Source: Escherichia phage ECML-4. Taken from it: a stretch of 64,000 nucleotides of DNA. The notes below the pieces were generated by a model. The model was not told where the DNA came from and searched no databases. It was given only the letters and a program-made list of their open reading frames with translations. Positions 1 through 64,000 of this stretch are shown here, piece after piece (positions within the stretch are counted from its first letter, which is position 1; every line of letters begins with the position of its first letter). The stretch is from sequence record JX128257; one strand, written 5' to 3'. The translations under genes and the position numbers were made by a program.

Positions 1-284
1 GTTTAGCAACTGCGGATGCTGACCTTCTGAGCGCCAAGGGGGATATCTATATCCCTGACAACCAATATCGAAACAAACAAGTTTGTGATGGTATACAGAA
101 AATGATAGACAGCGGAGTCAAAGTCGTTCTGTTCCCACCAGAAATCCCATGGAAGGATATCAACGATATGGTCCATCCGGATAAGGGGAACATCCCTATT
201 CGTGATTTGCTTCAGATCATAGCCAAGAACGTGTATCAGGGGTTGGCAGCGTCCCTGAGGTTTTCAGATTTGAGGAAGATATAA
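1..284 (+). CDS. hypothetical protein, 5'-truncated at window edge (C-terminal fragment only)
   Basis: Frame is open from the window start to the stop at 282-284; the 60 aa ORF in the track is its tail. No confident domain call. Confidence 0.45.
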   Translation, partial: LATADADLLSAKGDIYIPDNQYRNKQVCDGIQKMIDSGVKVVLFPPEIPWKDINDMVHPDKGNIPIRDLLQIIAKNVYQGLAASLRFSDLRKI

Positions 285-389
285 GAACTGACCTAAAACT
301 TTTTAACTCAAAATATTTCCCTCCAGGCCTCGTTCTATGAGGCCTCTTAAAATACTTCAAAAATATTTTAAAATTTTATTGAAAAAGAC

Positions 390-418
390 TTTACTCTTCA
401 ATAATGATGCACTATTAT
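390..418 (+). promoter_or_regulatory. candidate early sigma70-like promoter (TTTACT, 17 bp spacer, TATTAT) with upstream A-tracts
   Basis: Seen in sequence upstream of the 496 gene; shares a TTCAATAA spacer motif with the site at 26943-26971. Confidence 0.35.
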
Positions 419-495
419 AGTTCACATAGGGCGGTACACAACACCCCGCCGAATGAAAAGTGAAACGAACCAACTACATTATGAGGAATTACATC

Positions 496-984
496 ATGGC
501 TACTACCAAAACTCTGATCACCAACGGCACCATCTCTTTTGAACTGAACACTGAAGTTGCAAAAGTTGAAATGTTCCGCATCGCTCAGGCAGCTGGCTTC
601 ACTGGTGGCAAAACTTCCTTCATGAACCTGCTGAACGGCAAAGTCAAAGCGACCAACGGCTTCACCCTGGTTGAGCAGGTTGTGGTTGATAAAGCAGTCG
701 TCGCAAAAACCGCTGACAAAGTTGGCATGCTGAAAGACCTGGGACACGACATCCACGTTGTTGAAGCTACGACCGAAACTTACGGCACCATCACTGTCGG
801 AAAAGGGCGCATCCAGCTGAACCCGCTGAACAACGGAACCTTCTCTGTGATGGTATTCCCGAAAAAAGGTTACGACAACAGCGATATCGTGAAAGCCGCT
901 GGCGGTGAAGCGAAATCCCAGTATGTCAAAATGGGTAAACTGAGCGCAGACGCCGTTGAAACTCTGGTGAGCAAACTGGCATAA
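496..984 (+). CDS. hypothetical small protein, probably highly expressed
   Basis: ATG at 496 with GAGGAA SD 7 nt upstream (track start 460 is an in-frame GTG); strongly biased codon use; hairpin at about 995-1012 after the stop. Confidence 0.7.
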   Translation: MATTKTLITNGTISFELNTEVAKVEMFRIAQAAGFTGGKTSFMNLLNGKVKATNGFTLVEQVVVDKAVVAKTADKVGMLKDLGHDIHVVEATTETYGTITVGKGRIQLNPLNNGTFSVMVFPKKGYDNSDIVKAAGGEAKSQYVKMGKLSADAVETLVSKLA

Positions 985-1038
985 TCCACAAGGGGAGGCA
1001 ACTCCCCTCCTTATTCAGATTTTTGGTAGGAGATTATC

Positions 1039-1227
1039 ATGGGACGTCCGATTATCCACGCTTCAGAAGGTGCTATCTGGGTTATAACCAGAATCCCTGA
1101 AGTTCATTTCCCTCAGTTTCAAGAAGAAATCGAACAAGCAATGCTAACGATCCTGGAAAAATACGGGTACGACACTGAAGTCCGTGAAGCCTTCAACGAA
1201 ATTATGCCTGTGGTGGTTGCGCGATGA
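1039..1227 (+). CDS. hypothetical protein
   Basis: ORF with AGGAG SD; start/stop overlap with the next ORF. Confidence 0.45.
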   Translation: MGRPIIHASEGAIWVITRIPEVHFPQFQEEIEQAMLTILEKYGYDTEVREAFNEIMPVVVAR

Positions 1228-1529
1228 AACTGACCCTCGAACAAATCGGCGAAGCAACATGCCAACTCCTGAAGGAAAAGACAGGCAAGCAGTGGAAGCA
1301 TCAGTTGTTCAAAGATCACCCTGATGGCGTAGGGGCGATCATGATTGATAGCGAAGAGTCAACAGCCGTCCTCTTCTACTGGCAAGGTACTGGCCGCTGG
1401 TCGGCGCAGACTTATGGTGGGAATAAGCAATCTAACTCCGTGCCTTCACCAGTGGAGGCATATGAAAGTCTGAAGAGAGGCATTCAAATGCAGATCGTTA
1501 GTCTGAACACTCTTTTGTCAACTATCTAA
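1224..1529 (+). CDS. hypothetical protein
   Basis: ORF with ATGA start/stop overlap with the preceding gene. Confidence 0.5.
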   Translation: MKLTLEQIGEATCQLLKEKTGKQWKHQLFKDHPDGVGAIMIDSEESTAVLFYWQGTGRWSAQTYGGNKQSNSVPSPVEAYESLKRGIQMQIVSLNTLLSTI

Positions 1530-1561
1530 CATAACAGTTCCTCAAGTCAGTTCACTTTCAC

Positions 1562-1602
1562 TTTAAATACCTCTGCAATCACTGCGGAGGTATTTTCTTA
1601 TG
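1562..1602 (+). promoter_or_regulatory. late-promoter-like motif TTTAAATA overlapping a 13 bp hairpin that sequesters the endolysin SD
   Basis: Inverted repeat AAATACCTCTGCA / TGCGGAGGTATTT (about 1565-1595) contains GGAGG 10 nt before the ATG at 1600. Confidence 0.45.
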
Positions 1603-2394
1603 GCCATTCTAAAACTTGGCAACCGAGGTTCTGAAGTCAAATCACTTCAGCAAAGCCTCAATAAAATCGGGTTCTCTCTTGTAGCTGATGGCATATTTGG
1701 CAAAGCGACCGAGAATGCTGTCAAATCCGTTCAGGCAGGTGCCGGACTGGTGATTGATGGTATTGCAGGTCCAAAAACCTTCTATGCTATCCGTAATGCC
1801 GGAGACGCTCATCAGGAACATCTTACCGAAGCCGACTTAGTTGACGCAGCGCGTGAACTTGGTGTCGAACTGGCCAGCATGAAAGCTGTTAACCAGGTCG
1901 AATCTCGGGGAACGGGTTTCACCAAAACAGGTAAGATCAAAACTCTGTTCGAGCGCCACATCATGTATAAGAAAGTGGCGGCTAAATTCGGACAAGCAAG
2001 AGCCAATGCTCTGTACCAACTTTACCCAACATTGGTTAACCCCAATTCTGGTGGCTATATCGGCGGAGACGCGGAGTTGGAACGCCTTCAGGGTGCAATC
2101 GCCCTTGATGAGGATTGCGCGTACGAGAGTGCGTCCTACGGCTTATTCCAGATCATGGGGTTCAATTGCCAGATATGTGGTTATCCGAACGCCAAAGAAA
2201 TGTTCACAGATTTTCTGACTGGTGAACGCGCACATCTTCTGGCATTTGTGAAATTCATCAAAGCTGACGCCAATATGTGGAAAGCATTGAAGAACAAAAA
2301 TTGGGCTGAGTTCGCCCGTCGGTACAATGGTCCAGCATATGCCAAGAACCAGTATGACACCAAACTAGCGGCGGCATACAAGAGTTTCTGTTAA
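1600..2394 (+). CDS. endolysin: N-terminal peptidoglycan-binding domain plus C-terminal N-acetylmuramidase-like catalytic domain
   Basis: N-terminus matches PG_binding_1 repeat pattern (SEVKSLQQSLNKIGF...DGIFGKATENAV...DGIAGPKT); C-terminus carries GLFQIMG-type muramidase motif. Confidence 0.85.
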   Translation: MAILKLGNRGSEVKSLQQSLNKIGFSLVADGIFGKATENAVKSVQAGAGLVIDGIAGPKTFYAIRNAGDAHQEHLTEADLVDAARELGVELASMKAVNQVESRGTGFTKTGKIKTLFERHIMYKKVAAKFGQARANALYQLYPTLVNPNSGGYIGGDAELERLQGAIALDEDCAYESASYGLFQIMGFNCQICGYPNAKEMFTDFLTGERAHLLAFVKFIKADANMWKALKNKNWAEFARRYNGPAYAKNQYDTKLAAAYKSFC

Positions 2395-2398
2395 CAAA

Positions 2399-2420
2399 AG
2401 GCCGGAAACGGCCTTTTTCT
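2399..2420 (+). terminator. rho-independent terminator after endolysin
   Basis: AGGCCG-GAAA-CGGCCT stem-loop followed by TTTTTCTTT. Confidence 0.7.
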
Positions 2421-2499
2421 TTATCTAACATACAGGTATGCTGGGCACGTCGCTTAATTAAAGGTGTCGACAACCCCTGTAGATATAGGAAGGTTCAAC

Positions 2500-3339
2500 A
2501 TGCAATCTGCGTCTAAAGTTGTATCCATGAAGCCAGCGAAGACAAAATCTGCTCGTAAGAAAGACACCATCCAGAAGGAAGAAGACTGGATGAAGTTTTC
2601 CAAAGGCGATTTCAAAATTGCTCCGTTCAATGGCCTCTCAGAAAATCAGAACCTCGCATATCAATCCGCACTCAATGAACATCTCACTATCGCTATCGGT
2701 CCGGCAGGTACAGGCAAATCCTATTGTGGTGCGTCCGCTGCTGCCAAGCATCTGATTGACAAAACCATCAACAAGATTATCATCACGCGTTCTCCTTTAC
2801 CGACTGGAACCACAGCGGGGTTCCGGCCTGGTGACACATATGAAAAGCTGATGCCTTATTTGATGCCGCTCATACAGACATTCAAAAAGGTTCTCAAAAC
2901 AGATACGGGTTCCGACGGTTTCTTCAACTATCTGTGGGAGAAACGCATCATAGAAATTCAAGACCTTGAAACTGTGAAGGGGATGACTTTCGATGATTGT
3001 TTCCTGATTATCGAAGAGGCGCAGGAATGCGATATGGAGCAACTGAAAAACTTATTGACTCGTGCTTCAGATTCTTCGTACATCTTCGTGAATGGAGATA
3101 TCAAACAGTCTAACAAGCGACTGCGTGATAGTGCGTTACAGACGTATGTGGATTCCTTTAAAGACTTCAACAACAAGCTGGAAACAGGTTCTTTGCAAAT
3201 TGACGGTGTAGAAATCGGAGATGAATATCCTGAGTGGGTTCAGCCATTCAGCATCATCGAATTCGATAAGTCTGATCGTAATGGTCGCGGTAACTTCACC
3301 CGCCTGATGTTAGAAATTAACGACCTGTACAACATTTAA
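2500..3339 (+). CDS. phoH: PhoH-like ATPase
   Basis: Walker A GPAGTGKS and PhoH-family layout; ATG at 2500 with AGGAAGG SD (track start 2464 is GTG). Confidence 0.85.
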   Translation: MQSASKVVSMKPAKTKSARKKDTIQKEEDWMKFSKGDFKIAPFNGLSENQNLAYQSALNEHLTIAIGPAGTGKSYCGASAAAKHLIDKTINKIIITRSPLPTGTTAGFRPGDTYEKLMPYLMPLIQTFKKVLKTDTGSDGFFNYLWEKRIIEIQDLETVKGMTFDDCFLIIEEAQECDMEQLKNLLTRASDSSYIFVNGDIKQSNKRLRDSALQTYVDSFKDFNNKLETGSLQIDGVEIGDEYPEWVQPFSIIEFDKSDRNGRGNFTRLMLEINDLYNI

Positions 3340-3423
3340 ATACCACACGAACTTCCCCGTCGCCTTCAATCCATGGAGGCGACGTATAATAACAGCCTGC
3401 ATTAACACAAACCGAGGATCGCT

Positions 3424-5706
3424 ATGATTAACATCATAAAGCGGGACGGATCTTCTGTCCCCTTTGACATTGAAAAACTCCACACTGTTCTTGAACGTGC
3501 CTGTGAAGGATTAGAAGGAGTTTCGGTGTCTGAGGTGGAAGCAGCATCGAAGATTCAGTTCACAGACAATATGAAAACCGAACGCATTCAGGATATTATC
3601 ATCCAAGCGGCGGCTACATTGATTTCTGTAGAAAAACCCAACTACCAATATGTTGCTGCCCGTCTGAAATCGTATGACCTGCGCAAAGTCGTCTATGGGC
3701 GATACAAGCCACCTCATTTGCTTGATATATTCGCTAAAAACATCAAGCAGGGCGTTTATGATCGTGAATTCCTCGAACTCTATACGAAAGAAGAATTTGA
3801 AGAACTGAACACGGTCATCAATCACAAACGCGACAAGAATTTTACTTGGGCGGCTATGGGCCAGCTCACGCAAAAATATCTTTTGCGCGATCGCTCAGCA
3901 GACAGCAAAGTATATTACGAAACGCCTCAAGTCATGTATATGGCGATCGCGATGGCCCTGTTCTCTGCATGGGATAAAGAAACTCGCCTGACGATGGTGA
4001 AGAAATTTTATGAATACGCCAGTACAGGTAAATTCAGTCTTCCAACACCCATCATGTCCGGCGTTCGTACCCCAACCCGCCAATTCAGTTCTTGTGTTCT
4101 TATCAAAACCGGTGACACTTTGGACTCAATCAATGCTACAGCCAAAAGTATTGTTGATTATGTATCCAAACGCGCTGGGATCGGATTTGATGTCGGAGCA
4201 ATTCGTGGCATCGGTAGCCCTATCCGAAAAGGTGAAATGGTGCACACAGGTCTGGTTCCTTTCATAAAATATCTGACTGGGGCATTAAAGTCTTGCTCTC
4301 AAGGCGGTATTCGTGGCGGATCAGCAACTTGCTATATCCCTATCTGGCATTATCAATTTGATGATGTTGTGGTCCTGAAGAACAACCGTGGTCTTGAAGA
4401 GAACCGTGAACGCCGTATCGACTATGGTATTCAGATCAACCGCGTCATGTTCGAACGTCTGGTGAACAAACAACCCCTGTATTTGTTCGATCCGAAAGAC
4501 AACCGCGATATGTACGAAGCGTTTTTCGCAGATGTCGATAAGTTCCGTACCCTGTACGACAACATGGTCAAAGCTGCTGATGCTGGTTTGGTTCGTGCCA
4601 AGAAGATGAATGCGGAAGAAGTATTCCAGATGTTGTTGGATCAGCGTTCAGATACAGGCCGCATCTACATCGCGTTTGTCGACCACATGAACCAGTACAG
4701 CCCATTCAATCTAGACACAATCTATAGTTCTAATCTGTGTCTGGAGATTGCGCTTCCTACTCGTGAATTCCAACAGTACGACGATGAAGAAGGTCGGATC
4801 GCTCTGTGTACTTTGGCCTCTTTTAACCTGACGGCGTTTGAAGACCCGACAGAAATGGAAGACGTTGCATATGTCTTGGTTTCGGCTTTGGATATGCTGC
4901 TGGAATACCAAGATTATCCAGCACGTCAAGCCCGTCTGGCTGTAGAAGAATATCGTCCTCTGGGTATCGGTGTCGTCAACGTCGCGCATTTCTTCGCCAA
5001 GAACTTCACGGGGTATGGATCTCCTGTTGGGTTAGAACTCCTGGACAAGTGGATGGCGCACCTGCATTTCTATCTGGTAAAGGCTTCGAATCGTCTGGCC
5101 ATGAAGTTTGGGGCATGTAAGAAGGAAACCATTCATCGTTCTGGTAAGATAACAGCCGACCTTCAACCGTTGCCGCTGGATATCCTCCCCAATGGTAAAA
5201 AGCCGGAAGGTATGGCATACGGCCTTGACTGGGACGGTTTGAAAGACTCTCTGCGTTGCCATGGTATCCGCAATGCTACTCTCTTGGCGATAGCACCAAC
5301 TGAAAGCTCCTCTCAGGTGCTGAACGCCACGAATGGTATAGAGCCACCCAAAGGCCTCATCAGTATCAAAGGCAGCAAGGATGGCGTCTACAAGCAGATC
5401 GTTCCGGACGTTGAAACCCTTGGTCCTCTATATGACCTGAAATGGAATCTGTCTTGTATCGACTATTTGAAAACAGCGGCGGTCGCCCAGCGTTGGGTTG
5501 ACCAATCCATCAGCGTTAATACACATTATGATCCAGAGAAATTCCCAGACGGGAAGATCCCGCGCTCTCTCATGATGCAGGATATTCTGTCTTTCTACAT
5601 GTGGGGTGGTAAAACTCTGTATTACAACACCAACAAAGACTCTAAGGAAGATGAAGAGTTGAAACAAATTGAAGATCCGAATCACTGTGACACCTGTGTT
5701 GTCTGA
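3424..5706 (+). CDS. nrdA: ribonucleotide reductase class Ia large subunit
   Basis: 760 aa; N-terminal ATP-cone (MINIIKRDGSSVPFDIEKL) and alpha-chain length and architecture; GAGGA SD. Confidence 0.95.
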   Translation: MINIIKRDGSSVPFDIEKLHTVLERACEGLEGVSVSEVEAASKIQFTDNMKTERIQDIIIQAAATLISVEKPNYQYVAARLKSYDLRKVVYGRYKPPHLLDIFAKNIKQGVYDREFLELYTKEEFEELNTVINHKRDKNFTWAAMGQLTQKYLLRDRSADSKVYYETPQVMYMAIAMALFSAWDKETRLTMVKKFYEYASTGKFSLPTPIMSGVRTPTRQFSSCVLIKTGDTLDSINATAKSIVDYVSKRAGIGFDVGAIRGIGSPIRKGEMVHTGLVPFIKYLTGALKSCSQGGIRGGSATCYIPIWHYQFDDVVVLKNNRGLEENRERRIDYGIQINRVMFERLVNKQPLYLFDPKDNRDMYEAFFADVDKFRTLYDNMVKAADAGLVRAKKMNAEEVFQMLLDQRSDTGRIYIAFVDHMNQYSPFNLDTIYSSNLCLEIALPTREFQQYDDEEGRIALCTLASFNLTAFEDPTEMEDVAYVLVSALDMLLEYQDYPARQARLAVEEYRPLGIGVVNVAHFFAKNFTGYGSPVGLELLDKWMAHLHFYLVKASNRLAMKFGACKKETIHRSGKITADLQPLPLDILPNGKKPEGMAYGLDWDGLKDSLRCHGIRNATLLAIAPTESSSQVLNATNGIEPPKGLISIKGSKDGVYKQIVPDVETLGPLYDLKWNLSCIDYLKTAAVAQRWVDQSISVNTHYDPEKFPDGKIPRSLMMQDILSFYMWGGKTLYYNTNKDSKEDEELKQIEDPNHCDTCVV

Positions 5707-5737
5707 TTAGGTCTATACCACACAATCGTTTAATATC

Positions 5738-5765
5738 AGGGGTGATTCGTCACCCCTTATTCATC
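5738..5765 (+). terminator. intercistronic hairpin between nrdA and nrdB (terminator-like, weak T-run)
   Basis: AGGGGTGA-TTCG-TCACCCCT 8 bp stem directly before the nrdB SD. Confidence 0.5.
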
Positions 5766-5776
5766 AGGAAAGAAAC

Positions 5777-6880
5777 ATGAACGAACAAAAGCAATTCTCA
5801 GTATTCGATCCATCTTCAAATAATACAGGACTGCCATTCTTTGGCGACCCTGTAAGTATCCAGCGTTATGACAAAGTGGCTTGGCCTTTTGTTCAAAAAT
5901 GGTATGAAAAAGGCCTCAGCCAATTCTGGCGTCCGGAAGAAGTGGATGTCACCAAAGACAAAGCGGACTTTGCCACTCTATCCGCTGCGGAACAACACAT
6001 CTACTTCAGCAACCTGAAACGCCAAACCATGCTGGACTCTATTCAGGGCGCTGCTCCGTTCGAAGCGTTTGGCCCGTGGGCATCAACACCAGAAGCGCAA
6101 TTTGCTATTCTGGAATGGACGCGCCAAGAAGCCATCCACTCACTATCTTACACGCATATCCTTCGTAACACAGTGAATGATCCTGGTATCGTTTTTGACC
6201 ATGTTCTGGACGTTCAGGAGATCGTAGATTGCGCCGGACAGATCAGCGTATACTACGACGACATGGTGCGTTACAGCGGGATGCGTATGGCTGGACGCGC
6301 GTTCACCCGTGAAGACATCATGAACGCCAAGCGTGCATTCTGGCGTGCTCTGTTTGCTGCCAACTCCCTCGAAGGCGTCCGTTTCTATGTTTCATTTGCG
6401 TGTTCTTGGGCATTCATGCAATTCCTCAACAAAATGGAAGGCAATGCCAAGATTATTCGCCAGATCGCTCGTGACGAGCAAGATCACCTCATTCTGACAC
6501 AGACTTTCCTGAATCGTCTTCCGTTGTTAGACCCTGATTTTGGTATCATCCGTGAAGAACTGCGTGGCGAAATGACCCAGATGTATGTGGATGTGGTCAA
6601 CCAAGAGAAAGAGTGGGCGAACTATCTGTTCAAAGACGGATCCATGCTGGGTCTGAACGCAAATATCTTACACCAAATGGTTGATTGGCTAGCAACACAT
6701 CGTATGGGCGCGATTGGCCACCCGTACCCTGGGCAAGCCCGTAAAGACAATCCGGTTCCATGGATAAATGAGTGGCTAGATAATAAAACAATGCAATACG
6801 CATTACAGGAAGCGGAAGCCCCTGATTATCTGACTGGTGTCCTTACTGGATCAGTCTCCGACGGTCTGAAATTTGTTTAA
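5777..6880 (+). CDS. nrdB: ribonucleotide reductase class Ia small subunit
   Basis: 367 aa, immediately after nrdA, ferritin-like beta-subunit pattern. Confidence 0.9.
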   Translation: MNEQKQFSVFDPSSNNTGLPFFGDPVSIQRYDKVAWPFVQKWYEKGLSQFWRPEEVDVTKDKADFATLSAAEQHIYFSNLKRQTMLDSIQGAAPFEAFGPWASTPEAQFAILEWTRQEAIHSLSYTHILRNTVNDPGIVFDHVLDVQEIVDCAGQISVYYDDMVRYSGMRMAGRAFTREDIMNAKRAFWRALFAANSLEGVRFYVSFACSWAFMQFLNKMEGNAKIIRQIARDEQDHLILTQTFLNRLPLLDPDFGIIREELRGEMTQMYVDVVNQEKEWANYLFKDGSMLGLNANILHQMVDWLATHRMGAIGHPYPGQARKDNPVPWINEWLDNKTMQYALQEAEAPDYLTGVLTGSVSDGLKFV

Positions 6881-6889
6881 AGGTGAGAA

Positions 6890-7114
6890 ATGATTACGAT
6901 CTATTCCAAACAAGGTTGTGCGCAGTGTTTACAAGCCGAAAACATCTGCCGCATTCGCGGTATTGAACACAAGATTCTGAAACTTGATAAAGATTACAAG
7001 CTGGAAGAATTACAGAAAATCACTGGTAAACAGCGCATGTCTATGCCCGTGATTGTCCTGGCTGATCAAACCGTGACCGATGTTACTGGACTCGCCGCAA
7101 GTTTAAAACGTTGA
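6890..7114 (+). CDS. glutaredoxin-like redoxin (NrdH/NrdC-like)
   Basis: 74 aa with N-terminal CxxC (CAQC) and position directly after nrdB. Confidence 0.7.
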   Translation: MITIYSKQGCAQCLQAENICRIRGIEHKILKLDKDYKLEELQKITGKQRMSMPVIVLADQTVTDVTGLAASLKR

Positions 7115-7120
7115 TATTTC

Positions 7121-7150
7121 AAAGCCCCTGATCCAGGGGCTTTACTTTTG
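7121..7150 (+). terminator. rho-independent terminator after the redoxin gene
   Basis: AGCCCCTG-ATC-CAGGGGCT stem followed by T-rich tract. Confidence 0.65.
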
Positions 7151-7220
7151 AAACCTTCCCGCCTATACTTCCCAATAATTCATTGGCAAACGCCACAAAT
7201 TGAACAGCAGGAACTATATC

Positions 7221-7454
7221 ATGACCAATTCTGAAATATATCATGCTTCTATGCATTATCATGACCTACGCGCCCGTCCAGGACACGCCAAACAAAAAGC
7301 ATTCTGGGTAGCAGAACTCAGATTACGCCGTGCTGTCGTTAACCACCAAATAATCATGAATCGGAAAAACGACAAATCACCGTTGTTGGCAGATTCTTAT
7401 CTTGAACTCCGCACAGCCTATGAACAAGCCAAACAGCACGTAATAGGAGCATAA
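7221..7454 (+). CDS. hypothetical protein
   Basis: ATG at 7221 with AGGA SD (track start 7200 is TTG). Confidence 0.45.
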   Translation: MTNSEIYHASMHYHDLRARPGHAKQKAFWVAELRLRRAVVNHQIIMNRKNDKSPLLADSYLELRTAYEQAKQHVIGA

Positions 7455-7455
7455 T

Positions 7456-7917
7456 ATGTCCAACAAATTACTCACCAACCCCCGCCACAACTTTGGTTAT
7501 ATCCAATTACCAGAAGTGATAGACACGTTGTTTGCTGAAGACAAAGAAGAAGTTTGTTGGGCACCAGCGACCCTTATTGAACGCGAAATTTTCAAATCTG
7601 AAGTAGACGTGATGTTCCGCATCGGTTCATCCGGAGACCTTCATTATTTGGGGAAAGTGACCGAGTTAAAGACCTGCCATGCTCAAAGATTTTTGCGCAT
7701 TGACACCACTCAATGTGAAGACTTTTCATTCAGCATTCTGCGTGAATATGTTCAGGTCAACCGTCCTGTGTATCAACACCGTCCTTATTTGACGTCGATG
7801 CATATAGACAATTATATTTCCGACATTCATTTACGTGCATCAACTATCCATGAAGAAGATTCTGGTATCGCGGTTGATACAGTACTCAATATGATCGTCA
7901 TTACTTTGGTGCCGTGA
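7456..7917 (+). CDS. hypothetical protein
   Basis: ORF with TAGGAG SD. Confidence 0.5.
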   Translation: MSNKLLTNPRHNFGYIQLPEVIDTLFAEDKEEVCWAPATLIEREIFKSEVDVMFRIGSSGDLHYLGKVTELKTCHAQRFLRIDTTQCEDFSFSILREYVQVNRPVYQHRPYLTSMHIDNYISDIHLRASTIHEEDSGIAVDTVLNMIVITLVP

Positions 7918-7918
7918 T

Positions 7919-8257
7919 ATGTACAAATTCCCGATATTAGAAACAGTGTACTCTGTTCACAAAAAGGAAGGTCCATTATTTGAAAATTTGGATATTCTGT
8001 TAAAGGAAAATGTCCGTATCCCTCTGGTTCTAAAGAGAAAGCAAATAGGATATAGCCATGACTGCCAAATAATGCGTTCTGAAGGCACCGACGTCTTACG
8101 CATCCGTCTAACATTTGTGTTGACAGGTAATCTGGACGGTATGGTGGTTAATCTGAAACCAACCACCATAGTCCACAGAACGGGTGGGAAAATATTATAT
8201 CGTTTATTAACTCATTTTGAGTTGGTGACAAAATGCTCTGCCACGGACGTTCTTTAA
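7919..8257 (+). CDS. hypothetical protein
   Basis: ORF abutting the previous stop. Confidence 0.45.
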   Translation: MYKFPILETVYSVHKKEGPLFENLDILLKENVRIPLVLKRKQIGYSHDCQIMRSEGTDVLRIRLTFVLTGNLDGMVVNLKPTTIVHRTGGKILYRLLTHFELVTKCSATDVL

Positions 8258-8638
8258 TCAATTTGTCCGTTTCAACCATATGGTGTCTGTTATCGGCTCT
8301 GGGTTGTTGACCACATAAAAAGTTATGGTTACACCCAGAGAATGATAATCGTCAGACAATGACACATCAACTGATTGTATCTCCGCTCTCGGTTCAAATA
8401 AAGCAATCGCGTCTTCAACTTTGTTTTTAACATCAACCTGAATTGTGGGATTCGTATTTTCCCCCAGCATGGTATACAGCCCAGCCCCGATACTTGGGTA
8501 TGTCGGCCAATCCCCAACTGTTGTCATCACGATATTTCGTACGGATTGCAACACGGCATAGACACCTGTTTTCTTTGTGACATCTTTGGTGACCGGATGC
8601 ATGCCAAACTTCAGGTCAATGTCCTTGTACTCTTTCAT
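8258..8638 (-). CDS. gp25: baseplate wedge protein, gp25-like
   Basis: Size and sequence pattern of the T4 gp25 / GPW family; ATG at 8638 with AAGGGG SD (track start 8671 is GTG). Confidence 0.75.
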   Translation of the reverse strand: MKEYKDIDLKFGMHPVTKDVTKKTGVYAVLQSVRNIVMTTVGDWPTYPSIGAGLYTMLGENTNPTIQVDVKNKVEDAIALFEPRAEIQSVDVSLSDDYHSLGVTITFYVVNNPEPITDTIWLKRTN

Positions 8639-8702
8639 GTTAAACCCCTTTGGATATTGCCTCTCCGGCACGAGAGGGCATTATCTACCCTCGCCAGTGT
8701 AA

Positions 8703-10328
8703 TCATGCGTCTTTACCACCAAAGTTGCCGCCATTATCCTCCAGTTCCGGTTTTATATCAATTGGACCAGGACCAGAAGTAGATACTGGAGTTGCCCCAG
8801 CGCGTGATGCAGCACGACCAGCACCTTCAGCATATTTGATGTTGCCTTCAATAGTCTGAGCCACCGACAACTTATCACAAACTATTTCACTAGCCAGTAT
8901 TTTAGGCACTTTCAAAGTGTTGGAAACTTCCAACATCTCACAGATGATACGCATCACGTTTTGCGCCTGAATTTCGGCCAGCTGTGAAAATTTCATCAAC
9001 GCCGTGCCAGCAACCACATTGGAGTAGTTCGATGAATGTAGATGATAGACCTCACCTGTCTTGCGCTGAACTTCAGTCCCACCAATGGTCAGGTTGTGAT
9101 CACGACCAACATAGTAACGTTTGTCAAACATCGTCAGATCATAATGATCTTTGACTGATTTATTGACCACGTCCCCGTCAGGAAGCATCTGCTTATAAGA
9201 CCCCGAGGAGTGCATCCAATGGAGACGTTCCCCGCCTGGTGTGTCATCAACCTCCATGATATGCCCTGACCGAGATGCCATGACATTGTTGTAAGGATAA
9301 CGAGACCCGCCAGCAGAAGGAACCGACACCTCTCCTGTGTTATCAATATCTTGAACACGCCCAGAAGGGGGCGGAGTTTCCTGAACTTTTGGTGTACGAT
9401 CAGGGATTGGCTCAGACCATTTACCATTTTGTTGCGCAGGAGCCGCCGATGCTGTCGTAGCAGGACCAGGCCAACGATAACCCAACACAGATGAGCGGCT
9501 GAAGCGACTCACCTTCACAGAATCTGATTGGTTGCCTCCAATACACCAAACATAATTGGCATCGAATTTCTGCACGAACGCAACGTGTCCGAATGTTGGG
9601 TTGTTGCCACGCCGGAATACAACAACAGCGCCGTAGCGGGGTTCCGACAAAGGGGAACCCCATTGCAAATATGAACGAGCCAAAGCCGAGCGCGTTGAAG
9701 TGTATCCTGCTTGGATTAACACCCATCCCACAAATGAAGCGCACCAGCTGACTTCATCTTCCGAAGCGCCCAAAGATGTTGTCTTGTGATATTCCAAAAT
9801 CCTTGGGTTATTATTGAATTTGCCAGAATATTCTTTGACACCTAATTCACCACGAGCCACTGTCATCCATTTCTCAGGATCATAACCGTCCACAGGCGGT
9901 TGAGGTTCTGGTTGTGGGTCGTCTTCAATCTTGACAGGAACATTTTCAACGGCGTTATATTTCTGTCTTTCTATAGATTGAACAACCTGGCCCAGCGCCA
10001 ACGGGTTTGTGTCTGAACCATCCGTTGGTGTCGCCGCTGGCCAAACCCAGGCGATACGAATATTTTGGTATGCTTCATCCAAAGCAAATCCCATAACATC
10101 CGACCCGACTGTAATACCCGTTGGAGACCAGCCTAAACCTGCCGAGGAGGCGTTGGATGCTGGCATGAGCATTTTACCCCAAGGCAATAATTCGGTAGGT
10201 AAGAGAGTGGTATCTTCCGTGTGTACACCATAGATGCGCACAGCGACGCGCCCGTTCTGGTCGGGATCATTCACGTCTTCAACGCGCCCGTAAAACCAAC
10301 GCAAGTTGTCTAACATATTGAAACCCAT
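8703..10328 (-). CDS. gp5: baseplate hub / tail-associated cell-wall hydrolase, gp5-like with CHAP (NlpC/P60-type) domain
   Basis: N-terminal gp5-like OB region, central Cys-His hydrolase motifs (SWCASFVGWVL ... GHVAFV), position next to gp25. Confidence 0.75.
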   Translation of the reverse strand: MGFNMLDNLRWFYGRVEDVNDPDQNGRVAVRIYGVHTEDTTLLPTELLPWGKMLMPASNASSAGLGWSPTGITVGSDVMGFALDEAYQNIRIAWVWPAATPTDGSDTNPLALGQVVQSIERQKYNAVENVPVKIEDDPQPEPQPPVDGYDPEKWMTVARGELGVKEYSGKFNNNPRILEYHKTTSLGASEDEVSWCASFVGWVLIQAGYTSTRSALARSYLQWGSPLSEPRYGAVVVFRRGNNPTFGHVAFVQKFDANYVWCIGGNQSDSVKVSRFSRSSVLGYRWPGPATTASAAPAQQNGKWSEPIPDRTPKVQETPPPSGRVQDIDNTGEVSVPSAGGSRYPYNNVMASRSGHIMEVDDTPGGERLHWMHSSGSYKQMLPDGDVVNKSVKDHYDLTMFDKRYYVGRDHNLTIGGTEVQRKTGEVYHLHSSNYSNVVAGTALMKFSQLAEIQAQNVMRIICEMLEVSNTLKVPKILASEIVCDKLSVAQTIEGNIKYAEGAGRAASRAGATPVSTSGPGPIDIKPELEDNGGNFGGKDA

Positions 10329-10342
10329 TAGTCAATTAGAAT

Positions 10343-10352
10343 CATGGGTTAT
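10343..10352 (-). promoter_or_regulatory. near-consensus late promoter (CATAAATA) upstream of gp5-like gene
   Basis: Reverse complement of GTTATTTATG about 20 nt upstream of the ATG at 10328. Confidence 0.35.
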
Positions 10353-10649
10353 TTATGGCGGGGATTTGAAATCTGTCGAATAGTAATATTATAGGAAGCT
10401 CTGCTTCCGTTCAACTTTATTCTTTTCGTTTCTACTCGCTGAAGCTCGTAACACCGCCTTGACAGGCAGTCCCATTCCAATGCCATGGAGGCATAAAGGC
10501 GAGGAAAATACTGTACACCTCAGAACATGCGTAGAAAAGGATTATTTTTGCTTCAAAACAAATTCAAACCCCAATTTACACAACACTTACTTCAGCAACA
10601 ACGGTGTTATAGCAATTTAAGGTTAAACGTTCCTGTCTTAACCTATAAA

Positions 10650-10681
10650 ACAGGTAAGCAAAGAAAACCCCACATTACGTG
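10650..10681 (-). terminator. rho-independent terminator (minus strand)
   Basis: AACCCCAC-ATTAC-GTGGGGTT stem followed on the minus strand by TTTTCTTTGCTT. Confidence 0.7.
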
Positions 10682-10835
10682 GGGTTGGAAGATTTCTTGG
10701 ACAAACGTATCTTTAGTGTCTCTGTTAGCAAATCAAGATGCCAAGGCATCGACTCGCTTATTTCAAATATGCTATAGCCATGTGCCTTTAATTCGTCACA
10801 CATCACAAAGTAGGAGAGTAAATCAATTTCAAAAA

Positions 10836-11639
10836 TTAAATGAAAATTTCAGTGACACTGTTAAATTTGACTTCATGTTCTTTCCCACACGAAGGACATT
10901 TAATTTTCGTCGCGTAACGGATACGAGGAATCTTTTTAAAGAAATCGTCGGATATATCTTGAACAATCTCAGATTCAATATTTTCCCCCACCCATTTAAC
11001 AAATTCATCTTTGACGCGTTGACGTTCTTTAGCAACATCAGGTGCTATGCCAGGCTCTGCCGGATTCTCTACTTTCCAAACCTGACCATCATCGTCATAC
11101 AAACAATCAATAAATGTCGCGATCATTTGCTCCACAGATGATGCTTCGTTGAGCACTGAGGCGTCCGAGAAGGACGGTTGACGCATCTTGATGTGATAGC
11201 CACCAGGGAGGTCAAATGTTTCCCTGAAGCCTTCTGGGGACACGCATTTCACTTGGTTGAGGGGGATCGGTAAAACAAGTTCTTGACCACATTCTTTAAG
11301 GCCAGAAACTGGTTCTTCACCTTCATTTGTGTCGGATGGAACTTTGTTGTTACATTTGTATCGTATCTTCATGACCTCGCCGATAGATATACAGCGCATC
11401 TTTAAAAATACTTCTTCAGTAACACCGATTGGCAGTTTACTAAAGGGAACCCCAGCGTCAACACAACTATCAAACAGTTGCTCCAGCGTCGCCACACGTT
11501 CACTCATAGGAGTGTTCGGATCAGCAACCTGAAGTAACATGGTCTGTTGCCCTGCTGTAAAAGCGCGGTATTTAATCACCGTCGGCCAGAAATCACTTTT
11601 GTGTGTTCTCTCAGTTTTGGGCAATGATGGTAAATTCAT
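10836..11639 (-). CDS. late structural protein with C-terminal zinc ribbon (possible baseplate hub component)
   Basis: ATG at 11639 with GGAG SD and TATAAATA 29 nt upstream; C-terminal CPSCGKEH motif. The longer track ORF start overlaps the divergent gene. Confidence 0.55.
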   Translation of the reverse strand: MNLPSLPKTERTHKSDFWPTVIKYRAFTAGQQTMLLQVADPNTPMSERVATLEQLFDSCVDAGVPFSKLPIGVTEEVFLKMRCISIGEVMKIRYKCNNKVPSDTNEGEEPVSGLKECGQELVLPIPLNQVKCVSPEGFRETFDLPGGYHIKMRQPSFSDASVLNEASSVEQMIATFIDCLYDDDGQVWKVENPAEPGIAPDVAKERQRVKDEFVKWVGENIESEIVQDISDDFFKKIPRIRYATKIKCPSCGKEHEVKFNSVTEIFI

Positions 11640-11667
11640 AATGTATCTCCACGGTATATTGTAACCA

Positions 11668-11675
11668 TATTTATA
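11668..11675 (-). promoter_or_regulatory. T4-type late promoter motif TATAAATA (minus strand)
   Basis: Exact TATAAATA on the minus strand upstream of the start at 11639. Confidence 0.5.
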
Positions 11676-11688
11676 ATGAGGACCGAAA

Positions 11689-12213
11689 ATGCACGCGTTC
11701 TGTTTCAGTAAAGTTGGAGAACAACTTACCATTAATTATCCGGATACAAATACGGATTTCTTTGTATTGCTAACGGATTTCGCAAATAAATTGGGGATCA
11801 AGAATATCGCCATGACTGTGGACGATATGAAATTTGGTCGTCTGGGTGTAAAAGATTTATTGAATTACGGATTCAACGTAATCATCGTCGATCAGACATA
11901 CAGCCCAATTGACGAGGAAGATGTTATTCCAGTTTGGGTTCAACGAGACATAAACACTCTGGATAAACATTATCCCGATTGTGTCATCATTGGCGAATTA
12001 ATACCATATTTTCATAAACGTCGTCGGCTTGAATCAATTAAAAGTTATTTTCAAGATAGCGATGACGGATATAAAATGGATGTCCTTACGAGCGGTTGGG
12101 TTGTGAAGAATACCACAGGCAATGCCGACCGAATTACTTCCCGTCTTTATGAATATGTTAAAGAACGGGATTATGAACTGGAGAACAATAATGCCAAACG
12201 TAGAACGCGCTGA
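11689..12213 (+). CDS. hypothetical protein
   Basis: ORF with GAGGA SD, divergent from the baseplate genes. Confidence 0.5.
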   Translation: MHAFCFSKVGEQLTINYPDTNTDFFVLLTDFANKLGIKNIAMTVDDMKFGRLGVKDLLNYGFNVIIVDQTYSPIDEEDVIPVWVQRDINTLDKHYPDCVIIGELIPYFHKRRRLESIKSYFQDSDDGYKMDVLTSGWVVKNTTGNADRITSRLYEYVKERDYELENNNAKRRTR

Positions 12214-12676
12214 TATTCAGCAGGTACAAGACGTCATCCTTCAACGCCTCCGCGCTGTGATCACAAATGAAAAGGGAGAAATTGCGCCAGGGTTTGAAGG
12301 CGCATTCGACAGTTTCGTTGCCGATGACCAGGGGAACCCCGTTGTACAAACGATCGCTGGCATGATTATGCTGAATAGCGAATTTATGGCCGATGGTAAA
12401 ATCCATTATTCTCCCAATCTCAGTGTTGACGGAGAATCTTTGGCTTCCGAAGTGGTTGATTTAACGGTTGCCGTTGGTGAGTTGGGTTATGTTTTGATGG
12501 TTTGCACCGCGCATTATGTGGACGCCAACGGCCATGTGTCATATGGTGATGAAGCGCGGGGAATCAAACGTCATGTAGATACTGCGGCGGTTCTGCAGCA
12601 GATCCGTCAGATGCAAGACAATATGGATTCCAAACCCCGCCTGATTTTGCCAGATAGTAAAATCGTGACAAGATAA
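12191..12676 (+). CDS. hypothetical protein
   Basis: ATG at 12191 with GGAGAA SD; the track ORF from 12122 would overlap the previous gene heavily. Confidence 0.45.
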   Translation: MPNVERADIQQVQDVILQRLRAVITNEKGEIAPGFEGAFDSFVADDQGNPVVQTIAGMIMLNSEFMADGKIHYSPNLSVDGESLASEVVDLTVAVGELGYVLMVCTAHYVDANGHVSYGDEARGIKRHVDTAAVLQQIRQMQDNMDSKPRLILPDSKIVTR

Positions 12677-12725
12677 TCCGGTCTAAATACCCATAACACA
12701 ATGAAACTTCGTTATGGGTATTTTT

Positions 12726-13325
12726 ATGAAATTTTGCGGAATCGACTATTCTTATGGCTGTCCTGCCATGTGCTTCTGGGATGATAAAGATCCTTTGGAT
12801 TTTGACCATCTTCATTTCTATGCGCATCATACTGTAGAAAAACATTGTCGTCAGGTACGGCATAACATCCTCATTTTACGCCAGCCGAAATATGAATCCC
12901 CAGAAGAACGCTTCTACAATATCTCCAAATGGGCCGAAGCTGTTCTTCTAACCGAGAAGCCTGATTTCATCACCCTTGAGGGGTACGCAATGGGCAACTC
13001 GAAGAATTCCAATAACATATGCCAGACTGCTGAAAATACATCTTTATTGAAGCAAGCAATGCGCCGGAATAATATGGAATTCCAGATCGTCACTCCTTCT
13101 TTCGTTAAAAAGCATTTCTGTGGTAAAGGAAACGCCGATAAATTGGTAATGATCGATCATTTCGAGAAGCTGTTCAACGTTAAGATGCGTGGTATAATGG
13201 ACATGTTGGACGTGAAGGATCCAAAGCCTATCGATGATCTTGTAGACTCATTCGCAAACATGGTGTCTGGACCTTACTTCATAGAAAATTATCCCGATTT
13301 CAATAGAGGTGTAAGAAATGATTAA
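12726..13325 (+). CDS. RuvC-like Holliday junction resolvase (putative)
   Basis: N-terminal GIDYS, internal LEGY and DDLVDSF acidic motifs resembling RuvC/RNase H-fold resolvases; 9 bp hairpin (12689-12719) directly upstream. Confidence 0.5.
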   Translation: MKFCGIDYSYGCPAMCFWDDKDPLDFDHLHFYAHHTVEKHCRQVRHNILILRQPKYESPEERFYNISKWAEAVLLTEKPDFITLEGYAMGNSKNSNNICQTAENTSLLKQAMRRNNMEFQIVTPSFVKKHFCGKGNADKLVMIDHFEKLFNVKMRGIMDMLDVKDPKPIDDLVDSFANMVSGPYFIENYPDFNRGVRND

Positions 13326-13614
13326 TTACTGGCTGTTGGCAGATATACTGCTTTTCGCCTTGCTGTTGATAACGGCATTTATTTGGGTTAAGGGATTTCT
13401 GACATTCCTACACTCGTTGAGTGCCATGATATCTTTCTATGCTGTGTCCCCCCATAGTGACGTCAATGTACGAGCGGCAAATCAATCTGACATGTTGGCT
13501 GAATACGTCATGATGCGTGATAAAGCAACCAGGATCGTCCTGTTTTCTACACTGGCGGGGGCGGTTATTATATTCATACAACACGTCTTGGAGGCAACTC
13601 ATGCCGTTTTATGA
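13318..13614 (+). CDS. hypothetical membrane protein
   Basis: Two hydrophobic segments; GAGGTG SD. Confidence 0.45.
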   Translation: MINYWLLADILLFALLLITAFIWVKGFLTFLHSLSAMISFYAVSPHSDVNVRAANQSDMLAEYVMMRDKATRIVLFSTLAGAVIIFIQHVLEATHAVL

Positions 13615-13846
13615 TTATGCCTGTACAGGTTGTGGTAATTCTTTCAGTACCAGAAGGTCTTGTGCTGAACGCCATACGCCTGAATTAGATCCATGCGCTG
13701 AATGTGGCGGTGAAATCAAAATGGTCATTGGAGCACCAAAGATCGTATCTGGTGTCCGTGGCCCACAATCCGCACCTGATGGCTTCAAAGACGTATTGCG
13801 TCATATTAAGAAGCAGTCTGGGAAGGGGAATACAATCGATGTCTGA
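13601..13846 (+). CDS. FmdB-family zinc-ribbon protein
   Basis: MPFYDYACTGCG ... CAECGG pattern (two CxxC pairs); GGAGG SD. Confidence 0.55.
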   Translation: MPFYDYACTGCGNSFSTRRSCAERHTPELDPCAECGGEIKMVIGAPKIVSGVRGPQSAPDGFKDVLRHIKKQSGKGNTIDV

Positions 13847-14081
13847 CCAACAAATAGCACAAGTCCTTACACCTGATTCATTCTCAGAATTGGTGTTGAT
13901 GCGAGCGAGCCAACGCAAGGAGTCTATTCTTGAAACGATGGCCAGTGTTTGTGAAGAGTACGACATCGAAGAGGCGAAAGTTAAGAAACTGATTACACCA
14001 CCTCTCCTGTCAAGGCTAACAGCTGAATGTTCTGATGCTCGGTTGTTGAAGGGTGAATTGAAATCTAAAAAACTCATTTAA
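13839..14081 (+). CDS. hypothetical protein
   Basis: ORF overlapping the previous stop. Confidence 0.4.
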   Translation: MSDQQIAQVLTPDSFSELVLMRASQRKESILETMASVCEEYDIEEAKVKKLITPPLLSRLTAECSDARLLKGELKSKKLI

Positions 14082-14090
14082 GGTTGTAAC

Positions 14091-14330
14091 ATGAGCAAAG
14101 AGCAAATTTATAAATTGTTGAAGGCGCAAGAGTATCTGCCAGGTTCTATTCGCTGGCGTCATGGTAGCCTCAACGAACATGCTGATGATATGGATCGCGT
14201 TCGTTTCACAACGCCGGAAGGTAAATCCTATGTCATCGAGTACCATACATTCTTGGAAGGCCATAAAACCTTCTCGGATGTGTACGATATTATTGAGATA
14301 GACCCAGCAAAACAAATGATTGCGGGTTAA
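14091..14330 (+). CDS. hypothetical protein
   Basis: ORF with AAGG SD. Confidence 0.45.
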   Translation: MSKEQIYKLLKAQEYLPGSIRWRHGSLNEHADDMDRVRFTTPEGKSYVIEYHTFLEGHKTFSDVYDIIEIDPAKQMIAG

Positions 14331-14334
14331 CTCA

Positions 14335-14425
14335 ATAGCAAAAGGCAGTATAATTACATCGTCGGAATAATAGACAAATACATTTACAGAATAGCCCGAA
14401 GGGGCGGATTATAGAGGAATATAAA
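14335..14425 (+). promoter_or_regulatory. gp32 leader: AU-rich region and small GCCC-GAAG-GGGC hairpin, candidate autoregulatory operator
   Basis: Seen in sequence; function inferred from T4 gene 32 translational autoregulation. Confidence 0.3.
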
Positions 14426-15463
14426 ATGGGTAACTTATTTGATCGTCTTAAACAATCTCGTGGCCAACAAGCCGAAGCTATGCAACAGCGTCTCGCTCAG
14501 CAAGGTCAGCGTGTTGGTGGCGGTCGTGACCCGCGCATCTGGAAGTGGACTTGGAATGAAAAAGGCACTTCCGAAAACATTATTCGTTTCCTGCCTATCC
14601 CTTTAGTGGACATGAAGGCTCAAGAAGAAGGCACCATCCCTGAAGATGCTGTGTTAACTCCATGCGCCATGATCATGAAACACGCTTTCCAGGGTGCTGG
14701 CGGCTGGTATATCGAAAACTCACCTCAGACTTTCGGTAACGATGATCCGGTTCGTGACCACGATCGTCCTCTGTGGGCACAACAGAAAGAAACGAACGAT
14801 GAAAAACTGAAGACAGTCCTGAAAAAACGTCTGCCGGACACCAAATACTACGCCAATATCCTGGTGATCAAAGATGGCAATAATCCGGAAAATAACGGCA
14901 AGGTCTTCTTGCTGGAATTCGGTAATGCCGTCAAGAAAATCCTGGATTCGGCTCAGAATCCTAAGTTCTCAACCGACCCGAAATTCGACCCGTTCGATAT
15001 GTGGGAAGGTGCGAATCTGATTCTGAATCTGTACGGCGAAGAGAAAGAGTTCGGAAACTGGAAAGGCCTGGTTGCCAACTTCACCAACGTGAAGTGGGAT
15101 AGTCCGGCACCGCTCGGAACCGACGAATACATTGAAGAGATCTGGGAAAAAGAGCACAGCTTGTTTGAGTTCTTTAATCCGGCCAACTTCAAATCGTACG
15201 AAGATCTGGAAAAACGTTTGCGCAAAGTTCTGGCCATCCCTGATAATCAGCCTCTGGTTGAAGGTGGTGCTTCTACTATGGCACATGCGCCTACCCAGTC
15301 TCAGGAACCCCAGCGCCCGACAGCGCAGGAAAGTCTGAACCAACAACAATCTCAGCCTTCTAATGCACAGCAATCTGTTCCAGCCAATAATGGTGGTGCG
15401 GGTGCCGATGCGAAACAGACGGCTTCCATTGATGAGTTCGAGCAGTTCCTGAAGCAAGACTAA
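14426..15463 (+). CDS. gp32: single-stranded DNA-binding protein, gp32-like
   Basis: N-terminal similarity to T4 gp32 (NIIRFLP ...), acidic C-terminal tail, strong SD. Confidence 0.9.
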   Translation: MGNLFDRLKQSRGQQAEAMQQRLAQQGQRVGGGRDPRIWKWTWNEKGTSENIIRFLPIPLVDMKAQEEGTIPEDAVLTPCAMIMKHAFQGAGGWYIENSPQTFGNDDPVRDHDRPLWAQQKETNDEKLKTVLKKRLPDTKYYANILVIKDGNNPENNGKVFLLEFGNAVKKILDSAQNPKFSTDPKFDPFDMWEGANLILNLYGEEKEFGNWKGLVANFTNVKWDSPAPLGTDEYIEEIWEKEHSLFEFFNPANFKSYEDLEKRLRKVLAIPDNQPLVEGGASTMAHAPTQSQEPQRPTAQESLNQQQSQPSNAQQSVPANNGGAGADAKQTASIDEFEQFLKQD

Positions 15464-15470
15464 TTTCACT

Positions 15471-15495
15471 AAAGCCCCTTCGGGGGCTTTTTAGT
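15471..15495. terminator. terminator hairpin between convergent genes
   Basis: AAGCCCC-TTCG-GGGGCTT followed by TTTTTAGTTTTT. Confidence 0.75.
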
Positions 15496-16435
15496 TTTTA
15501 ACGACGTCCTGCAACAATCCGAGTAAACTACTCTTCTCGGACGCCGTCAGGTTATCATTGCCTAATATATCCCTCTGGATGCCGATAGAGATCCTTTCGA
15601 AGTCTGCCAGGCTGATACCCGCCAAATTATTTACAAGCTGATCGAGTTGCTTGTAGGCCAGTAGGGCTTCACCTGTAAAGTTCCCTTCCTTAATTTTTTT
15701 ATACAGCTGTCCGGCTTTTGACGCTGCGGTTTCCCAATCTCCGGAAGCAAGAGCATCAGCAATGCCCAAAGGAAGAAAGTCGCTGGCGAGGCTGCGCGTT
15801 TCATATTCAGTCTCCGATAATACTTTATTGTAAGAGAACGATATATTGTACTGGTTAAATTGGTCGGCGGCACTTTTGTCGAGGTCGATGGAACTGAAGT
15901 TAATAGGATGAGCCTCCGTCACATAAACACGGTGCACCACCTGGTCTTCTGTATCCATTTGCTCTATACAAATATCAGTCACGAAATCTTCGTAATAACC
16001 CATCTTGGTCGTATATGGGTCGAATATCAAATTCTTCCATTTATCCATGACCGACTTTTCATAATAGTCGTTGGCAAGGAGAAATGATAACTCCAGATCA
16101 ACGTTTGTTTTGTTGTTCGGCATCTTAATATGGTTGCCGTTATTTGTCATTGGCGTTGTATCAATCCCAGTACCAGGCAAAGAAGCAACCATACACATCA
16201 TTTGTAAGGAACGAGACGTCTGGTTTGTCCCTCCAAAGAAAGCGTTTACAATACGGGCGCTTTGTTTGAACAGATCCCCAAATGATGAAGATGAAGGATA
16301 TGCGTTGCCGTCATTGGATAGAGTCGCATTAGAATCGAAAATACCAGGCGGCAACGGGATTGTAACACGAAATCTGTTCTTGCGGGAAATCCCCCGCTGA
16401 AGCAGTTGCGTTAGAAAATTGCGATAGTCTTCCAC
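15491..16435 (-). CDS. hypothetical late protein (probably virion/structural)
   Basis: Proposed GTG start at 16435 with GGAG SD and TATAAATA about 35 nt upstream; the track ORF to 16630 would overlap the divergent gene. Start uncertain. Confidence 0.5.
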   Translation of the reverse strand: MEDYRNFLTQLLQRGISRKNRFRVTIPLPPGIFDSNATLSNDGNAYPSSSSFGDLFKQSARIVNAFFGGTNQTSRSLQMMCMVASLPGTGIDTTPMTNNGNHIKMPNNKTNVDLELSFLLANDYYEKSVMDKWKNLIFDPYTTKMGYYEDFVTDICIEQMDTEDQVVHRVYVTEAHPINFSSIDLDKSAADQFNQYNISFSYNKVLSETEYETRSLASDFLPLGIADALASGDWETAASKAGQLYKKIKEGNFTGEALLAYKQLDQLVNNLAGISLADFERISIGIQRDILGNDNLTASEKSSLLGLLQDVVKN

Positions 16436-16469
16436 GATGAGGACTCCATTTAAATAATATATCTGCTGA

Positions 16470-16477
16470 TATTTATA
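16470..16477 (-). promoter_or_regulatory. T4-type late promoter motif TATAAATA (minus strand)
   Basis: Exact TATAAATA on the minus strand in the divergent intergenic region. Confidence 0.5.
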
Positions 16478-16489
16478 AGGAGTTGACAA

Positions 16490-17194
16490 ATGGCCAAGAA
16501 CGCTATGGGTGAAGAAGACCCGTTGTTGCTTCCTGCCGAGATGGACGCCCCAGAATTGGTCAAGCGTTACATCCGCAAATATCGTCAACATTTTGGACCA
16601 GAAGCGAAACGTAATATCCGTCGGTCTCACGTGTGGTTTATGGAACGCGTATCGAAAGATGCCAATTTATCCCCCAACCACATGATGAAGGCGTTTGCTG
16701 AAAATAAACGTCCTGTTCAGGGTGTGCGCTATATTGTTGGTCGCATGTACTATTTCAAATATGATGCGCTGACCAAAGATGAACTCCCGTATTGGGATAT
16801 GTATCCTCTTGTATTCTTCTTCAATTTTGTGAAGGGTGACGGGGTAAAATTTGGGGAACGTGGTGTGACCTATCTTTATGGTCTCAACCTTCATTATTTG
16901 CCACCAAAGCTCAGATTATTAGTGTTTGAAGATCTTATCAAGTTGAGGAACGAAAGAGCGTATCGTTCTAAAACTCGTTTGAGACTTACTTGGGATGCCC
17001 TGAAACGGTTCGCCAATCACCCTCTGTACAACCATTGTGTGAAACTGTACCGCGCTGATCAATTTCGTTCACAGCTTTATGAGATTGAGCCTCAATACTG
17101 GGAAGTTGTTTTGTTTATGCGCACTGCTCGATTCCAGAAACAGAGCCAGATGTCTGTTTGGAAAGACGCTCGTCGTAAACACAAAAATGGTTAG
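16490..17194 (+). CDS. hypothetical protein
   Basis: ORF with AAGGAG SD. Confidence 0.55.
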   Translation: MAKNAMGEEDPLLLPAEMDAPELVKRYIRKYRQHFGPEAKRNIRRSHVWFMERVSKDANLSPNHMMKAFAENKRPVQGVRYIVGRMYYFKYDALTKDELPYWDMYPLVFFFNFVKGDGVKFGERGVTYLYGLNLHYLPPKLRLLVFEDLIKLRNERAYRSKTRLRLTWDALKRFANHPLYNHCVKLYRADQFRSQLYEIEPQYWEVVLFMRTARFQKQSQMSVWKDARRKHKNG

Positions 17195-17256
17195 TTCTAA
17201 AAGCCGTTCTATGGGATAATTCGCGAACGGCTTTCTATAAACATGAGGTTCCATAT

Positions 17257-17988
17257 ATGTCATATCTACACAGAATTTTTGGTATTGAATTCAGTTCCAA
17301 CAGCGTTCGTTATGACCGCACTCACAAAGACTCCGGCGGCAAGACTGGTTACGAACTTGGATCTCGTTTGGGGTATACTGAAGAGCGCCGCCTGAGTGAA
17401 CAAACTCTTTTCACAGCTATGGGTATTGAATTTGAATCCGAGGCTGCTTTAGATCTGGGGGATGAGGTTCGTTTTGGTAAGCCTGAAGTCTTAGAATTTG
17501 TTGAAGACTTCGTGACAGGTTATACCCATGCCGCTAACAATCGTCGCGCCGCCAATGATGCTGTTGGTAAATTTCATTTTGCTGTGAAATACCTTGCCGA
17601 CAAGCGTATTCAAATGGAAGCCGAATTCAGTGAAGAAAACTTGAAAGCAGTTTTCGGAGAGACTGGCGATTTCCTATTGACAGAAGAATCCGGTACTTCT
17701 TCCGCTCGTCATTTCTTTAGTCAACCGTTTATCGTGAAGGGATGTAAAATTCTGATTGATGAAGAACATGTTTTTGGTATTCATCCGGATGTTGTATACG
17801 ATGAAGAGACGTGTCTGATCATTTCCAGATTGTTTAACAGCCTGGCGTACACTTCATATTCATTGATCGAACGCTGTATGGAAGAAGAGCATCGCCAAGT
17901 TGTTGTCAACAAAATTCGCTTACATGTTGAGCAGAATTTTAATGGATTCCATTGCGCGTCTGGTGAGATTCCAAACTTCTACATGTAA
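17257..17988 (+). CDS. hypothetical protein
   Basis: ORF with GAGG SD. Confidence 0.5.
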   Translation: MSYLHRIFGIEFSSNSVRYDRTHKDSGGKTGYELGSRLGYTEERRLSEQTLFTAMGIEFESEAALDLGDEVRFGKPEVLEFVEDFVTGYTHAANNRRAANDAVGKFHFAVKYLADKRIQMEAEFSEENLKAVFGETGDFLLTEESGTSSARHFFSQPFIVKGCKILIDEEHVFGIHPDVVYDEETCLIISRLFNSLAYTSYSLIERCMEEEHRQVVVNKIRLHVEQNFNGFHCASGEIPNFYM

Positions 17989-18005
17989 AGATATCAGGGG
18001 GCTGT

Positions 18006-18293
18006 ATGAAGAAATATGTTCGTCTGAACACTGTACTTGAATCAGTTATAGAATATTTCATAATGCAGCACCTCAGAGCAGAAAATGAACACGTGAGCGA
18101 CGCTCTGACTTATGATCACCGGATAGTGGTTCATTCCGTCGAAATAGTGGATGACGAATTGTTGATTGCCAATGTTGAGCATGCTCTCTGGGATGAAGTG
18201 TTAGATCAGTACGTTCAACCGAAGTTCACACAGATCGAGTTATCTGCCATGTGGCCACCTGAAACAGTTTTCAATATTGATATACAAAGTTAA
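18006..18293 (+). CDS. hypothetical protein
   Basis: ORF. Confidence 0.45.
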   Translation: MKKYVRLNTVLESVIEYFIMQHLRAENEHVSDALTYDHRIVVHSVEIVDDELLIANVEHALWDEVLDQYVQPKFTQIELSAMWPPETVFNIDIQS

Positions 18294-18466
18294 TATTCAC
18301 GTCAGTCCGCGCTGTACCAGCGTTCCGTTGTCTAACACAGAAGTGTTAACCAACTTTTCAATAAAAAGTGGTTTACATCTTCTAAAAAGGCAGTATATTA
18401 ATGTTCCAGACGCACAGTTGAACATTAAACTGCCAAAGAAGGTTACTACACAAAAGGGTTTTTATT

Positions 18467-19426
18467 ATGTCCTATATTCTTCATATCGAGTCCGGCCTGA
18501 AATTTGAAATTGATGGTAAAACCGCTGCTGATCTTCAAGCAGAAATCAAAGGTGCAGACCTTATCATCGGCAACGTCACGTTACGCCGTATGATGGAAGG
18601 CGTCCTCCAGTCAGCCAACGGCTTTGAACTCATTGAAGGTCTGAGCCAGGAAGAGAAAGAAGAGACTCTCGAAGCTCTTGACCGCGCTGAAGCCGAAAAA
18701 GTTAAACCGACCGAAGATGCGGGGGTTAAACAGGGCGACGGTGAATCAAATCCGGTGATTGACGCCGAAGAAACGGTTGGGCAACCTGTCGGTGATCAAA
18801 ATTCCCAGACCGTCGAAGACGGTTCTCTTGAAGTCAACAAAGACGGCTCCATTTCCCTGGTAGTTGAAGGCGAAGAAGTTCTTGACGAAGAAGCGCAAGC
18901 CCGTGCTGAAGAAGTTCGCCGTCGTATGCTGGGCACAACCGTTGCTGAAGCAATCGCCGACGTTGAAAATCCGAAGGATGATCAGGCTTTAGCGAACGCG
19001 AAGGCGGTTCTGGCCAAGAAATCTTCTGAAATGCGTCCTGCGTCTTCTACTGAAGAACGCAAGCGTCGTCATAACAAACGTGAAGAAATGGTTGAAGCCG
19101 CTCGTGCTTCTAACTATGGTCCAATCCTGGCGGCGGTTGAAGCAGGGGTTACTCCTGAAGTATATTTGAGTTATGTGAACCCTGATATGCGCTGGTTCCA
19201 GTTCCCTGTCACTGAATTGGCAGACGAAGCCAATCCGCATGCCCGCACTAACACCTATGTTGATCTGGCACCTATCGTTTCCGGCGGCTGGGGTTTCAGT
19301 CTGTATGTGAATGGTAAGTCATTCACCAAGCGTCAGAAAATCAAAGAAACTGACGCTGAATCTCTGGTAAAGGCTATCAACGAATGGCTACCTCAGGCGT
19401 TGGCCGAAGCGAAAGCTGCTGCGTAA
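18467..19426 (+). CDS. hypothetical acidic protein
   Basis: Glu/Asp-rich central region; terminator downstream. Confidence 0.5.
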   Translation: MSYILHIESGLKFEIDGKTAADLQAEIKGADLIIGNVTLRRMMEGVLQSANGFELIEGLSQEEKEETLEALDRAEAEKVKPTEDAGVKQGDGESNPVIDAEETVGQPVGDQNSQTVEDGSLEVNKDGSISLVVEGEEVLDEEAQARAEEVRRRMLGTTVAEAIADVENPKDDQALANAKAVLAKKSSEMRPASSTEERKRRHNKREEMVEAARASNYGPILAAVEAGVTPEVYLSYVNPDMRWFQFPVTELADEANPHARTNTYVDLAPIVSGGWGFSLYVNGKSFTKRQKIKETDAESLVKAINEWLPQALAEAKAAA

Positions 19427-19454
19427 TTTAACTCAGAAGCATTCAATAGATGAA

Positions 19455-19485
19455 GGGGCTGCTATAATAGCAGCTCCTTTTGTTT
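19455..19485 (+). terminator. rho-independent terminator
   Basis: GGGGCTGCT-ATAAT-AGCAGCTCC stem followed by TTTTGTTT. Confidence 0.65.
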
Positions 19486-19498
19486 ATTGGAGCACACC

Positions 19499-20161
19499 AT
19501 GTCGTATTCGCTCAAAGGGTTGTTGAAGCGCCCCGTACATCTGTTTGTAAAACCACCTGCTGTCGAAGGGGAATATCCGGCACGAGGAGAGTTGTATTAC
19601 GTTAAAGGCTCCAACGGTAGCGGCAAGTCCACTGTCCCTTCCTATCTGGCGGAGAATGATCCTCAGGCGTATGTCGTGACCTACAATGGCAAGATCATGC
19701 TCACAGTTTGCCCTTCCTATAACATTATCTGTATTGGTAAATATGACAAGTCTAAGTCTAAAGGTGTTGATTCCCTGAAAGATACCGAGCAGATGTTGTT
19801 CGCCTTGTCCATTGCTGATCAGCCGGAATATCTGAAATATGACGTGTTGTTTGAAGGAATCATCCCTTCAACTTTGCTCAGCTCATGGATTCCCCGCCTG
19901 ACGCGCCCACCGCGCGAATTAGTCGTGCTCTTCATGGACACCCCGCTTGAAACCTGTGTTTCCCGTGTGAAATCACGCAACGGCGGCGCAGACTTCAATG
20001 AAAGCCTGGTTGTCGAAAAGTGGGAGAGAGTTCATGACCACCGCCAACGGCATAAAGGCTTGTTCCCTACCGTTCCCGCAGGTATGATGAAGTCCAATGG
20101 CCTGACTATAGAGCAGGCTGTTTTTGCGTTTCTCAATCGTGATTTTGGGAGTATTGATTGA
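19499..20161 (+). CDS. P-loop kinase (PNK/zeta-like; candidate nucleotide or DNA-base kinase)
   Basis: Walker A GSNGSGKST; ATG at 19499 with GGAG SD; directly upstream of and overlapping the thymidylate-synthase homolog. Confidence 0.6.
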   Translation: MSYSLKGLLKRPVHLFVKPPAVEGEYPARGELYYVKGSNGSGKSTVPSYLAENDPQAYVVTYNGKIMLTVCPSYNIICIGKYDKSKSKGVDSLKDTEQMLFALSIADQPEYLKYDVLFEGIIPSTLLSSWIPRLTRPPRELVVLFMDTPLETCVSRVKSRNGGADFNESLVVEKWERVHDHRQRHKGLFPTVPAGMMKSNGLTIEQAVFAFLNRDFGSID

Positions 20162-21201
20162 TGGAAATTTTTGCTTTAAACAATAATGATATGCTGAAGA
20201 AGGCTGTGTTGGCCATCCGTGAACACGGCATTGAGTCAGATCCTGGCAACGCAGAGATTAACACTGACGGCACTCGTTTCATTGATGGTGTAACAATTAC
20301 AGTATCAGATCCACGTGACCGTTGGCTTTCCGTTGAAGGCCGCAACTCGTCGGCAATTGCTGCCATCGGTGAGACATTCTGGGTGTTGTCCGGACGTAAT
20401 GATATCCGTTTCCTTTCGAAAGTCTTACCCCGCGCCGCCAACTTCTCTGATGACGGTGTAACCTGGCGAGGCGCGTATGGCCCACGTCTGTACAATAATG
20501 GCCAGTTGGATAGTGTCATCAGCCGTCTGCGTAATAATCCCAACACCCGTCAGGCGTATCTCACCATCTATGATCCGGCGCTGGACTCAGATGAAGGTTT
20601 GGCCGCCCATAGTGAAACTGGAGAAGCCAAGACCAAGGACATGATCTGTAATCTTGCTCTATTGTTCAGTATAACAGAAGGGCGATTGAATATCACTGTC
20701 ATTAACCGCAGCCAAGATGTCTTGTGGGGCATGAGTTCAATCAATTTCATTGAATTCTCTATCCTGCAAGAAGTTCTGGCGAAAGTGCTGAATGTCGAAG
20801 TTGGGTATTACAAACTGTTTTCTAACAATCTTCATTATTACAACAATGAAGTTAGTCGGAAACAACTCGGGGGTATCACTAAGAAGACCAAAACTTCTTC
20901 TGGGATGTACAATTCTTTGCTGGAATTCTCTTCAGAAAAAGTGAAGTCCCAAAAAGATATTTGTAATCTATTCCTCGGCGTGTTACATCACTGTGACATC
21001 GGCAGTGATTTTGGTAAAATCAGAGAACATCTGAAAGGATATCAAGCAGACACGGGATTGATGATGGATATGTCATATTGCCTGTGGTGTCGACTCAATG
21101 ATACCAAAATTGACAAACGCCGTATCGCTGATGACGGTCTTCGTACTGCATTACTGCATTCCCCTGTTGATCAGAAATTTATGTGGGGGTATGGCGAATG
21201 A
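20161..21201 (+). CDS. thymidylate synthase family enzyme (divergent; candidate pyrimidine hydroxymethylase)
   Basis: TS-family motifs (ETFWVLSGRND, RQAYLTIYDP, RSQDVLWGMSSINF); Cys-Asn instead of Cys-His at the nucleophile motif; about 80 aa C-terminal extension. Confidence 0.8.
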   Translation: MEIFALNNNDMLKKAVLAIREHGIESDPGNAEINTDGTRFIDGVTITVSDPRDRWLSVEGRNSSAIAAIGETFWVLSGRNDIRFLSKVLPRAANFSDDGVTWRGAYGPRLYNNGQLDSVISRLRNNPNTRQAYLTIYDPALDSDEGLAAHSETGEAKTKDMICNLALLFSITEGRLNITVINRSQDVLWGMSSINFIEFSILQEVLAKVLNVEVGYYKLFSNNLHYYNNEVSRKQLGGITKKTKTSSGMYNSLLEFSSEKVKSQKDICNLFLGVLHHCDIGSDFGKIREHLKGYQADTGLMMDMSYCLWCRLNDTKIDKRRIADDGLRTALLHSPVDQKFMWGYGE

Positions 21202-21767
21202 TGTACCAGAACCTTGAATTCTTCACGGGGCGCAAGCGCTCCGGCAAGGACTTCTGTTTGGAGTCCCTGATCAGTTTTCATCATATTCAGGGTGATAAGG
21301 ATATTCGTCGTCTGTCTTTCTCAGATGAACTGCGACGTGTCGCCAATTTCATCTACCCATGGCTACCAGCGGAGGTGGAGGATGCCGTGAAGGACGTTCC
21401 ATTCGTACACCCTGATAACCCCAAGGGCTTAACCCCACGGCAGATCTGGCTTCATCTGGGCAGCGATACGGGATTGCGTTATGTACAACCAGACCTGTTC
21501 CTGTCATTCTTTAAACGATATCAACTTCCTTTGGTGGAGCAGAACCCACACGTTCATTATATCGTGAGTGATTTGCGCACCCCTCAGGAATATGAATGGG
21601 CGCTGAGCACTAAATGTCCCATCACCCGCATTTCAAAGGCGGATCGCGGTGGTATCATAGAGGATGACATTGAGGCTTTCATTGATAAGATGGAAGTTGA
21701 TTATGAATTTGTCAATCCGTTTGAAGGTTGGCAACCGTTCGTCAAATTTTATAGGGATCGGAAATGA
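21198..21767 (+). CDS. deoxynucleoside monophosphate kinase (T4 gp1-like)
   Basis: GRKRSGKD P-loop variant characteristic of T4 dNMP kinase; ATGA overlap with the previous gene. Confidence 0.7.
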   Translation: MMYQNLEFFTGRKRSGKDFCLESLISFHHIQGDKDIRRLSFSDELRRVANFIYPWLPAEVEDAVKDVPFVHPDNPKGLTPRQIWLHLGSDTGLRYVQPDLFLSFFKRYQLPLVEQNPHVHYIVSDLRTPQEYEWALSTKCPITRISKADRGGIIEDDIEAFIDKMEVDYEFVNPFEGWQPFVKFYRDRK

Positions 21768-22309
21768 TCACAGCAGAGCATATTAAAAGTCTGCTCGAAC
21801 TTCAAAAGGCCACCAACGTGGCCTACTTTGGGGAAGAGTGGCGTAAACATTGGACTGAGGTTGCGGTGGTGAATTCTATCTATCGTGAGTGGGCTGAATT
21901 CCTTGACGAAGTTTCCAGCAGTTGGAAAATCTACGGCAATGACCAGCAATGGCACCAAGTGGATGCGGTGTATGAACTAGTGGACGTGGTTCATTTTATG
22001 TTGTGCGCCGTACTGCAGGAAGAAGAAAAGCCACACGATATCCCAGAAATGGTTCGATTCGTGCAGACACAACCAATCCAAAAACCGCATGACCTCAGGA
22101 AAGTGACTGAACTGTTCACGTACTTCATGTCTCATCCTGAACGTAACGTGTTGGCTACCTTCTTGGCGTGTGCTTGTGGTTATCTAGGACTGGACGCCGA
22201 AACTTACATGCTGGCACACAAACGCAAAAATGATCGCAATCGGCTGCGTGCTGCTGGCGGTGCGAACTACGATAAGTCCGCAGAAACCCCTCTGACCCTG
22301 GAGTTCTAA
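21764..22309 (+). CDS. dimeric all-alpha dUTPase/dCTPase-like NTP pyrophosphatase
   Basis: EWAEFLDE ... WK ... ELVDVVHF pattern of the dimeric dUTPase family. Confidence 0.6.
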   Translation: MITAEHIKSLLELQKATNVAYFGEEWRKHWTEVAVVNSIYREWAEFLDEVSSSWKIYGNDQQWHQVDAVYELVDVVHFMLCAVLQEEEKPHDIPEMVRFVQTQPIQKPHDLRKVTELFTYFMSHPERNVLATFLACACGYLGLDAETYMLAHKRKNDRNRLRAAGGANYDKSAETPLTLEF

Positions 22310-22839
22310 TGTTTACAGTTGTCGTATCATATTATGCGGAACATGCCCCGCGCATGGCAGAGAACTTCGCTGAGTTTATTAAACCAGGCGGTCATGTCGT
22401 TATTGCGACCAATTTCAAGAAAGAGCCAGATGGTGCGGCTACTGTAACACAACATATTACAACCAAAGAGCCGGAAACACTTTTTAAACGCATTGAAGAT
22501 TTTGCTTTTGGCGGGGAAGAAATTCCAGAGTCATTACAGCATATCTATTTTGAAGATGCGATATATTATGTTCATGCTATACCAAAAGATGTTACAACCG
22601 AACAACTAATGTATGTTTTGAATATTGCGTTAAATTTGTCATGTGTCAATAGGGCACAGCATAATCGTCTGCGCAATATGTATTTAACAGAACGCGGGGG
22701 TTCCGGAATCAGTGATGAAAAACTCCCGTCGGTAATGGCAATTCAAGAAGCAATTAACATATTGTCCAAGAAAGTCTTGGGCACCGATTTATTAATCACG
22801 ATCAACAAGCAAGAGGAAACGAAATGGCCGATTCATTGA
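22309..22839 (+). CDS. hypothetical protein
   Basis: ORF with start/stop overlap. Confidence 0.5.
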   Translation: MFTVVVSYYAEHAPRMAENFAEFIKPGGHVVIATNFKKEPDGAATVTQHITTKEPETLFKRIEDFAFGGEEIPESLQHIYFEDAIYYVHAIPKDVTTEQLMYVLNIALNLSCVNRAQHNRLRNMYLTERGGSGISDEKLPSVMAIQEAINILSKKVLGTDLLITINKQEETKWPIH

Positions 22840-23909
22840 TGGCTCGCATGCTCAAGACAGCAAAGAAACTGGACCCGAATGCCGAAGTGCTGTCAAAGAC
22901 CGATGCGTTGAAGCCTGACATTATTTGCAGTACGGGTATTCCTATTCTGAATTTGGCCTGGTCCGGTCGTATTGATGGTGGTCTGATATCAGGCATCAAA
23001 CAGTTGGTGGGGGATTCTCGTACATTCAAAACCATGTTTGGGCTGGTGGATGTTAAGGCTTACATGGATAAATTTCCTGATGCAATTTGTATCTTCGCGG
23101 ATTCCGAAGGCGGTGCGAATGAAAACTACTGGACATCTATGGGTATTGACATGGACCGTGTCTTGTATCTGCCGATTGAAAACGTTGAAAAGACGAAGAT
23201 TAAGCTGACACAGCTTCTGAATGATGCTCAGAAAGGTGACAAGATCATCGTATTCATCGACTCAATCAGCCAGTTGCCGTCTACCAAAGAAGTTGACGAT
23301 GCTATCGCGGGCAAAGACACACAAGATATGACTCGCGCTCGCGCTCTCAATAGTTTTTGGCGTGTTATCACTCCGTTGGTCACTGAAAAGAAATTCGTTT
23401 TGGTATGGATCAACTCGTACTATGATGAAATCGGGAACCAATACGCCGAGCCGAACATCAAAGGCGGTAAACAGGGGTTCCTGTCTTCTAACCAATTGTG
23501 GTTCATCACCCGTTCTCAAGTTAAGGAAGACAAAGATCTTCTGGGTTGGCAATTCACTGTTAACATCATGAAAGGTCGCTTTGTCCGTGAAAAATCCAAG
23601 TTCCCTGTCACTGTGTTGTACGAAGGCGGTATTGACCGTTGGTCCGGTATGTTAGAAATTGCGCGCATGCTGGGGTATGTGGATTTGGTGAGTGGTTCTT
23701 GGTATCAACGTACTGCCAAAGGCGGGTTTGATCCAGAAAAAGAAAAGAAATATCGTAAGGCAGAGCTGGGGGATGACTTCTGGTATCCGTTGCTGGAAAA
23801 CCCAGACTTTGTTGACGATGTGAACAACATGTTCGGTATCTCCCAGAGTTCGGTTATGCCTGCAGATATGCTGGAGCGCCTCGATCATGTCATCAAAACA
23901 ACCGAGTAA
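22824..23909 (+). CDS. uvsX: recombinase UvsX (RecA-like)
   Basis: Colinear similarity to T4 UvsX (ILNLAWSGRIDGG, FIDSISQL, DMTRARAL, KSKFPV); AGAGGAAA SD. Confidence 0.9.
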   Translation: MADSLMARMLKTAKKLDPNAEVLSKTDALKPDIICSTGIPILNLAWSGRIDGGLISGIKQLVGDSRTFKTMFGLVDVKAYMDKFPDAICIFADSEGGANENYWTSMGIDMDRVLYLPIENVEKTKIKLTQLLNDAQKGDKIIVFIDSISQLPSTKEVDDAIAGKDTQDMTRARALNSFWRVITPLVTEKKFVLVWINSYYDEIGNQYAEPNIKGGKQGFLSSNQLWFITRSQVKEDKDLLGWQFTVNIMKGRFVREKSKFPVTVLYEGGIDRWSGMLEIARMLGYVDLVSGSWYQRTAKGGFDPEKEKKYRKAELGDDFWYPLLENPDFVDDVNNMFGISQSSVMPADMLERLDHVIKTTE

Positions 23910-24216
23910 TATTGCAGGGGGAGGAGACTCCCCCGTTAATTACAAAATCATCGACCCTGGTTCTGATCAGTTAGCTATTATCGAAATAACGGAAGGCAAG
24001 TTCCGCGGTGTTCAATTTCGTATAGGAAAAGTGGGTGTCCATGTAGACAATGGAGAACCTCGGTTATCCTTTACGACGGATATATTGAAGAAACCATGGC
24101 GTTTGTTATTTGTTAATTTGAAAGAAAATGACTTGTTCACTGTGGTGTCTGGGGATATCTTAGTTGATCTGATACAGCAAAATGCTCAGGATTACAACAA
24201 AATTTTGGTGGGGTGA
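23887..24216 (+). CDS. hypothetical protein
   Basis: ORF overlapping the uvsX stop. Confidence 0.45.
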   Translation: MSSKQPSNIAGGGDSPVNYKIIDPGSDQLAIIEITEGKFRGVQFRIGKVGVHVDNGEPRLSFTTDILKKPWRLLFVNLKENDLFTVVSGDILVDLIQQNAQDYNKILVG

Positions 24217-24228
24217 GTCTGGAGTCCT

Positions 24229-24711
24229 ATGTTAACACAGCAGTCTCTTAAAGAAATACTACATTATAATGAAGACACTGGTTGGTTTACATGGTTGGTG
24301 GACCGTGGTGGTACTGCTAAAGCCGGAACTCGAGCGGGTTCTTTGAAACCTGACGGATACAGGGCAATAAGAATCGGAGATAAGAAATATTTAGAACATA
24401 GATTAGCATTTCTCTACAAAACTGGTTCTTGGCCGAAGAAATTAGTTGATCACAAAAACCGGATAAGGGACGACAATCGTTGGTTGAACTTGAGAGAATC
24501 CAATAAAAGTCAGAATGCGGTCAACACAGATTTGTACAGCCATAATACCACAGGTGCGAGAGGCGTGTTTCGATACAAGGGTAGGTGGTGCGTGCAAATC
24601 AGAGTTGACGGGAAATATAGATCGTTCGGGTATTACAATGAATTCGAAGAAGCAAAGGAAATGGCAGACAAGGTCTACAAAGATTTGTTCGGAGAATTTT
24701 ATCAAGGCTAG
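24229..24711 (+). CDS. HNH homing endonuclease with AP2-type DNA-binding domain
   Basis: HNH motif (DHKNRIRDDNRWLNLRE) plus AP2-like C-terminal domain; free-standing between uvsX and the helicase. Confidence 0.75.
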   Translation: MLTQQSLKEILHYNEDTGWFTWLVDRGGTAKAGTRAGSLKPDGYRAIRIGDKKYLEHRLAFLYKTGSWPKKLVDHKNRIRDDNRWLNLRESNKSQNAVNTDLYSHNTTGARGVFRYKGRWCVQIRVDGKYRSFGYYNEFEEAKEMADKVYKDLFGEFYQG

Positions 24712-24751
24712 TGATTGTCCTCTGTCAAACCAAATAATTTAGGAACACAAT

Positions 24752-26176
24752 ATGTTACTCGAATCTGTCGTGCTTTCCCAATTAATCTACAATGAAGAAT
24801 ATCAAAGAAAGATCCAGCCGTATTTGAAAGCCGATTATTTCGATAACGAAGGCGAGAAGATTATATTTGGTCTTATAGACCATTACACTTGCGAATATAA
24901 TGCTCGTCCTTCGGTTGAAGCGCTGTCTATTATGCTGGAAAAGACTTCGCTCAATGAACACGTATTTGATCAGGCCATTTCTGCTCTTGAAAATATTAAT
25001 GACAATACTTTTCATCAGGACTGGTTAGTAAAAGAAACAGAAAGTTGGGCGCGTCAAAAAGCTGTTCATAACGCAATTAGACAAGCCGTTAACATATACG
25101 GCGATGAGAAACGCAAAGATGAGATGAACAACATCCCTACTTTGCTGCAAGAAGCCCTGGCGATTCAGTTTGATTCATATCTCGGCCATATCTATTGGGA
25201 AATGGCTGAGCAACAATACGACCACATGAACTCTAATGAAGCGAAGATCCCTTTCGCCGTAGAGATATTCAACAAAGCAACTCGTGGTGGTGTTGGCAAG
25301 AAGACATTGAACATCGTTACAGGCGCAATCAACGCAGGTAAGACAACAACTCTGATTGATTTGGCTGCTGGTTATGCTGAGCAGGGGTTGAATGTATTCG
25401 TATTCACCCTCGAAGTGGCCGAGAACGTCTGGCGTCACCGCCTTGATGCCCGTATGATGCGCAGGGACTTCGAGTCCTTAGAGAAGCTCTCACGGCACGA
25501 GTATATTGCCACCATACAAAAACTGAGAACCCGTCAAGACGGTTCTATGAAGGGTGATATTGTTATCAAGGAATATCCTTCGGGCGCGGGGCATACAGGT
25601 TTATATCGTCGCGATATTCTTGATTATGCGACTGCAACAGGAATTACGCCTGATGTTATCATCATTGACTACCTGGGGGAATCTGCGTCTTCTCGCCTTC
25701 CCGCTCACTTGATGCAAAACACCAACGTGTATTATACATCCGTGGCGCGGGAATTCCGTGCTCTTGGGTTTGAGTTTGATTGCCCTGTTTGGACAGGCAT
25801 GCAGTTTAACCGTGAAAAGCAATCAGCAACTGATGGTGATATCAGTGACTTGGCAGACGCTATCGGTATCCCGAAGGTCGCTGACTTTATCATGGCGTTT
25901 TATGCCCCAGACGAACTGGCGGCTGTTAAGAAAGCCAGAGCATCAATCTTGAAAAATCGTTATGCCAACAAGCAGAAACTCAAATCTTTCTTGTTCGGTA
26001 TGGACCAAGATAAACAGATCTTGTTCGACTTGGACTGGAATGAAGTCAAACGAGACCTGACTGATGAAGAAGCCCGTTATGTTGAAAACGTGCATATCAA
26101 GCATGACTTGAATAAAACGGGGGACTCAAATGATGTTAAAAAAGCCGAGACCGTCAATAGTTGGAATTTCGGTTAA
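24752..26176 (+). CDS. gp41: replicative DNA helicase, DnaB family (T4 gp41-like)
   Basis: 474 aa; Walker A GAINAGKTT and DnaB-like C-terminal ATPase architecture. Confidence 0.85.
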   Translation: MLLESVVLSQLIYNEEYQRKIQPYLKADYFDNEGEKIIFGLIDHYTCEYNARPSVEALSIMLEKTSLNEHVFDQAISALENINDNTFHQDWLVKETESWARQKAVHNAIRQAVNIYGDEKRKDEMNNIPTLLQEALAIQFDSYLGHIYWEMAEQQYDHMNSNEAKIPFAVEIFNKATRGGVGKKTLNIVTGAINAGKTTTLIDLAAGYAEQGLNVFVFTLEVAENVWRHRLDARMMRRDFESLEKLSRHEYIATIQKLRTRQDGSMKGDIVIKEYPSGAGHTGLYRRDILDYATATGITPDVIIIDYLGESASSRLPAHLMQNTNVYYTSVAREFRALGFEFDCPVWTGMQFNREKQSATDGDISDLADAIGIPKVADFIMAFYAPDELAAVKKARASILKNRYANKQKLKSFLFGMDQDKQILFDLDWNEVKRDLTDEEARYVENVHIKHDLNKTGDSNDVKKAETVNSWNFG

Positions 26177-26239
26177 CTTCAATAATGGTGGTCATAGGGT
26201 ATAATCTCTATGATCTGAATATTAACCCAGGAGCACATC

Positions 26240-26572
26240 ATGTCGGATGTTGCATTTATAGCTGACCTGATTCAGGCGGCACAACAGGTGTGCCAGTCTG
26301 GACAAACCAGTCTCAGTCTGTCTACAGAGCAGACATTGGAATTTTACAAGAATCGACGGCATTGGGGTAAGGCTGTTAAGATACATTGCGAACCAGGAGA
26401 ATTGGTTCAGCTCGATCTTCCATCTTTCCCGTTGCCAGTGCAGACCAATACTCAGGAATATTATAAAGTTGAAGGTGTCGACATTATTCCTAAGTTTGGT
26501 TTCCACAGTATCGTTTATTTCTTCCTGCGCCGTTTGGGGACCAGTATTGGCCCACTCGGTTCTCGTCATTAA
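26240..26572 (+). CDS. hypothetical protein
   Basis: ORF with AGGAG SD. Confidence 0.45.
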   Translation: MSDVAFIADLIQAAQQVCQSGQTSLSLSTEQTLEFYKNRRHWGKAVKIHCEPGELVQLDLPSFPLPVQTNTQEYYKVEGVDIIPKFGFHSIVYFFLRRLGTSIGPLGSRH

Positions 26573-26584
26573 TGAGGATATGTT

Positions 26585-26896
26585 ATGTCAGTTGAACAAA
26601 TCGGGTTTTACCAACTTCCTTCTGATCCCAAGCTGCGTCAAAAGATGATGCAGACATTGGAAAATTGCCGCGCCGCCCAGATCCGTATCAAGTCTGAACA
26701 GACATTTGTTACCGAAGCTCTGGCCGAATTGGCAAAAGAAACAGGCATCAAAGCCGTTGATCTGCGCAAAGTCGTTACTGACCGCGCTGGCGGAACATAC
26801 ACCAAGACCATCGAGACCAGCGCCAAATACCAAGATCTCTATGAGTCTCTGTATCCTAATGCAGCGCCTGATCGCGCAGCCGATCCTCAGCCATAA
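26585..26896 (+). CDS. hypothetical protein
   Basis: ORF with GAGGA SD. Confidence 0.45.
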   Translation: MSVEQIGFYQLPSDPKLRQKMMQTLENCRAAQIRIKSEQTFVTEALAELAKETGIKAVDLRKVVTDRAGGTYTKTIETSAKYQDLYESLYPNAAPDRAADPQP

Positions 26897-26906
26897 ATCC
26901 CCCAGA

Positions 26907-26935
26907 AAGCCCAACAATTTGTTGGGCTTTTTATT
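26907..26935 (+). terminator. rho-independent terminator
   Basis: AAGCCCAAC-AATTT-GTTGGGCTT stem followed by TTTTATTT. Confidence 0.75.
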
Positions 26936-26942
26936 TGAAACC

Positions 26943-26971
26943 TTTACTTCAATAAAACATACGGCTATCAT
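26943..26971 (+). promoter_or_regulatory. candidate early promoter (TTTACT, 17 bp spacer, TATCAT)
   Basis: Same layout as the 390-418 site, including the TTCAATAA spacer motif. Confidence 0.35.
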
Positions 26972-27014
26972 TTAACCTACTTTGAAAAGTTTCACTATAT
27001 CATGAGAGGCAAAT

Positions 27015-28208
27015 ATGAAAGCCAAGACCTTCAGTATTCCTATCGACAACATTGGTCGTGTCAAGGAACGTCTGGCCAAACTTGAAAGAACGGCCAAGCG
27101 CCTGAATCTCGAGTTCCCTCTTGTCGAATACAGCGAACCATACAAAACCCAGCATCGCGATTCTATCACTGGTGAAAAATTCTATCGGTGGTGGCAGGAT
27201 TGTACACTCACTGGTGAAGGCATCGACCGCCCTGTTTCCTACGGCGGGTGGAGCATTATTGGACAATTCAATCACCAATATCCAAAAGTCATCTTGAATA
27301 AATTAGCAGATGACATCCACCCTAATTTCATTCAAAGATTCGAAGCCGAAAACGTGTCTTGGTGTGAGCATTGTAATAAATCTGTGCGTCGTCATAACAC
27401 ATATGTTGTTCGTAACGAACAATCCGGCGCTCAAATGTTGGTCGGTAGTAGCTGTATGCACCATTACGTTCCTCATCAGAAATCGCTTGATGCCGTGATG
27501 TCTTATTATATGTCGATACATGAAATGTTCTCACCTGATGAAGATGACCCTGAAGGCATCTATCGAGTGAACGAACCTGATTACGTTGACACTGAAGGTT
27601 ATTTGCGGAATTGCTTTCAGGTTCTGCTGTCTGGTATGAGTATGAAGAGCGATGATTTTGGTCGAGTTCTTGGTCATATTTCTAGCGGGACTCGTCCGGA
27701 GAAAGGTTCTGACATTGAGATATTCTATAACAAGGCAGTTAAAGCCCGTGAAGATGCTCAATCAGAGATGTACCATATGATGCTTTTCATCGCCGCGTTG
27801 TCTGAGAACAATGATTTCAACGTTCGTCTGAAACGTATGTGTGAACCTGGATATCACCTCGTTAAGGACTCCACGACAGTTCGTTGGGGAGCAGCAAAGT
27901 ATTATGATTATATCCACACCCCCCGCCAAATGCGTTCTGTATCAAATTGGGTGGGGGAAGTCGGTGAAATGTTAGAAGTGCAAGTCAAATTCGAAGCAAG
28001 GATTTTCCTGTATTCATCTGATTATGGTGACACGTATCTGTATACTTTCAAAACCAAAGAAGGCAATACCATTACATGGAAGACTTCTTATATGGAAACC
28101 GAATTCCTGGAAGGTGATATGATCATTCGTGGTCGCGTCAAAGAATTGACCGAATTCAAAGATGTTAAACAAACTCAGGTAACAAGGGCAAAACTGAGGA
28201 AATTATGA
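27015..28208 (+). CDS. hypothetical protein (contains a CxxC motif)
   Basis: 397 aa ORF with GAGAGG SD; no confident domain call. Confidence 0.5.
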   Translation: MKAKTFSIPIDNIGRVKERLAKLERTAKRLNLEFPLVEYSEPYKTQHRDSITGEKFYRWWQDCTLTGEGIDRPVSYGGWSIIGQFNHQYPKVILNKLADDIHPNFIQRFEAENVSWCEHCNKSVRRHNTYVVRNEQSGAQMLVGSSCMHHYVPHQKSLDAVMSYYMSIHEMFSPDEDDPEGIYRVNEPDYVDTEGYLRNCFQVLLSGMSMKSDDFGRVLGHISSGTRPEKGSDIEIFYNKAVKAREDAQSEMYHMMLFIAALSENNDFNVRLKRMCEPGYHLVKDSTTVRWGAAKYYDYIHTPRQMRSVSNWVGEVGEMLEVQVKFEARIFLYSSDYGDTYLYTFKTKEGNTITWKTSYMETEFLEGDMIIRGRVKELTEFKDVKQTQVTRAKLRKL

Positions 28209-28321
28209 TTCTTTTACAATTTGTTTTGAAAGCATTTGCATTCGGTCTTATCGCATGCGGAGTGATCACAGCTATGCTGTTAATCATAGCCCTGATCATC
28301 CCCTTTAAGAGGAAGAAATGA

Positions 28322-28522
28322 ATGAAGCGCGAAATTAAGGATGTGTATGATCCTGGATCTTGTTGCCCAGGACACGACAAATATCCTTCAGAAAAATATA
28401 AAAATCGTCGTTCTGTAGCTAAACGTTCCGAGGGGATAAAGAAAGAACATCGTCACGCTCGCCGTGTTAAGCGCCTTGCGTTGAAAATCGATATATTCTA
28501 TTCACCTCAGGAGGATTTTTAA
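28322..28522 (+). CDS. hypothetical small basic protein
   Basis: 66 aa ORF. Confidence 0.4.
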   Translation: MKREIKDVYDPGSCCPGHDKYPSEKYKNRRSVAKRSEGIKKEHRHARRVKRLALKIDIFYSPQEDF

Positions 28523-28731
28523 TGGAATGTTCATGTGGAGGGCAAGGCACAAGTGCATACTTGCCATTTAACACCGTCAAGGAAGCCGAAGACGCTGGAT
28601 ATGCCGTGGACAAGGCTCCCTGTGTAATTGCCATTAAGGATTGTCCGTGCTGTAAGAGGCACTCTCAGAACGTTTGGTATGCCCCAGAAGCAAAGGGCAA
28701 AATTAATTTATTGAATATGATGAGGAAGTAA
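28522..28731 (+). CDS. hypothetical small Cys-rich protein
   Basis: 69 aa ORF with AGGAGG SD and several CxxC-like pairs. Confidence 0.4.
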   Translation: MECSCGGQGTSAYLPFNTVKEAEDAGYAVDKAPCVIAIKDCPCCKRHSQNVWYAPEAKGKINLLNMMRK

Positions 28732-28732
28732 T

Positions 28733-29071
28733 ATGACCACACTCGTAGAAACATTATTCCCAGGATGCACCCTTGGGCGCGGCGGTAGCGAAGCCAACGG
28801 GCTGGCAATTGACGCCGAACCACAGAACTGCGTTGTTATCGACAAATTCCATGACAATCACTATCCTCTGAGCCATCGTCGTGATCATTATCTGGTTTCT
28901 GTGGGCGAAACATTGGTCTCTCTTCGTATTTGTGAAGCAATGCCTGGTTATGGTTATGACGCATTTGCATATATCCATAGCGTTTCCAATGGGGAAATGG
29001 AGAAAGAAACCCTGACTGAACAATTCAAAGGATGGAAAGAATCTTTCACTTCTGTCAAGGAAAGAAGTTAG
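28733..29071 (+). CDS. hypothetical protein
   Basis: ORF with GAGGAAG SD. Confidence 0.45.
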   Translation: MTTLVETLFPGCTLGRGGSEANGLAIDAEPQNCVVIDKFHDNHYPLSHRRDHYLVSVGETLVSLRICEAMPGYGYDAFAYIHSVSNGEMEKETLTEQFKGWKESFTSVKERS

Positions 29072-29129
29072 AATAATTCTATTGAAGTCTCTGGGGTTAT
29101 AATAACAAGACGAATAACCCTGGAGACAC

Positions 29130-30584
29130 ATGATGCTTCCTCTCTTAGAAATAATCCAAAATCTTCGTGATACCAAAGGCACTAATGCTAAGAAAGCCGT
29201 GTTGACCGAAGCGTTCAGGACCAATCCGGAACTGGTTGATTTCCTTCAATACGTTTATGATCCAATGCGTTCTTATTATCGCACCCAATTCAATCTGAAT
29301 GCATTCCCTCGCATGCTTTCGCGCGGCGTTGTCGGTAGCTGGGATCAGGTTTATGACGTTCTTGATATGATGTCAGAACGTCGTATTGGCGGGATGAAGG
29401 CCGACCAAGAACTGGCAAAAGCCGCAACGAATATTCACCCTGATTATCACACCCTCATCCAGATCATTCTCGACCGAGACATTAAAGCGGGGATTGCTGA
29501 GAAAGGTATCAACGCAGCATTCAACGCAGCCGGAGGCACAGGTCGCCTGATTAACATCCTCCCATATCATCGTTATGACAACATGACGATTGATTTGTTG
29601 AAGATGATGGACTTCAAGCGCGGCGTATTCAGTCAGCTGAAGTCTGACGGGATGTTCGCCAACATCATTTGTCGCTATGGAAAAGATCCAGAGATTCGTT
29701 CTCGTTCTGGTTCTTTGATTGCGGGTGGTTCCGTTGATAACCTATCATTGGTTTTCAAAGATATCATCTATGACGCTGGGATTGGGGAAAGCGTTTTTCA
29801 TGGTGAACTCCTTGTTATCGATCTGAAGACGAATACAGTCCTTCCCAGAGCTATCGGTAACGGTAAACTCAACAGCGTCATCCAGACTGGTGAACCTCTG
29901 GAAGATCGTTATCAAGTGATTTATCGTGTATGGGATGTTGTTCCATACGACAAATGGTTCAACGCAGAGCGGGTTGACACCCCGTATGAACGACGCTTCG
30001 ATATTATCCAGCAGCTGTTTGATGAAGACGACGGGTTGGTTCAGGTTCAGGAGACCCGTGTTGTTCACTCGTTTGAAGAGGCGGTTGATCACTTCAAGGA
30101 TGCACTGGCTCGTGGCGAAGAAGGAACGATCTGTAAAGCGGCTGATATGCCATGGGAAGACGGCACTTCCTCTGAAGGTCTGAAATTGAAGATGGAAGTG
30201 GAATGCGACCTTGAAATTGTGGGATTTAACGAAGGGGATAAGAAAGGCAAACATGCCAAGACTTTTGGTTCTCTGTTATGTAAGACTTCCGACGGCCTAT
30301 TAGTCGTTGGCGTCTCTGGGATCTCAGATGAGCTGAGACTCCGGATGTGGGAAAACCAGGGCGACTACATTGGCATGATAGCTGCGGTGCTCTCTAACGG
30401 TGTCCAGGATAAAACAGATGACGCCATGAAGTCCTTGTTCCTCCCGCGACTTGTCGAAGTGCGCACAGACAAGAAAGTTGCCAACACGCTGGCTGAGGTC
30501 TATGCTATCCAGAAAGCGTACATTGAAAACATTCTGGTGTTGCTGGAGGCTGGTATGATGAACAAGGAGCCTGACAATGGGTGA
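29130..30584 (+). CDS. ATP-dependent DNA ligase
   Basis: Nucleotidyltransferase motifs I (KSDG), III (FHGELLV), IV (EGTICK) and V (LKLK). Confidence 0.8.
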   Translation: MMLPLLEIIQNLRDTKGTNAKKAVLTEAFRTNPELVDFLQYVYDPMRSYYRTQFNLNAFPRMLSRGVVGSWDQVYDVLDMMSERRIGGMKADQELAKAATNIHPDYHTLIQIILDRDIKAGIAEKGINAAFNAAGGTGRLINILPYHRYDNMTIDLLKMMDFKRGVFSQLKSDGMFANIICRYGKDPEIRSRSGSLIAGGSVDNLSLVFKDIIYDAGIGESVFHGELLVIDLKTNTVLPRAIGNGKLNSVIQTGEPLEDRYQVIYRVWDVVPYDKWFNAERVDTPYERRFDIIQQLFDEDDGLVQVQETRVVHSFEEAVDHFKDALARGEEGTICKAADMPWEDGTSSEGLKLKMEVECDLEIVGFNEGDKKGKHAKTFGSLLCKTSDGLLVVGVSGISDELRLRMWENQGDYIGMIAAVLSNGVQDKTDDAMKSLFLPRLVEVRTDKKVANTLAEVYAIQKAYIENILVLLEAGMMNKEPDNG

Positions 30585-30825
30585 GTACATGAGTTTCTGG
30601 TGGGCGAAGTTCCTTGTTGAACTTCAAATATCCGGCGCGGTGTTTTTGTTACTGTTCTTGATAGCCATGATACCCGTTACACGGAAAGCGATCAAGCAAT
30701 GGCGTTGCAAGCACCCCACCTATCGTGAGAACTACGCATGCCAAGCCATCTGCACACATTGCGGGAAGGATATGGGCTTCGTCGGTATTATTCGCAAAAT
30801 GAAGAATCACAAAGAGGTGTGGTGA
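30577..30825 (+). CDS. hypothetical membrane protein with C-terminal Cys cluster
   Basis: AAGGAG SD; hydrophobic N-terminal half. Confidence 0.45.
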   Translation: MGEYMSFWWAKFLVELQISGAVFLLLFLIAMIPVTRKAIKQWRCKHPTYRENYACQAICTHCGKDMGFVGIIRKMKNHKEVW

Positions 30826-31031
30826 TGAACCAGATGTGTGAGAGGGTGAAAGAATTCATCCACCGGAACCCCAATTGCTCCTACGCGCAGATCGCTGAAG
30901 GTGCCAATATCCCCATGAGTATGGTCAGTGGTTGCCTTCGCGTTTTGATACGCGATGGTCATGTTGTGAAGTATAACCATAAAGATGCTCAGGGTAAAAC
31001 CCTATCTAATTCGTATGATGTTGTGGGTTAG
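30825..31031 (+). CDS. hypothetical small protein (possible winged-helix DNA-binding)
   Basis: Internal ATG of the track ORF 30738..31031, overlapping the previous stop as TGATG; start inferred. Confidence 0.4.
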   Translation: MNQMCERVKEFIHRNPNCSYAQIAEGANIPMSMVSGCLRVLIRDGHVVKYNHKDAQGKTLSNSYDVVG

Positions 31032-31111
31032 AATTGAATTAAGGGGGTTACACCCCCTTTCAATAAATCTATGACAGTATAATTCCAACACATCATCACA
31101 ACGGTATTGTT

Positions 31112-31375
31112 ATGAAACTTGTTGACAAACAACCAAGAAAGAATAATGACTCATTACATCTCTTAACCATTATGCGGGAGTTGGGAGTTTCTGAATTGCA
31201 AATGATGAAGTTGATGAATTGTTCTGACGTTGTCTATAATTGGACAAACGGTTATCGTCTTATCCCAAAATCATTCCGTCGTTTCATTTTGGCATTGGTG
31301 TTTATTCATCGCCAAGGAAAAACAGAAGAGTTTCAACGTTTCGTTAAATCAGAGGAGAGATCACGTGGTTGGTAA
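31112..31375 (+). CDS. hypothetical protein
   Basis: ORF preceded by a TATAAT-like element. Confidence 0.4.
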   Translation: MKLVDKQPRKNNDSLHLLTIMRELGVSELQMMKLMNCSDVVYNWTNGYRLIPKSFRRFILALVFIHRQGKTEEFQRFVKSEERSRGW

Positions 31376-31518
31376 AAATCCGCCGTCATATGTCAAAATC
31401 GGGATCGCTTTCCGGAACGCCATGCTTTTCATTAAAGAGAAAGGCTTGATGTCGGAGTTCAATCAGTTCTGTTCTGAACGCCACAGATTACAGAAACAGA
31501 AAAGCAGGGAGAAACGCC

Positions 31519-32181
31519 ATGATAACTGAGTGGGAGAAAATGCAATATGAACGTGCATTTAACGTTTATTGCATATATATGGCGATCAAGTTGCATTTCA
31601 CCACCAAAGATTTTGATTATGGTCTATATGGGCCGATGAACAATTACAAGTTTGAAACATTCTATTCTAAACAGGGCGTGGCCAAACAATTTGCTAAACT
31701 TGCTCGTCGGTTTGAATCTTCCCAGGGTGAAGTGGTGGAAAATTATATCATCGCCAACTTTGTTAAATCACCAAAAACATGGGTGACAACATTACTCACC
31801 CGTCAGGCTCAAGAAAATTATAATGAATATCGCCGCCTGTACGATAACTTTTCATATAATTTTCTTGACCATTTTGAACGTTATATGATTCCGGAAATAA
31901 AAGAAAGAGGTGTGAACTTTATCCAGTACATCAAAGGAAATGGGAATGGTCACCCACCGTTGCTGACAGACATTATCATTAAACGTTATCCGATTTGGTT
32001 TTTGGTTGGATTGAATAAAGTGGTGGGATTTATTCATTTATATGATACAATACTCAAGGAAGATATTTATTGGAATTCTGAGTCGTTCTTATTGAAAAAG
32101 ACTAATTCTGTGGTTCCGGATGAAAATACAGAATACACGAAAGGAAAACTCCGTGAGCTAATCCTTGCCCACGGAATTTGA
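31519..32181 (+). CDS. helicase-loading protein, gp59-like (putative)
   Basis: Size and Tyr/Phe-rich pattern resemble T4 gp59; weak, by-eye similarity only. Confidence 0.45.
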   Translation: MITEWEKMQYERAFNVYCIYMAIKLHFTTKDFDYGLYGPMNNYKFETFYSKQGVAKQFAKLARRFESSQGEVVENYIIANFVKSPKTWVTTLLTRQAQENYNEYRRLYDNFSYNFLDHFERYMIPEIKERGVNFIQYIKGNGNGHPPLLTDIIIKRYPIWFLVGLNKVVGFIHLYDTILKEDIYWNSESFLLKKTNSVVPDENTEYTKGKLRELILAHGI

Positions 32182-34122
32182 TTACCAATCCCAAAGAATA
32201 CGACCTGCGTCAGTACGGTTGGACGGCTCCAGTTGTGAACTGTTGAAGTTGTTTGTCGTACTGACTTTCTTCGAGTTATCAACATTTTGTTGTACAGGCA
32301 TTACCACACTGGCTGGTGGGTTGGCGTAGGAAGATTTAACTTCCTCAATGTTGTTAGCCGCTCTCCCCTGAACCGGATATGCCCCACCCAGAGTACCTCC
32401 CCCGATCCCAGCATATGCATCTTTCAATTGAGAAGTGCGATCTGTTACGTTCACAGCATCCGAAGAAACCCCAGAAGGCATTGGAGTCAGCGTGCTGATA
32501 TCTGCATTAGGTTGTGCTGGCGATTGACTGTTCGGTGGTACAGAGGCATTCTCAGGAGCCTTATCGTCTTGGCTTATCAGCATAGACTGTCTTGCTTCCG
32601 CCATCTTATTCCTGGCTGCTTCACCACCCAACGCATCGGGGATAATGCTGACAAACTTATCCACGATATCAAACATCGCATTGGTGATAGCATTCAACAT
32701 GTTGAAGAAAGGTTTCTTCACATTTTCAGCAAATCCTTTCTTCATGTCTTCAACGACTTTGTTTGCAGCCGCCATGCCGTCATCTATCAGGCCAGTTATT
32801 CCACCCGTTACCCAATCAACCAATTTTATCAATTGGCCTTGCAAGTTATCTGCAAGTTTACCAGGTATTTCGGTCAGTGATGTGCTCTTCCCAATACCCG
32901 CAAACAAATCGTTGGTGACCCAATCAACAATCGAGTTCAACCAACGCACGGGCGCTTCGGTCATTTTCAGCACTTGTTCACGGAACGCCTTTCCAAACCC
33001 AGCATTGTTCCATCCGAATATTTCAGCAACCCAATCAGCGAGATCCCCGAAACTACCGACCAGCTCTGTTATCCCTGCCTGAACCCGATCAACGATCGAT
33101 ACTTGCGCTTTACCAAGGATTTCTTTAGCATTAAAGAACCCTTTACCGAATTCAAATACAGATGTTATTAACGCCAGAGGTCCAACTCGAAGCATCTTGG
33201 TTGCTGCTTTCAGGGGCGCAAGCAACCCGCCGATCCCAGCACCAAACCCCATGAATAATTTAATGAAGCCACCAACAAGTTTTAATGGGGACATCAGGAG
33301 TTTTAACGCGCCCAGTCCAAGGAGTGCCCCCAGCGCCGCGCCTAACCCAGAAGATTGACCATCTTGTTTAGGCTCAGACGGAGGGATAGAACCAGCCTCT
33401 GGATTGTTCTTGTTTTCTTTACCTTCTTCACCACGACGGAATTTCTCTTCTTCTCTATATTTTTGATCACTTTCATAGATACGTGTCAGAGTATCATTAA
33501 GATCTTCGTTCATGTATCCCAATTTGTCATCAATGCTGTCGAGGCGGGTAACAGTTTCGTTACTGGCATCTTTATTGAAATCCAGCGTGTCCTTATGCGT
33601 TTGAAGCATTATGTCAGTCAGGTTTACGATCTCCCCTCCGACCAACGCCAGCTTATCCTTTAATCCATCAAGGCGTTCAAGACTATCTTCGTTGGCTGCG
33701 CCCAATTGATCTGATATCATGTCAAGATATTCAACTGACATGTCGTCAACCGGACCATTCGCTGCTTCACCAAATTTTTCGATCTTGGTGGCGATACGCA
33801 TCAGTTCTTCATTGCCATCCTTTGTTAGACTGACGGTGTCTTTCATCCAAGTGCTGTAATCCCTTGTGAAAATAGGACTGACGCGGACGAACCCACCAAC
33901 AATATCATTCACCGATGGGAATTTAATTGGCGGGACTTTCTGCTCCTGATTAGACGCCTGTCGTGTCTTCAGAGATTGCAGTTGTTTGTTGACATCGGCG
34001 AGCTGTTTATTCGTCTCGGATTGGGCGCGCAATTGCTTGCGCTCCATCATTTCTTTTTTGATTTTATCCAAAACCTTGACGATGTCTTGCTGCCCTGGTG
34101 TCGGTTGATTGTTATCTGCCAT
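32182..34122 (-). CDS. tail length determinant / baseplate hub protein (gp29-like tape-measure-type)
   Basis: 646 aa; N-terminal coiled-coil, Gly/Ala/Leu-rich hydrophobic central region, Ser/Asn-rich C-terminus; within the baseplate hub operon. Confidence 0.6.
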   Translation of the reverse strand: MADNNQPTPGQQDIVKVLDKIKKEMMERKQLRAQSETNKQLADVNKQLQSLKTRQASNQEQKVPPIKFPSVNDIVGGFVRVSPIFTRDYSTWMKDTVSLTKDGNEELMRIATKIEKFGEAANGPVDDMSVEYLDMISDQLGAANEDSLERLDGLKDKLALVGGEIVNLTDIMLQTHKDTLDFNKDASNETVTRLDSIDDKLGYMNEDLNDTLTRIYESDQKYREEEKFRRGEEGKENKNNPEAGSIPPSEPKQDGQSSGLGAALGALLGLGALKLLMSPLKLVGGFIKLFMGFGAGIGGLLAPLKAATKMLRVGPLALITSVFEFGKGFFNAKEILGKAQVSIVDRVQAGITELVGSFGDLADWVAEIFGWNNAGFGKAFREQVLKMTEAPVRWLNSIVDWVTNDLFAGIGKSTSLTEIPGKLADNLQGQLIKLVDWVTGGITGLIDDGMAAANKVVEDMKKGFAENVKKPFFNMLNAITNAMFDIVDKFVSIIPDALGGEAARNKMAEARQSMLISQDDKAPENASVPPNSQSPAQPNADISTLTPMPSGVSSDAVNVTDRTSQLKDAYAGIGGGTLGGAYPVQGRAANNIEEVKSSYANPPASVVMPVQQNVDNSKKVSTTNNFNSSQLEPSNRTDAGRILWDW

Positions 34123-34132
34123 TTGTCACCTC

Positions 34133-35521
34133 TCAGACCTTCTGGGCTTGTCCTTTCTCTATTGGCGTCGGAGTTGGTGTAGAAGCCACAGTTTGACCAG
34201 TCTGAGGCGGTAAGACCTTCTGGATCATACTATCTTTGGCAATCTCAGCGACGCATTGATAATCATTTGTCAGGCGTGAAATCTTGTGGCGTATCTTTGT
34301 GACGATATAATGGCCTGTTGATAACTTACTTAACTCGGCAATGTTTTCATTAGATTTCGGGCGGTTCGACAAATCTTCAATATAATAAACCTGCCCAACA
34401 TTCAGACGGTTATCCCCCACGACCAGCAAACGCATAACCGTTGATGCGAGGCTGAATTCTATAACGCGTCGTGCGTAATCTATTTGTTCGGCACCATCCG
34501 GTTGCGCTTCAATGTACCTAACGTTCTCGCGGTCGAATTGATCAGAGAACAAAGGGAACGGATCAAGGTGAGCAGTGCTGTCAAACCATTCTGAATAAAT
34601 GCGTTGGGTCGCTGTCGTGGATTTTGTACTAAAGTCATACACGCGCTCGTTCACTGCCAAGATATCCCGATAATTCGCCATGTACTGATCACGCGCCAGT
34701 TTCTTTTCAGCCTTGATGATCGTCCGCATAAAACGTTCGGAGTTGAAGTTGTTGTCTTGCATCAACGGGGCATCTTGAGGATCACGGAAGAATTTCTTTT
34801 CCGCGCTTGCCTCTTGTTTCTCTTCAGCAGTCATGGACTGATTGCCCTGGTTGAACAATGTCGTCATGCTCTTGAAGTGATAGCCTGTGAAGTCTTCATA
34901 GAAAACAAATGGCATAAACAATTCGTCGTATGCGCGGCTGGCCATATAATCGATGGAACGAAGTACAGGCCAAAGAGGAGTTGCGAATCGTTCTTGCACA
35001 CCATACGACGGATCTATGTCTTCAAATTTGGTTCGAGAATTTAACTGCTCAAAAATCTTGGCCGCCATTTCTGAATAAGAACCGCTCAGACCGATAGACT
35101 TACGCAGCATGCTGTCACGGTACGCATCTGTTGTCACCAAGTGCAGCCAAAATGCTTTTTTAGATGATGAATTGGATTCATCCGCAACTCTGCCCACCCG
35201 ACTCACGCGCAATGAGAGAGTAGTGTAATCAGAAGCCGCTGGTGATTTGAATGACACCACCACTTCTTCACCGCCAAGTATCGGCATTGTGTCCAATATA
35301 TCCCAACCTTCTTTTATCAAGATATTGGCTGTCAGTGAAGGAGAAGCATTACCTTCCAAACCAAGATCTTGGTAGACGTTGAATTCTTGAAATAAAGAAG
35401 ACAGGTCATATGGTCTTGGCGTACCACCTTCTGGAGTATGTGGTAGGATCGCCATATACTTCAAATCAAATGTGGTGGACGGTGTTAAAATACCGTCTTG
35501 AGATTCTTTATTTTCGATCAT
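34133..35521 (-). CDS. baseplate hub-associated structural protein (gp27-like?)
   Basis: Position directly upstream of the tape-measure-like gene in the same operon; no motif-level confirmation. Confidence 0.45.
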   Translation of the reverse strand: MIENKESQDGILTPSTTFDLKYMAILPHTPEGGTPRPYDLSSLFQEFNVYQDLGLEGNASPSLTANILIKEGWDILDTMPILGGEEVVVSFKSPAASDYTTLSLRVSRVGRVADESNSSSKKAFWLHLVTTDAYRDSMLRKSIGLSGSYSEMAAKIFEQLNSRTKFEDIDPSYGVQERFATPLWPVLRSIDYMASRAYDELFMPFVFYEDFTGYHFKSMTTLFNQGNQSMTAEEKQEASAEKKFFRDPQDAPLMQDNNFNSERFMRTIIKAEKKLARDQYMANYRDILAVNERVYDFSTKSTTATQRIYSEWFDSTAHLDPFPLFSDQFDRENVRYIEAQPDGAEQIDYARRVIEFSLASTVMRLLVVGDNRLNVGQVYYIEDLSNRPKSNENIAELSKLSTGHYIVTKIRHKISRLTNDYQCVAEIAKDSMIQKVLPPQTGQTVASTPTPTPIEKGQAQKV

Positions 35522-36075
35522 TTGGTCAGCTCCTGTTCCAGCTGATTAACAAAGGAAGAAACATAATCTGGATCGAGCACTTGGATGTTACGTTTGGCTT
35601 CGTTTTTGTTTATTGCATCATCGTGATATGTAATGCCAGTCAGTCCGTAATTCGCGATGATTGTCGCGTCGTCCATAGCGCCAAGGCCATATGCCAAACG
35701 GATAGCGCGGGGATCTGTTTCATTCCCAAATTCGTCAACGTAGTATTTTACGTCCCACATCCCATCGAGACCATAACGAGCAGTTAGCTCTTCAATGATT
35801 CTGCGTTCTGGTTTTGGCCAGTCTTCTGTGATATCCATGATACCATTGATAAGACATGGTATCCAGAACAACTCGAAGGAACCATAGACCCGTTCCGCAA
35901 AAGACCTTGGGGTTTCCCCATCGAAAACAGTATAAGGCAGGAGAAGCCCTTCTATGTCCCGAATTTTCTTAACAACCATAACCCGTCGTGTCAAGTTTTG
36001 CAACAGGACTTGGTCATTTTCTTTGACACCAATTAGTTGATGCCATACGAGTGGAAATTTCTCAAAATATTTCAT
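35518..36075 (-). CDS. baseplate hub-associated structural protein (gp28-like?)
   Basis: 185 aa; operon context only. Confidence 0.4.
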   Translation of the reverse strand: MKYFEKFPLVWHQLIGVKENDQVLLQNLTRRVMVVKKIRDIEGLLLPYTVFDGETPRSFAERVYGSFELFWIPCLINGIMDITEDWPKPERRIIEELTARYGLDGMWDVKYYVDEFGNETDPRAIRLAYGLGAMDDATIIANYGLTGITYHDDAINKNEAKRNIQVLDPDYVSSFVNQLEQELTK

Positions 36076-36087
36076 GGCATCTTCCCC

Positions 36088-37056
36088 TTAGAAGCTGTCG
36101 CCTTCGGTATCAAAGCGGCCTTTGTGCAACGGTTCCAGTTCAATAAATGTCATGTCAATCTGGGTTGACACGATGCTATCATCTTTGTGGACAGCATATG
36201 AAGAATCCGGCGTCTCGTTGACAAACATGTTTGACAAAACACAAGTCGATATTCGATGTAACCATTTATTGCGTTCCCCCTGCACCATGAACGTGATGTC
36301 AAATGTGGAAGGGTGTAGGTAGAATGCACTGGAATTCTTGTTGTATTTGTATTCAGGGTACATATGCATCTTGAACAGACGAATGATCTCCCTCACCATT
36401 TTCGCCTCTTTTTGAGATCGAGGGGTGAATTTAAAGGTGAATGGAATTTCGCGGTTGCGCACCCCTTGGAATATCATTTCTACATATGGGTTTGTCATTG
36501 TGCCCGTGAACAACTCTAATGTATCGTGAGCATTAATTGTTGGTAAGAACGGAATTGCTTCCGAAGCAGATTGAATCGCCTTTGTGGCAGCAAATCGCCC
36601 CATTTCTTTTCCCACGTTTAATGCATCGCCAAGTTTGAATTGGCTCATATCTTGGGCAGCGCGGGATAAGAATTGGGCACCCATACCAGCTAATCCTAAC
36701 TCAGAGCCGTTCCAACCAACGCCATAGTTGGTTGTAATAGATTCAGGCATGCATAACACTATGGACTCGTTAGAGCGGACATGACGCGCCCAAGCATATT
36801 TGCTGATAGAACCTGATTTAGAACCATAAACCACAGGAGTTTTTCCCAGTGGGTTTTGGATAGGGTTCTCAACGGTTTGAGTCGTTGTGTCGCCGTATGA
36901 CGATCCTGATATGCGGTTAATATTGAATAAAACATAATGACCGAGGGTTTTACCCCCCGTTATATCCAACGGATAGACCAATTGCTTCTGAGACTTGGCC
37001 AAGCCTTTTGTGTTCAGAACTTTGATCTTATCGATGGTCGACTTGAAATTCGCCAT
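36088..37056 (-). CDS. baseplate/tail-tube junction structural protein (gp48/gp54-like?)
   Basis: 322 aa; first gene of the minus-strand hub operon. Confidence 0.4.
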   Translation of the reverse strand: MANFKSTIDKIKVLNTKGLAKSQKQLVYPLDITGGKTLGHYVLFNINRISGSSYGDTTTQTVENPIQNPLGKTPVVYGSKSGSISKYAWARHVRSNESIVLCMPESITTNYGVGWNGSELGLAGMGAQFLSRAAQDMSQFKLGDALNVGKEMGRFAATKAIQSASEAIPFLPTINAHDTLELFTGTMTNPYVEMIFQGVRNREIPFTFKFTPRSQKEAKMVREIIRLFKMHMYPEYKYNKNSSAFYLHPSTFDITFMVQGERNKWLHRISTCVLSNMFVNETPDSSYAVHKDDSIVSTQIDMTFIELEPLHKGRFDTEGDSF

Positions 37057-37108
37057 GGTCTGAAGCCCTTAATTAGAATAGAGTAATGACACTATTTAGG
37101 ACTAGAAT

Positions 37109-37729
37109 ATGGCTATGTATTTGCAGGGGAAGTATGTTCCCGTAAATCCCAAGAAATATAAAGGCGATGTGAACAAAATAGTTTTTCGTTCATCACTAGA
37201 ACTTGTCGCCTTCAAATTCTGTGATATGAATCCTGCTATTGTTTATTGGTCATCCGAAGAAACCGTAATCCCATATATCTCTCCAGTTGATGGTCGCGCC
37301 CACCGCTATTTTATGGATTTGAAAGTATGGACTCGTCGACAAGACTCTGAAGAGTTACAGATAACTCTTATTGAAATAAAACCCAAAGACCAAATTAAAG
37401 AACCCCGAAAAACAAAAACGATGAAGGAATCAACGTTCAATAATTCGATGCGTACATGGCTGGTGAACCAAGCGAAGTGGACCGCCACCAAAGAGCATTG
37501 TGCTAAAGTTGGTTGGAAATTCATTATTTGGACGGAAGAGCATTTGGTACCAGGAGAAGATCCCGAAGTTAAAAAACAATTTGCGCTACGTTCTAAGAAA
37601 AAGCGCGAGGTCGAAATGGAAGATCGACGCCGCGCTCAAAGAATTAATGCGTTGAAAGAGCAGATGAAAAAGGAAACTTCCAACAAACAAACGACAAAAC
37701 CTGAGGATGACGGTTTGTTGTTACCCTGA
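37109..37729 (+). CDS. hypothetical protein with Lys-rich C-terminus (possible head-completion gp4-like protein)
   Basis: AGGA SD; divergent from the baseplate hub operon as T4 gene 4 is; the call is low-confidence inference. Confidence 0.4.
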   Translation: MAMYLQGKYVPVNPKKYKGDVNKIVFRSSLELVAFKFCDMNPAIVYWSSEETVIPYISPVDGRAHRYFMDLKVWTRRQDSEELQITLIEIKPKDQIKEPRKTKTMKESTFNNSMRTWLVNQAKWTATKEHCAKVGWKFIIWTEEHLVPGEDPEVKKQFALRSKKKREVEMEDRRRAQRINALKEQMKKETSNKQTTKPEDDGLLLP

Positions 37730-37939
37730 TTTCCTTGGATGTCCAGGGGCAAAACAAGTTTGTTTGTCCCTGCATATCACCCATCCTTCCGAACGGGCTT
37801 GTCTAGCACAATCAGCCCAAGTTTCACCAGCATAAGACTTCATACCGCATCTTGGGTGGTGCTCTTGCCAAGCCCAATCACAAGATTTGCATTCCACGCA
37901 TTCACAATACAAATCTAATGTGTATCCTGCGGTAATCAT
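37721..37939 (-). CDS. hypothetical small Cys-rich protein
   Basis: 72 aa ORF with multiple Cys residues (CECVECKSC ... CG). Confidence 0.4.
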   Translation of the reverse strand: MITAGYTLDLYCECVECKSCDWAWQEHHPRCGMKSYAGETWADCARQARSEGWVICRDKQTCFAPGHPRKSG

Positions 37940-38347
37940 TTAATCCGCCAGGCGTTCGTAAATTTTTTGACGGAACTCATTCCCTTTTGCACAACCTGTG
38001 GCCAGCAAACGAGTACCGCCTGTCCCGATGACACTGATCGTTGAAAATCTGAGAATACGGCCTGTAATGGACTGATCCACTTTGATGGTCTCAACTTTAC
38101 CCAGGCGAAGTTCATCAGCATCACGGCGGATAAACCCTCGTTTTACGATAACCCGTTTGTTGGTGACTGCGAATTCCGTGGTCATCACATTCAAGATAGT
38201 TGGGATCAGGAATAACAAACTGAAACCAAATGTTGGAATAATCGTTAAAGCGACGAGAACATAAATCCAGAATCCACTCCACCAAGTCGGACGAGTGAAT
38301 GCAACCACATATTCATTTTCGCTCAGCATACGGTCGACGTAACGCAT
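37940..38347 (-). CDS. membrane protein with bacterial PH (bPH_2-like) domain
   Basis: Two N-terminal TM helices followed by a small soluble domain typical of YdbT/bPH_2 proteins. Confidence 0.5.
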   Translation of the reverse strand: MRYVDRMLSENEYVVAFTRPTWWSGFWIYVLVALTIIPTFGFSLLFLIPTILNVMTTEFAVTNKRVIVKRGFIRRDADELRLGKVETIKVDQSITGRILRFSTISVIGTGGTRLLATGCAKGNEFRQKIYERLAD

Positions 38348-38348
38348 T

Positions 38349-38870
38349 TTAATTCCTTACTTTGTCAGGATTAGATAAGATTTGTTCGTATCCGACTTCT
38401 CCTTGATAGTCGAAAACATGCTGAAGAATCGCCATATCTTCTACCATCCGATAAACTTCAATTCCAGCGTTCATCAATTTTTTGATTCCATCCATAATAC
38501 GATATGGCTCACGATAATATACTTTATCGATTTTACCGCTATCTATTATCTTTTGAGTGCAATTAGGGCAAGGACTATGTGTCACAAACATAACCAACCC
38601 TGTGAAATCATCTGCATTTTCGGGGATACGCATTAGAGCATTTTCCTCCGCATGAACGACACACGGGTTTGTAACAATTTGCCCGTGTTGTTCCATCTCA
38701 CAAACATTCGGCATGCCAGGAGGCGTTCCGTTCCATCCTATAGCCACAGGCTGATCAGTTTCAGGGTTTACAATAACACAACCGACTTGCAGACGCCGAG
38801 CATAACTGGTTACACCATATGCTGCAGCTGATCGCATATGAGCAAACATCATACGTGGTTTGATAGCCAT
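38349..38870 (-). CDS. cd: dCMP deaminase
   Basis: Zinc-binding HAEENAL and PCPNC motifs of the cytidine/deoxycytidylate deaminase family. Confidence 0.85.
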   Translation of the reverse strand: MAIKPRMMFAHMRSAAAYGVTSYARRLQVGCVIVNPETDQPVAIGWNGTPPGMPNVCEMEQHGQIVTNPCVVHAEENALMRIPENADDFTGLVMFVTHSPCPNCTQKIIDSGKIDKVYYREPYRIMDGIKKLMNAGIEVYRMVEDMAILQHVFDYQGEVGYEQILSNPDKVRN

Positions 38871-39274
38871 TATTCACCTCTCAGAAGACGAGCGAAGCGT
38901 TCAACAATGCGATTGCGCGGCTTCTCGGGAACGATGTCTTCTACCGTAATGGTCAGTGTGTAGTTTGTAGAAAAATCGCAATCGGACTTTGTGATGATTT
39001 TCCGTTCACCAGGCAGCGGATACATCGTTAAAGCCCTATCGACGGAATCTAGAGAAGAACCGACCAAGTCCACCACCCTTTGGTGCCCGAACGATAATGG
39101 ACCTACGACATCCTTTTCAAAAATTTCAATCACGTCGGTGACTAACACACCCAATGCAAGTCTTAGTCCAAGGTTCTGATTTTTATCCCCTAGTGTGTAC
39201 ACAAACTGCCGACGCCACAACTCTTTCCGGTCTTCAGAACGGACGAGAGAATAATTCAAATGGTATTGTTTCAT
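38870..39274 (-). CDS. hypothetical protein
   Basis: ORF overlapping the next start. Confidence 0.45.
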   Translation of the reverse strand: MKQYHLNYSLVRSEDRKELWRRQFVYTLGDKNQNLGLRLALGVLVTDVIEIFEKDVVGPLSFGHQRVVDLVGSSLDSVDRALTMYPLPGERKIITKSDCDFSTNYTLTITVEDIVPEKPRNRIVERFARLLRGE

Positions 39275-39603
39275 TTCACCAACACCTTTTCCAGGAAGAA
39301 GATCATGTCATCCTGGTCGGCACGGCCAAAGATCTGACCGAGGGACACCATGGAATGAACCTCTTTGACAATCAGGTCTTTGCCTGTTGCACCGCTGTTG
39401 TCCAATTCGAGAATTGTAGACATGCGCTCAACCATATGAGGTGGATGATTGATATAACGTTGAAGATACTTTTCACGCAACGCAATTTTTTCGATAAGAT
39501 CTGACATTTCTGCATTCTCTTCTGAATACAGACGTTCTTTAGATTTCAGTTCTTCGAGGCGTTCGTACATTTCTTTTAATGAAATCATGTTTGTCTCTCC
39601 CAA
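39271..39603 (-). CDS. hypothetical protein
   Basis: ORF with GGGAGAG SD. Confidence 0.45.
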   Translation of the reverse strand: MGETNMISLKEMYERLEELKSKERLYSEENAEMSDLIEKIALREKYLQRYINHPPHMVERMSTILELDNSGATGKDLIVKEVHSMVSLGQIFGRADQDDMIFFLEKVLVK

Positions 39604-39650
39604 TAAATTAAGGGGAAGTATACCTTCCCCTTCTTCAATAAAATAAATTA

Positions 39651-40001
39651 TTATTCAGTACAAGCTCGACCAAGTTCAGTCAGGCGGTAGAATGTTACTT
39701 CTGATTTCGGCCAATGCTTATACTCTTCAGAGTCATCATGAACCATAGTGAACGCAGGTTCGATCAGACCTTTAGATAATAATGATTGCCCTGAACGTGT
39801 ATCCCACGGATCACCTTTTACAGAACGAAACCCACCAGCAATCGGAGGGGCATGGAATGTCCATACTGTCTTGCCCTTTTCATTCGTCCAAGACTTCGGA
39901 TTGAAATACCAATGACAAAGGCGTCGATCATCATGGGTTTCAAAATTCAGCATTCCCAGAAGGACACAGAGTTGATGTCCTGTGATTCTTGGCTTTTTCA
40001 T
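39651..40001 (-). CDS. hypothetical protein
   Basis: ORF. Confidence 0.45.
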   Translation of the reverse strand: MKKPRITGHQLCVLLGMLNFETHDDRRLCHWYFNPKSWTNEKGKTVWTFHAPPIAGGFRSVKGDPWDTRSGQSLLSKGLIEPAFTMVHDDSEEYKHWPKSEVTFYRLTELGRACTE

Positions 40002-40330
40002 AAGATCCCCAAGTCAGTAAGGTAACGATAAGACAGGACTACAGATAGAAATCCAATTAACATCCAAGACGACAGGATAGGCTTGCAATTTAGCGTAGTC
40101 TTTCCATTGGGTATGTTGGGACTTCCAGTAATAACAACCGAATCCGTTTTAGCTCTCAACGTCATGACAGAACCCATGAGAATGATTGGGCGCACATAAT
40201 GTCCGTCGCGATTGCGCTTTACAATACATGGTGAAGAAAATCGCAGGAACGGATCACCGCTTTTATAACCGAACAACTCGACCTTTTCTATTTCTTCGGG
40301 AACCTTTTGTCCAGGAAAGAATATTCTCAT
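39998..40330 (-). CDS. hypothetical protein with C-terminal hydrophobic segment
   Basis: ORF with start/stop overlaps. Confidence 0.45.
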
Positions 40331-40887
40331 AATATGATTCCTAAATTTGTGTATAACAATTCAGCTAGAGTAACAGGTCGTTTGAATTGTTCCCAGCTGC
40401 AGTTCAGATATTCACGTTCTTCGCGGATCTTTTCGTGAAGATGTCCGTGGATATTATACGCCCAACGATCTAATTGATACGGAACGTGTGTAGTCAGAAT
40501 CCGACCGACAGAAGTATCCCGCTCATACATGGCACCAAAGGATGTAATCCAGCCCTCCAGATACAACCGCATTAACATTTTGAAACTGTCGTGGTTGCCC
40601 TGTGCCACCCTGATGATAAAGTTCGGACGCCATTCATCGGGAACGGGGCGGCGCTTGAACTCATCAATGTTCCGCTTGGCTCCTTCGCGCATCAGGCGTA
40701 TGAACCCCTCAGCGCCGATAAAGCAGATGTCCCCCGCCAGTTCAAGGACATCCCGAGATTTCAGCCCTTGGAATATGCTGTCTATAACCGCAGCATCATG
40801 GGATTCTTGAGTATCGAATCCACGAGGTTTAAAGACTTTTTTATGCCCGAGGTGAGTGTCACCAAGGTACTTGACAATTCCTGCCAT
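40327..40887 (-). CDS. calcineurin-like metallophosphoesterase
   Basis: GDTHLGH, GNHD and GHLH metal-binding motifs. Confidence 0.7.
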
Positions 40888-41229
40888 TTATGGCCTCCTC
40901 ATCCATTCTAATATTGGGATGCCTACAAACCCTTTATGCCAGCGGTGGGGTTTATGGCCTCTGTTGTGATCCAACAAACAAGTATCTGGAGGAACACTGA
41001 AATGGATACCATCGATATCGTAATAATTCCCGTCGATAAGAGTATACACATGCCCTTCAATCTGGCTGTAATGAATCTCCGCTTGCGGATAAACGTGTTT
41101 GAGAACCAGGGCGACTTGATAGCACTTCCCGTTCTTTCCCACATACTCAACATCCACCTGTTGTGGGAAAATGTCCTTGATCAGATTTATCAATATGGTG
41201 ATATCATTCACTACAACAGATGGTTTCAT
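40888..41229 (-). CDS. hypothetical protein
   Basis: ORF with GGTGAG SD. Confidence 0.45.
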   Translation of the reverse strand: MKPSVVVNDITILINLIKDIFPQQVDVEYVGKNGKCYQVALVLKHVYPQAEIHYSQIEGHVYTLIDGNYYDIDGIHFSVPPDTCLLDHNRGHKPHRWHKGFVGIPILEWMRRP

Positions 41230-41242
41230 CTTCTCATCTCAC

Positions 41243-41905
41243 CTATGATAACTCATAGCGATGGCGGGTACATGCAGGGCAATTACAGTCTTTTCTCAAA
41301 ATTGGCATTTCACACCACGTCATCAAACCATGTATTGGAGACATATGATGATAAAACCATGATTTTTTGAGACTAATCAAAGGATATAAAATTTCAATTG
41401 GCCTTTCCCCGTCTCTTGTCATCATATTGTATCCTTCGATGACCTTATTGAAAGCTGGGATCCAGTGGATCGCGTCGTCCCCGTTGACATATGCCAATAT
41501 GTATGTGGGAGGCAAACTCCGGCCTTTAAATTGTGTGTTTAATAACCATATCGGGGCTTGTGCTAAACACGCACGAAACCCGCCGTCCGGCACGTGAATG
41601 CTACTAATCGGTTCTTGGTGATGAGTCCAACGATGCATAAGAAGCGGAGCATTCTTGTTGATCCAATTATAAATTTTATTTCGCGCCCAATTCTCACGTT
41701 TGGATTTGAAATTATTATTTTCAAGATGGCAATACACAGTATGAACCGAATAACCTTTCGATAATAACCAAACCAACATGTATGTGCTATCCACGCCGCC
41801 TGACCAAAACAATGTCACTTCTTGATTATTTTCCGGCAAAGGTGCATCCCCTTGAAGGACACGGTACACAAATTCACAATCAGATACAGAGACAGCGATT
41901 TCCAT
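41243..41905 (-). CDS. PP-loop ATP pyrophosphatase, QueC-like (putative)
   Basis: SGGVDS PP-loop near the N-terminus and a C-terminal C-x9-C-x-C-x2-C cluster; TAATG coupling to the upstream ORF. Confidence 0.6.
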   Translation of the reverse strand: MEIAVSVSDCEFVYRVLQGDAPLPENNQEVTLFWSGGVDSTYMLVWLLSKGYSVHTVYCHLENNNFKSKRENWARNKIYNWINKNAPLLMHRWTHHQEPISSIHVPDGGFRACLAQAPIWLLNTQFKGRSLPPTYILAYVNGDDAIHWIPAFNKVIEGYNMMTRDGERPIEILYPLISLKKSWFYHHMSPIHGLMTWCEMPILRKDCNCPACTRHRYELS

Positions 41906-42201
41906 TAAATTATTCCCCTCAAAGAGTCATTGATTCTACGCAATTCATTTTCCACCTTTATCTTCATATTTTTGTCGTCGTTCACGAAAATCATTTTATC
42001 TAAATCTTCGCCATTAATCTTTGTATAAAAATAAATGTCATGCTCAAAGAAAATCGTTTTTCCAACAGAACGCATGGCAAAGAATGTCGCAATAGTTCTC
42101 GATAATGGCTTGAACTTAATAGCATTAAAACGCAAAGCCTGATATAGGGGTTTTAATGTTCCCAATCTGATACAGTGCTGAATGATTTCTTGTTCTTTCA
42201 T
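41905..42201 (-). CDS. hypothetical protein
   Basis: ORF translationally coupled to the PP-loop gene. Confidence 0.45.
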   Translation of the reverse strand: MKEQEIIQHCIRLGTLKPLYQALRFNAIKFKPLSRTIATFFAMRSVGKTIFFEHDIYFYTKINGEDLDKMIFVNDDKNMKIKVENELRRINDSLRGII

Positions 42202-42277
42202 CCCATTGTCCGAGTGACGGGGTTTCCGATGAATCCCCCTATGTTTGTTGGTTAAACAATGATACTTTAGTCAAGAT

Positions 42278-42302
42278 ATAGAAAAGCCCCTTTCGGGGCT
42301 TA
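42278..42302 (-). terminator. rho-independent terminator (minus strand)
   Basis: AAGCCCC-GAAA-GGGGCTT followed by TTTTCTATATC on the minus strand. Confidence 0.7.
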
Positions 42303-42590
42303 TTCTTCATCAGATTTGAAAAGGTTCCATCGGCCTATTCCATACCATTCTCCAATATTGTTGGAGTAGCGGGTTGTCCTAACTCCACCGATTTCGTACC
42401 CCCATTTGAAGAAACTCCATCTTTCCTTTAGGGTGGGTGGTTTATTTCCGGTTGCCAAGGAGCAAGCTGTAAGCCAACGTGCGATACTAATGGCTTGAAA
42501 AATTGGATGAATAAACGAATAATACACAACACCCAGAGTTATAATGACGAAGACGCATGTCGTAATCAACCCGACAATTTCAAAGAACAT
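42300..42590 (-). CDS. hypothetical membrane protein
   Basis: N-terminal TM helix. Confidence 0.45.
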   Translation of the reverse strand: MFFEIVGLITTCVFVIITLGVVYYSFIHPIFQAISIARWLTACSLATGNKPPTLKERWSFFKWGYEIGGVRTTRYSNNIGEWYGIGRWNLFKSDEE

Positions 42591-42664
42591 TTATAACCCC
42601 CAATATTGAACACACACTATGATGAACGTTGTGATCGTGAATACCCAGGAGAAGATAGAAAGTT

Positions 42665-43297
42665 TCATTCTTCTACCTTTAGCCCCATCAGGTCTTCCAT
42701 GGTCTTCTGAATACGAAGCCAATCAAGAGCAGCGTCATAACGAGGATCGTGGTATACCATGCCTTCCAGTTCCCAAGCCTTGATACCAGCATAACGATCC
42801 TGTTGCCCAACGCCTTTCAGCCAGCTCACGATGTCGAAGGTGTGATGGTAATCCCAAGGCTCGTTGGAGTCCTGCTTACATGTCACCTCAATGATATGTT
42901 GGGCCTTGCGGAGATCAAACAAGTTTCGGTCACACCAGTCAACCGAGCGCGGGTCTATCCCAAGACGATGACAACCTTTGCGGATTTCATCGGCCAGCTG
43001 GAAGATAGAGGTGTCCTGATCGGTCGGGTACAGGCTGACAGCGCGAGCAGCATCACACGGGTTTCGCTTACCCGTACCTAACCACCATTCAACAGTCCCC
43101 TGATCCTTGACGCGGCCAAGTTTAGTCTGCTCTTTGACATCCAACTTTATGAACGTCGTTCGCTCTTCAACGAGTTGCTGAAGAGTGTAGCGTTTGGTCA
43201 GGTCGGCGATAGTATGCGCCCAGGATAACATAATAGCATCGTCCCAGCGCCCCAGAGTCTCGCTATCGGCGACAGCCAAGAAATTAGATTTATACAT
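42665..43297 (-). CDS. DEDD-family 3'-5' exonuclease (DexA-like, putative)
   Basis: N-terminal ADSETLG (Exo I DxE) and C-terminal YHDPRYDA (H-x4-D) motifs. Confidence 0.55.
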   Translation of the reverse strand: MYKSNFLAVADSETLGRWDDAIMLSWAHTIADLTKRYTLQQLVEERTTFIKLDVKEQTKLGRVKDQGTVEWWLGTGKRNPCDAARAVSLYPTDQDTSIFQLADEIRKGCHRLGIDPRSVDWCDRNLFDLRKAQHIIEVTCKQDSNEPWDYHHTFDIVSWLKGVGQQDRYAGIKAWELEGMVYHDPRYDAALDWLRIQKTMEDLMGLKVEE

Positions 43298-43634
43298 CGG
43301 TTTCCCCCGCTTTCTCTAAAAGAAGTTTCAAAGGATATGTCCCACAAGCGGTGGCATATTCAACTCTGAAATATGAATTATCGTTCATGGCGAAATTGCG
43401 ATGAGGAAAATATTCACCATCATCAAAACCACCCATCCCTCCACCGACGCGATATTGTTTCAATTCTACTTCGCCACCGTAACGCAGTTGGGCGTAGAGA
43501 CCGATAGGAGCGCGAACATAATGCTCCAACCACACCCAATTACCGTCATGTAGACGGGTGGGTAAAAACGCAAACCGTACCTTGGGATGAAGAACGGCTT
43601 TAGCCAACATTTCTTCCGTCACTTCAGATTTCAT
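43290..43634 (-). CDS. hypothetical protein
   Basis: ORF. Confidence 0.45.
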   Translation of the reverse strand: MKSEVTEEMLAKAVLHPKVRFAFLPTRLHDGNWVWLEHYVRAPIGLYAQLRYGGEVELKQYRVGGGMGGFDDGEYFPHRNFAMNDNSYFRVEYATACGTYPLKLLLEKAGETDV

Positions 43635-44236
43635 CCGATGCTTTCCTCTTCGATGACGTCTTCTTCATTAGGAACAACCGAGATCCCAAAGTCGATCATT
43701 TGAGAGAGTTCTTGTAAATCCTTTTCGAATCCATCCCCTTCCCGAATATAGAATACTGGGACCACGCGACGGCGAGTATCTTCAAAGATGGTTTCGGCGA
43801 TTTTGTTAATCTGGCCCACCACATGTGTGAGATTCAAGCCACCAATACCACAACCGATGGCGGGCAAACCGACATAGACAGTTTCATCAGCTTTGGCTTC
43901 AACGATATCATGAATTTGTTCAAACATGATCTGGACTGAGCTAATGATAGATGGCATGCGAGCATTGGGACCTGGGTAAAATTGAGTATACAAATTGAAT
44001 CCCCAGACACCAGTGTCATGATCAAACGCATAGGACATGTTTCCCAAGCGCTGTTCCGGACCACGTTCATCTAATTGGTCGGCGCGGTAAATCTCTGGGA
44101 AATTCAATCGAACGTGATTGGCGATACCCGCGCCCATTACAGACCAACAATTTGCGCCGTGAGCAAAGGCATTGATAAGATTGAAACTCGTGGCGGCTTT
44201 TAATAAATCGCCATTTGTGATAATATAAGTGGTCAT
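43631..44236 (-). CDS. Macro-domain protein (putative ADP-ribose binding / ADP-ribosyl hydrolase)
   Basis: ITNGDLL ... NAFAHGANCWSVMGAGIAN and LPAIGCGIGGL motifs matching the Macro fold; ATG at 44236 with GGAG SD. Confidence 0.65.
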   Translation of the reverse strand: MTTYIITNGDLLKAATSFNLINAFAHGANCWSVMGAGIANHVRLNFPEIYRADQLDERGPEQRLGNMSYAFDHDTGVWGFNLYTQFYPGPNARMPSIISSVQIMFEQIHDIVEAKADETVYVGLPAIGCGIGGLNLTHVVGQINKIAETIFEDTRRRVVPVFYIREGDGFEKDLQELSQMIDFGISVVPNEEDVIEEESIG

Positions 44237-44469
44237 GCGTAACGTCTCCATTGTATAATTTCGTTGTCGACACAACTGACCTGAATGATACACATATTCT
44301 GGCGATGGTCGGTGAGTGTCATAATAAAACTGTCTGGTTGTGACATGACACGATTAACAGATATCCCGCGCGACATCAAACGAAAGCAAATTTCTTGATA
44401 CAAACGTTGCATATATCCTGAAACAGAAGCCGATTCATATGCGCGTTCAAATTCGTATAATTCGTTCAT
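44233..44469 (-). CDS. hypothetical protein
   Basis: ORF. Confidence 0.4.
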   Translation of the reverse strand: MNELYEFERAYESASVSGYMQRLYQEICFRLMSRGISVNRVMSQPDSFIMTLTDHRQNMCIIQVSCVDNEIIQWRRYA

Positions 44470-44690
44470 TTATTAAGACCATTAATAGCATTTTCAGAGA
44501 TGTATTCGACGAATTGATTGTCAGCCGCCATTTTTAAAAGTTCAAACAATTCAGTTCCAACTGTACTCCCAAACATTCCTTCCAATACTCCTTGGACATC
44601 TTCATCTATTTCTTCGATGATGAGTCCATAAGATTTCAGGCGTCGCGAAATAGCACGGAACTGGGCAATATCTCCAATTTCATTTGCCAT
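44466..44690 (-). CDS. hypothetical protein
   Basis: ORF. Confidence 0.4.
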   Translation of the reverse strand: MANEIGDIAQFRAISRRLKSYGLIIEEIDEDVQGVLEGMFGSTVGTELFELLKMAADNQFVEYISENAINGLNK

Positions 44691-44738
44691 GGTATTATCT
44701 CAATATGGGGTTAGGCGGCAATTATACCGCCATTTTCT

Positions 44739-45152
44739 TCAATAGAGGTCTTCGGAAAAGAGTTCACGGAAAGGAGTGTTCTTCAAACGAACTTGATTGG
44801 TTTGTCCAGCTTCACGGGCTACAATAGCCGCCTCTTCCCTAGACATCCATTGCCCATAGTTATCGATAAACCCTTGTTCACGCGTGCGGGTGTTTTCGAT
44901 AACACCTGCTTCCTTCAATCGTTTCAGTTGCGCATTCATTAATTTGTCGTGGTGACGGGCGCTTACAACGATGACATCACCATATCTGTTGGCAGCGGCC
45001 ACTACGCGGCGGTCAAATTTAGTTGGGTCTGGTATATCCCGAGCATATAGGGCGATATGGGTGTCGTCAACATCCCCTTTGACTTCAGAATATAACTGGC
45101 CACCATTAGGAGATCCAGTGGGTAAAGAACGAAAATAACCGAGTAATTTCAT
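44739..45152 (-). CDS. hypothetical protein
   Basis: ORF. Confidence 0.45.
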   Translation of the reverse strand: MKLLGYFRSLPTGSPNGGQLYSEVKGDVDDTHIALYARDIPDPTKFDRRVVAAANRYGDVIVVSARHHDKLMNAQLKRLKEAGVIENTRTREQGFIDNYGQWMSREEAAIVAREAGQTNQVRLKNTPFRELFSEDLY

Positions 45153-45207
45153 AATCTAGTCTATCCATATTTCAGGTTCGGGGATATCAACCATCTCCAT
45201 TGACATA

Positions 45208-45519
45208 TTACGCCTCCACTTCTTCATCAGGAAAATAAGGGCGTAAATCCCCAATTAATTTAGGGAAGAGGGCAAACCCGAACAGATTAAAAGAACGCAT
45301 GGTCCCAACCATACCAACATCATCCAATTCGGTAACGTCAGAAAGGGCACACAACGGTATCCACACGTCTTCTTGTCCTTCGTAATTTACGAAGGCAACT
45401 TCCTCTTTGATGAATCGAGGACACAGAATATCAAACAGCCAATAGACGTATGCCAGTAATGAGAGACTGCGGAAATATACAAACATGGTGAACCCCTCAC
45501 AGGTTTGGAGGGAATTCAC
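45208..45519 (-). CDS. hypothetical protein
   Basis: ORF. Confidence 0.4.
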   Translation of the reverse strand: MNSLQTCEGFTMFVYFRSLSLLAYVYWLFDILCPRFIKEEVAFVNYEGQEDVWIPLCALSDVTELDDVGMVGTMRSFNLFGFALFPKLIGDLRPYFPDEEVEA

Positions 45520-45528
45520 CCTCCAGAT

Positions 45529-46860
45529 TTATAGGCTTAATGCCTTTTCAAGATCATCTAAATCATCATTGTAGAGATCAATGTCTTGTTTGTTATTTAA
45601 TTCTTCTCTTTGTTCTTCCAGATTCTTTATCTGATTCAACAATCGTTCACGTGCGTCTAACGTGATTGATGATAAAGACATCTTGAATAATTCATCAAGA
45701 TCACCATCAAAATCTGGATAATCCGTTTGAAACAACGCTTTCAGTTCTGTAATGCTGCGACGCATATCCGTAACCACAGCCCAACTGATGAATAATGCAC
45801 GGTTGTTCAGGCGATGAATTTTATCAGTCATCTCCTTTAACAGGTATTGACGACGGTCTTCATAACGGATCAAACGATAGTTGAAGAAGGAAAGCAGCAT
45901 CTCCTTCCACCCAGAATAACGTCGGATGACACCATCTTCATCCCATGCCGTCCAGACGGGTTTGTTCGCAGAGTATAGTTTGAACATCTGCTCGATTTGT
46001 GCATCATCCAGCTTAGACAATTCACCACGTTTGAACACGACAGTAATGTCCCAGCCGTCTTCGGTCGTGTCATTGGCGTATTCAGTGAGCAAACCCGCCT
46101 TATACAACGGCAACAGAACTTTGGTCTCATACGATTTAGCGAACCAACCAATTGGGACCTCGGTGATGTGAAGGGTTGTAGCATTGATGCGTTTGAAGAT
46201 GCCGCGACTGTATGCTCTTCCTTCCTCAGTATAGCCTGTCTCTCCTTTATATCCATTCCAGTACGGTTTTAAGTCCGTAGGGTCTTCGCCACGGAGAAGT
46301 GCTCTCAGAGCGCCGAGGACTGATTTAACGCAATGGCATGGGGTGTCCGTTGAGTACCCAGATCCGATACCATTAATTCCGTTCACCAAGAACATGGGAA
46401 TAACAGGCAAAAAGAACTTTGGTTCCAATTGTTCTTCACCCAAGTAGTTGTAATCCAAAATCCCCTCATCTTCCTTACGGAATATTTTACGGATAACATC
46501 GGATACAGAAACAGAAATGTAACGAGCAGACGATGCATCACGTCCCATGATAGAACCAAATTGACCATCACGGTCAAAGTATGGAATATTGTTCGTACCA
46601 GGAAACGCCTGAGCCATGTTCACAATCGTATTGCCCATGTTCTCACCACCGGACTTGTAGTTGGTACGAGCGGCGGCGAACATACCCAGACGATCAACAA
46701 TCTCTTCCTTGCCATATTCCAATGCAGTGAAAAGAATTTTGCGCTGACTTGGTTTCAAACTGTCAATCAACTGAGGTATTTGACGGATGCTGTTGAACAC
46801 AGAAAATGCCTTGTGATCATTATTGACATAATCCGTGACATTGATACTTTGAGCGACCAT
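45529..46860 (-). CDS. DNA topoisomerase II medium subunit (GyrA-like, T4 gp52-like)
   Basis: Follows the GyrB-like gene with a 1 nt gap; ATG at 46860 (the track ORF start at 46932 would overlap the upstream gene). Confidence 0.75.
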   Translation of the reverse strand: MVAQSINVTDYVNNDHKAFSVFNSIRQIPQLIDSLKPSQRKILFTALEYGKEEIVDRLGMFAAARTNYKSGGENMGNTIVNMAQAFPGTNNIPYFDRDGQFGSIMGRDASSARYISVSVSDVIRKIFRKEDEGILDYNYLGEEQLEPKFFLPVIPMFLVNGINGIGSGYSTDTPCHCVKSVLGALRALLRGEDPTDLKPYWNGYKGETGYTEEGRAYSRGIFKRINATTLHITEVPIGWFAKSYETKVLLPLYKAGLLTEYANDTTEDGWDITVVFKRGELSKLDDAQIEQMFKLYSANKPVWTAWDEDGVIRRYSGWKEMLLSFFNYRLIRYEDRRQYLLKEMTDKIHRLNNRALFISWAVVTDMRRSITELKALFQTDYPDFDGDLDELFKMSLSSITLDARERLLNQIKNLEEQREELNNKQDIDLYNDDLDDLEKALSL

Positions 46861-46861
46861 C

Positions 46862-48772
46862 TTATTCTCCCTCTGTTTCAAACAAACAAACATCACTAAA
46901 CCAGGTTTTGCGGTAATCGGCGGCCTCATCACCGAAGCCGTTCTTCAGTGATTCTTTGTAGTTGTCATCCAACGTGACCGTCGTAGTATACGCATCCAGA
47001 TTGTTTAGAATACGTTTGAAGTCTTCAGTGCTGTTACCACCAAGACCTTTCAGATATTTCTTCTTCGTAATCTTCTTGGCGTCAGGGGTTTTTAAAAATT
47101 CTTCATATTCCGTATTGCTCATAAACTCATACATCGTTTTACCACACCAAATACGCATGTATGGTGTGCGCAGGAGTTTCAGCCTACCCTGACGGACGTA
47201 CTCCGGCCAATATGTGCAATACAGAGTAATCAACAAACCACGGATGTGAATGCCATCATCGTCCGCATCGGTGGCTACAACAGTCTGTGGGTAGCGGGTG
47301 ATATCAATCGGCTGACCTGGGACTGCGCCTCCATGAATCGTGCAAAGATTCTTGAACTCCTCATTATTCATTACCTTTGATCGCGGATTGTTTAAACAAT
47401 TGATGAATTTACCACGCAAAGGGAATAATCCAATCTTTTTAGTATCACGGGCGTTCAGGATAGGATTGGACGCGCTGTCACCTTCAGTCAATAACAGAGA
47501 GCACCCACTGCGATCACCACGGGCGGTCGCCGGATAATACTTCTCTATCTCACGATAATCCCGTTTGCTAATATCCTTCTTGGCCTTTTCAAATTCAGCA
47601 TCATCTTGGTCGTTACGCAAGGCGGCCAATTCTTTGCTCAGGCCAGCTGTGACAAACTCCAGAGCCTTCCGGATTAGTTTATCGCTGGGTTTATAGGTCG
47701 TACCAAACTGGCTAACAGGAGTCGTCATACGCTCCTTGGTTTGGCTATCAAAACGAGGGTTGTTGATATCAGCCGAGATGAAAAGCATCATATGGTTTTT
47801 AATCATAGAAGGCTTCAGATCAGTCTTAAACTTTTTCACCAATTGTGGGCGAATCGCATTCACGATCTGGTCAGCAACGTAATCCACATGAGGACCACCG
47901 ATATGGGTGGCAATGCTGTTCACATATGATGCATGAATAAACGTCCCTTGTGAAGGAGCAACAGCAACAGACCACTCCTCTGTTTCATCAACAGAAGAAC
48001 CTTGGCAAAAGTAATCCACAAAATGGCCAAATCGGTCGATACGGATTTGTTTCCCGTTCAGAATGACTTTCAGGCGCGGGTTACAAGCAGCCACTTCAAA
48101 TGCGCGGCGATAGATCATCAACAAGTTATTTTGATCAAGACCTTTGACACCCAGACGCGCATAATCAGGTATCCATGCGATAGACGTCCCAGGGGCATTC
48201 AAATTACTGATCACCGGATTAGAACGTTTGCTCAAATTGTCTTCAAATGTTTGAGTGTAAGACTTCTTCCCGTCATTTGTCGTGACACGGAACCATTTTG
48301 AAAATACGTTGACCAGTGAAGCCCCTTCACCGTTCTGACCACCTGATTTTTTGTTATTGTATTCTTCATCGTCGTCGTTGAAGTTGCTACCCGCATAGAG
48401 GGAGCCAAATAACATTTCAGGGAGCCATTCCTTTGTCTCCCCGTGTTTAACAACCGGAATACCCCCATTGTCAGCCACGATGATCTGACCATTCATAGGA
48501 GAAACGGTAATGGTGATTTCTGTGAGGCTTTTACCTTCTGGCGTTTTGCTATGATCTACAGAGTTGGTGATAATTTCATCAAACTGTTTAATCAATGCAG
48601 GAGAATATTCAAAATTATCCTTGAATATAACTTGATCTTTTATTGGATCATATATCCAAGTTGTTCCAACGGCTGAACGGATACTACCCAGATGACGCTC
48701 TGGGCGAAGAAGGATATGCTCTATGTGAGTGAGCTTTTTGTATTTTCGTTCAATATCAATCATATTAGACAT
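46862..48772 (-). CDS. DNA topoisomerase II large subunit (GyrB-like ATPase plus TOPRIM; T4 gp39 and gp60 equivalent fused)
   Basis: GHKL ATPase motifs (VADNGGIP, GGQNGEGAS) and TOPRIM motifs (LTEGDSA, DADDDG) in a single 636 aa ORF. Confidence 0.85.
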   Translation of the reverse strand: MSNMIDIERKYKKLTHIEHILLRPERHLGSIRSAVGTTWIYDPIKDQVIFKDNFEYSPALIKQFDEIITNSVDHSKTPEGKSLTEITITVSPMNGQIIVADNGGIPVVKHGETKEWLPEMLFGSLYAGSNFNDDDEEYNNKKSGGQNGEGASLVNVFSKWFRVTTNDGKKSYTQTFEDNLSKRSNPVISNLNAPGTSIAWIPDYARLGVKGLDQNNLLMIYRRAFEVAACNPRLKVILNGKQIRIDRFGHFVDYFCQGSSVDETEEWSVAVAPSQGTFIHASYVNSIATHIGGPHVDYVADQIVNAIRPQLVKKFKTDLKPSMIKNHMMLFISADINNPRFDSQTKERMTTPVSQFGTTYKPSDKLIRKALEFVTAGLSKELAALRNDQDDAEFEKAKKDISKRDYREIEKYYPATARGDRSGCSLLLTEGDSASNPILNARDTKKIGLFPLRGKFINCLNNPRSKVMNNEEFKNLCTIHGGAVPGQPIDITRYPQTVVATDADDDGIHIRGLLITLYCTYWPEYVRQGRLKLLRTPYMRIWCGKTMYEFMSNTEYEEFLKTPDAKKITKKKYLKGLGGNSTEDFKRILNNLDAYTTTVTLDDNYKESLKNGFGDEAADYRKTWFSDVCLFETEGE

Positions 48773-48819
48773 CGGCCTATCCCGTCAATGGTAAACACAA
48801 GATTATGTATGGGGTCGGC

Positions 48820-49398
48820 TTATAGACCAAATTTACCGCGCCATTTCTGTACTTTGTGTTCAACAGCGCGTTCTACGTCAGGGATCGTACTCTTGAGATT
48901 GCAATGGCAGTCACAAGCCAGTTTAGCCGTGTGGCGAATAACACCGTTGATCAGATCAAAGATTTGGTCATTTGAACGCTGCGGCTGGTTCAGAAGTCGG
49001 GTGATGCGGCCTTTGTAATGATTGATCCTAGCCAACTGCCTATCCACCGGATCTACACCACCACAGAACCAGTAATCTTCCAAGGTATGCTCTGATAAGT
49101 TTGTTGTGTGGTTGGCCTGAGCCAACGCATAAATGACAGAATCGAATATTTCTTCTTTTGTCATGGAACCATGTTGTTGGATATGCTGATATTCACAAAC
49201 ATACAACAAATCCAGAGCCGAGATGATAACATCCGCCACTTCCCCATTCAAAGGTTCCGACGCAGCAATCCCGTAGAACACGTCCGATAGTTCACATGTT
49301 TCTTCTACAAGTTTACAGAACACAAATACAGATGGACGATCCGGTTCGTTCTGGCTGAGTTCATAAGATGTTTCTAAGATGCGACGAATAAATTTCAT
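48820..49398 (-). CDS. MazG-like nucleotide pyrophosphohydrolase (putative)
   Basis: EETCELSD and EVADVIISALDL motifs resembling the all-alpha NTP-PPase fold. Confidence 0.5.
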   Translation of the reverse strand: MKFIRRILETSYELSQNEPDRPSVFVFCKLVEETCELSDVFYGIAASEPLNGEVADVIISALDLLYVCEYQHIQQHGSMTKEEIFDSVIYALAQANHTTNLSEHTLEDYWFCGGVDPVDRQLARINHYKGRITRLLNQPQRSNDQIFDLINGVIRHTAKLACDCHCNLKSTIPDVERAVEHKVQKWRGKFGL

Positions 49399-49895
49399 TT
49401 CAAATATCCTTCTAAGCGAAAGCGGTTGATATGTTGTATGATAAAGTCCATAGAGTTTTGAAAACTATATTTCCCCTGATGCTCATATGCATGAATAAGG
49501 GGAAGTCGGCTGTGAGCCAATTGGAATCGCAGTCTTGGTGGCATAGACAACAACTTGGCTGATGTCGCCGCGATAATACGAGAACGCAATATGGGGGAAT
49601 CTGAATCAACGAGAGGGATTTGTATTTTACCCAAATCCAATCCATACTTCTTGGCTTCATAACCACTCAGATGCCGAAGAGCATCATCGCGATATTTTAT
49701 CCAGTACCAATAACCCTCGATAGAATCGAAGTGCCCGTCCAGGGTTTCAATCGGATGATGGGTAAAATGCGATAGGAATTTTCCCAGATCAGTCCGGCTT
49801 TGGCTGTATATGTTGTAATGATTGACACCCTCAGTTATAGGCGTCATCGCTTTCTTTGAAACATTCAGTAATATAAGCATGATATAGAGTCTCAA
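49395..49895 (-). CDS. hypothetical protein
   Basis: ORF. Confidence 0.45.
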   Translation of the reverse strand: MRLYIMLILLNVSKKAMTPITEGVNHYNIYSQSRTDLGKFLSHFTHHPIETLDGHFDSIEGYWYWIKYRDDALRHLSGYEAKKYGLDLGKIQIPLVDSDSPILRSRIIAATSAKLLSMPPRLRFQLAHSRLPLIHAYEHQGKYSFQNSMDFIIQHINRFRLEGYLK

Positions 49896-49920
49896 ATCAA
49901 AATTGCTGTGTGTAATCAGG

Positions 49921-50112
49921 TCAAATCTTTTTATATGCTTTCAGGGTACAGATAATAGAGACGCCGCCAAATAGAACGAGCAATATGAATCGTTCCATCC
50001 TAAAATCAGGAAGGGAAAGCAGTCCCACAAGGCTGTCTAAAGCAATCATGAACGTTACTCCAGTCAGCATGCCCAACTTAAAGGAGTTGGAACCTCTTTT
50101 GCAACGTAGCAT
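49921..50112 (-). CDS. small membrane protein (two hydrophobic segments)
   Basis: 63 aa ORF with strong GGAGGTGA SD. Confidence 0.4.
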   Translation of the reverse strand: MLRCKRGSNSFKLGMLTGVTFMIALDSLVGLLSLPDFRMERFILLVLFGGVSIICTLKAYKKI

Positions 50113-50159
50113 AAATCACCTCCGATTCAAATGGGGAGTTTCCTCCCCATACAAATTAT

Positions 50160-50663
50160 CTAGCCCAGAAACACTACTAAAGTCAAATTTGTAAAGCAGC
50201 TGCGATTATCTTTTAACATTTGATGGGCAGCGGAAAGGCGCTTAGCATCATGCAGAGTATCTGAAAACACGATGATATTGGCCTTGTCGATTTTGGTCCC
50301 CATAAAATTGGCCATGGTCGACGTTTTCTCTTTTCGATCAAATTTTTCATACTGCTCCCCTGTGGTTACATTTTTCGATTGAGTGAAAAACGTATCACGT
50401 TCACGAGCAGTGTGAAATACACCGAATACGTCGATTTCATTTTCAATTTGGAATTTTTCAGAAAGGAGTTTCTTTAACGCCGCAGTGTGACCAGTCTGGC
50501 GAAGCATTCGATAGTAGAGCATGCTCCCACTGCCTGCGGGATCAAGGTCGTAACGAATCCGGCGGTCTTTTTGAATTTCATACGCATCTAGAACCAATTG
50601 TTGTAGCATTTCAATATGCGCATTAAGGGATACTTCTACTTTTCGTTTAACTAAAGATTTCAT
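50160..50663 (-). CDS. hypothetical protein
   Basis: ORF. Confidence 0.45.
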   Translation of the reverse strand: MKSLVKRKVEVSLNAHIEMLQQLVLDAYEIQKDRRIRYDLDPAGSGSMLYYRMLRQTGHTAALKKLLSEKFQIENEIDVFGVFHTARERDTFFTQSKNVTTGEQYEKFDRKEKTSTMANFMGTKIDKANIIVFSDTLHDAKRLSAAHQMLKDNRSCFTNLTLVVFLG

Positions 50664-50730
50664 TGTTGGAGCCTCGAATTTACGTTCCGCTCATGGGGAA
50701 CATAAAAATTATACCCTTAGACACAACAAT

Positions 50731-50753
50731 GAAAAAGAGGCCGAAGCCTCTTT
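50731..50753 (-). terminator. rho-independent terminator (minus strand)
   Basis: GAGGC-CGAA-GCCTC stem followed by a T-run on the minus strand. Confidence 0.65.
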
Positions 50754-50973
50754 AATCGTCATATTTGCCTGTCCTGAAATTCCATTTCCTGGCCTTGGAT
50801 AGGTCAAGATCTTTGAATATATTACCGAAGATCTTTTTAAACCCTGACTCTTCTTCAAGATCTTTCGGTCTCTTGACAGGTTCTTGAACCATACCGCCTT
50901 CGGGTTTCCCCACATCAGCGGTAGTGGTGGCCGGAGCAGAAGAGTCTTCGAGGTAATCCTGGAAGCTCTTCAT
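50752..50973 (-). CDS. hypothetical protein
   Basis: ORF. Confidence 0.4.
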   Translation of the reverse strand: MKSFQDYLEDSSAPATTTADVGKPEGGMVQEPVKRPKDLEEESGFKKIFGNIFKDLDLSKARKWNFRTGKYDD

Positions 50974-50976
50974 AGA

Positions 50977-51786
50977 TTACACCACAGCCAGTTCACAACG
51001 GGCGGAAGTTACAGAATGGCCGTCCGCGTCTTCTACAACACACCAGTACTCACCCTCAGAAGCAGCGGTGACAGCGTGGTTGACCAGAGACGCAGTCGCT
51101 GCTGTTGGGTTAACACCAGCATCAATCACCACACCTTCGCCGCCAGGGGTGTCAGAGTAATACCACGCATAAGAGTACGGCGTGGTGCCGCCAGCAGCAA
51201 CGATAGTGAATGTCGCATCAGCGCCGTCGGCCACGTCCTGAGAAGCAGCCAGATCGGTTGTCAACGACAACAGTCCTGCGATGGTAATGACGGTAGAATC
51301 GGTGTGATTTCCTTCTACAGTAACACCATAAACTGTAACAGAACCAGACTGAAGCAGTTTGAATTTACCACCGCCGATATGGATCGCCTTCGTCAGGTCG
51401 CCAGAATACCAGTTCACTCCTTGATATGTTGCGTTCACAGGAGCAACAGTGGCCAGCAATTCAACGATTTGGCCTATTTCCCCGCTGGCCGTAGCCGGAG
51501 TAATGGTCAGACCTGTGGTAAGAACAGCAGTCGGATCATGGATTTCATAAGAAACCTGGAAACCTACTGGCTTGGTCGGATCAACTTTGGTGACACCGTC
51601 CGCTTGCAGATTACTTTTGGTCAGCAACGCATCAAGACCTTTACATTCGGTCAGGATCTCATCAGGATCTTGATTTAGGCTGGTTTTTTGCCAACCCTTT
51701 GCAACACCCGTCACGACATGATTGCGTTCGGTTTCCGGTTTGTTGCGGACAACTTCCGGCGCGACTAATACTGTGATTGTTGGCAT
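50977..51786 (-). CDS. Ig-like domain protein (possible Hoc-like capsid decoration or adhesin)
   Basis: Thr/Val/Gly/Ala-rich beta-strand repeats with Ig-like signature (YSYAWYYS ... EYWCVVEDADG); ATG at 51786 with GGAGGA SD. Confidence 0.5.
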   Translation of the reverse strand: MPTITVLVAPEVVRNKPETERNHVVTGVAKGWQKTSLNQDPDEILTECKGLDALLTKSNLQADGVTKVDPTKPVGFQVSYEIHDPTAVLTTGLTITPATASGEIGQIVELLATVAPVNATYQGVNWYSGDLTKAIHIGGGKFKLLQSGSVTVYGVTVEGNHTDSTVITIAGLLSLTTDLAASQDVADGADATFTIVAAGGTTPYSYAWYYSDTPGGEGVVIDAGVNPTAATASLVNHAVTAASEGEYWCVVEDADGHSVTSARCELAVV

Positions 51787-52157
51787 GGTTTCCTCCACTC
51801 ATCCAAATCGTTGTTCAGAGCCATCATCAGCTCGTTATCTGGTTCGTATGAACCGGAACATAAATCATCTCTCCAAACTCCTAACGTCAACAGCGCTGCC
51901 TTTAGACGAGGATGTTGGTTCTTATCCGTTTTCAACACCAGCATTCGACACACAGCTTCAGTTTCGAAAGTATTGAAAAGAATAATCAATTGATTGATAA
52001 GCACACGAGGACTTTTCCCTGGCACAAATCTCTTCAATGATTGATTAATTAGCGAAATTCGCTGAATGTCTACCATCAAATCATCCCGTGAGACACCAGC
52101 AGTGATATAGTGTCTCAGGGCATATTCCATCAAATTGCTTTCGTCAACGATAGCCAT
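51765..52157 (-). CDS. hypothetical protein
   Basis: ORF. Confidence 0.45.
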   Translation of the reverse strand: MAIVDESNLMEYALRHYITAGVSRDDLMVDIQRISLINQSLKRFVPGKSPRVLINQLIILFNTFETEAVCRMLVLKTDKNQHPRLKAALLTLGVWRDDLCSGSYEPDNELMMALNNDLDEWRKPCQQSQY

Positions 52158-52189
52158 ATTGAATTATAATCAGCAGTTATACACTGGGA

Positions 52190-52603
52190 TTATTTAATCT
52201 GGAGTTTTTCAGTCAATTGAGCAATAATTTCATTCCGGTCGGTAGAAACAATTCCCAAAGGTTCGGCCAATGTTTTAAGATCATTGATGTCAAGCAAGAG
52301 AAGGACTTCAACCGTAATATCGGTGGATACCACAGTGCCTGGTTTCATAGGCTTACCGAACTTGTCTAACCCATATCGACGTAAAGTACCCGCCAGCCCC
52401 GTAAGTTCCGCGAGAAGCTCCTTCGTGCCGTCTTTGTATTCACAGACCCAACCGTAGTCACCAGCATAAACGACGCCACCGTCGCCCCCCTGAGGGATGT
52501 TATCCACCACACGCTGGAGATAACTTGGGAGTTTGTTTTCTTCCTGGGCGGTGATTTCCTGGGAAGTTTGGGTATTTTCAATTTTCTTTGGTGTCTTCGC
52601 CAT
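52190..52603 (-). CDS. hypothetical protein
   Basis: ATG at 52603 with AGGAGAA SD. Confidence 0.45.
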   Translation of the reverse strand: MAKTPKKIENTQTSQEITAQEENKLPSYLQRVVDNIPQGGDGGVVYAGDYGWVCEYKDGTKELLAELTGLAGTLRRYGLDKFGKPMKPGTVVSTDITVEVLLLLDINDLKTLAEPLGIVSTDRNEIIAQLTEKLQIK

Positions 52604-52877
52604 GATCAGTTCTCCTATAGACTGTAATGTATTTACCACAGCAATTGCAGCAATAAACGTGCATGGAATATCCGTCGTCATTGAAATCACACCCACCACA
52701 ACGACAGAACAATTTCACAAACTGGTCACCACTGACTTCTCTTGGAGGAAAATTCTTAAACGAGTATTCTCTGAGTTCACCCTCAAATTGGAATGAATCA
52801 ACAAGGAACTTTGTTTTTCGGCGCAGTGATCCAAATGCCTGTTGCTCATACACGAAGTAAACATCTCTGGTTTCCAT
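52578..52877 (-). CDS. hypothetical Cys-rich protein
   Basis: ORF with GAGG SD; CRCGGC and CCNCCG clusters. Confidence 0.45.
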   Translation of the reverse strand: METRDVYFVYEQQAFGSLRRKTKFLVDSFQFEGELREYSFKNFPPREVSGDQFVKLFCRCGGCDFNDDGYSMHVYCCNCCGKYITVYRRTDHGEDTKEN

Positions 52878-52885
52878 ATTAACCT

Positions 52886-52912
52886 CAAAGAAAAGGAGGC
52901 CGAAGCCCCCTC
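52886..52912 (-). terminator. rho-independent terminator after rIIB (minus strand)
   Basis: GGGGGC-UUCG-GCCUCC stem (with one G-U pair) followed by UUUUCUUUG on the minus strand. Confidence 0.65.
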
Positions 52913-52930
52913 TTTTATGTCAGTTCGCGG

Positions 52931-54514
52931 TTACTTGTACAGACCGTCAACGTCAATAGATTTATGTTGGCGGTTGTATTCCGTGGTATAGTCATCCAAC
53001 ACGAGATATTCACAGCAGCGGATTTTACTAGAACCGTAATCATCAGTGATAGACACGATGTCTTTCGGGTTCAGTTTACAACGCACAACCCGCTGGCCCA
53101 GGCTACCGAAACATTGTTTCAGATACGCCAGAGAACAAACGTGAAGACCATAGGAGCACAGGTCTTTGTTGTTATCGTTCACGAATGAGCGAGCCATCCG
53201 GACGATAGTGCCAGGTGCGTTGCTGACTTTACCTGTGCGCTTATCCATATAATTTCCGCGAACGGATTTGTATAGAATAATGTCGCCGTCTTCATGAATC
53301 TCAATGTCTGAGTATGCCATGAATTCATAGATCCGACCAGACTGAACCAGAGCAGCGCTCGGGTTTTGGAACATCTTGTCAAGGAAACGGCCCAAGCGTT
53401 CCAAGTTCGGATAATCGCCTTTTAATGCCAAAGCCAAAATGCGTTTGGCAACGGAAGTTCCGGTGATATCATATCCACCCCAGCGAACACGGTTGTCTGA
53501 AAGATCAACCATGCCTGTAGTGAATTGTTTGATGGCTTCACGCGGTTTCATCAGAGTGTAAGCTGTTTTGACGTCACGATTTTTAATCGCTTCAACAATA
53601 CGGTCATACGCCTGGTGGCTCGTTGTGATCGTTTCCGGTTTACCATCGACCACAATCACGATACTTTCCGGCAAAATCATGATCTGGTGTTCGTTCAGGA
53701 ACACAGACAGTTCTTTTTCATTAAATGAATTCTGAGTTTGCTTGTCGCCTGTTTCTTCAACAACTGCAACCGTCTTGACCACGAATAATACGGATGACAA
53801 TGCCAGACGAAGTGTACGGCCTAAAATTGCATCAAAGTAACCCACGCGCCGACGGGCATCAAGGGAACCGCGCATCGGATATGTTTCACCGTCATGCTGT
53901 ACGCTGATTTTCACACCATCATTGACTTTAACCACACCATCAACCAATGCAGTAGCCAGTTCTGCTAACGGCGAAATATTTTCTTCATTGAAGCGGCTTG
54001 ACCGAGTTTCTAACGGTTTCAGTTCTTCGCTTCTGAAAAGTTTGGCCTGAATAGCAGCAGAGCTATCATAACGCATACAGATAAACACTGTTTGGTTTTC
54101 CAGGAAACGGCCAACATACCATTCTTCGTCTTCAGAATCGACAGACACCGAACCTTCCAGAACTTCATAGGTGTCGGGGATTTTCCCTTCTTCAGTCAAT
54201 TCTTTAATTGGCGAAATCACGACCACGTTATTAGATTCTTTGATGATACGAACCATCAGGGCGCGGGCAATTGTTTTGGCACTGACACCATAAACTGATG
54301 CCAGAGAAGAATTGCTTTCACCTTTGCTGCTCTTGGTTTGTATTTCTTGAATCTGTTCAGTGGTCAGAGACTTAATCGAAGCCGGATCCACTCCCAGTTC
54401 TTTATCCGACACGCGTTGTATCATTGAGCGCGGTACGCCCAATTCACTGGCTATTGAACTTTGACTTCTGTTCTCATTCAACAGCTTGAGAATACGTTTT
54501 TCTATAGCATTCAT
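52931..54514 (-). CDS. rIIB: rIIB-like protein
   Basis: Directly downstream of the rIIA-like gene; N-terminal helix-turn-helix-like segments. Assignment is mainly by synteny. Confidence 0.55.
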   Translation of the reverse strand: MNAIEKRILKLLNENRSQSSIASELGVPRSMIQRVSDKELGVDPASIKSLTTEQIQEIQTKSSKGESNSSLASVYGVSAKTIARALMVRIIKESNNVVVISPIKELTEEGKIPDTYEVLEGSVSVDSEDEEWYVGRFLENQTVFICMRYDSSAAIQAKLFRSEELKPLETRSSRFNEENISPLAELATALVDGVVKVNDGVKISVQHDGETYPMRGSLDARRRVGYFDAILGRTLRLALSSVLFVVKTVAVVEETGDKQTQNSFNEKELSVFLNEHQIMILPESIVIVVDGKPETITTSHQAYDRIVEAIKNRDVKTAYTLMKPREAIKQFTTGMVDLSDNRVRWGGYDITGTSVAKRILALALKGDYPNLERLGRFLDKMFQNPSAALVQSGRIYEFMAYSDIEIHEDGDIILYKSVRGNYMDKRTGKVSNAPGTIVRMARSFVNDNNKDLCSYGLHVCSLAYLKQCFGSLGQRVVRCKLNPKDIVSITDDYGSSKIRCCEYLVLDDYTTEYNRQHKSIDVDGLYK

Positions 54515-54546
54515 CTTGTAGTTCTCACTGTGGGGTAATGGGGCTA

Positions 54547-57288
54547 TTATGCCCCGAGAATACGTTTTGAAATAGCCTTCACAAATCTAGTGGCATCTTC
54601 AATCGCATTATGCGCCGTTGGCTGATATTTTGACATCATGAATTTCACCAAACGATGACATTCAACTCGGTATCGGTTTTTGGCCTTTTGCTTTTGAGAT
54701 ATAGTGCTAGTGACCTTTATCTCATCAAATCCTTCAGCAGTTAATTTTTCATTCAATAAATCAACAACTTGAGTTAACTGGTTACAGGCGCGGAAAAATC
54801 TCGTAGTTGAGAAAGGCATTTCTATACGATAATGTAATTCCTCAACAGCCTTGCGGAAATAACCGTACCCCGATCCAGACGGGTTTCGTTTGGCCAGCAT
54901 ACGAACAACCTTCCATTCTTCTTCAGTGATTTGTTGTTTCGCATAACCGATGATTGCTTTTGCCCTGTGTTGATGATGAGCATAGCCATCCGTAACTTCT
55001 CCATGGGAATCAATCAACAGCTTGGCACCATAATCAATGCGATGAGACATGATGTTTATGCCCTTGCGAAGTTTCAGGAGTTTCTTAGATTCAAGCGCCT
55101 GAAATTCATCTTTATAATGCTCAAGCAACATATCAAACACTGCGTCAATGGGGATGAATACTTCTGGGAATTTCTTCATCATCGGAACAGATTTACGACG
55201 CGCAAGAACGATTGTTGGATGCGCTCCCAGCAAATCAAACATGTTTTCGTTTCCATTCTCGCCGAACTTCGTTCTTTCCATCGCTTCACGCAAATGTCCA
55301 GCCGTGGATTGTCGTAAGGTATTACCATGAATTTTATGGATACCTTCTCGGCCAGATACTTCGATATATACGATCTTTTTGCCTGAATCAATAATATCTG
55401 AAACGGTTTTTCCATCCAATTCATAAACGCTGTCGAAGTTAAATGAATTGTAATGGAAACTAAACATCCCAGGATCTTTTTCAACGGTCGGGCGAACATA
55501 TTCCATTTCATGCATGAAATAAACTTCATCCGGATTGAATAAATCGCCAAAAACCTCGATCAGTTTATCGGCAAAGACCAGGTAGTCCGGTGTTGTTTCT
55601 TGTACACCGATCCATGATTCAAAATAAGACTTCAATTCCTCATGGTTGGTGAATGATTCTTTATGTGCCGCCAGCTGATTCCGATTACTGAAATAATTTT
55701 CATTCGGTTTGACGACGATAACGACATTGAAGTTATTACGTGCTGTTTGTATCTTCAGGTTTCGAGCACGATTCGAGTTATCAATAATAACAGCAATTTT
55801 TGATTTAGATTTCAACCAATTTCCGACAGAGTTCACATAAATGCTGTCGTGTACTACACCGTCGTCGTGTACTTCAATTTCGTAAGGACTACCAATAGAC
55901 CGGAAAGGTGCATCCACAGAGTAATCGCGCACGACGTCCGGCGCTCCGATATAACGGAACGTGCCTTTGTAGAAACGGTTATCTGCAGGAAATTCTCGCT
56001 CCACTAATTTACGGAAACCGCTACCGAACATATCGGTCAATTGAGCCTTCTTCATATAAAGCATAAGAGGACCCATAGATTCGGCCTGGCGAAGTTCATA
56101 CATCTTCGCCTGCATAATATTGTCAGCCACATATTTGAACACTCGGTTCAGGCTTTCACGGGTGAACTCGTCATATGACAAGTCTTCACGTGATGGAGGA
56201 ACATTCAATTCTCCAAGTTCAAAGAATGTATAGGAACTCGGGAATTTCTCCAGCACCGAACGTATTTCAGAATCCAATTGCTCAAGATCTATCGGATAAG
56301 AAACCCCGCCCATAACAGCATAGTGGGTATTATCAGAATCAGACTTCGGCTGAATATACGTGTTGCCCACACGGTTTTCAAAATTGATGTCCTGCCAGCG
56401 GAAAGAATAACTGGCATTTTCAACCTTCGGGCGCATTGATGGGCGCATAACTCGACCCAGACGGACCAGTTCTTGTTCAAATGCAGTAAATCGCTGATTC
56501 TTTACAGGCACTTTAACAGTCAGACCATTGAACTCATCAGTGTCTTCTGGTTTCGGATCACGGGTGTCCAAATCCTTGGTGATCAGGTCCACAGTAGGAA
56601 TCCTGTCCGCATTCAGATACATAAGGAAGCGATACAGTTTACCTTCATAACGACTTTCTACAGTAAATGAGTCCGACACTGCAAATGGGGATTTAGAACC
56701 CAGCCCGAACGCGCCGATCTGCCCGTCGTCGTCCTCTTTGGTGCTATGGAAGAGTGTTGTGTACAAACCAGGTCCACGGATGATCTCGCCGTCCTCAGCG
56801 CGGAATACCAACACCCCATTGTAATAACCAGGCGTCCCAATAACAGCAGTGCTGTCAGGGATTTCATCTTCCTTCACAACAATGTTGCCTTCGACAAGCA
56901 CTTCATCTTCCCGCGCTGCGATAGGTTCACCGATAATCATTTCTAACGGAAGGCCAATCCCATAATCCTTGATTTCCAGCCATGGTTCCATAACATCAGG
57001 TAAATGGACCACAACGGGCGTCCCTTTGGGAGCAAGATGCTTGCTGTATCTTTGGGGCATAGGGGTAAGAGGGGCATAATGGGACGGCAACCAACGCTGT
57101 TGGCGATCACGCATATTATGCGAGTCTATACCGTTACATAACGTCTCACGCAAAGATGCGGCCTCTTTATATTTGTAGAGACTTGAGAACAATGTTTCAA
57201 ATAATTTATCCGTCATCTTGACATTAAATGTCTGTCCGACGATAGTGGAAGAAGAGCGCACGAAATGCTCAGACTTGCGCATTTTCAT
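54547..57288 (-). CDS. rIIA: rIIA-like protein with GHKL-type ATPase domain
   Basis: 913 aa; GHKL motifs (DYGIGLP, GAFGLGSKSPF) in the N-terminal third, as in T4 rIIA. Confidence 0.65.
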   Translation of the reverse strand: MKMRKSEHFVRSSSTIVGQTFNVKMTDKLFETLFSSLYKYKEAASLRETLCNGIDSHNMRDRQQRWLPSHYAPLTPMPQRYSKHLAPKGTPVVVHLPDVMEPWLEIKDYGIGLPLEMIIGEPIAAREDEVLVEGNIVVKEDEIPDSTAVIGTPGYYNGVLVFRAEDGEIIRGPGLYTTLFHSTKEDDDGQIGAFGLGSKSPFAVSDSFTVESRYEGKLYRFLMYLNADRIPTVDLITKDLDTRDPKPEDTDEFNGLTVKVPVKNQRFTAFEQELVRLGRVMRPSMRPKVENASYSFRWQDINFENRVGNTYIQPKSDSDNTHYAVMGGVSYPIDLEQLDSEIRSVLEKFPSSYTFFELGELNVPPSREDLSYDEFTRESLNRVFKYVADNIMQAKMYELRQAESMGPLMLYMKKAQLTDMFGSGFRKLVEREFPADNRFYKGTFRYIGAPDVVRDYSVDAPFRSIGSPYEIEVHDDGVVHDSIYVNSVGNWLKSKSKIAVIIDNSNRARNLKIQTARNNFNVVIVVKPNENYFSNRNQLAAHKESFTNHEELKSYFESWIGVQETTPDYLVFADKLIEVFGDLFNPDEVYFMHEMEYVRPTVEKDPGMFSFHYNSFNFDSVYELDGKTVSDIIDSGKKIVYIEVSGREGIHKIHGNTLRQSTAGHLREAMERTKFGENGNENMFDLLGAHPTIVLARRKSVPMMKKFPEVFIPIDAVFDMLLEHYKDEFQALESKKLLKLRKGINIMSHRIDYGAKLLIDSHGEVTDGYAHHQHRAKAIIGYAKQQITEEEWKVVRMLAKRNPSGSGYGYFRKAVEELHYRIEMPFSTTRFFRACNQLTQVVDLLNEKLTAEGFDEIKVTSTISQKQKAKNRYRVECHRLVKFMMSKYQPTAHNAIEDATRFVKAISKRILGA

Positions 57289-57361
57289 AGTATAGAATTC
57301 CTATTCAGTTTCAAAGGGAACACATTATTGGGGTATGGGTATGATACTAGCGGGGGACTCA

Positions 57362-57390
57362 ATAGAAAAAAGCCTCCAAAAGGAGGCTTA
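57362..57390 (-). terminator. rho-independent terminator (minus strand)
   Basis: AGCCTCC-TTTT-GGAGGCT stem followed by TTTTTTCTATT on the minus strand. Confidence 0.7.
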
Positions 57391-57397
57391 ATCAGGT

Positions 57398-57751
57398 TTA
57401 ACTCTGGTCTACATTTACAACGGCAGCGTTAAAGTTGAATGTCGGATGGGTAGCGCCTGGCTCTAACGTTTCTTCCAGATAACCCGCGATATTCCGCACC
57501 ACGGTTTTAGGCTCAGAACGTGAAGGCTTCGTTGCTCCAAGTTCAATGATACTGGAAGTAACTTGTTCGACTTGGGTGTGAGCCACAACAAAATGGTAAC
57601 GACTACCAAACGCCGCCACTTCAACTTCTGTAATTTCCAAACCACTCAATTCAGAGCTGCTCAACTGCTTCACATTCAGTTGTGAACGAAGGTGTTCCAC
57701 AATGTTGCTATAAACATATTGTGGCGTGATCAGCTGTTCAATAGAACTCAT
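57398..57751 (-). CDS. hypothetical protein
   Basis: ORF with ATGA overlap to the upstream ORF. Confidence 0.45.
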   Translation of the reverse strand: MSSIEQLITPQYVYSNIVEHLRSQLNVKQLSSSELSGLEITEVEVAAFGSRYHFVVAHTQVEQVTSSIIELGATKPSRSEPKTVVRNIAGYLEETLEPGATHPTFNFNAAVVNVDQS

Positions 57752-57951
57752 GACATATCCTCATTTCTTTGGGGGTTATTGTTACTTAACCGGACGACCT
57801 CTGCTCGAAGGAAAAGGATTTCATCGGCCATTATCTTTCCCTCTTCAAACATCACATGGCAACGTGATAATCTGGGTTCGCCTTCAGATAATGCGTGAAG
57901 ACGATATTCAGGGATGACATCATTTACGACGTTTCTTTTTGTTCTTTCCAT
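57748..57951 (-). CDS. hypothetical protein (start uncertain)
   Basis: Internal ATG of the track ORF 57748..58038; overlaps the alternative-frame ORF 57920..58126. Confidence 0.3.
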   Translation of the reverse strand: MERTKRNVVNDVIPEYRLHALSEGEPRLSRCHVMFEEGKIMADEILFLRAEVVRLSNNNPQRNEDMS

Positions 57952-58126
57952 GGATCTTGGCCTTTTTAGGACGACTAACGGAAGGACGGGCATGCCCAGG
58001 CTCCCCAGGGGTACAACCTTGGGCATAACGTTGGTCATCCCAGAGGCGTCCTTTGTGAGACATATCTTCAGCCATCGCGGACAAGGCGAGGGTTGCTACA
58101 GCCGCAGCAGATAATGGTTTAGACAT
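57920..58126 (-). CDS. small protein with signal-peptide-like N-terminus and Lys-rich C-terminal tail
   Basis: ATG at 58126 with AGGAGA SD. Confidence 0.35.
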   Translation of the reverse strand: MSKPLSAAAVATLALSAMAEDMSHKGRLWDDQRYAQGCTPGEPGHARPSVSRPKKAKIHGKNKKKRRK

Positions 58127-58565
58127 CTGTTTCTCCTTTTGCTGCATATGCCAGTGCTTTTACAATCATCACGGCCAATCCGATTGGGTCGCACGTACCT
58201 TCGAATTCTTGTTCTAAAATCTCACGTATTTCATCAGAAGATTGTACTTCGGAGCAGTTCTTGCTCTGTCGACGTTGTTCTTGCTCAACGAGGTCTTTGA
58301 ACAGAAGGTCTTTGAAAGAATACTCATCGAAGTTTTCCAGATACTGCTGGATACTTGGTTGTTTCGCATCCATCGTTCTACGCAGATTGCTGATAGTTGT
58401 ACTCGCCTGTTCGCGGTGTTTGTTCATAACGGAAAAGTTCACGGGTTTTCCCCAAGCGTTCGTCACTGTGTTGGAACATACTTGTCCGAAGAGATCTTGG
58501 AAGGCGTCATCCAGATGAATCAGCGCGGCGGCCAGTTCATCATAAGTTGGTTTTTGAGCAGTCAT
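58119..58565 (-). CDS. hypothetical protein
   Basis: ORF. Confidence 0.45.
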   Translation of the reverse strand: MTAQKPTYDELAAALIHLDDAFQDLFGQVCSNTVTNAWGKPVNFSVMNKHREQASTTISNLRRTMDAKQPSIQQYLENFDEYSFKDLLFKDLVEQEQRRQSKNCSEVQSSDEIREILEQEFEGTCDPIGLAVMIVKALAYAAKGETDV

Positions 58566-58945
58566 TTTCGTTTATTCCTATTTTTAGATTTCTTGGCTTG
58601 ACGTTTATGCTGAGCGGCTCCATACAAGCGCGGAGGCTTTTGATAACGCTGTGAGGCAATTATATCCCTGTAGTCGGCTTCGGCTTCACAGCAAGAAACA
58701 TCCGTTCTTCGTAATTGCGCGACCGCTTGTGACACCAGCATTTTACGTTCGCTTTCTACCAGGTCATCACAAATTATCATGCGCTCGCCTGGTTCACAAC
58801 GACGTTTGGGAATGTCGTCAACACTGATGCATTCCACCTCAACGCCTTTCAATTTTTCTTGAAGGATGATGGCCATAGTACGAGCGCCCACCCCTCCTCC
58901 AATAATTGCAATCTTTCTTGGCTTGTCAGACATAATACATTCCAT
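58562..58945 (-). CDS. hypothetical protein with Gly-rich dinucleotide-binding-like motif and basic tail
   Basis: IAIIGGGVGA motif; Lys/Arg-rich C-terminus. Confidence 0.45.
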   Translation of the reverse strand: MECIMSDKPRKIAIIGGGVGARTMAIILQEKLKGVEVECISVDDIPKRRCEPGERMIICDDLVESERKMLVSQAVAQLRRTDVSCCEAEADYRDIIASQRYQKPPRLYGAAQHKRQAKKSKNRNKRK

Positions 58946-58949
58946 AAAA

Positions 58950-58995
58950 AAGAGGATAGAGCAATAATACCCTATCCCCCTTTATTGAAGAACGA
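58950..58995 (-). terminator. terminator-like hairpin within a repeated intergenic element (minus strand)
   Basis: Minus-strand CGTTCTTCAATAAAGGGGGATAGGG-TATTATTGC-TCTATCC then TTTTTT. Confidence 0.55.
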
Positions 58996-59421
58996 TTAGT
59001 CTTTGGATTCTACTTTATCACCACGCAGATCCTGGACGGGTTTGCCATCCGGCGACATGATGTAGATGGTGTTAATTGTTTCAAACCAAGACAGTTCATC
59101 AACTCCTTCAGTGTATGGAGTTACCGGAACTGAAGTTTTGATATGATCACCAACGTTATTTGGGGCACCATCAGACTTCAGCACTGGCTCCAGGAAGGCG
59201 AAACGACCATTTGGATAAATCACCCCGCCTTTGAACATGCGAATCTTCTTGCGAGGGTTGTTAGCCTCACCAAGACACACCACCAGATGATGAATCATCT
59301 CAGGGCGGGTGAGCAACGTGTCGTCACGGATGATCCCCTGTTTGATAGCAGAGATCACCACTTCATCCAACAAAGCCTGTTGCTGTTCCAGAGTCAAAGA
59401 TTCAGTAAGTTTCACGCTCAT
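58996..59421 (-). CDS. hypothetical protein
   Basis: ORF. Confidence 0.45.
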   Translation of the reverse strand: MSVKLTESLTLEQQQALLDEVVISAIKQGIIRDDTLLTRPEMIHHLVVCLGEANNPRKKIRMFKGGVIYPNGRFAFLEPVLKSDGAPNNVGDHIKTSVPVTPYTEGVDELSWFETINTIYIMSPDGKPVQDLRGDKVESKD

Positions 59422-59424
59422 GGT

Positions 59425-59994
59425 CTAACCTTTGAAATTAATTGGGTTCTGAACCCCAGAGTCAAACGCGGCCTGGGTACGGGTATCGCTCACCACCTGA
59501 CAGGTCTTTTCGAGATCGATGCGAGGGTATCCAAAGATGCCAGCAATGACAGATCCAGGGAACTGGCCGAGTTTGGTTTCATAGATAGCACACGCATCTA
59601 ATTTCTTTGTCTGGCTGATACGGAATTCATCACGTCCTGAACTGATGACCACCTGAATTTCTTTGTACAGGCTTGAATCAAACTGGATGTTCTGTTCCTG
59701 GATCCATTGCATAACCGCCTTTGAACCATCAGCACCATAACGACCCTGGAAAGTATCTTTGATCACTTCTTTCAGACCGTCTTTGTACAGGCCAGGTATC
59801 TGAGCCGTCTCTTGTACTTTGTTTGTATAGTTGCTCAGATGGTTTTCAGAATCTTTATTGAACTTTTTGACTTGCTGTTCAATACGATTGAAATCATTGA
59901 AATAACTGACGAAACTACCAACACCGATTACAACAAAAGCCAGAATCGCCAAACCGATGATCCAACCAATTGAAATACCTTTACGCTGCGACAT
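59425..59994 (-). CDS. LemA-family membrane protein (putative)
   Basis: N-terminal TM anchor and C-terminal FPGSVIAGIFGY motif resembling the LemA signature. Confidence 0.5.
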   Translation of the reverse strand: MSQRKGISIGWIIGLAILAFVVIGVGSFVSYFNDFNRIEQQVKKFNKDSENHLSNYTNKVQETAQIPGLYKDGLKEVIKDTFQGRYGADGSKAVMQWIQEQNIQFDSSLYKEIQVVISSGRDEFRISQTKKLDACAIYETKLGQFPGSVIAGIFGYPRIDLEKTCQVVSDTRTQAAFDSGVQNPINFKG

Positions 59995-60009
59995 CTTTAC
60001 TTCCTCTTG

Positions 60010-61119
60010 TTAAAACAAACGTTTGTAAGTGCGACCATTGTACTGCATATGGCCTAATATGAAAATTGCGGTAAACGGAACACAACCTAATAAAACGACG
60101 ATAATCACTTCCCATGTCTTGAGGTCACGCCATTTCAGATACTCCATTTCCTTCATTTCAACACGGTTATAGCCTTTGCTGATATTGACTGCAACTTCTT
60201 GGAATACTGATATCCCCATGGGTTTGCCAGTCAATGAAAGACCGTTTCGGGAATGAAGTTCCATGTTATTCATCCCATCAGCAAATGACGTGGATTTACC
60301 CCAATTGATTTTCATATCCTTCGATATGTCAGTAACCACAATGACATCGTTCTTTTTACCACCAGACCATGCATATAGCAGCCCCTGAAAATATTCCACA
60401 GGCTGGCCAGAAGTCACTACCCACACGATATTGACCTGACGTGATGCCCCCAATGTTTTCAAAGTGTTGTTCAGATAATCATTCCAATAATCAACGGGAA
60501 TATCCATCCCTGACATATTCAGAACACGAGTCACCCGATAATAATCATACACCCTTGGATATGACGGGATATGGTCTTTGAACTTCTCAGCGAATTGTTG
60601 GTCAGATTTGGAGAATAAAGAATCCTTGTTCCCTAGAACATAGTTCATATATGCATGTTCACGCGCTGCAGGTTCTCCGATTTTAACTTGCGCCCAACGC
60701 GGGGGCTCTGTAGTACCCTGACGATCAATACGGTCAATGCTCAGATCACCGACGGATGTTAATACGTCCCAATCAACGTCATAAGAGTGCTCATAGCACG
60801 TGCTGCAATGACGCGTTTGTGTACAAGATCGGTTATTTCCTGAACCAGAGCAAGAAGTTGTGTAATAGCACATACATTCATAAGAATGGCTACAACCCAC
60901 CTTATTTCGTTGCTTGTCAGTAACGTATCCATTCAAAATTTCAACATCTCCCGAACTACCCAGGGAAAATGCAGCGTATGCTCCCGCCTGGATAAGACAG
61001 GATAATACAACCACTATCGCAGTAGCAATTAGCGTTTCTTTTGGTTCATGGGTTTTGCGATGGTAAACCACGAACAATATGGCTAAAATAATAGGGACCA
61101 CAAACAGAAGGTAAATCAT
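60010..61119 (-). CDS. Cys-rich integral membrane protein (two N-terminal TM helices, one C-terminal TM helix)
   Basis: Hydrophobic termini flanking a Cys-rich domain (CSHSYECMCYYTTSCSGSG ... CSTCY). Confidence 0.5.
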   Translation of the reverse strand: MIYLLFVVPIILAILFVVYHRKTHEPKETLIATAIVVVLSCLIQAGAYAAFSLGSSGDVEILNGYVTDKQRNKVGCSHSYECMCYYTTSCSGSGNNRSCTQTRHCSTCYEHSYDVDWDVLTSVGDLSIDRIDRQGTTEPPRWAQVKIGEPAAREHAYMNYVLGNKDSLFSKSDQQFAEKFKDHIPSYPRVYDYYRVTRVLNMSGMDIPVDYWNDYLNNTLKTLGASRQVNIVWVVTSGQPVEYFQGLLYAWSGGKKNDVIVVTDISKDMKINWGKSTSFADGMNNMELHSRNGLSLTGKPMGISVFQEVAVNISKGYNRVEMKEMEYLKWRDLKTWEVIIVVLLGCVPFTAIFILGHMQYNGRTYKRLF

Positions 61120-61502
61120 AACACACCATCCACGAGTTGTTCCTTCGTCATACCAAGAAGTTGATTTTTATGACCTGATTCAGCTCCATTTTTCAACAAC
61201 AGATCCCAACGTTCTTCATGATACTGTGGAGTCATTGCATCGTCAAAAGAAACATGGTGGCGATGCATAATTGTTGCAACGGTATGAAGAACGATTGCTG
61301 TCGCTCTTTTTAAAGCACGTGTATCAGTGATATGGTCTTCATATTCAATACCCATCAAATCGAGTTCTTTCCGAATATATGCAATAGACAAATCACCTTC
61401 AGAATGCAATTTAACAATAGTCGCTTTCTTAGGATGTAACACGCCGTCTGTTTCTTTCATGAACAGATCGTACAAATATTGTTTGTATTCGGGGCGCATC
61501 AT
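61116..61502 (-). CDS. hypothetical protein
   Basis: ORF with start/stop overlap. Confidence 0.45.
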   Translation of the reverse strand: MMRPEYKQYLYDLFMKETDGVLHPKKATIVKLHSEGDLSIAYIRKELDLMGIEYEDHITDTRALKRATAIVLHTVATIMHRHHVSFDDAMTPQYHEERWDLLLKNGAESGHKNQLLGMTKEQLVDGVL

Positions 61503-61738
61503 CTCGTAATCCCTCCGGCACAGATAATATTCAGTTCACCGCGACGGAAACCGCCTTGCCCATCGTCCAACTTAGTCAGAGGTGTATGTGCATCTCGAAC
61601 TTTCTGAGCGAACTCTTCCGACACCACCAGATGACCCATCAGAGGAGTCTTTTCTTGTTTTGGGGTGGATTCAAAATAGTCACCGAACGTCGCTTCCATA
61701 TCCAGCACAGACATATCTTCAATTCGTTGCATTGCCAT
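61499..61738 (-). CDS. hypothetical protein
   Basis: ORF with AGGAAA SD. Confidence 0.45.
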   Translation of the reverse strand: MAMQRIEDMSVLDMEATFGDYFESTPKQEKTPLMGHLVVSEEFAQKVRDAHTPLTKLDDGQGGFRRGELNIICAGGITR

Positions 61739-61744
61739 GATGTA

Positions 61745-61815
61745 TTTCCTTGTAAAAGAAAGGGGAACGGGCTAATAATAACCCATTCCCCTTTATTGAA
61801 GAACGCAATCGCAGT
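61745..61815 (-). terminator. terminator hairpin within a repeated intergenic element (minus strand)
   Basis: Minus-strand CGTTCTTCAATAAAGGGGAATGGG-TTATTATTAG-CCCGTTCCCC then TTTCTTTT. Confidence 0.6.
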
Positions 61816-61819
61816 CAGA

Positions 61820-61987
61820 TTACTTTTTCTTCAGCTCTTCCAGCTTGGCTTCAATTTGGTCCAGAATCTCTTTACCTTTCTGGACGATGGCTTCACCGTC
61901 TTGCGCGTGTTTACGAAAAACCAGAGCGCCAGCAATGAAACCAACAACCACGCCTGGGAGCGCATACACCAACAGATCTTGTAACAT
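61820..61987 (-). CDS. small single-pass membrane protein (55 aa) with its own late promoter
   Basis: ORF below the 60 aa track cutoff; GTGAGGAT SD; TATAAATA 31 nt upstream; one TM helix; terminator downstream. Confidence 0.4.
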   Translation of the reverse strand: MLQDLLVYALPGVVVGFIAGALVFRKHAQDGEAIVQKGKEILDQIEAKLEELKKK

Positions 61988-62017
61988 GATTTATATCCTC
62001 ACTTTTATAAGCAAGGA

Positions 62018-62025
62018 TATTTATA
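62018..62025 (-). promoter_or_regulatory. T4-type late promoter motif TATAAATA (minus strand)
   Basis: Exact TATAAATA upstream of the small ORF starting at 61987. Confidence 0.45.
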
Positions 62026-63261
62026 TCATCGTTTCAACAAAGACATGAGGTTTACACTGGTCGACTTCGGATTGTCATCTATCTTCCGGACGGGCATTTT
62101 CAGATTAGTGTAAACCTCAGATGGTTCCCAACGCGTACCCTGCTGCAGGTGCCAAATATGAAGAGGAACACCCGTCTCAAAGAACACAGGCATCTTCCAC
62201 TTCTGGACGCCAGGAACGTGCCCTGCAGGAGCTTTTTCGCATAACAAGGTATCTGGTAGCCAGAGGGAACGGGCTTCCCATAATGCCTTACAGGAGTACT
62301 CAGGCCAGATGCGTTCCATGTAGTCGATCTCATCCCAAGTACGCTCAGCATCCCACCCGATGTAACGAGTGTTTTTCAGACGGAAGAATTTCTTAAGCCA
62401 ACAAGCACCGGAAGTCTCAAAGTTCAAACGATTGATGAACGTGATGTGACCAAACTCGGCGACACAATCTTTGAATGCCTGTTCAAGATCAGCCTCAAGG
62501 ATGTCGCATTCTTCATCGGTGATAGGACAGCCGTTGATCTTTTTCTTTCCGTGCTTGGTCACCCAGTCGTCACGGTTTGACAAGAATGCCGCGCCGTTGC
62601 GGTTGGACTCACTACCATCACGGTCACGCAACATGAACCCAGGGACGTCGATCTGATACATGTTGCCGAATACCATGTTCAGGGCTTCCAGGAAGTTCCA
62701 GGCGCTCAGGCGACCGAAGTATTTCCATCCCATAGCCGTGTCCCATAGCTTAACGAATTGATCACTTTGCAGTTTAGTCTCCAACAACGGACGGAAAGCA
62801 TCCATCTGAGTACGACCAGCTAGCCAATCAATGTAGGACTGAACACACGGGATCATCTTCGATTTGCGATAGCGGCAATCAGTATCGAATCGCATACGCT
62901 CGAAGTTCAGGTTATACCAATCACAGAATCGCTTGAACTCTTGTGGTGACTGAGGCGGTACAGGAAACTCACTATAAATCGTCCATGGGCCAATCCCATT
63001 ATAACAACAGCCCCAAAGGAACGCCATCCAGATCTTGCGCTCGATCTTCTCAAGCTGTGTAATGCCTTCAGTGACTTCAATCGCATAATCCATCAGACGA
63101 ACTTGTTGGTTGTGTTCTTCCGTATACGACAGCGCCTCCACCCATGCTTTGAGCAGATACATCCGATTCTCTGGCTTACGATAATCGATTGACAAATCAA
63201 TTGGGTACTTCCATTCAGCCGGAGGCGTATAACCTGTCGGCATTTTAGATAGATGCGTCAT
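62026..63261 (-). CDS. hypothetical protein (411 aa, Trp/Cys-rich)
   Basis: Long ORF; no domain assignable by eye. Confidence 0.5.
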   Translation of the reverse strand: MTHLSKMPTGYTPPAEWKYPIDLSIDYRKPENRMYLLKAWVEALSYTEEHNQQVRLMDYAIEVTEGITQLEKIERKIWMAFLWGCCYNGIGPWTIYSEFPVPPQSPQEFKRFCDWYNLNFERMRFDTDCRYRKSKMIPCVQSYIDWLAGRTQMDAFRPLLETKLQSDQFVKLWDTAMGWKYFGRLSAWNFLEALNMVFGNMYQIDVPGFMLRDRDGSESNRNGAAFLSNRDDWVTKHGKKKINGCPITDEECDILEADLEQAFKDCVAEFGHITFINRLNFETSGACWLKKFFRLKNTRYIGWDAERTWDEIDYMERIWPEYSCKALWEARSLWLPDTLLCEKAPAGHVPGVQKWKMPVFFETGVPLHIWHLQQGTRWEPSEVYTNLKMPVRKIDDNPKSTSVNLMSLLKR

Positions 63262-63619
63262 CCTTCACCTCGGCTTCGAGTTGGATATCTTCAGGGTTTA
63301 AAACGGGCTGGCCCAAAGACCAAATTGGAAGGAACCGACGGTCATTGGATACTACCCAGATTTGCTTGGCGGTTTTCGTTTTTTCAGAAATATAATGCTG
63401 GGCATTAACCTGAGTCCGTGCCAGCCCAATTTGCCGCCATGCACCGAAATCTTTAGAAGATGGATTGGTGTTCAGCTGGAATTGGGGAATGATTTTATTC
63501 TGTTCCGGATAATATCGGACAGCGTTAATCATATTGGCATCGCCACGATAGTCAACAGCAATAGCAATGGCATTGCGTGGAATAAGAATTTTCATTTTAA
63601 TTCCTTTTGAAACTTTCAA
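63245..63619 (-). CDS. hypothetical protein
   Basis: ORF. Confidence 0.4.
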   Translation of the reverse strand: MKVSKGIKMKILIPRNAIAIAVDYRGDANMINAVRYYPEQNKIIPQFQLNTNPSSKDFGAWRQIGLARTQVNAQHYISEKTKTAKQIWVVSNDRRFLPIWSLGQPVLNPEDIQLEAEVKDDASI

Positions 63620-63800
63620 TTATGTTGTAAACGAACGGCGTTAATAAAGCAACACCGCCCGAATAATATAACGCGTAAACATTCAATATTTCGGTTGAGT
63701 CTAATTCAACGATGCCCAAATATTTCATAACACCGACAAGCATAGCTGAAAAGCACATCACCAGACCGACGAACACAAAATATTTAGACATCTTTTTCAT
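63597..63800 (-). CDS. small membrane protein
   Basis: 67 aa with two hydrophobic segments. Confidence 0.4.
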   Translation of the reverse strand: MKKMSKYFVFVGLVMCFSAMLVGVMKYLGIVELDSTEILNVYALYYSGGVALLTPFVYNIIESFKRN

Positions 63801-63803
63801 TAT

Positions 63804-63992
63804 CTACGCCTTACGCATTAGCCCCAGAAGGGACACGGATGAGGTCTTTGGTTCTTCCTTGGCGACGGCCTTGTTTTTAGTTTTGGATGCCTTCTGCGGC
63901 TTCTCAGGCACTCTGTGAGCCAAAGGATCCTGACCGCCGACTTCACGCGTCATCGGATTGGTTTCGCAATAGCCGTAGAAGTCTTTCGACAT
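63804..63992 (-). CDS. hypothetical protein
   Basis: ORF near the window end. Confidence 0.35.
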   Translation of the reverse strand: MSKDFYGYCETNPMTREVGGQDPLAHRVPEKPQKASKTKNKAVAKEEPKTSSVSLLGLMRKA

Positions 63993-64000
63993 CAGATTGT

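Follow-up and report, generated by a model that had tools for sequence, protein, structure and literature searches.

Enzymes of the QueC family have long been credited with one task, the synthesis of preQ0. Canonical QueC (PF06508 cluster 1) carries the signature YxQxHxxE, VPxRN and YPDC, and the residues Y35, R99 and Y131 are essential in Escherichia coli (PMC13329287). A related fold is used by Cap9, the QueC-family ligase of type IV CBASS (PDB 9nto), in which D117 hydrogen-bonds the deazaguanine (bioRxiv 10.1101/2025.04.06.647259). In QatC the QueC motifs are absent, but 7-carboxy-7-deazaguanine has been proposed as its substrate (PMC13329287). One phage-encoded relative, a singleton from phage ECML-4, was set aside from isofunctional QueC by Hutinet et al. 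2019 as probably belonging to another N-type ATP pyrophosphatase subfamily (PMC6884629). This protein belongs to PHROG 1550, a clade for which literature searches found no functional study.

Results and Discussion

Genomic setting of the PP-loop gene

The window analysed here, 64,000 nucleotides of Escherichia phage ECML-4 (JX128257), was derived from a Kuttervirus with 99.4% identity to Salmonella phage Vi01 and spans roughly 150.3-157.1 kb plus 1-57.7 kb of Vi01. The PP-loop gene is located in a region with topoisomerase, dexA and dCMP deaminase genes (Table 1). Since GAGGGG lies 9 nt 5' of the ATG, the gene has its own Shine-Dalgarno sequence.

Table 1. Features of the PP-loop locus in the ECML-4 window
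Feature	Position	Strand	Remarks
Terminator-like hairpin, upstream of the 98-aa ORF	42284..42301	-	Probable 5' boundary of the transcription unit
98-aa ORF	41905..42201	-	Orthologue of Vi01_022; PHROG 9302; variable Kuttervirus accessory gene
Shine-Dalgarno GAGGGG	41915..41920	-	Before the PP-loop gene ATG, within the 3' end of the 98-aa ORF
220-aa QueC/Cap9-like PP-loop ATP pyrophosphatase gene	41243..41905	-	Orthologue of Vi01_023; PHROG 1550
PP-loop S35-G-G-V-D-S40	41786..41803	-	Predicted pyrophosphate/ATP binding; read from sequence
Family motif N63-N64-x2-K67-x2-R70-E71	41693..41719	-	In place of QueC YxQxHxxE; column frequencies and QueC/Cap9 alignment
Family motif Y139-V-N-G-D143-D144-A145	41471..41491	-	Y139 and D143 invariant; Cap9 alignment
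Cys4 cluster C198-x8-C207-x-C209-x2-C212	41270..41314	-	Presumed structural Zn site; all four Cys invariant
YunG-like protein gene (PF24591), downstream	40888..41229	-	E 3.8e-44
Calcineurin-like metallophosphoesterase gene (PHROG 547), downstream	40327..40887	-	E 1.4e-42
Terminator-like hairpin, downstream	39610..39632	-	Probable 3' boundary of a six-gene unit

The neighbourhoods of relatives were surveyed in 24 independent viral loci. Within three genes on either side were DnaB-like and SNF2 helicases, UvsX, exonucleases, NUDIX proteins, dNMP kinase and DNA polymerase, so that the neighbour classes across independent phage lineages were replication, recombination and nucleotide metabolism; many of these loci form one syntenic clade, and the functional hint given by the neighbourhood is weak. 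Mostly hypothetical proteins flank the gene in a Vibrio Ackermannvirus and in three jumbo phages (Noxifer, RSL2 and PS119XW). No partner gene recurred across lineages in the 24 loci.

An intact and phage-restricted protein family

The initial annotation had described an SGGVDS PP-loop and a C-terminal four-Cys cluster, and both were found intact in the 220-aa protein. The PP-loop codons are TCA GGC GGC GTG GAT AGC (reverse complement of 41786-41803), and the codons of C198 and C212 were confirmed by direct reading of the sequence. In the predicted model, a strand (residues 29-33) precedes the loop and a helix (38-49) follows it; the SGGxDS motif is thus at the end of the first Rossmann-like strand, as expected of the PP-loop superfamily.

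The protein matched PHROG 1550 over residues 1-219 (E 8.7e-78) and has the motif set of that group: W-SGG-x-DST; NN..K..RE; Q; Y...DDA; FPL.K..K; CE...CxCxxC. It is conserved in 200 phage records, and its representative relatives numbered 1,421 clusters at E<=1e-3 and 636 at E<=1e-10. Across 59 diverse members, G37, D39, S40, Y139, D143, P175, K181, C198, C207, C209 and C212 were invariant, and N63 (56/59), N64 (54/59), E71 (58/59), Q116, A145, F174 and E199 were nearly so. This intact catalytic core argues, at the level of sequence, for an active enzyme. In the wider family the first spacing of the Cys motif is variable, or the motif reads CCxCxxC; in HMM alignments the cluster aligned with the Zn-binding Cys4 of QueC and Cap9. 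A search for informative domain fusions gave no Pfam match to the C-terminal extensions of longer relatives.

Members were seen only in phages and viral contigs: in Ackermannviridae, in several jumbo phages and in many lineages that are uncultured. A set of 185,579 cellular genomes was scanned twice, with the PP-loop as the seed in one scan and the family-specific YV(M/N)(N/G)DDA in the other; neither scan returned a relative, with the proviso that very divergent cellular relatives could escape such short-motif seeding. Phage Ag3 has no PP-loop gene at the syntenic site; the gene is therefore accessory, and dispensable.

Relationship to QueC, Cap9 and QatC

Single-sequence searches (Pfam, NCBIfam, PADLOC and PDB phmmer) gave PP-loop-level matches only, so family profiles were needed. 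Pfam QueC (PF06508) matched the single sequence at residues 33-64 only (23.9 bits versus a cut-off of 22), the NCBIfam QueC equivalog TIGR00364 was not passed (18.4 bits versus 150.3), and the PADLOC QueC model matched the N-terminus only. In contrast, PF06508 was matched by 57 of the 59 sampled family members, and the family profile aligned with Bacillus subtilis QueC (3bl5) over its full length (E 5.5e-11) and with Cap9 (E 1.1e-9); the match to QatC (9vlk) was insignificant (E 0.16). The folds nearest to the predicted model were those of Cap9 and QueC, with Cap9 the closest solved structure. YcfA, a PP-loop enzyme of the 6-thioguanine pathway (PDB 9kq6), was structurally less similar than either and gave no sequence-level match.

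Profile searches placed the protein with QueC and not in an unrelated housekeeping PP-loop family, and full-length profile homology that includes the C-terminal Cys4 places it in the QueC superfamily (PF06508, in the broad sense). The earlier comparison with QueC is upheld by the nearest folds and the family profile, but the single-sequence scores indicate that the likeness is weaker than it looks.

Shared with QueC are the SGGxDS loop, E71 (the terminal Glu of YxQxHxxE), D143 (aligned with the Asp of YPDC), K181 (the conserved Lys) and the C-x8-C that opens the zinc motif. In contrast, IxNNxxKxxRE is found in place of YxQxHxxE; VPxRN is not conserved, with a near-invariant Q116 instead; Y-V-(M/N)-(N/G)-D-D-A replaces YPDC; and the zinc motif is C-x8-C-x-C-x2-C rather than C-x8-C-x2-C-x2-C. 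The positions aligned to the QueC residues Y35, R99 and Y131 are occupied by I/L61, by S/N/F110-N/R111 or Q116, and by M/N141, respectively, with a residue mapping in the VPxRN and YPDC loops that changes according to whether QueC or Cap9 is the partner in the HMM alignment. Of the canonical catalytic signature only the Glu and Asp are retained, with an uncertainty of one to a few residues in the loop alignments.

The clade resembles Cap9 in its compact single-domain Rossmann-like fold (184-220 aa versus about 185-191 aa), its PP-loop and C-terminal Cys4 site, the PL..K lysine, and D143, which aligns with Cap9 D117. However, Cap9 retains the QueC substrate signature (Y/FxQ, RN and YxDC; PMC13329287), which is missing from the clade, and Cap9 is bacterial and encoded beside a CD-NTase with a Gly-rich N-terminus, whereas the PP-loop gene is confined to phages and lacks a partner of this kind. 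The remodelling of substrate-side motifs, with the PP-loop and Cys cluster kept, recalls QatC (PMC13329287); QatC, however, is about 400 aa long, is extended at both its N- and C-termini, carries a motif set of its own and is encoded with qatA, qatB and qatD. No CD-NTase, QatA, QatB or QatD model was matched in PADLOC.

An orphan gene lacking 7-deazaguanine pathway partners

No folE, queD, queE, dpdA or tgt gene was present in the window or among the 208 annotated features of Vi01, and no 7-deazaguanine pathway gene was found beside the relatives in the 24 viral loci. The lack of FolE, QueD, QueE and DpdA-like partners that the initial annotation had reported for the window therefore extends to the whole Vi01 annotation, in which the canonical queuosine-pathway genes were likewise not found. 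Unlike QueC, the gene has no queD, queE or folE context, and the locus does not show the co-occurrence of FolE, QueD and QueE with DpdA that identifies phage 7-deazaguanine DNA modification. The PP-loop gene is an orphan, a status already noted in 2019, and on its sequence the product is almost certainly not a preQ0 synthase for 7-deazaguanine modification of DNA or tRNA.

A role in 5-NeOmdU synthesis was also considered and was rejected: the ViI pathway has been reconstituted from gp67, 160, 226, 243 and 247 alone (PMC8989533), and Ag3 lacks the gene. The enzyme is not needed for this known thymidine hypermodification.

Proposed function

On balance, the gene probably encodes a stand-alone and catalytically competent ATP pyrophosphatase of PHROG 1550, a clade confined to phages and sister to QueC and Cap9: an enzyme that does not make preQ0, acts on what is probably a nucleobase-like substrate and has no dedicated partner. 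An adenylating enzyme acting alone on a different substrate had been suggested from the outset and is likely, since the substrate-side signature of QueC is replaced. The nature of the substrate, and the chemistry below, are assigned by homology with QueC and Cap9. In view of the QatC precedent, motif divergence alone is compatible with 7-carboxy-7-deazaguanine as the substrate.

ATP would be bound by the SGGVDST loop. A small substrate, probably planar and nucleobase-like, would be held by the invariant Y139 and D143 together with N63, N64 and Q116 and adenylated on an oxygen (that of a carboxylate or of a lactam carbonyl), with release of pyrophosphate. A nitrogen nucleophile (ammonia or an amine) would then displace AMP, and the Cys4 cluster would bind a structural zinc.

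Such a clade would be a third large branch of the QueC scaffold with its own invariant active-site signature, and in uncultured viral lineages its gene lies beside helicases and DNA polymerase. Finding the substrate could uncover a counter-defence, or a phage modification of nucleotides or proteins that is new. What is gained at once is narrower: this is a real gene, an orphan, almost certainly no preQ0 synthase, and not paired with its 98-aa neighbour. The database label 'queuosine biosynthesis' is probably wrong, and it can therefore mislead metabolic ('AMG') surveys.

More speculatively, and with a low likelihood in our estimation, PHROG 1550 may perform chemistry new to the QueC superfamily, either phage-side conjugation or consumption of a nucleobase or a new step in nucleotide-pool modification. 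The conjugation version, which shares that low estimate, would involve the diversion of CDG or the ligation of a host 7-deazaguanine, or another guanine-like acid, to an amine or to the N-terminus of a protein; if true, a replication-associated target could be modified or QueC-family immunity (type IV CBASS, QatABCD) disarmed.

Alternative explanations

The enzyme may instead be a nucleobase-protein ligase of the Cap9/QatC kind that couples a 7-deazaguanine carboxylate taken from the host, or some similar acid, to a protein of phage or host origin at its N-terminal amine, possibly to interfere with type IV CBASS or QatABCD immunity. Consistent with this are the position of Cap9 as the closest solved structure, the alignment of its deazaguanine-bonding D117 with an invariant residue, and the restriction of an accessory gene to phages and viral contigs, as is often the case for anti-defence genes. 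However, Y115 and R86, with which Cap9 stacks, are not conserved in the clade, the lineages share no recurrent partner, and no adjacent gene encodes a protein with the unstructured N-terminal Gly motif seen with Cap9 and QatC; known substrates are defined by a Gly-rich tail, M(G/S)G(G/S)GG, whereas the 98-aa ORF starts MKEQEI. In one metagenomic clade, a gene for a 120-aa protein starting MG or MA lies immediately upstream, but it is absent from several loci of the same clade, and hhalign detected no similarity between the 120-aa and 98-aa ORFs. A ligase of this type, including its proposed target and purpose, is therefore considered unlikely.

Less probable again is an enzyme of the TilS, ThiI, TtcA or MnmA type that modifies tRNA or RNA, with the tRNA of phage or host as its target. 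Modification of tRNA is what most PP-loop ATPases do, and among the five tRNAs encoded by Vi01 are Met(CAU), Asn(GUU) and Tyr(GUA). Against this, the protein is a minimal domain of 184-220 aa with no sign of an RNA-binding module such as THUMP or the TilS C-terminal domain, the extensions of its relatives have no Pfam match, and the free-base enzymes QueC and Cap9 are clearly closer than any tRNA enzyme. Neither thiolase catalytic Cys pairs nor 3-Cys Fe-S sites were evident here, and in alignments all four Cys fall on the zinc site of QueC. The [4Fe-4S] PP-loop sulfurtransferases TtuA, NcsA and LarE have an active-site three-Cys Fe-S site, a larger fold and N- and C-terminal zinc fingers.

It is very improbable that the protein is a genuine preQ0 synthase (canonical QueC) drawing on CDG of the host to raise the supply of queuosine, for example for the phage's tRNA-Asn and tRNA-Tyr. 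The RefSeq label ('QueC-like queuosine biosynthesis'), the PP-loop, the Cys4 cluster, the Asp at the YPDC position and the membership of two of the five Vi01 tRNAs in the queuosine-modified GUN family are in its favour. The score far below the NCBIfam cut-off, the family-wide replacement of the equivalents of the essential E. coli Y35, R99 and Y131, the different Cys spacing, a host already equipped with QueC and the exclusion of the singleton by Hutinet et al. 2019 (PMC6884629) argue against it. Judged on sequence, the protein almost certainly makes no preQ0.

Scarcely credible is an obligate unit of the 98-aa protein and the enzyme, such as a substrate or carrier plus ligase: a one-base overlap and a shared position just 3' of a terminator-like hairpin favour it, but the enzyme gene has its own Shine-Dalgarno sequence and the ORF is patchily distributed. 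The overlap was present as originally claimed, with the TAA stop codon and the ATG sharing one base (TAATG, reverse complement of 41903-41907), but the two-protein unit built on it did not survive comparison between genomes. The 99 phage records with the ORF, versus 200 with the PP-loop protein, are without exception Kutterviruses of Salmonella or Escherichia; only some half of Kutterviruses carry it, and it is absent elsewhere. In more distant Ackermannviridae, the PP-loop gene is preceded by unrelated genes. The overlap is incidental, a product of the usual close packing of phage genes, and the dispensable 98-aa ORF is unrelated cargo, not a partner of the enzyme. At a pLDDT of 53, the AF2 model of this ORF was not good enough to search for similar folds.

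The orthologue Sajous1 gp66 was retrieved a single time in a proteomic study (PMC10892097). The Kuttervirus loci L006-L010 have lost the 98-aa ORF though their PP-loop proteins are 92-93% identical; L006 carries a 38-codon deletion remnant of it, ending NDSLRGIF, in which the last codons of the ORF, corresponding to the Shine-Dalgarno site in the window, are kept.

Family placement of the PP-loop protein

The initial annotation described a QueC-like PP-loop ATPase gene whose start codon overlaps the stop codon of a 98-aa upstream ORF as TAATG. This overlap was read from the sequence, as were the SGGVDS PP-loop and the C-terminal four-Cys cluster that had also been reported. The window is that of a Kuttervirus; at positions 40300-43300 it matched Salmonella phage Vi01 and close relatives of that phage with 99.4% identity.

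Features of the PP-loop locus in phage ECML-4
Feature	Position	Strand	Remarks
PP-loop gene	41243-41905	-	220 aa; orthologue Vi01_023
Upstream ORF	41905-42201	-	98 aa; orthologue Vi01_022
PP-loop motif S35-GGVD-S40	41786-41803	-	read from sequence
Cys 198, 207, 209, 212 (C-x8-C-x-C-x2-C)	41270-41314	-	read from sequence
Shine-Dalgarno GAGGGG	9 nt upstream of PP-loop gene ATG	-	PP-loop gene's own

Taken by itself, the protein sequence appeared only marginally QueC-like: the single-sequence Pfam QueC match (23.9 bits) was limited to residues 33-64, the NCBIfam QueC equivalog scored 18.4 bits, below its cut-off of 150.3, and a single-sequence phmmer search of the PDB gave no significant match. PHROG 1550 ('QueC-like') was matched over the full length (E 8.7e-78). 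In an exhaustive profile search the number of representative clusters was 1,421 at E<=1e-3 and 636 at E<=1e-10, and 57 of the 59 sampled family members matched PF06508. In agreement with the proposed QueC likeness, the family profile gave a full-length alignment with B. subtilis QueC (E 5.5e-11) and also matched Cap9 (E 1.1e-9). The structures nearest to the AlphaFold model (pLDDT 84, pTM 0.85) were Cap9 and QueC, followed by ThiI (10.8), YcfA (10.7) and TtuA (10.4). On the basis of the profile alignments and these nearest structures, the protein truly belongs to the QueC/Cap9 branch of the PP-loop ATP pyrophosphatases.

Distribution, orphan status and gene neighbourhoods

Among cultured Ackermannviridae the gene was found in Kuttervirus, some Agtrevirus, Taipeivirus, Miltonvirus, Nezavisimistyvirus and Vibrio members; several jumbo phages also carry it, namely RSL2/RSF1/FLC6/FLC8, PA1C/PS119XW, Noxifer, pEa_SNUABM_54 and Vibrio phage YC. 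IMG/VR yielded 79 loci. No cellular relative was detected when 185,579 bacterial and archaeal species, each represented by one genome, were scanned twice, once with the clade-specific motif as seed; as far as motif-seeded scans can tell, the clade was seen only in phages and viral contigs.

No queD, queE, folE, dpdA or tgt gene was present in the whole Vi01 annotation (208 features); the window covers about 64 kb of that genome. The PP-loop gene is real and was correctly recognized as an orphan. The same orphan situation had already been singled out in 2019 (Hutinet et al., PMC6884629). The gene is also annotated in RefSeq, under a name that is probably wrong. The PHROG 1550 clade is not treated in the 2026 PF06508 survey (PMC13329287), and no functional study of it was found in the literature. 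Fold, motifs, distribution and genomic contexts were established in the present analysis, which adds the extent of the clade, its confinement to phages and viral contigs, its signature and the accessory status of the gene.

Neighbouring genes were clustered across all recovered loci. In a large metagenomic clade the PP-loop gene lies between an SNF2 helicase gene, with or without a 120-aa ORF, and a family-B-like DNA polymerase gene, beyond which are a protein of no known function and a NUDIX hydrolase. Elsewhere its immediate upstream neighbour is a DnaB-like helicase gene, or UvsX and FEN genes are nearby, and in the Ackermannviridae it is located between dexA and the dCMP deaminase gene. 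When 137 neighbours (±3 genes) at 24 largely independent loci were compared with PHROG, the families identified were DnaB-like helicases, UvsX, repair proteins, helicases, exonucleases, NUDIX and ParB-like proteins, dNMP kinase and primase/helicase; no family recurred in more than four of these loci and no Que or Dpd genes were among the families listed. The neighbourhoods support a stand-alone enzyme encoded amid replication and nucleotide-metabolism genes; this context points to no substrate.

In the uncultured phage loci L030-L084, the conserved 120-aa ORF (e.g. L051 4514-4873, L078 2334-2693) is directly upstream of the PP-loop gene, the pair being flanked by the SNF2 helicase and a DNA polymerase of ~1,230 aa. 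Its N-terminus reads M-(G/A)-x-x-Y-x-W-x-x-N-P-F and it has no assigned function. The PP-loop proteins of these loci are extended at the C-terminus by ~80 conserved aa (NYYGLGxFPxxYKK...), for which Pfam gave no match.

The PP-loop gene is accessory

In Shigella phage Ag3 (FJ373894), the Agtrevirus type phage, dexA and the genes for a small membrane protein, the YunG-like protein and a phosphatase are contiguous; a 65-bp gap (15128-15193) occupies the expected site of the 98-aa ORF and the PP-loop gene, both of which are missing there. Among the matches listed for the enzyme, two were from Shigella phages, Gloob and ChubbyThor, and Ag3 therefore appears to lack a copy elsewhere in its genome. 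The Agtrevirus-like phages Gloob, ChubbyThor and EspM4VN carry a version that is ~60% identical. Presence of the enzyme thus varies within one family. The major capsid protein matched 353 records at an identity of at least 60%, compared to about 200 records with the enzyme, a rough comparison in which partial records were counted. The PP-loop gene is an accessory gene.

A role in 5-NeOmdU hypermodification was ruled out. The pathway for ViI DNA was reconstituted from gp67, gp160, gp226, gp243 and gp247 (PMC8989533), without the PP-loop enzyme, and a review describes the pathway genes as conserved across all Ackermannviridae (PMC11721090); both observations place the enzyme outside this pathway.

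Clade signature and proposed reaction

Across 59 diverse members, G37, D39, S40, Y139, D143, P175, K181 and the four Cys residues were invariant, and N63, N64, E71, Q116, A145, F174 and E199 were near-invariant. Canonical QueC is characterized by SGGxDS, YxQxHxxE, VPxRN, YPDC, a conserved Lys and C-x8-CxxCxxC, and Y35, R99 and Y131 are essential in the E. coli enzyme (PMC13329287). In our alignments, in which the loops aligned to QueC and to Cap9 differ by a few positions, the clade retains the PP-loop, E71 as the terminal Glu, K181 as the Lys and the Cys4 cluster, and the Asp of YPDC/YxDC is kept as D143, which aligns with Cap9 D117. In contrast, YxQxH is replaced by IxNNx and the stacking Tyr by M or N. 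Conservation of the VPxRN Arg does not extend across the clade; near-invariant Q116 lies close by, and in Ackermannviridae members R111 is present in this loop.

These differences argue that the clade is distinct from preQ0 synthases. The QueC motifs are missing from QatC as well, although CDG has been proposed as its substrate (PMC13329287); by this precedent, motif loss speaks against preQ0 synthesis but names no substrate. In Cap9, D117 hydrogen-bonds 7-deazaguanine, on which Y115 and R86 stack (bioRxiv 10.1101/2025.04.06.647259). The retained Asp and the clade-specific invariant Tyr139 would be compatible with a planar, possibly guanine-like substrate, and the earlier suggestion of a different substrate seems reasonable.

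Considering classification and chemistry class jointly, we regard it as fairly probable that the protein is an active adenylate-forming ATP pyrophosphatase with a small, probably nucleobase-like substrate that is not converted to preQ0. Homology suggests both this chemistry and the substrate class. The PP-loop would bind ATP, a substrate oxygen (carboxylate or lactam carbonyl) would be adenylated with loss of PPi, ammonia or an amine would displace AMP, and Zn(Cys)4 would be structural. Conjugation to a protein N-terminus as in Cap9 or QatC, possibly as counter-defence, would agree with the Cap9 match and is an unlikely alternative; a tRNA modification enzyme is somewhat less likely again. A true QueC acting on host CDG is very improbable given the altered motifs.

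Five tRNA genes, Met(CAU), Asn(GUU), Gln(UUG), Tyr(GUA) and Ser(GCU), are clustered in Vi01 at 137.2-138.6 kb, outside the window (L089, 37231-38560). Those for Asn and Tyr fall into the queuosine-modified GUN family, a coincidence beside a QueC-like gene.

The 98-aa upstream ORF is not a partner

The translational coupling had been taken to suggest a two-protein unit, which comparative genomics refuted. The 98-aa ORF had 7 clustered homologues only, all close; the 99 phage records in which tblastn located it all belong to Salmonella or Escherichia Kutterviruses, versus 200 records for the enzyme. In the Kuttervirus loci L006-L010 the enzyme is 92-93% identical and the 98-aa ORF is missing. 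A 38-codon ORF in L006 (5885-6001) ends in NDSLRGIF*, matching the 98-aa C-terminus RINDSLRGII, and is a deletion remnant of the 98-aa ORF; the retained 3' codons are the part that carries the enzyme's ribosome-binding site in the window, and the stop/start overlap is also kept. Upstream genes in more distant Ackermannviridae are unrelated (a 70-83-aa family, a 124-aa ORF, an adhesin), and when profiles were compared, the 120-aa ORF from the metagenomic clade showed no match to the 98-aa ORF. The AlphaFold model of the 98-aa protein was unusable (pLDDT 53). The 98-aa ORF is not a partner of the enzyme, and obligate pairing, despite the overlapping codons, is the least credible alternative.

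Six co-oriented genes, encoding the 98-aa ORF, the PP-loop protein, a YunG-like protein (PF24591), a metallophosphoesterase, DUF7618 and a 116-aa ORF, lie between terminator-like hairpins on the coding strand at 42301-42284 and 39632-39610. The former, between a 96-aa membrane-protein gene and the 98-aa ORF, has a perfect 7-bp GC-rich stem (AAGCCCC-GAAA-GGGGCTT) and a terminator-like score on both strands. Vi01 and several relatives have an extra 149-aa ORF, Vi01_025 (L001, 6588-7037; no Pfam match), between the YunG-like and phosphoesterase genes; its absence from the window (site about 40887/40888) explains two-piece matches with a 448-bp difference. The small ORFs at 39998-40330 and 44233-44469 match DUF7618 (E 5e-55) and DUF7234 (E 1e-38), respectively, both recently defined phage families with no assigned function.

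Follow-up and report, generated by a model that had tools for sequence, protein, structure and literature searches.

A gene pair on the minus strand of the window, that is, of the whole 64,000-nucleotide stretch of DNA analyzed, had been described from its sequence as enlarged homologs of the phage T4 genes rIIA and rIIB. This raises the question of what the additional residues consist of and which role they may play. The pair is of the type known from Salmonella phage Vi01, and its extra length over T4 is due to lineage-specific insertions.

Identity and organization of the gene pair

Open reading frames of 913 and 527 aa are present as claimed in the preliminary description, and the T4 lengths given there, 725 aa for rIIA and 312 aa for rIIB, are correct, both proteins being longer here.

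54547..57288, minus strand: rIIA gene, 913 aa (ORF; 100% identical to Vi01_001)
52931..54514, minus strand: rIIB gene, 527 aa (ORF; 524/527 residues identical to Vi01_002)
57370..57389, minus strand: terminator-like hairpin with U-run upstream of rIIA, at the end of the preceding gene (-14.5 kcal/mol, z -4.6)
52891..52914, minus strand: terminator-like hairpin just past the rIIB stop codon, with a 10-bp stem, UUCG loop, and U-rich tail (-18.3 kcal/mol, z -2.9)

The 4358-nt region has 99.5% identity to the DNA of phage Vi01, and at least 80% of it is covered in 161 phage records. All 913 residues of rIIA are identical to Vi01 rIIA (YP_004327372), while rIIB (99% identical to YP_004327373) differs by three substitutions, of which D128G and K202E fall within a variable module and K429Q within the core. 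Gene order, spacing, and neighbors are all alike, and the neighboring genes agree with the Vi01 annotation. Judged by the near-identical DNA and gene order, the source genome is Vi01-like and belongs to the genus Kuttervirus of the Ackermannviridae. Both proteins have full-length matches far beyond chance to PHROG families, namely phrog_3661 (RIIA, 1679 bits) and phrog_3803 (RIIB, 1016 bits), and aa 173-738 of rIIA match phrog_612 (E 1e-79).

The gene pair is already known, as it has been labeled rIIA/rIIB in Vi01 and relatives since 2010-2011. Table 2 of the phiSH19 genome report lists RIIA with 913 aa and RIIB with 527 aa (PMC3220722), and both belong to the core gene set of the Vi01-like group (PMC10892097). 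The observation holds but is an ordinary one, and its significance for this window is small, since these are annotated core genes of a well-studied group whose sizes have been in print since 2011. A useful outcome is the exact map of the differences between the Vi01-type and T4 proteins.

rIIA lies immediately upstream of rIIB in the same orientation, and the same arrangement is found in the phages M7 and K475 and in an N4-like phage. Because the two genes are separated by a gap of 32 bp, are co-oriented, and have terminator-like hairpins on either side, they probably form one two-gene unit. A convincing promoter was not found upstream of rIIA, the one sigma-70-like match in the vicinity overlapping the start codon. 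Neither tRNA genes nor Rfam families were found in the whole window.

rIIA carries an Hsp90-like ATPase module

The GHKL ATPase motifs reported for rIIA are present in its N-terminal part, which is followed by a second domain and a long C-terminal half.

56500..57240, minus strand: GHKL (Bergerat-fold) ATPase domain, aa 17-263 (hhalign against HtpG, PDB profile search, Foldseek)
57124..57147, minus strand: GHKL motif I, E48-x3-N52-x2-D55 (49-sequence comparison)
57037..57105, minus strand: insertion 1, aa 62-84, a low-confidence loop that is not in T4-type rIIA (hhalign gap)
56953..56967, minus strand: GHKL motif II, D108-x-G110-x-G112 (49-sequence comparison)
56764..56925, minus strand: insertion 2, aa 122-175, a beta-strand insertion of ~54 aa in the ATP-lid region (hhalign gap between motifs II and III)
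56692..56715, minus strand: GHKL motif III, G192-x2-G195-L-G197-S-K199 (49-sequence comparison)
56053..56499, minus strand: second (transducer/middle-like) domain, aa 264-412 (aligned to T4 rIIA as far as residue 321)
56185..56193, minus strand: invariant S366-R367-E368 loop inside the second domain (49-sequence comparison)
55090..55812, minus strand: C-terminal part alignable to T4 rIIA 397-603, aa 493-733 (hhalign probability 94%, E 9.8e-8)
54550..55089, minus strand: helical C-terminal tail, aa 734-913, without detectable similarity to T4 (AlphaFold2 model)

Residues E48, N52, D55, D108, G110, G192, G195, and G197 are invariant among 49 family members, and the AlphaFold2 model of rIIA (pLDDT 87.9) resembles the ATPase structures of Hsp90, MutL, and GyrB in Foldseek searches. 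This suggests that rIIA is a two-domain GHL-type ATPase with all nucleotide-binding residues intact, and ATPase activity is predicted accordingly for the protein. A Pfam search with the 913-aa rIIA gave no match because the insertions break the match to HATPase_c, a domain that is found in 17 of the 49 family members. Single-sequence searches of PDB sequences with rIIA and rIIB returned nothing significant, and PADLOC and NCBIfam yielded sub-threshold matches only (a sacsin ATP-binding-like domain, TmtA, and a CasR HTH).

The ATPase domain of rIIA is closest to the Hsp90 family. When PDB sequences were searched with the rIIA profile, TRAP1 and HtpG were matched at E ~1e-9, and the best 60 of 126 matches all belonged to the Hsp90 family. 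The alignment of the rIIA N-domain with residues 5-181 of HtpG from Escherichia coli (hhalign probability 97%, E 6e-11) spans the whole HtpG N-domain including the signature helix (LYSNKEIFLRELISNASDA vs LYKYKEAASLRETLCNGIDS). The best Foldseek matches cover N- and middle domains, with TM scores of 0.44-0.53 against TRAP1 N+M fragments (targets of 365-472 aa), which is above the reach of an N-domain alone. The invariant 'PSRE' loop of rIIA lies opposite the catalytic-arginine loop 'NVSRE' of HtpG in a middle-domain alignment that, taken alone, falls short of significance (hhalign P = 0.012, probability 3.6%). A scan of genome contigs with HtpG retrieved only relatives with at least 89% identity, which were unusable for building a diverse Hsp90 profile. 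Pfam HSP90 (PF00183) is matched by none of the rIIA family members, there is no sequence match past the N-domain, and the C-terminal half of rIIA is unrelated to Hsp90 and rII-specific. rIIA is best regarded, on profile and model evidence, as a carrier of an Hsp90-like ATPase module closest to Hsp90/HtpG; it is not classed as an Hsp90 because the C-terminal dimerization domain of that family was not detected in it. No link of rIIA to Hsp90 or MORC/MutL was found in the literature searched.

Two insertions interrupt the GHKL fold. Insertion 1, modeled at pLDDT 51-67, lies between motifs I and II, which are 60-62 aa apart in the clade versus 34-35 aa in T4-type rIIA. Insertion 2 is modeled as four strands (pLDDT 86-92), and the spacing between motifs II and III is 84-87 aa in the clade versus 30-36 aa in the T4 type. 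These spacings are steady in every clade member that could be scored (41 of 43), with one spacing of 96 aa. An origin of the insertions from inteins or homing endonucleases was rejected, as no such Pfam domain matches and the length is constant across the clade. The most variable part of the protein is the C-terminal tail, with a mean pairwise identity of 16% within the clade. The extra domains proposed in the preliminary description thus do not apply to rIIA, in which two insertions in the GHKL fold and a longer, variable C-terminal half were found and no added domain; in rIIB, most of the extension is made up by an additional beta-rich module of 197 aa.

rIIB combines tandem HTH segments, a clade-restricted module, and a conserved core

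54389..54514, minus strand: HTH1 (additional), aa 1-42 (CENP-B_N, Sleeping Beauty match, model helices)
54254..54388, minus strand: HTH2, aa 43-87, counterpart of the single T4 HTH (HTH_38; MAFFT)
53663..54253, minus strand: beta-rich middle module, 197 aa, aa 88-284, clade-restricted (AlphaFold2 model, phmmer)
52967..53662, minus strand: conserved core, aa 285-516 (hhalign against T4; PF26926 in a precomputed table)
53141..53158, minus strand: invariant C453-x2-G456-L457-H458 in the core (10 distant rIIBs)

The two N-terminal HTH segments are real. Pfam CENP-B_N matches aa 7-39 with 23.5 bits (cut-off 21.2) and HTH_38 matches aa 47-85 with 32.7 bits (cut-off 27), and the AlphaFold2 model has seven helices within aa 3-86, of which those at 3-13, 18-25, and 29-40 form HTH1. 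HTH1 also matches the PAI subdomain of Sleeping Beauty (E 1.7e-4). Only one of the two is an addition, however, as T4 rIIB has a single N-terminal HTH (HTH_7, aa 7-44), to which HTH2 corresponds in a MAFFT alignment covering the short HTH segments of three sequences; this alignment was judged by eye and is unscored.

The middle module is modeled as two small barrels, one spanning roughly aa 88-160 and the other aa 201-248, and a helix at 180-192. The barrels have pLDDT values of ~76-92 per 10-residue block, mostly 84-92. Weak structural matches to tandem Agenet/Tudor/KOW-like folds (TM <0.3) are only a hint of small beta-barrels. A phmmer search against 1.84 billion representatives found only Ackermannviridae-type rIIBs; the sole non-rIIB match, the Thr/Gly/Ala/Asp-rich repetitive protein P0168 (5204 aa, 15 stretches), was discarded as an artefact of its repeats and composition.

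In the precomputed table every rIIB homolog carries PF26926, and tblastn with the core gave matches in 2814 phage records. A comparison of 10 distant rIIBs showed F377, G410, K416, G435, C453, G456, L457, H458, Y464, P483, D485, K497, R499, and Y503 to be invariant. When the PDB was searched by Foldseek with the rIIB model, no match was found at E<=1e-3, leaving the conserved core without a solved structural relative. From sequence and model, rIIB appears to be a DNA-binding-type protein in which an N-terminal HTH is fused to a family-wide core of ~230 aa, DNA binding itself being predicted.

Function of the pair and role of the additional segments

The region very probably encodes a Vi01-type rIIA-rIIB pair with lineage-specific accretions that would act as an ATP-driven counter-defense module. 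The extra length over T4 consists of accretions on a conserved scaffold, namely the GHKL insertions and the longer C-terminal half of rIIA and the duplicated HTH and middle module of rIIB. Both proteins would act together early in infection and keep RexAB-type prophage-encoded abortive-infection systems from shutting down the infected cell. We infer the anti-Rex function of this pair purely by homology, and a rIIA-rIIB complex from sequence and predicted structure. When RIIA or RIIB was knocked down in the phages T4, MM02, EdH4, SUSP1, and N4, each of them became sensitive to lambda RexAB, and in five other phage genera, rII modules with <40% identity have been shown experimentally to counter RexAB (PMC11879866). 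T6 rIIB mutants are likewise RexAB-sensitive (PMC10312443). Exclusion of mutants by lambda RexAB lysogens is what defines the rII phenotype. Experiments on rII genes of Ackermannviridae were not found in the literature searched.

The role of the additional segments within such a module can be read in several ways. The preliminary description had suggested adaptation to different host defenses, and the rIIA lid insertion and C-terminal half together with HTH1 and the beta-rich module of rIIB could indeed be specificity determinants from an arms race with defenses other than lambda Rex, widening the range of systems countered or evading the sensing of rIIB. This is rather doubtful. These segments are the fastest-evolving in the clade, with mean pairwise identities of 29-33% for the rIIB module versus 69% for the core and of 16-25% for the rIIA C-terminal half versus 60-67% for the GHKL core, and among 1.84 billion representatives nothing related to the rIIB module turned up outside the clade. 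In addition, rIIB is sensed by a gasdermin/CARD defense system (PMC10312443), so its surface is under selection. However, relaxed constraint predicts fast divergence equally, no defense system is tied to the segments here, and since divergent rII modules of very different size all counter one lambda RexAB, variation in size and sequence is not needed for target range. It is possible, although short of probable, that the segments are neutral or structural accretions (linkers, decorations, or oligomerization aids) without a defense-specific role, T4 having a minimal version. Each rIIB lineage examined has a different N- or C-terminal addition around the one core, lengths are widely spread (rIIB 312-677 aa, rIIA 632-980 aa), and natural rIIA-rIIB fusions occur in RB43 (1049 aa) and phrog_609. 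Against this, the constant length of the insertions in all scorable clade members and the predicted good folding of the lid insertion and the rIIB barrels argue for some retained function.

That rIIB is mainly a regulator of transcription or DNA transactions, with the pair serving phage DNA metabolism and Rex sensitivity as a side effect, appears quite improbable. The doubled HTH would then address a different DNA target; tandem HTHs are akin to the bipartite DNA-binding domains found in transposases and resolvases, rIIB is listed among specific transcription factors by Iyer et al. 2021 (PMC7824862), and topoisomerase II genes are found ~4 kb downstream of rIIB in this genome and flank rII on both sides in T4. 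Yet rII knockdowns had no effect in hosts without Rex in five genera (PMC11879866), and DNA binding is not family-defining, because several rIIB lineages (Moab, P0043, P0045, and P0046) have no HTH at all. The Hsp90 likeness of rIIA allows a joint reading, in our view an unlikely one, in which rIIA is a divergent Hsp90-type ATPase and the rIIB core its effector, rII being a chaperone-like ATP clamp with an effector. Family-wide, rIIA would be a two-domain ATPase with an HtpG-like catalytic arginine loop (R367 here), and the 54-aa lid insertion of Ackermannviridae would alter the coupling of ATP closure to the partner. rIIB would be more than an adaptor, its invariant Cys-x4-His and Asp/Lys/Arg residues forming a possible catalytic or metal-binding site, and the tandem HTH and barrel module might anchor it to DNA or to some factor of the host. 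If true, this would provide a concrete biochemical handle on the rII mechanism, a 70-year-old problem. The Hsp90-like ATPase and SRE loop of rIIA and the Cys/His motif of the rIIB core are starting points for mutational and biochemical tests in any rII phage.

Comparison with T4 and other rII modules

Alignment to T4 confirms that both proteins are colinear homologs whose likeness extends beyond generic GHKL motifs. rIIA 1-412 aligns with T4 rIIA 1-321 in hhalign (E 1.7e-56) and 15-404 with 9-315 in BLASTP (E 2e-24); rIIB 286-513 aligns with T4 rIIB 89-311 (hhalign, E 9.7e-52) and 285-513 with 88-311 (BLASTP, 35% identity, E 1e-42). T4 has the same adjacent rIIA-then-rIIB pair, and the GHKL motifs and SRE loop are conserved in common. 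In contrast to T4 rIIA, the protein described here has 26 aa more between motifs I and II, 54 aa more in the ATP-lid region, and ~100 aa more past the SRE loop, with C-terminal tails that cannot be aligned, and T4 rIIB has ~35 residues in place of the 197-aa module.

The designation 'enlarged' holds against T4 but not against other phage groups, in which rIIA measures 816-868 aa and rIIB 375-677 aa. In N4-like Schitoviridae, Ounavirinae, Vequintavirinae, and Vibrio and Streptomyces phages, the rII modules comprise rIIA of 641-868 aa and rIIB of 337-677 aa. Several of these modules have been shown by experiment to counter lambda RexAB. The flanking additions differ from lineage to lineage, the Vi01-type middle module was not found in these groups by sequence, and the rIIB core, the GHKL module of rIIA, and the gene order are shared with the region described here. 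Sizes of rII proteins vary widely across phages, rIIB having 312, 337, 375, 401, 527, 590, or 677 aa depending on the lineage, and T4 lies near the small end. T4 is a small outlier of a family whose conserved scaffold gathers lineage-specific additions.

Identity and organization of the rII gene pair

The two open reading frames (ORFs) are present as in the preliminary description, separated by 32 bp on the same strand. Because hairpins flank the co-oriented genes, rIIA and rIIB look like a discrete two-gene unit with the following elements:

57389-57370: strong terminator-like hairpin with U-run, upstream of rIIA (-14.5 kcal/mol, z -4.6)
54547..57288 (-): rIIA, 913 aa
52931..54514 (-): rIIB, 527 aa
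52914-52891: second hairpin with 10-bp stem and UUCG loop, directly past the rIIB stop codon (-18.3 kcal/mol)

The identity of the products as rIIA and rIIB is very likely. Salmonella phage Vi01 (Ackermannviridae, Kuttervirus) shares 99.5% identity with the 4358-nt rII region over its own nucleotides 1-4358, and 160 further phage records match the region with at least 80% coverage. rIIA is identical in 913/913 residues to Vi01_001 ('RIIA lysis inhibitor') and rIIB in 524/527 to Vi01_002 ('RIIB lysis inhibitor'). Both have full-length PHROG matches with fitting profile lengths, namely phrog_3661 (917 positions) for rIIA and phrog_3803 (530 positions) for rIIB. The same sizes, 913 and 527 aa, are given in Table 2 of the phiSH19 paper (PMC3220722), and in a 2024 comparison rIIA and rIIB appear as numbers 1 and 2 among the core genes of Vi01-like phages (PMC10892097). 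Given this prior annotation, the published sizes, and the core-gene listing, the pair is an already known one; the only additions to the known picture are the map of the proteins' anatomy and the resemblance of rIIA to Hsp90, both described below.

The only rIIB differences between Vi01 and the window are D128G (54131-54133), K202E (53909-53911), and K429Q (53228-53230), all on the minus strand; two of the three lie within the fast-evolving middle module (aa 88-284). Two Ackermannviridae-type rIIB clusters, P0012 and P0014, carry the NCBI labels Escherichia coli (180 member sequences) and Salmonella enterica, which suggests phage contigs within bacterial assemblies, through contamination or a carrier state.

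The proposed homology to the T4 proteins rIIA (725 aa) and rIIB (312 aa) is borne out by BLASTP and profiles, since similarity is colinear in both and extends past generic motifs. In rIIA, aa 15-404 align with T4 9-315 (23% identity, E 2e-24; BLASTP), and with a family profile of 49 sequences the match covers aa 1-412 and T4 1-321 (E 1.7e-56). With clade profiles of the C-terminal halves alone, aa 493-733 match T4 397-603 (probability 94%, E 9.8e-8), in agreement with the T4-type PHROG profile, which spans aa 173-738. In rIIB, aa 285-513 are 35% identical to T4 88-311 (BLASTP E 1e-42; profile E 9.7e-52).

An Hsp90-like ATPase domain in rIIA

In the literature searched, rIIA is described only as a 'GHKL ATPase plus variable C-terminus' (PMC7824862), and no paper linking it to Hsp90 was found. 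In sequence profile and predicted fold, the ATPase domain (56500-57240, minus strand) is specifically Hsp90/HtpG-like. When PDB sequences were searched with the family profile, the best 60 of 126 matches were all Hsp90-family chaperones (TRAP1, E 1.2e-9; HtpG, E 2.9e-9), and hhalign aligned the entire N-domain of E. coli HtpG, including its signature helix (probability 97%, E 6e-11). A Foldseek search with the rIIA model placed HtpG, TRAP1, Hsp90, and GRP94 on top (E 3e-11 to 1e-9), with MutL, GyrB/ParE, and the T6 topoisomerase II ATPase ranking below them at about 1e-5; TM-scores on N+M fragments exceed what the N-domain alone could give. Pfam HSP90 matches no member of the rIIA family. The invariant loop LNVPPSRE, which contains R367 and whose SRE residues are encoded at 56185-56193 (minus strand), aligns with the catalytic-arginine loop LPLNVSRE of HtpG (P = 0.012 taken alone), a suggestive sign that it may be the counterpart of this loop.

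Extra length relative to T4

The preliminary description spoke of extra domains that may reflect adaptation to different host defences, which in part misdescribes the greater length. rIIA is indeed longer than its T4 counterpart, but the motif-spacing pattern across 120 homologues, among them 41 scorable of 43 Ackermannviridae-type members, reveals no added domain. Motifs I and II are 34-35 aa apart in T4 and most metagenomic relatives vs 60-62 aa in the Ackermannviridae type, and motifs II and III 30-36 aa vs 84-87 aa (96 in one member); Vibrio-phage relatives have intermediate spacings. Past the invariant SRE loop, 547 aa follow in the window protein and 448 aa in T4. The nucleotide-binding residues E48, N52, D55, D108, G110, G192, G195, G197, and K199 are invariant family-wide. 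Two insertions are seen in rIIA:

aa 62-84: insertion 1, a low-confidence loop in the model
aa 122-175: insertion 2, between the G1 and G2 boxes, with four predicted beta-strands (pLDDT 86-92)

The stretch between these boxes is the ATP-lid region of GHKL proteins.

For rIIB, the N-terminal helix-turn-helix (HTH) segments are present as claimed, but an HTH as such is not extra, as T4 rIIB also opens with one (HTH_7, aa 7-44). When the short segments of three sequences are aligned with MAFFT and compared visually, without a score, this single HTH pairs best with the second segment (aa 43-87); the first (aa 1-42) would then be the additional one. The first HTH of the family profile resembles the PAI subdomain of Sleeping Beauty transposase (E 1.7e-4), which fits a bipartite, transposase-like head with predicted DNA binding.

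Most of the rIIB extension consists of the middle module. In the AlphaFold2 model (pLDDT 79.8, pTM 0.70) this module forms two small beta-barrels with a helix between them. Among 1.84 billion representatives, it was found by sequence only in Ackermannviridae-type rIIBs; the sole outside match was a repeat artefact. Structure searches gave weak Tudor/Agenet/KOW-like matches, none of them significant.

The term 'enlarged' holds against T4 but not across other annotated rII pairs, whose sizes vary widely. When ten distant rIIBs are aligned, they share a conserved core of about 230 aa, and each lineage has a different N- or C-terminal addition.

Sizes of rII proteins (phage; rIIA; rIIB)
T4; 725 aa; 312 aa
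Streptomyces phage Moab; 641 aa (gene in rIIA position, annotated 'hypothetical protein'); 337 aa
Erwinia phage M7 (Ounavirinae); 816 aa; 375 aa
FFH2 (Vequintavirus); not listed; 401 aa
Window (Vi01-type); 913 aa; 527 aa
Vibrio phage K475; 868 aa; 590 aa
N4-like Klebsiella phage VLCpiP4a; 838 aa; 677 aa
RB43; natural RIIA-RIIB fusion, a single protein of 1049 aa

Natural fusions of about 1050 aa (phrog_609; BFVD Q56C47 from Escherichia phage RB43) support the idea that RIIA and RIIB work together as a single physical unit.

The additions are the fastest-evolving parts within the Vi01-type clade: mean pairwise identity is 29-33% in the rIIB barrels vs 69% in the core, and 16-25% in the C-terminal half of rIIA vs 60-67% in the GHKL core. 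An arms race and relaxed constraint would each account for this divergence, which does not discriminate between them.

In the rIIB core, C453-x2-G-L-H458 (53141-53158, minus strand) as well as D485, K416, K497, R499, Y464, and Y503 are invariant across the very distant rIIBs of Tevenvirinae, Ounavirinae, Vequintavirinae, N4-like, Vibrio, and Streptomyces phages. These residues could form a catalytic or metal-binding site. Structure and profile searches of the PDB found no solved relative of this core.

Function and genomic neighbourhood

Lambda RexAB excludes rII mutants of T4 and T6. Knockdown of RIIA or RIIB renders T4, MM02, EdH4, SUSP1, and N4, which represent five genera with identities below 40%, sensitive to RexAB and has no effect in hosts without Rex (PMC11879866). 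RIIB can also be a liability, as T6 RIIB alone sets off the Lysobacter gasdermin/CARD system (PMC10312443). No experiment on Ackermannviridae rII genes was found in the literature searched. Because of the Rex findings for homologous genes, the pair may be read as an early, ATP-dependent counter-defence module, and from homology an anti-Rex-type function is likely.

In the 64-kb window (1-64000), ARAGORN detected no tRNA genes and no Rfam family reached the gathering threshold. The GC skew turns from positive (12-32 kb) to negative (32-64 kb) at about 32 kb, possibly reflecting a switch in transcription direction; the ORFs examined at 50-60 kb, in the negative-skew part, are all on the minus strand.

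Genes for the large and medium subunits of topoisomerase II are located about 4 kb downstream of rIIB, at about 45500-48800 (minus strand) as estimated by correspondence with L003 599-3842. In T4, the rII genes lie between genes for topoisomerase II subunits (39/60 and 52), and the rII-topoisomerase II neighbourhood is thus conserved between the two families.

Follow-up and report, generated by a model that had tools for sequence, protein, structure and literature searches.

In Escherichia phage ECML-4 (sequence record JX128257), two copies of a repeated intergenic element are best read as composite terminator-promoter cassettes on the minus (sense) strand, a reading that we hold with modest confidence. 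The predicted terminator function of both copies is well supported by their fold and by the U-rich tract that follows it, and promoter activity is what we infer from the fixed geometry of the element, its position relative to the genes and the conservation of those bases that a promoter would need. Within a predicted family of about ten cassettes per genome, no two members resemble each other more closely than these two copies, and as judged from sequence comparison this family is conserved across the Ackermannviridae compared, comprising two subfamilies and the distant loci L026-L028.

Genomic setting and anatomy of the two copies

All positions refer to the window, by which we mean the whole stretch of 64,000 nucleotides that was analysed. 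A sequence search revealed that its part from 57000 to 63000 shares 99% identity with Kuttervirus (Ackermannviridae; ViI/CBA120/Det7 group), with vB_Hercules_SET (OP423032.1) and SJ2 (NC_023856.1) as the top matches; the gene calls of SJ2 were projected onto the window, and the gp numbers used here follow them. The closest complete genome, that of Hercules_SET with 157 kb, was assembled whole, together with nearly the whole genome of Dickeya phage LIMEstone1, a member of a different subfamily of the Ackermannviridae. In addition, 24 related loci were fetched from IMG/VR via the neighbouring ADDT gene gp126, with protein identities of 54-100%.

Both copies lie within a block of small ORFs bounded by the ADDT gene and rIIA. 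Copy 1 makes up the entire 62-nt gap between gp119 and gp118 (spacer 58934-58995, minus strand), the latter gene (58562-58933) being classified as DUF7231, and copy 2 is located inside an 81-nt gap between gp125 and gp124 (61499-61738; spacer 61739-61819, minus strand). The two minus-strand copies that a preliminary description of this DNA had reported were both located as described: the window contains precisely two instances of the 18-mer CGTTCTTCAATAAAGGGG, one at 58977-58994 and the other at 61788-61805, each on the minus strand. Shuffled sequence gave a mean of 0.09 matches, with two matches in 0 of 100 shuffles, and in an ungapped comparison 29 of the first 32 bases of the copies are identical. 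Read along the minus strand, both display the same order, namely stop codon, (C)GTTCTTCAATAAA, a G-rich 5' arm, an AT-only apex with TATTAT, a 3' arm, a T-run, an SD sequence and ATG (Table 1).

Table 1. Positions of the parts of the two cassettes and of related sites in the window
Feature	Position	Strand	Remark
Copy 1, TAA stop of the gp119 homolog (58996-59421)	58996..58998	-	ORF list, SJ2 CDS mapping
Copy 1, 12-mer TTCTTCAATAAA with box TTCAATAA at 58982-58989	58981..58992	-	quasi-palindrome TTCTT-C-AATAA; 12 nt 5' of the hexamer
Copy 1, hairpin 5' arm AAAGGGGGATAGGGTA, the would-be promoter spacer	58968..58983	-	RNA fold
Copy 1, -10-like TATTAT	58964..58969	-	T1 and A2 in stem top; TTAT is the loop
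Copy 1, hairpin 3' arm TGCTCTATCCTCTTTT	58948..58963	-	RNA fold
Copy 1, T-run TTTTTT after GC-rich stem	58946..58951	-	partly paired with upstream AAA
Copy 1, ATG of gp118	58931..58933	-	SJ2 CDS mapping
Copy 2, TAA stop of the gp125 homolog (61820-61987)	61820..61822	-	ORF list, SJ2 CDS mapping
Copy 2, 12-mer TTCTTCAATAAA with box at 61793-61800	61792..61803	-	
Copy 2, hairpin 5' arm AAAGGGGAATGGGTTA	61779..61794	-	RNA fold
Copy 2, -10-like TATTAT at hairpin apex	61775..61780	-	
Copy 2, hairpin 3' arm TAGCCCGTTCCCCTTT	61759..61774	-	RNA fold
Copy 2, T-run TTTCTTTT	61754..61761	-	
Copy 2, SD AAGGAAA (61745-61751) and ATG of gp124 (61736-61738)	61736..61751	-	
TTCAATAA-N14-TATAAT, hexamer in loop of hairpin GATCATAGGG/CTCTATGATC	26178..26216	+	upstream of gp69
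TTCAATAG-N13-TATAAT, hexamer in loop of terminator GGGGCTGC/GCAGCTCC with T-run	19442..19486	+	
TTCAATAA-N11-TATAAT, no overlapping hairpin; directly after a separate hairpin	31059..31083	+	upstream of gp77
TTTACT-17-TATTAT, TTCAATAA in spacer, TTATTGAA-like sequence upstream	390..418	+	LIMEstone1 ortholog annotated as promoter
TTTACT-17-TATCAT directly after terminator hairpin, TTCAATAA in spacer	26943..26971	+	
Exact 12-mer in reversed context	39631..39642	+	abuts gp88/gp87 terminator hairpin from the other side; antisense to genes

The predicted terminator

Each copy folds as a 16-bp stem with the loop UUAU. The TTATTATT loop claimed previously is approximately correct, being an AT-only apex that closes to a loop of four nucleotides. 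For the sense RNA of copy 1 we obtained -26.7 kcal/mol (z -6.85) compared with -8.8 for the antisense RNA, and for copy 2 -28.9 kcal/mol (z -4.86) compared with -19.7, while 0 shuffled sequences folded equally well for either copy. The gap in stability between the strands exists because several stem pairs are G-U, and this sense-strand-specific folding points to a function in RNA. Both copies have what is expected of an intrinsic terminator, namely a stable, G+C-rich sense-strand hairpin and a U-rich tract directly 3' of it. Orthologs of the hairpins are marked as terminators in four GenBank records, those of LIMEstone1, Menlow, Mutine and vB_SenM-AKM_ssTn (OR122688.1), with the copy 2 ortholog of LIMEstone1 carrying a terminator annotation only (148135-148173); the public records otherwise have mostly a terminator alone or no annotation. 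A comparison with the Rfam families returned nothing at gathering score, the values being 26.9 bits versus 40 for P31 and 24.1 versus 55.8 for psbA 3'UTR.

A box at constant distance from a -10-like hexamer

In the 157-kb genome of Hercules_SET, TTCAATAA was counted 43 times, compared with about 10 under a Markov null, and at least 19 of the copies are intergenic, though intergenic DNA accounts for 7.6% of the genome. Defining the pattern as an exact TTCAATAA followed after 11-14 nt by a hexamer that matches TATAAT in at least 5/6 positions, we found it 11 times in Hercules_SET, where 0.06 were expected (Markov-1 null, maximum 1 in 100 runs). The spacing shows a sharp peak at N12 with six sites, copies 1 and 2 among them, and permitting one mismatch in the box gave 20 matches versus 2.75 expected. 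When all 65,536 8-mers were ranked by their occurrence 11-14 nt 5' of -10-like hexamers, TTCAATAA came out on top (Hercules_SET 11, LIMEstone1 7); as a control, 279 permuted boxes reached a mean of 0.15 and a maximum of 4. A same-strand annotated start codon follows 27-66 nt downstream for about 15 of the pattern matches.

In about ten of the Hercules_SET matches the hexamer is situated at the apex or in the loop of a hairpin, usually with a T-run after it, and the window sites 19442-19486 and 26178-26216 are of this kind. Five pattern matches, with 31059-31083 in the window as one of them, have no overlapping hairpin, and the box-hexamer pattern is therefore independent of the hairpin. The distance from the box to the base of the stem varies between 0 and 7 nt, whereas that from the box to the hexamer is constant at 12±1 nt, a combination that is predicted by a promoter geometry at the DNA level and not by an element acting at the RNA level. 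This fixed distance, which the preliminary description had overlooked, is the main evidence of our analysis. One exact N12 match, Hercules site 22083, was discounted as probably not a promoter, since its "hexamer" overlaps an SD sequence and a start codon. The box is also encountered at N6-N10, inside the spacers of early promoters, and with these other distances its role need not be the same everywhere.

Early-type promoters, the reversed site and the palindrome

A separate class is formed by strong, T4-early-like promoters composed of (G)TTTACT, 16-17 nt and TATAcT or TATTAT. Several of these are near-identical across TTTACTTCTTCAATAA, with the box 6-10 nt before the -10. Upstream of them there is often a TTATTGAATAA-type sequence, and a terminator hairpin often surrounds the -35 or immediately precedes it. 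The sites at 390-418 and 26943-26971, which had been taken as promoter-like contexts of the core of our element, are real but belong to this TTTACT class, with TTCAATAA in the spacer. At about 31045-31075, where the core had been noted as well, TTCAATAA-N11-TATAAT is indeed present (31059-31083), but the hairpin precedes it without overlap. As for the related arrangement proposed on the plus strand at 39604-39650, it contains the exact 12-mer, but the hairpin lies 5' of the 12-mer, so that the order is reversed, and the orientation is antisense; it is not the same arrangement and was rejected as a third cassette. The N12 class, the TTTACT class and the reversed antisense site at 39631 had thus been merged into one. 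In LIMEstone1, TTATTGAAGAA and the hairpin of the 39631 site are kept, and the comparison with this phage revealed no conserved antisense -10 there.

The near-palindrome TTCTTCAATAA suggests a dimeric DNA-binding factor. In its degenerate form, TT(A/C)TT-(C/G)-AA(T/G)AA, the palindrome is found 13 times in Hercules_SET (null 0.75) and nine times in LIMEstone1 (null 0.48), nearly all copies being located in intergenic regulatory spacers and in both orientations. Two of the three Hercules_SET early promoters with a spacer box (15587 and 62117) carry two palindromes 18-22 nt apart, the first ahead of the -35 and the second within the spacer; the ortholog of the 62117 promoter in LIMEstone1 is likewise doubled (94281/94303).

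Conservation among relatives

Copy 1 is present in 20 of the 24 loci. Among these, TTCTTCAATAAA and GGGATAGGGTATTATTGCTCTATCCC hardly vary, nor does the spacing between them, even where the identity of gp118 amounts to 36-39% (flanking proteins overall 36-70%). No ortholog examined displayed any change in TATTAT, and the few changes in the stem preserve a wobble pair or are compensatory (T to C giving G-C, G to A giving U-A). At the position of copy 2, all loci with the element, the distant L026-L028 among them, have an intact TTCAATAA, and within the 12-mer only the bases flanking the box differ (TTCCTTCAATAAA in L031, TTCTTCAATAAG in L019). The hexamer of these orthologs reads TATTAT, TAATAT, TATATT, GATAAT or TATGAT, with A2 and T6 always kept, and the apex shows the variants TTATTATTA, TTAATATTA and TTATATTT. 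L010 carries the complete copy 2 hairpin in inverted form, and its hexamer is AATAAT, shifted by 1 nt and at a spacing of 13 instead of 12; with an apex that is variable in this copy and even inverted in one locus, part of the hexamer signal could reflect AT-rich loops. L026-L028 have a different stem sequence, yet they retain box-N12-(G/T)AT(G/A)AT at the loop, and the hairpin stands in the same register. As the L018-type orthologs of copy 2 are offset by 1 nt, ungapped counting of pairs was dropped and each sequence was folded separately.

Other members of the family behave in the same way. For the site at 26178, box and hexamer are kept in LIMEstone1, while the stem GTCATAG/CTATGAT has become GTCGTAG/CTACGAT, a compensatory change, and a site downstream of the DNA polymerase gene shows the same conservation behaviour in LIMEstone1.

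The predicted promoter and a proposed mechanism

As a sigma-70 -35, the best hexamer in both copies is TCTTCA, which matches at 3/6 positions with a 16-nt spacer, the -10 TATTAT matching at 5/6, and an extended -10 TG is absent, GGG or GGT preceding TATTAT. TTCAAT was rejected as a -35, as the spacer would be 14 nt, and so was an antisense promoter on the plus strand (TTGAAG...), for which the two copies have no common -10. A scan of 50000-64000 with sigma-70 and terminator consensus sequences called neither copy as a promoter; it is uninformative, because its promoter-like total equalled the shuffle expectation. Our search of the literature found no transcript 5' or 3' ends for any Ackermannviridae phage, and among the matches listed, the transcript-derived contigs carrying gp118 were ten assembly contigs of 19-160 kb, with no transcript-end information. 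The idea of a coupled cassette that is reused throughout the genome, put forward in the preliminary description, agrees with the recurrence, spacing and conservation of the pattern and with the annotation of LIMEstone1, but the promoter in it is a predicted one and has no canonical -35.

According to the mechanism that we propose, the hairpin and U-run would act in the RNA as an intrinsic terminator and halt transcripts arriving from the upstream gene, while in the DNA the box TTCAATAA, within TTCTTCAATAA, would span about -32 to -25, with the 5' arm as the 12-nt spacer and the apex TATTAT as the -10. Going by standard -10 geometry, initiation would take place about 7 nt past the hexamer, inside the 3' arm, near 58957 in copy 1 and near 61768 in copy 2. 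Because the 5' arm would be absent from the new transcripts, these would form no terminator and would continue past the U-run into gp118 or gp124, and transcription would thereby be reset at the gene boundary. The box would probably be read by a phage or host factor, a speculative step that is suggested by its location at the position of the T4 MotA box and its quasi-palindromic sequence, which is not that of a sigma-70 -35.

Comparison with known systems

In T4 middle promoters, about 12±1 bp separate the MotA box from the -10 that follows it. The cassettes are similar in that a box near -30, about 12 bp from a -10 of the TATTAT or TAnnnT type, replaces the -35. They also resemble the PmSLs of Vibrio phage nt-1, in which a stem-loop accompanies a Mot box and a TATTAT -10 (PMC4122927), in joining this geometry with a stem-loop; unlike in T4 middle promoters and PmSLs, the box is TTCAATAA and not the MotA core TGCTT. 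For CBA120 and other ViI-like phages it was reported that early and middle promoters were not identifiable and that homologs of MotA and AsiA are absent (Kutter 2011, PMC3184105), which means that some other factor would have to act here, if any does.

PeSLs, described for RB49/phi1, PST/T4 and nt-1/KVP40, are repeated cassettes of an early promoter and a terminator stem-loop (Arbiol 2010, PMC2839356; Comeau 2014, PMC4122927). In RB49/phi1 the stem-loop commonly occupies the interval from -35 to -10 or overlaps the -10 (PMC2839356). Promoter and terminator activities of PeSLs as well as mini-circles were shown experimentally, and a role in the shuffling of small ORFs was proposed (PMC2839356; PMC4122927). 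As in PeSLs, the stem-loop of our cassettes overlaps the predicted promoter, with the hexamer at the apex and the 5' arm as spacer; the cassettes end in the SD sequence and start codon of the next gene, and there are many copies per genome, located among small ORFs of unknown function. Indels abut copy 2 as well, each of them flanked by a single cassette. PeSL promoters, however, are near-consensus sigma-70 promoters (TTGACA-N17-TATAAT or TTTACW...TAYWAT), whereas the cassettes have a box 12 nt from the hexamer and no -35; moreover, PeSLs occur in Straboviridae, while the present elements are found in Ackermannviridae. Having neither a sigma-70 -35 nor a Mot box, they are regarded here as a variant and not as members of the PeSLs or PmSLs.

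With ordinary intrinsic terminators, the cassettes share a G+C-rich stem-loop and U-run directly after the stop codon, but differ from them in that the single-stranded 5' flank is conserved, the loop does not vary and the distance between the two is fixed. A reading of copy 1 as terminator and promoter is already contained in one public record, without the box: in its LIMEstone1 ortholog (HE600015.1), positions 150767-150799 are annotated as a terminator, and the TATTAT inside it, at 150776-150781, as a minus_10_signal with the label "putative promoter" (Adriaenssens 2012, PMC3296691), the -10 having been picked by its similarity to Dickeya -10 boxes (PMC3296691). Only the -10 is marked in this record, whereas the TTCAATAA box, the fixed spacing and the genome-wide recurrence are not annotated. 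Searching the literature for the box and for Ackermannviridae promoters, we found nothing relevant; the box may already be reported in the Viunalikevirus paper, where "conserved regulatory sequences" are mentioned.

Alternative explanations

It seems unlikely that the two copies are plain intrinsic terminators whose common flank and apex go back to common descent or to gene conversion of paralogous spacers, the hexamer being incidental. Such an origin would agree with the textbook anatomy of both copies, with the terminator-only or missing annotation in most records, with the fact that the sigma-70 scan calls neither copy and with the drift of the copy 2 loop, including its inversion in L010, and the AAA of the box pairs with the U-run, which is common in terminators. 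A terminator has no need of a conserved single-stranded TTCTTCAAT or of an invariant loop, yet both are fixed in copy 1; in addition, box-N12-hexamer recurs far above chance at non-homologous sites, some of them hairpin-free, and distant genomes have swapped the stem while retaining the box, the spacing and A2/T6. Very improbable, in our opinion, is an element of RNA processing or stability, in which the AU-rich single-stranded UUCUUCAAUAAA would be an RNase E-type entry site and the hairpin would shield the upstream mRNA at its 3' end or the downstream one at its 5' end. An AU-rich single strand immediately 5' of a very stable, sense-specific hairpin and a location between cistrons in a long co-directional gene cluster would suit such an element, but the distance held constant is that between box and hexamer, not that between box and stem base; the box also appears with the same spacing where there is no hairpin, within promoter spacers, and in both orientations, and no Rfam family scored above threshold.

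The 11-mer TTCTTCAATAA might mainly be an operator for a dimeric regulator, for instance a repressor that ends early transcription, its adjacency to hairpins being secondary. Its enrichment in intergenic regulatory regions of both genomes, the doubled palindromes at early promoters, which are a typical repressor layout, and the conservation of the reversed 39631 copy in LIMEstone1 argue for this; nevertheless, we consider it quite unlikely, as the left half-site is poorly conserved at the N12 sites, the sole lead toward a box-binding protein is a sub-threshold winged-helix match of the 68-aa gp76, and an operator alone leaves the sharp 12-nt spacing to the -10-like hexamer unexplained. Since it would be compatible with the terminator-promoter cassette if the factor were an activator, it is only partly a rival. 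Not exclusive but additional would be a role of the cassettes as a recombination module, in which they serve as short stretches of homology or boundary points for the gain, loss and exchange of small ORFs, and this we regard as a possibility worth keeping in mind, though not as the probable case. About half of the relatives have an insertion of about 200 nt with a 60-codon ORF directly 3' of the copy 2 hairpin, loci of the Klebsiella/Serratia type are without gp125 and gp124 while the cassette stays directly after the ADDT gene, and the hairpin inversion in L010 as well as the 29/32 nt common to both copies point in the same direction. However, the indels observed are flanked by one cassette and not by two, homologous recombination would have only a short identity of 18-32 nt to work with, neither chimeric cassettes nor circles were seen, and regions of small ORFs in phages are variable anyway; the plasticity at copy 2 is in keeping with a module boundary of the PeSL kind but is no proof of one.

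Implications and occurrence in public records

Returning to the cassette as terminator and promoter, an Ackermannviridae transcription factor that has so far gone unrecognised may have TTCAATAA (TTMTT-S-AAKAA) as its recognition box, a proposal that we make as a doubtful one. If it were true, ViI-like phages would have their missing middle or delayed-early promoter class defined by the box at about -30, 12 bp from the -10, and this box would be the functional counterpart of the T4 MotA box, working without MotA or AsiA. Located in the spacer and upstream region of the TTTACT early promoters, the box would let the same factor shut them off, and with its promoter inside a terminator hairpin each small gene would form a unit that is insulated and depends on the factor. 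As the top k-mer signal 5' of -10-like hexamers in two subfamilies, box-N12-hexamer is a testable candidate for the missing promoter class, and the box could be used as bait for finding its factor. The overlap of predicted promoter and terminator would carry the design principle of PeSLs past the T4-type phages. ViI/CBA120-like phages are widely used in biocontrol against Salmonella, E. coli O157, Klebsiella and Dickeya, and the cassettes are of relevance for genome annotation, for engineering and for understanding the exchange of small accessory genes.

The 62-nt sequence of copy 1 matches 269 phage records, mostly at two places per record. Their named hosts fit the range of the Ackermannviridae, being mainly Salmonella, Klebsiella, Escherichia, Dickeya, Shigella and Serratia.

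Variation around copy 2

The two minus-strand intergenic cassettes are copy 1 (between gp119 and gp118) and copy 2 (between gp125 and gp124). Copy 2 varies among related loci retrieved via the amino acid:DNA transferase (ADDT) gene, gp126. In one of them (L010:6456-6523), the hairpin of copy 2 is the reverse complement of that in the window (61759-61794; GGGGAACGGGTTAATAATAACCCATTCCCC versus GGGGAATGGGTTATTATTAGCCCGTTCCCC), the entire stem-loop having been inverted in place. The antisense RNA of this inverted hairpin is the more stable one, with -27.1 versus -21.6 kcal/mol. About half of the relatives carry an insertion of about 200 nt with a 60-codon ORF (MTPQYKILVTSRCYAYGQGEAISVH...), located directly between the T-run of copy 2 and the Shine-Dalgarno (SD) sequence of gp124. 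Five further loci (L018, L023-L025, and L029) are without both gp125 and gp124, the copy 2 cassette directly following the ADDT gene.

Neighbouring proteins

gp126 belongs to the pathway by which ViI-like phages hypermodify thymidine. Virion DNA would therefore contain modified thymidines in the T-rich box, an 8-mer about 12 nt upstream of the -10-like hexamer, and in the -10 hexamers, with a possible effect on how these elements are recognized. Downstream of copy 1, gp118 encodes a product whose N-terminus has a Rossmann-type glycine motif (KIAIIGGGVGA) and a weak match to Pyr_redox_2. The TTCAATAA-N11-TATAAT site at 31059 directly follows gp76, whose product, as a candidate small DNA-binding regulator, is no more than a lead.

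Features in and around the window (window coordinates unless stated otherwise)
Feature	Position	Strand	Remarks
T4-early-like promoters	385-421, 7135-7180, 18350-18410, 26930-26971
(T/C)TAAATAC(C) motif	1530-1599, 3340-3360, 12677-12713, 16436-16489
14-bp hairpin, two G-U pairs	29072-29132	+	GTCTCTGGGGTTAT...ATAACCCTGGAGAC; between gp73 and DNA ligase gene
gp76	30825-31031	+	68 aa; weak sub-threshold winged-helix matches (FeoC-like, HTH_24, MarR_2; E about 1e-3)
gp118	58562-58933	-	DUF7231 protein
gp126	62026-63261	-	amino acid:DNA transferase; Pfam ADDT, E 3e-58
~200-nt insertion	L008, L009, L011, L013, L015, L020-L022, L031, about 6500-6725 (own coordinates)		window equivalent 61739-61751

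Other regulatory elements

The reverse complement (TTATTGAAGAA) of the 11-mer quasi-palindrome holding the box adjoins, on the sense strand, the 5' side of the gp88/gp87 terminator hairpin, whose loop contains TATAC(T) (39589-39650). Because this arrangement is conserved in Dickeya phage LIMEstone1 (HE600015.1; 13815-13860), the box can flank hairpins in either orientation. Ahead of the DNA ligase gene, TATAAT lies within the 5' arm and loop of a hairpin whose 3' arm holds the ligase SD (GGAG), 5 nt ahead of the ATG; the structure may serve in translational control or represent a further promoter-hairpin overlap.

A separate family of T4-early-like promoters, (G)TTTAC(T/A) followed after 16-17 nt by TATAcT or TATTAT, is typically preceded by a terminator hairpin, and several members are near-identical across TTTACTTCTTCAATAA elsewhere in the genome (positions 15587, 62117, and 97321 of Hercules, OP423032.1, the closest complete genome). 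For CBA120, early promoters reportedly could not be found (Kutter 2011, PMC3184105). Upstream of structural and late genes, a (T/C)TAAATAC(C) motif recurs that is similar to TATAAATA, the late promoter of T4; it corresponds to positions that carry a ‘putative late promoter’ annotation in LIMEstone1.

A region of about 6.8 kb (16710-23522) is shared by the window and Hercules, where its equivalent includes thymidylate synthase, kinase, and hydrolase genes, and showed no counterpart among the annotated genes of SJ2 (NC_023856.1) mapped onto the window. Between such very close relatives, this discrepancy reflects either a large indel or a difference in assembly.
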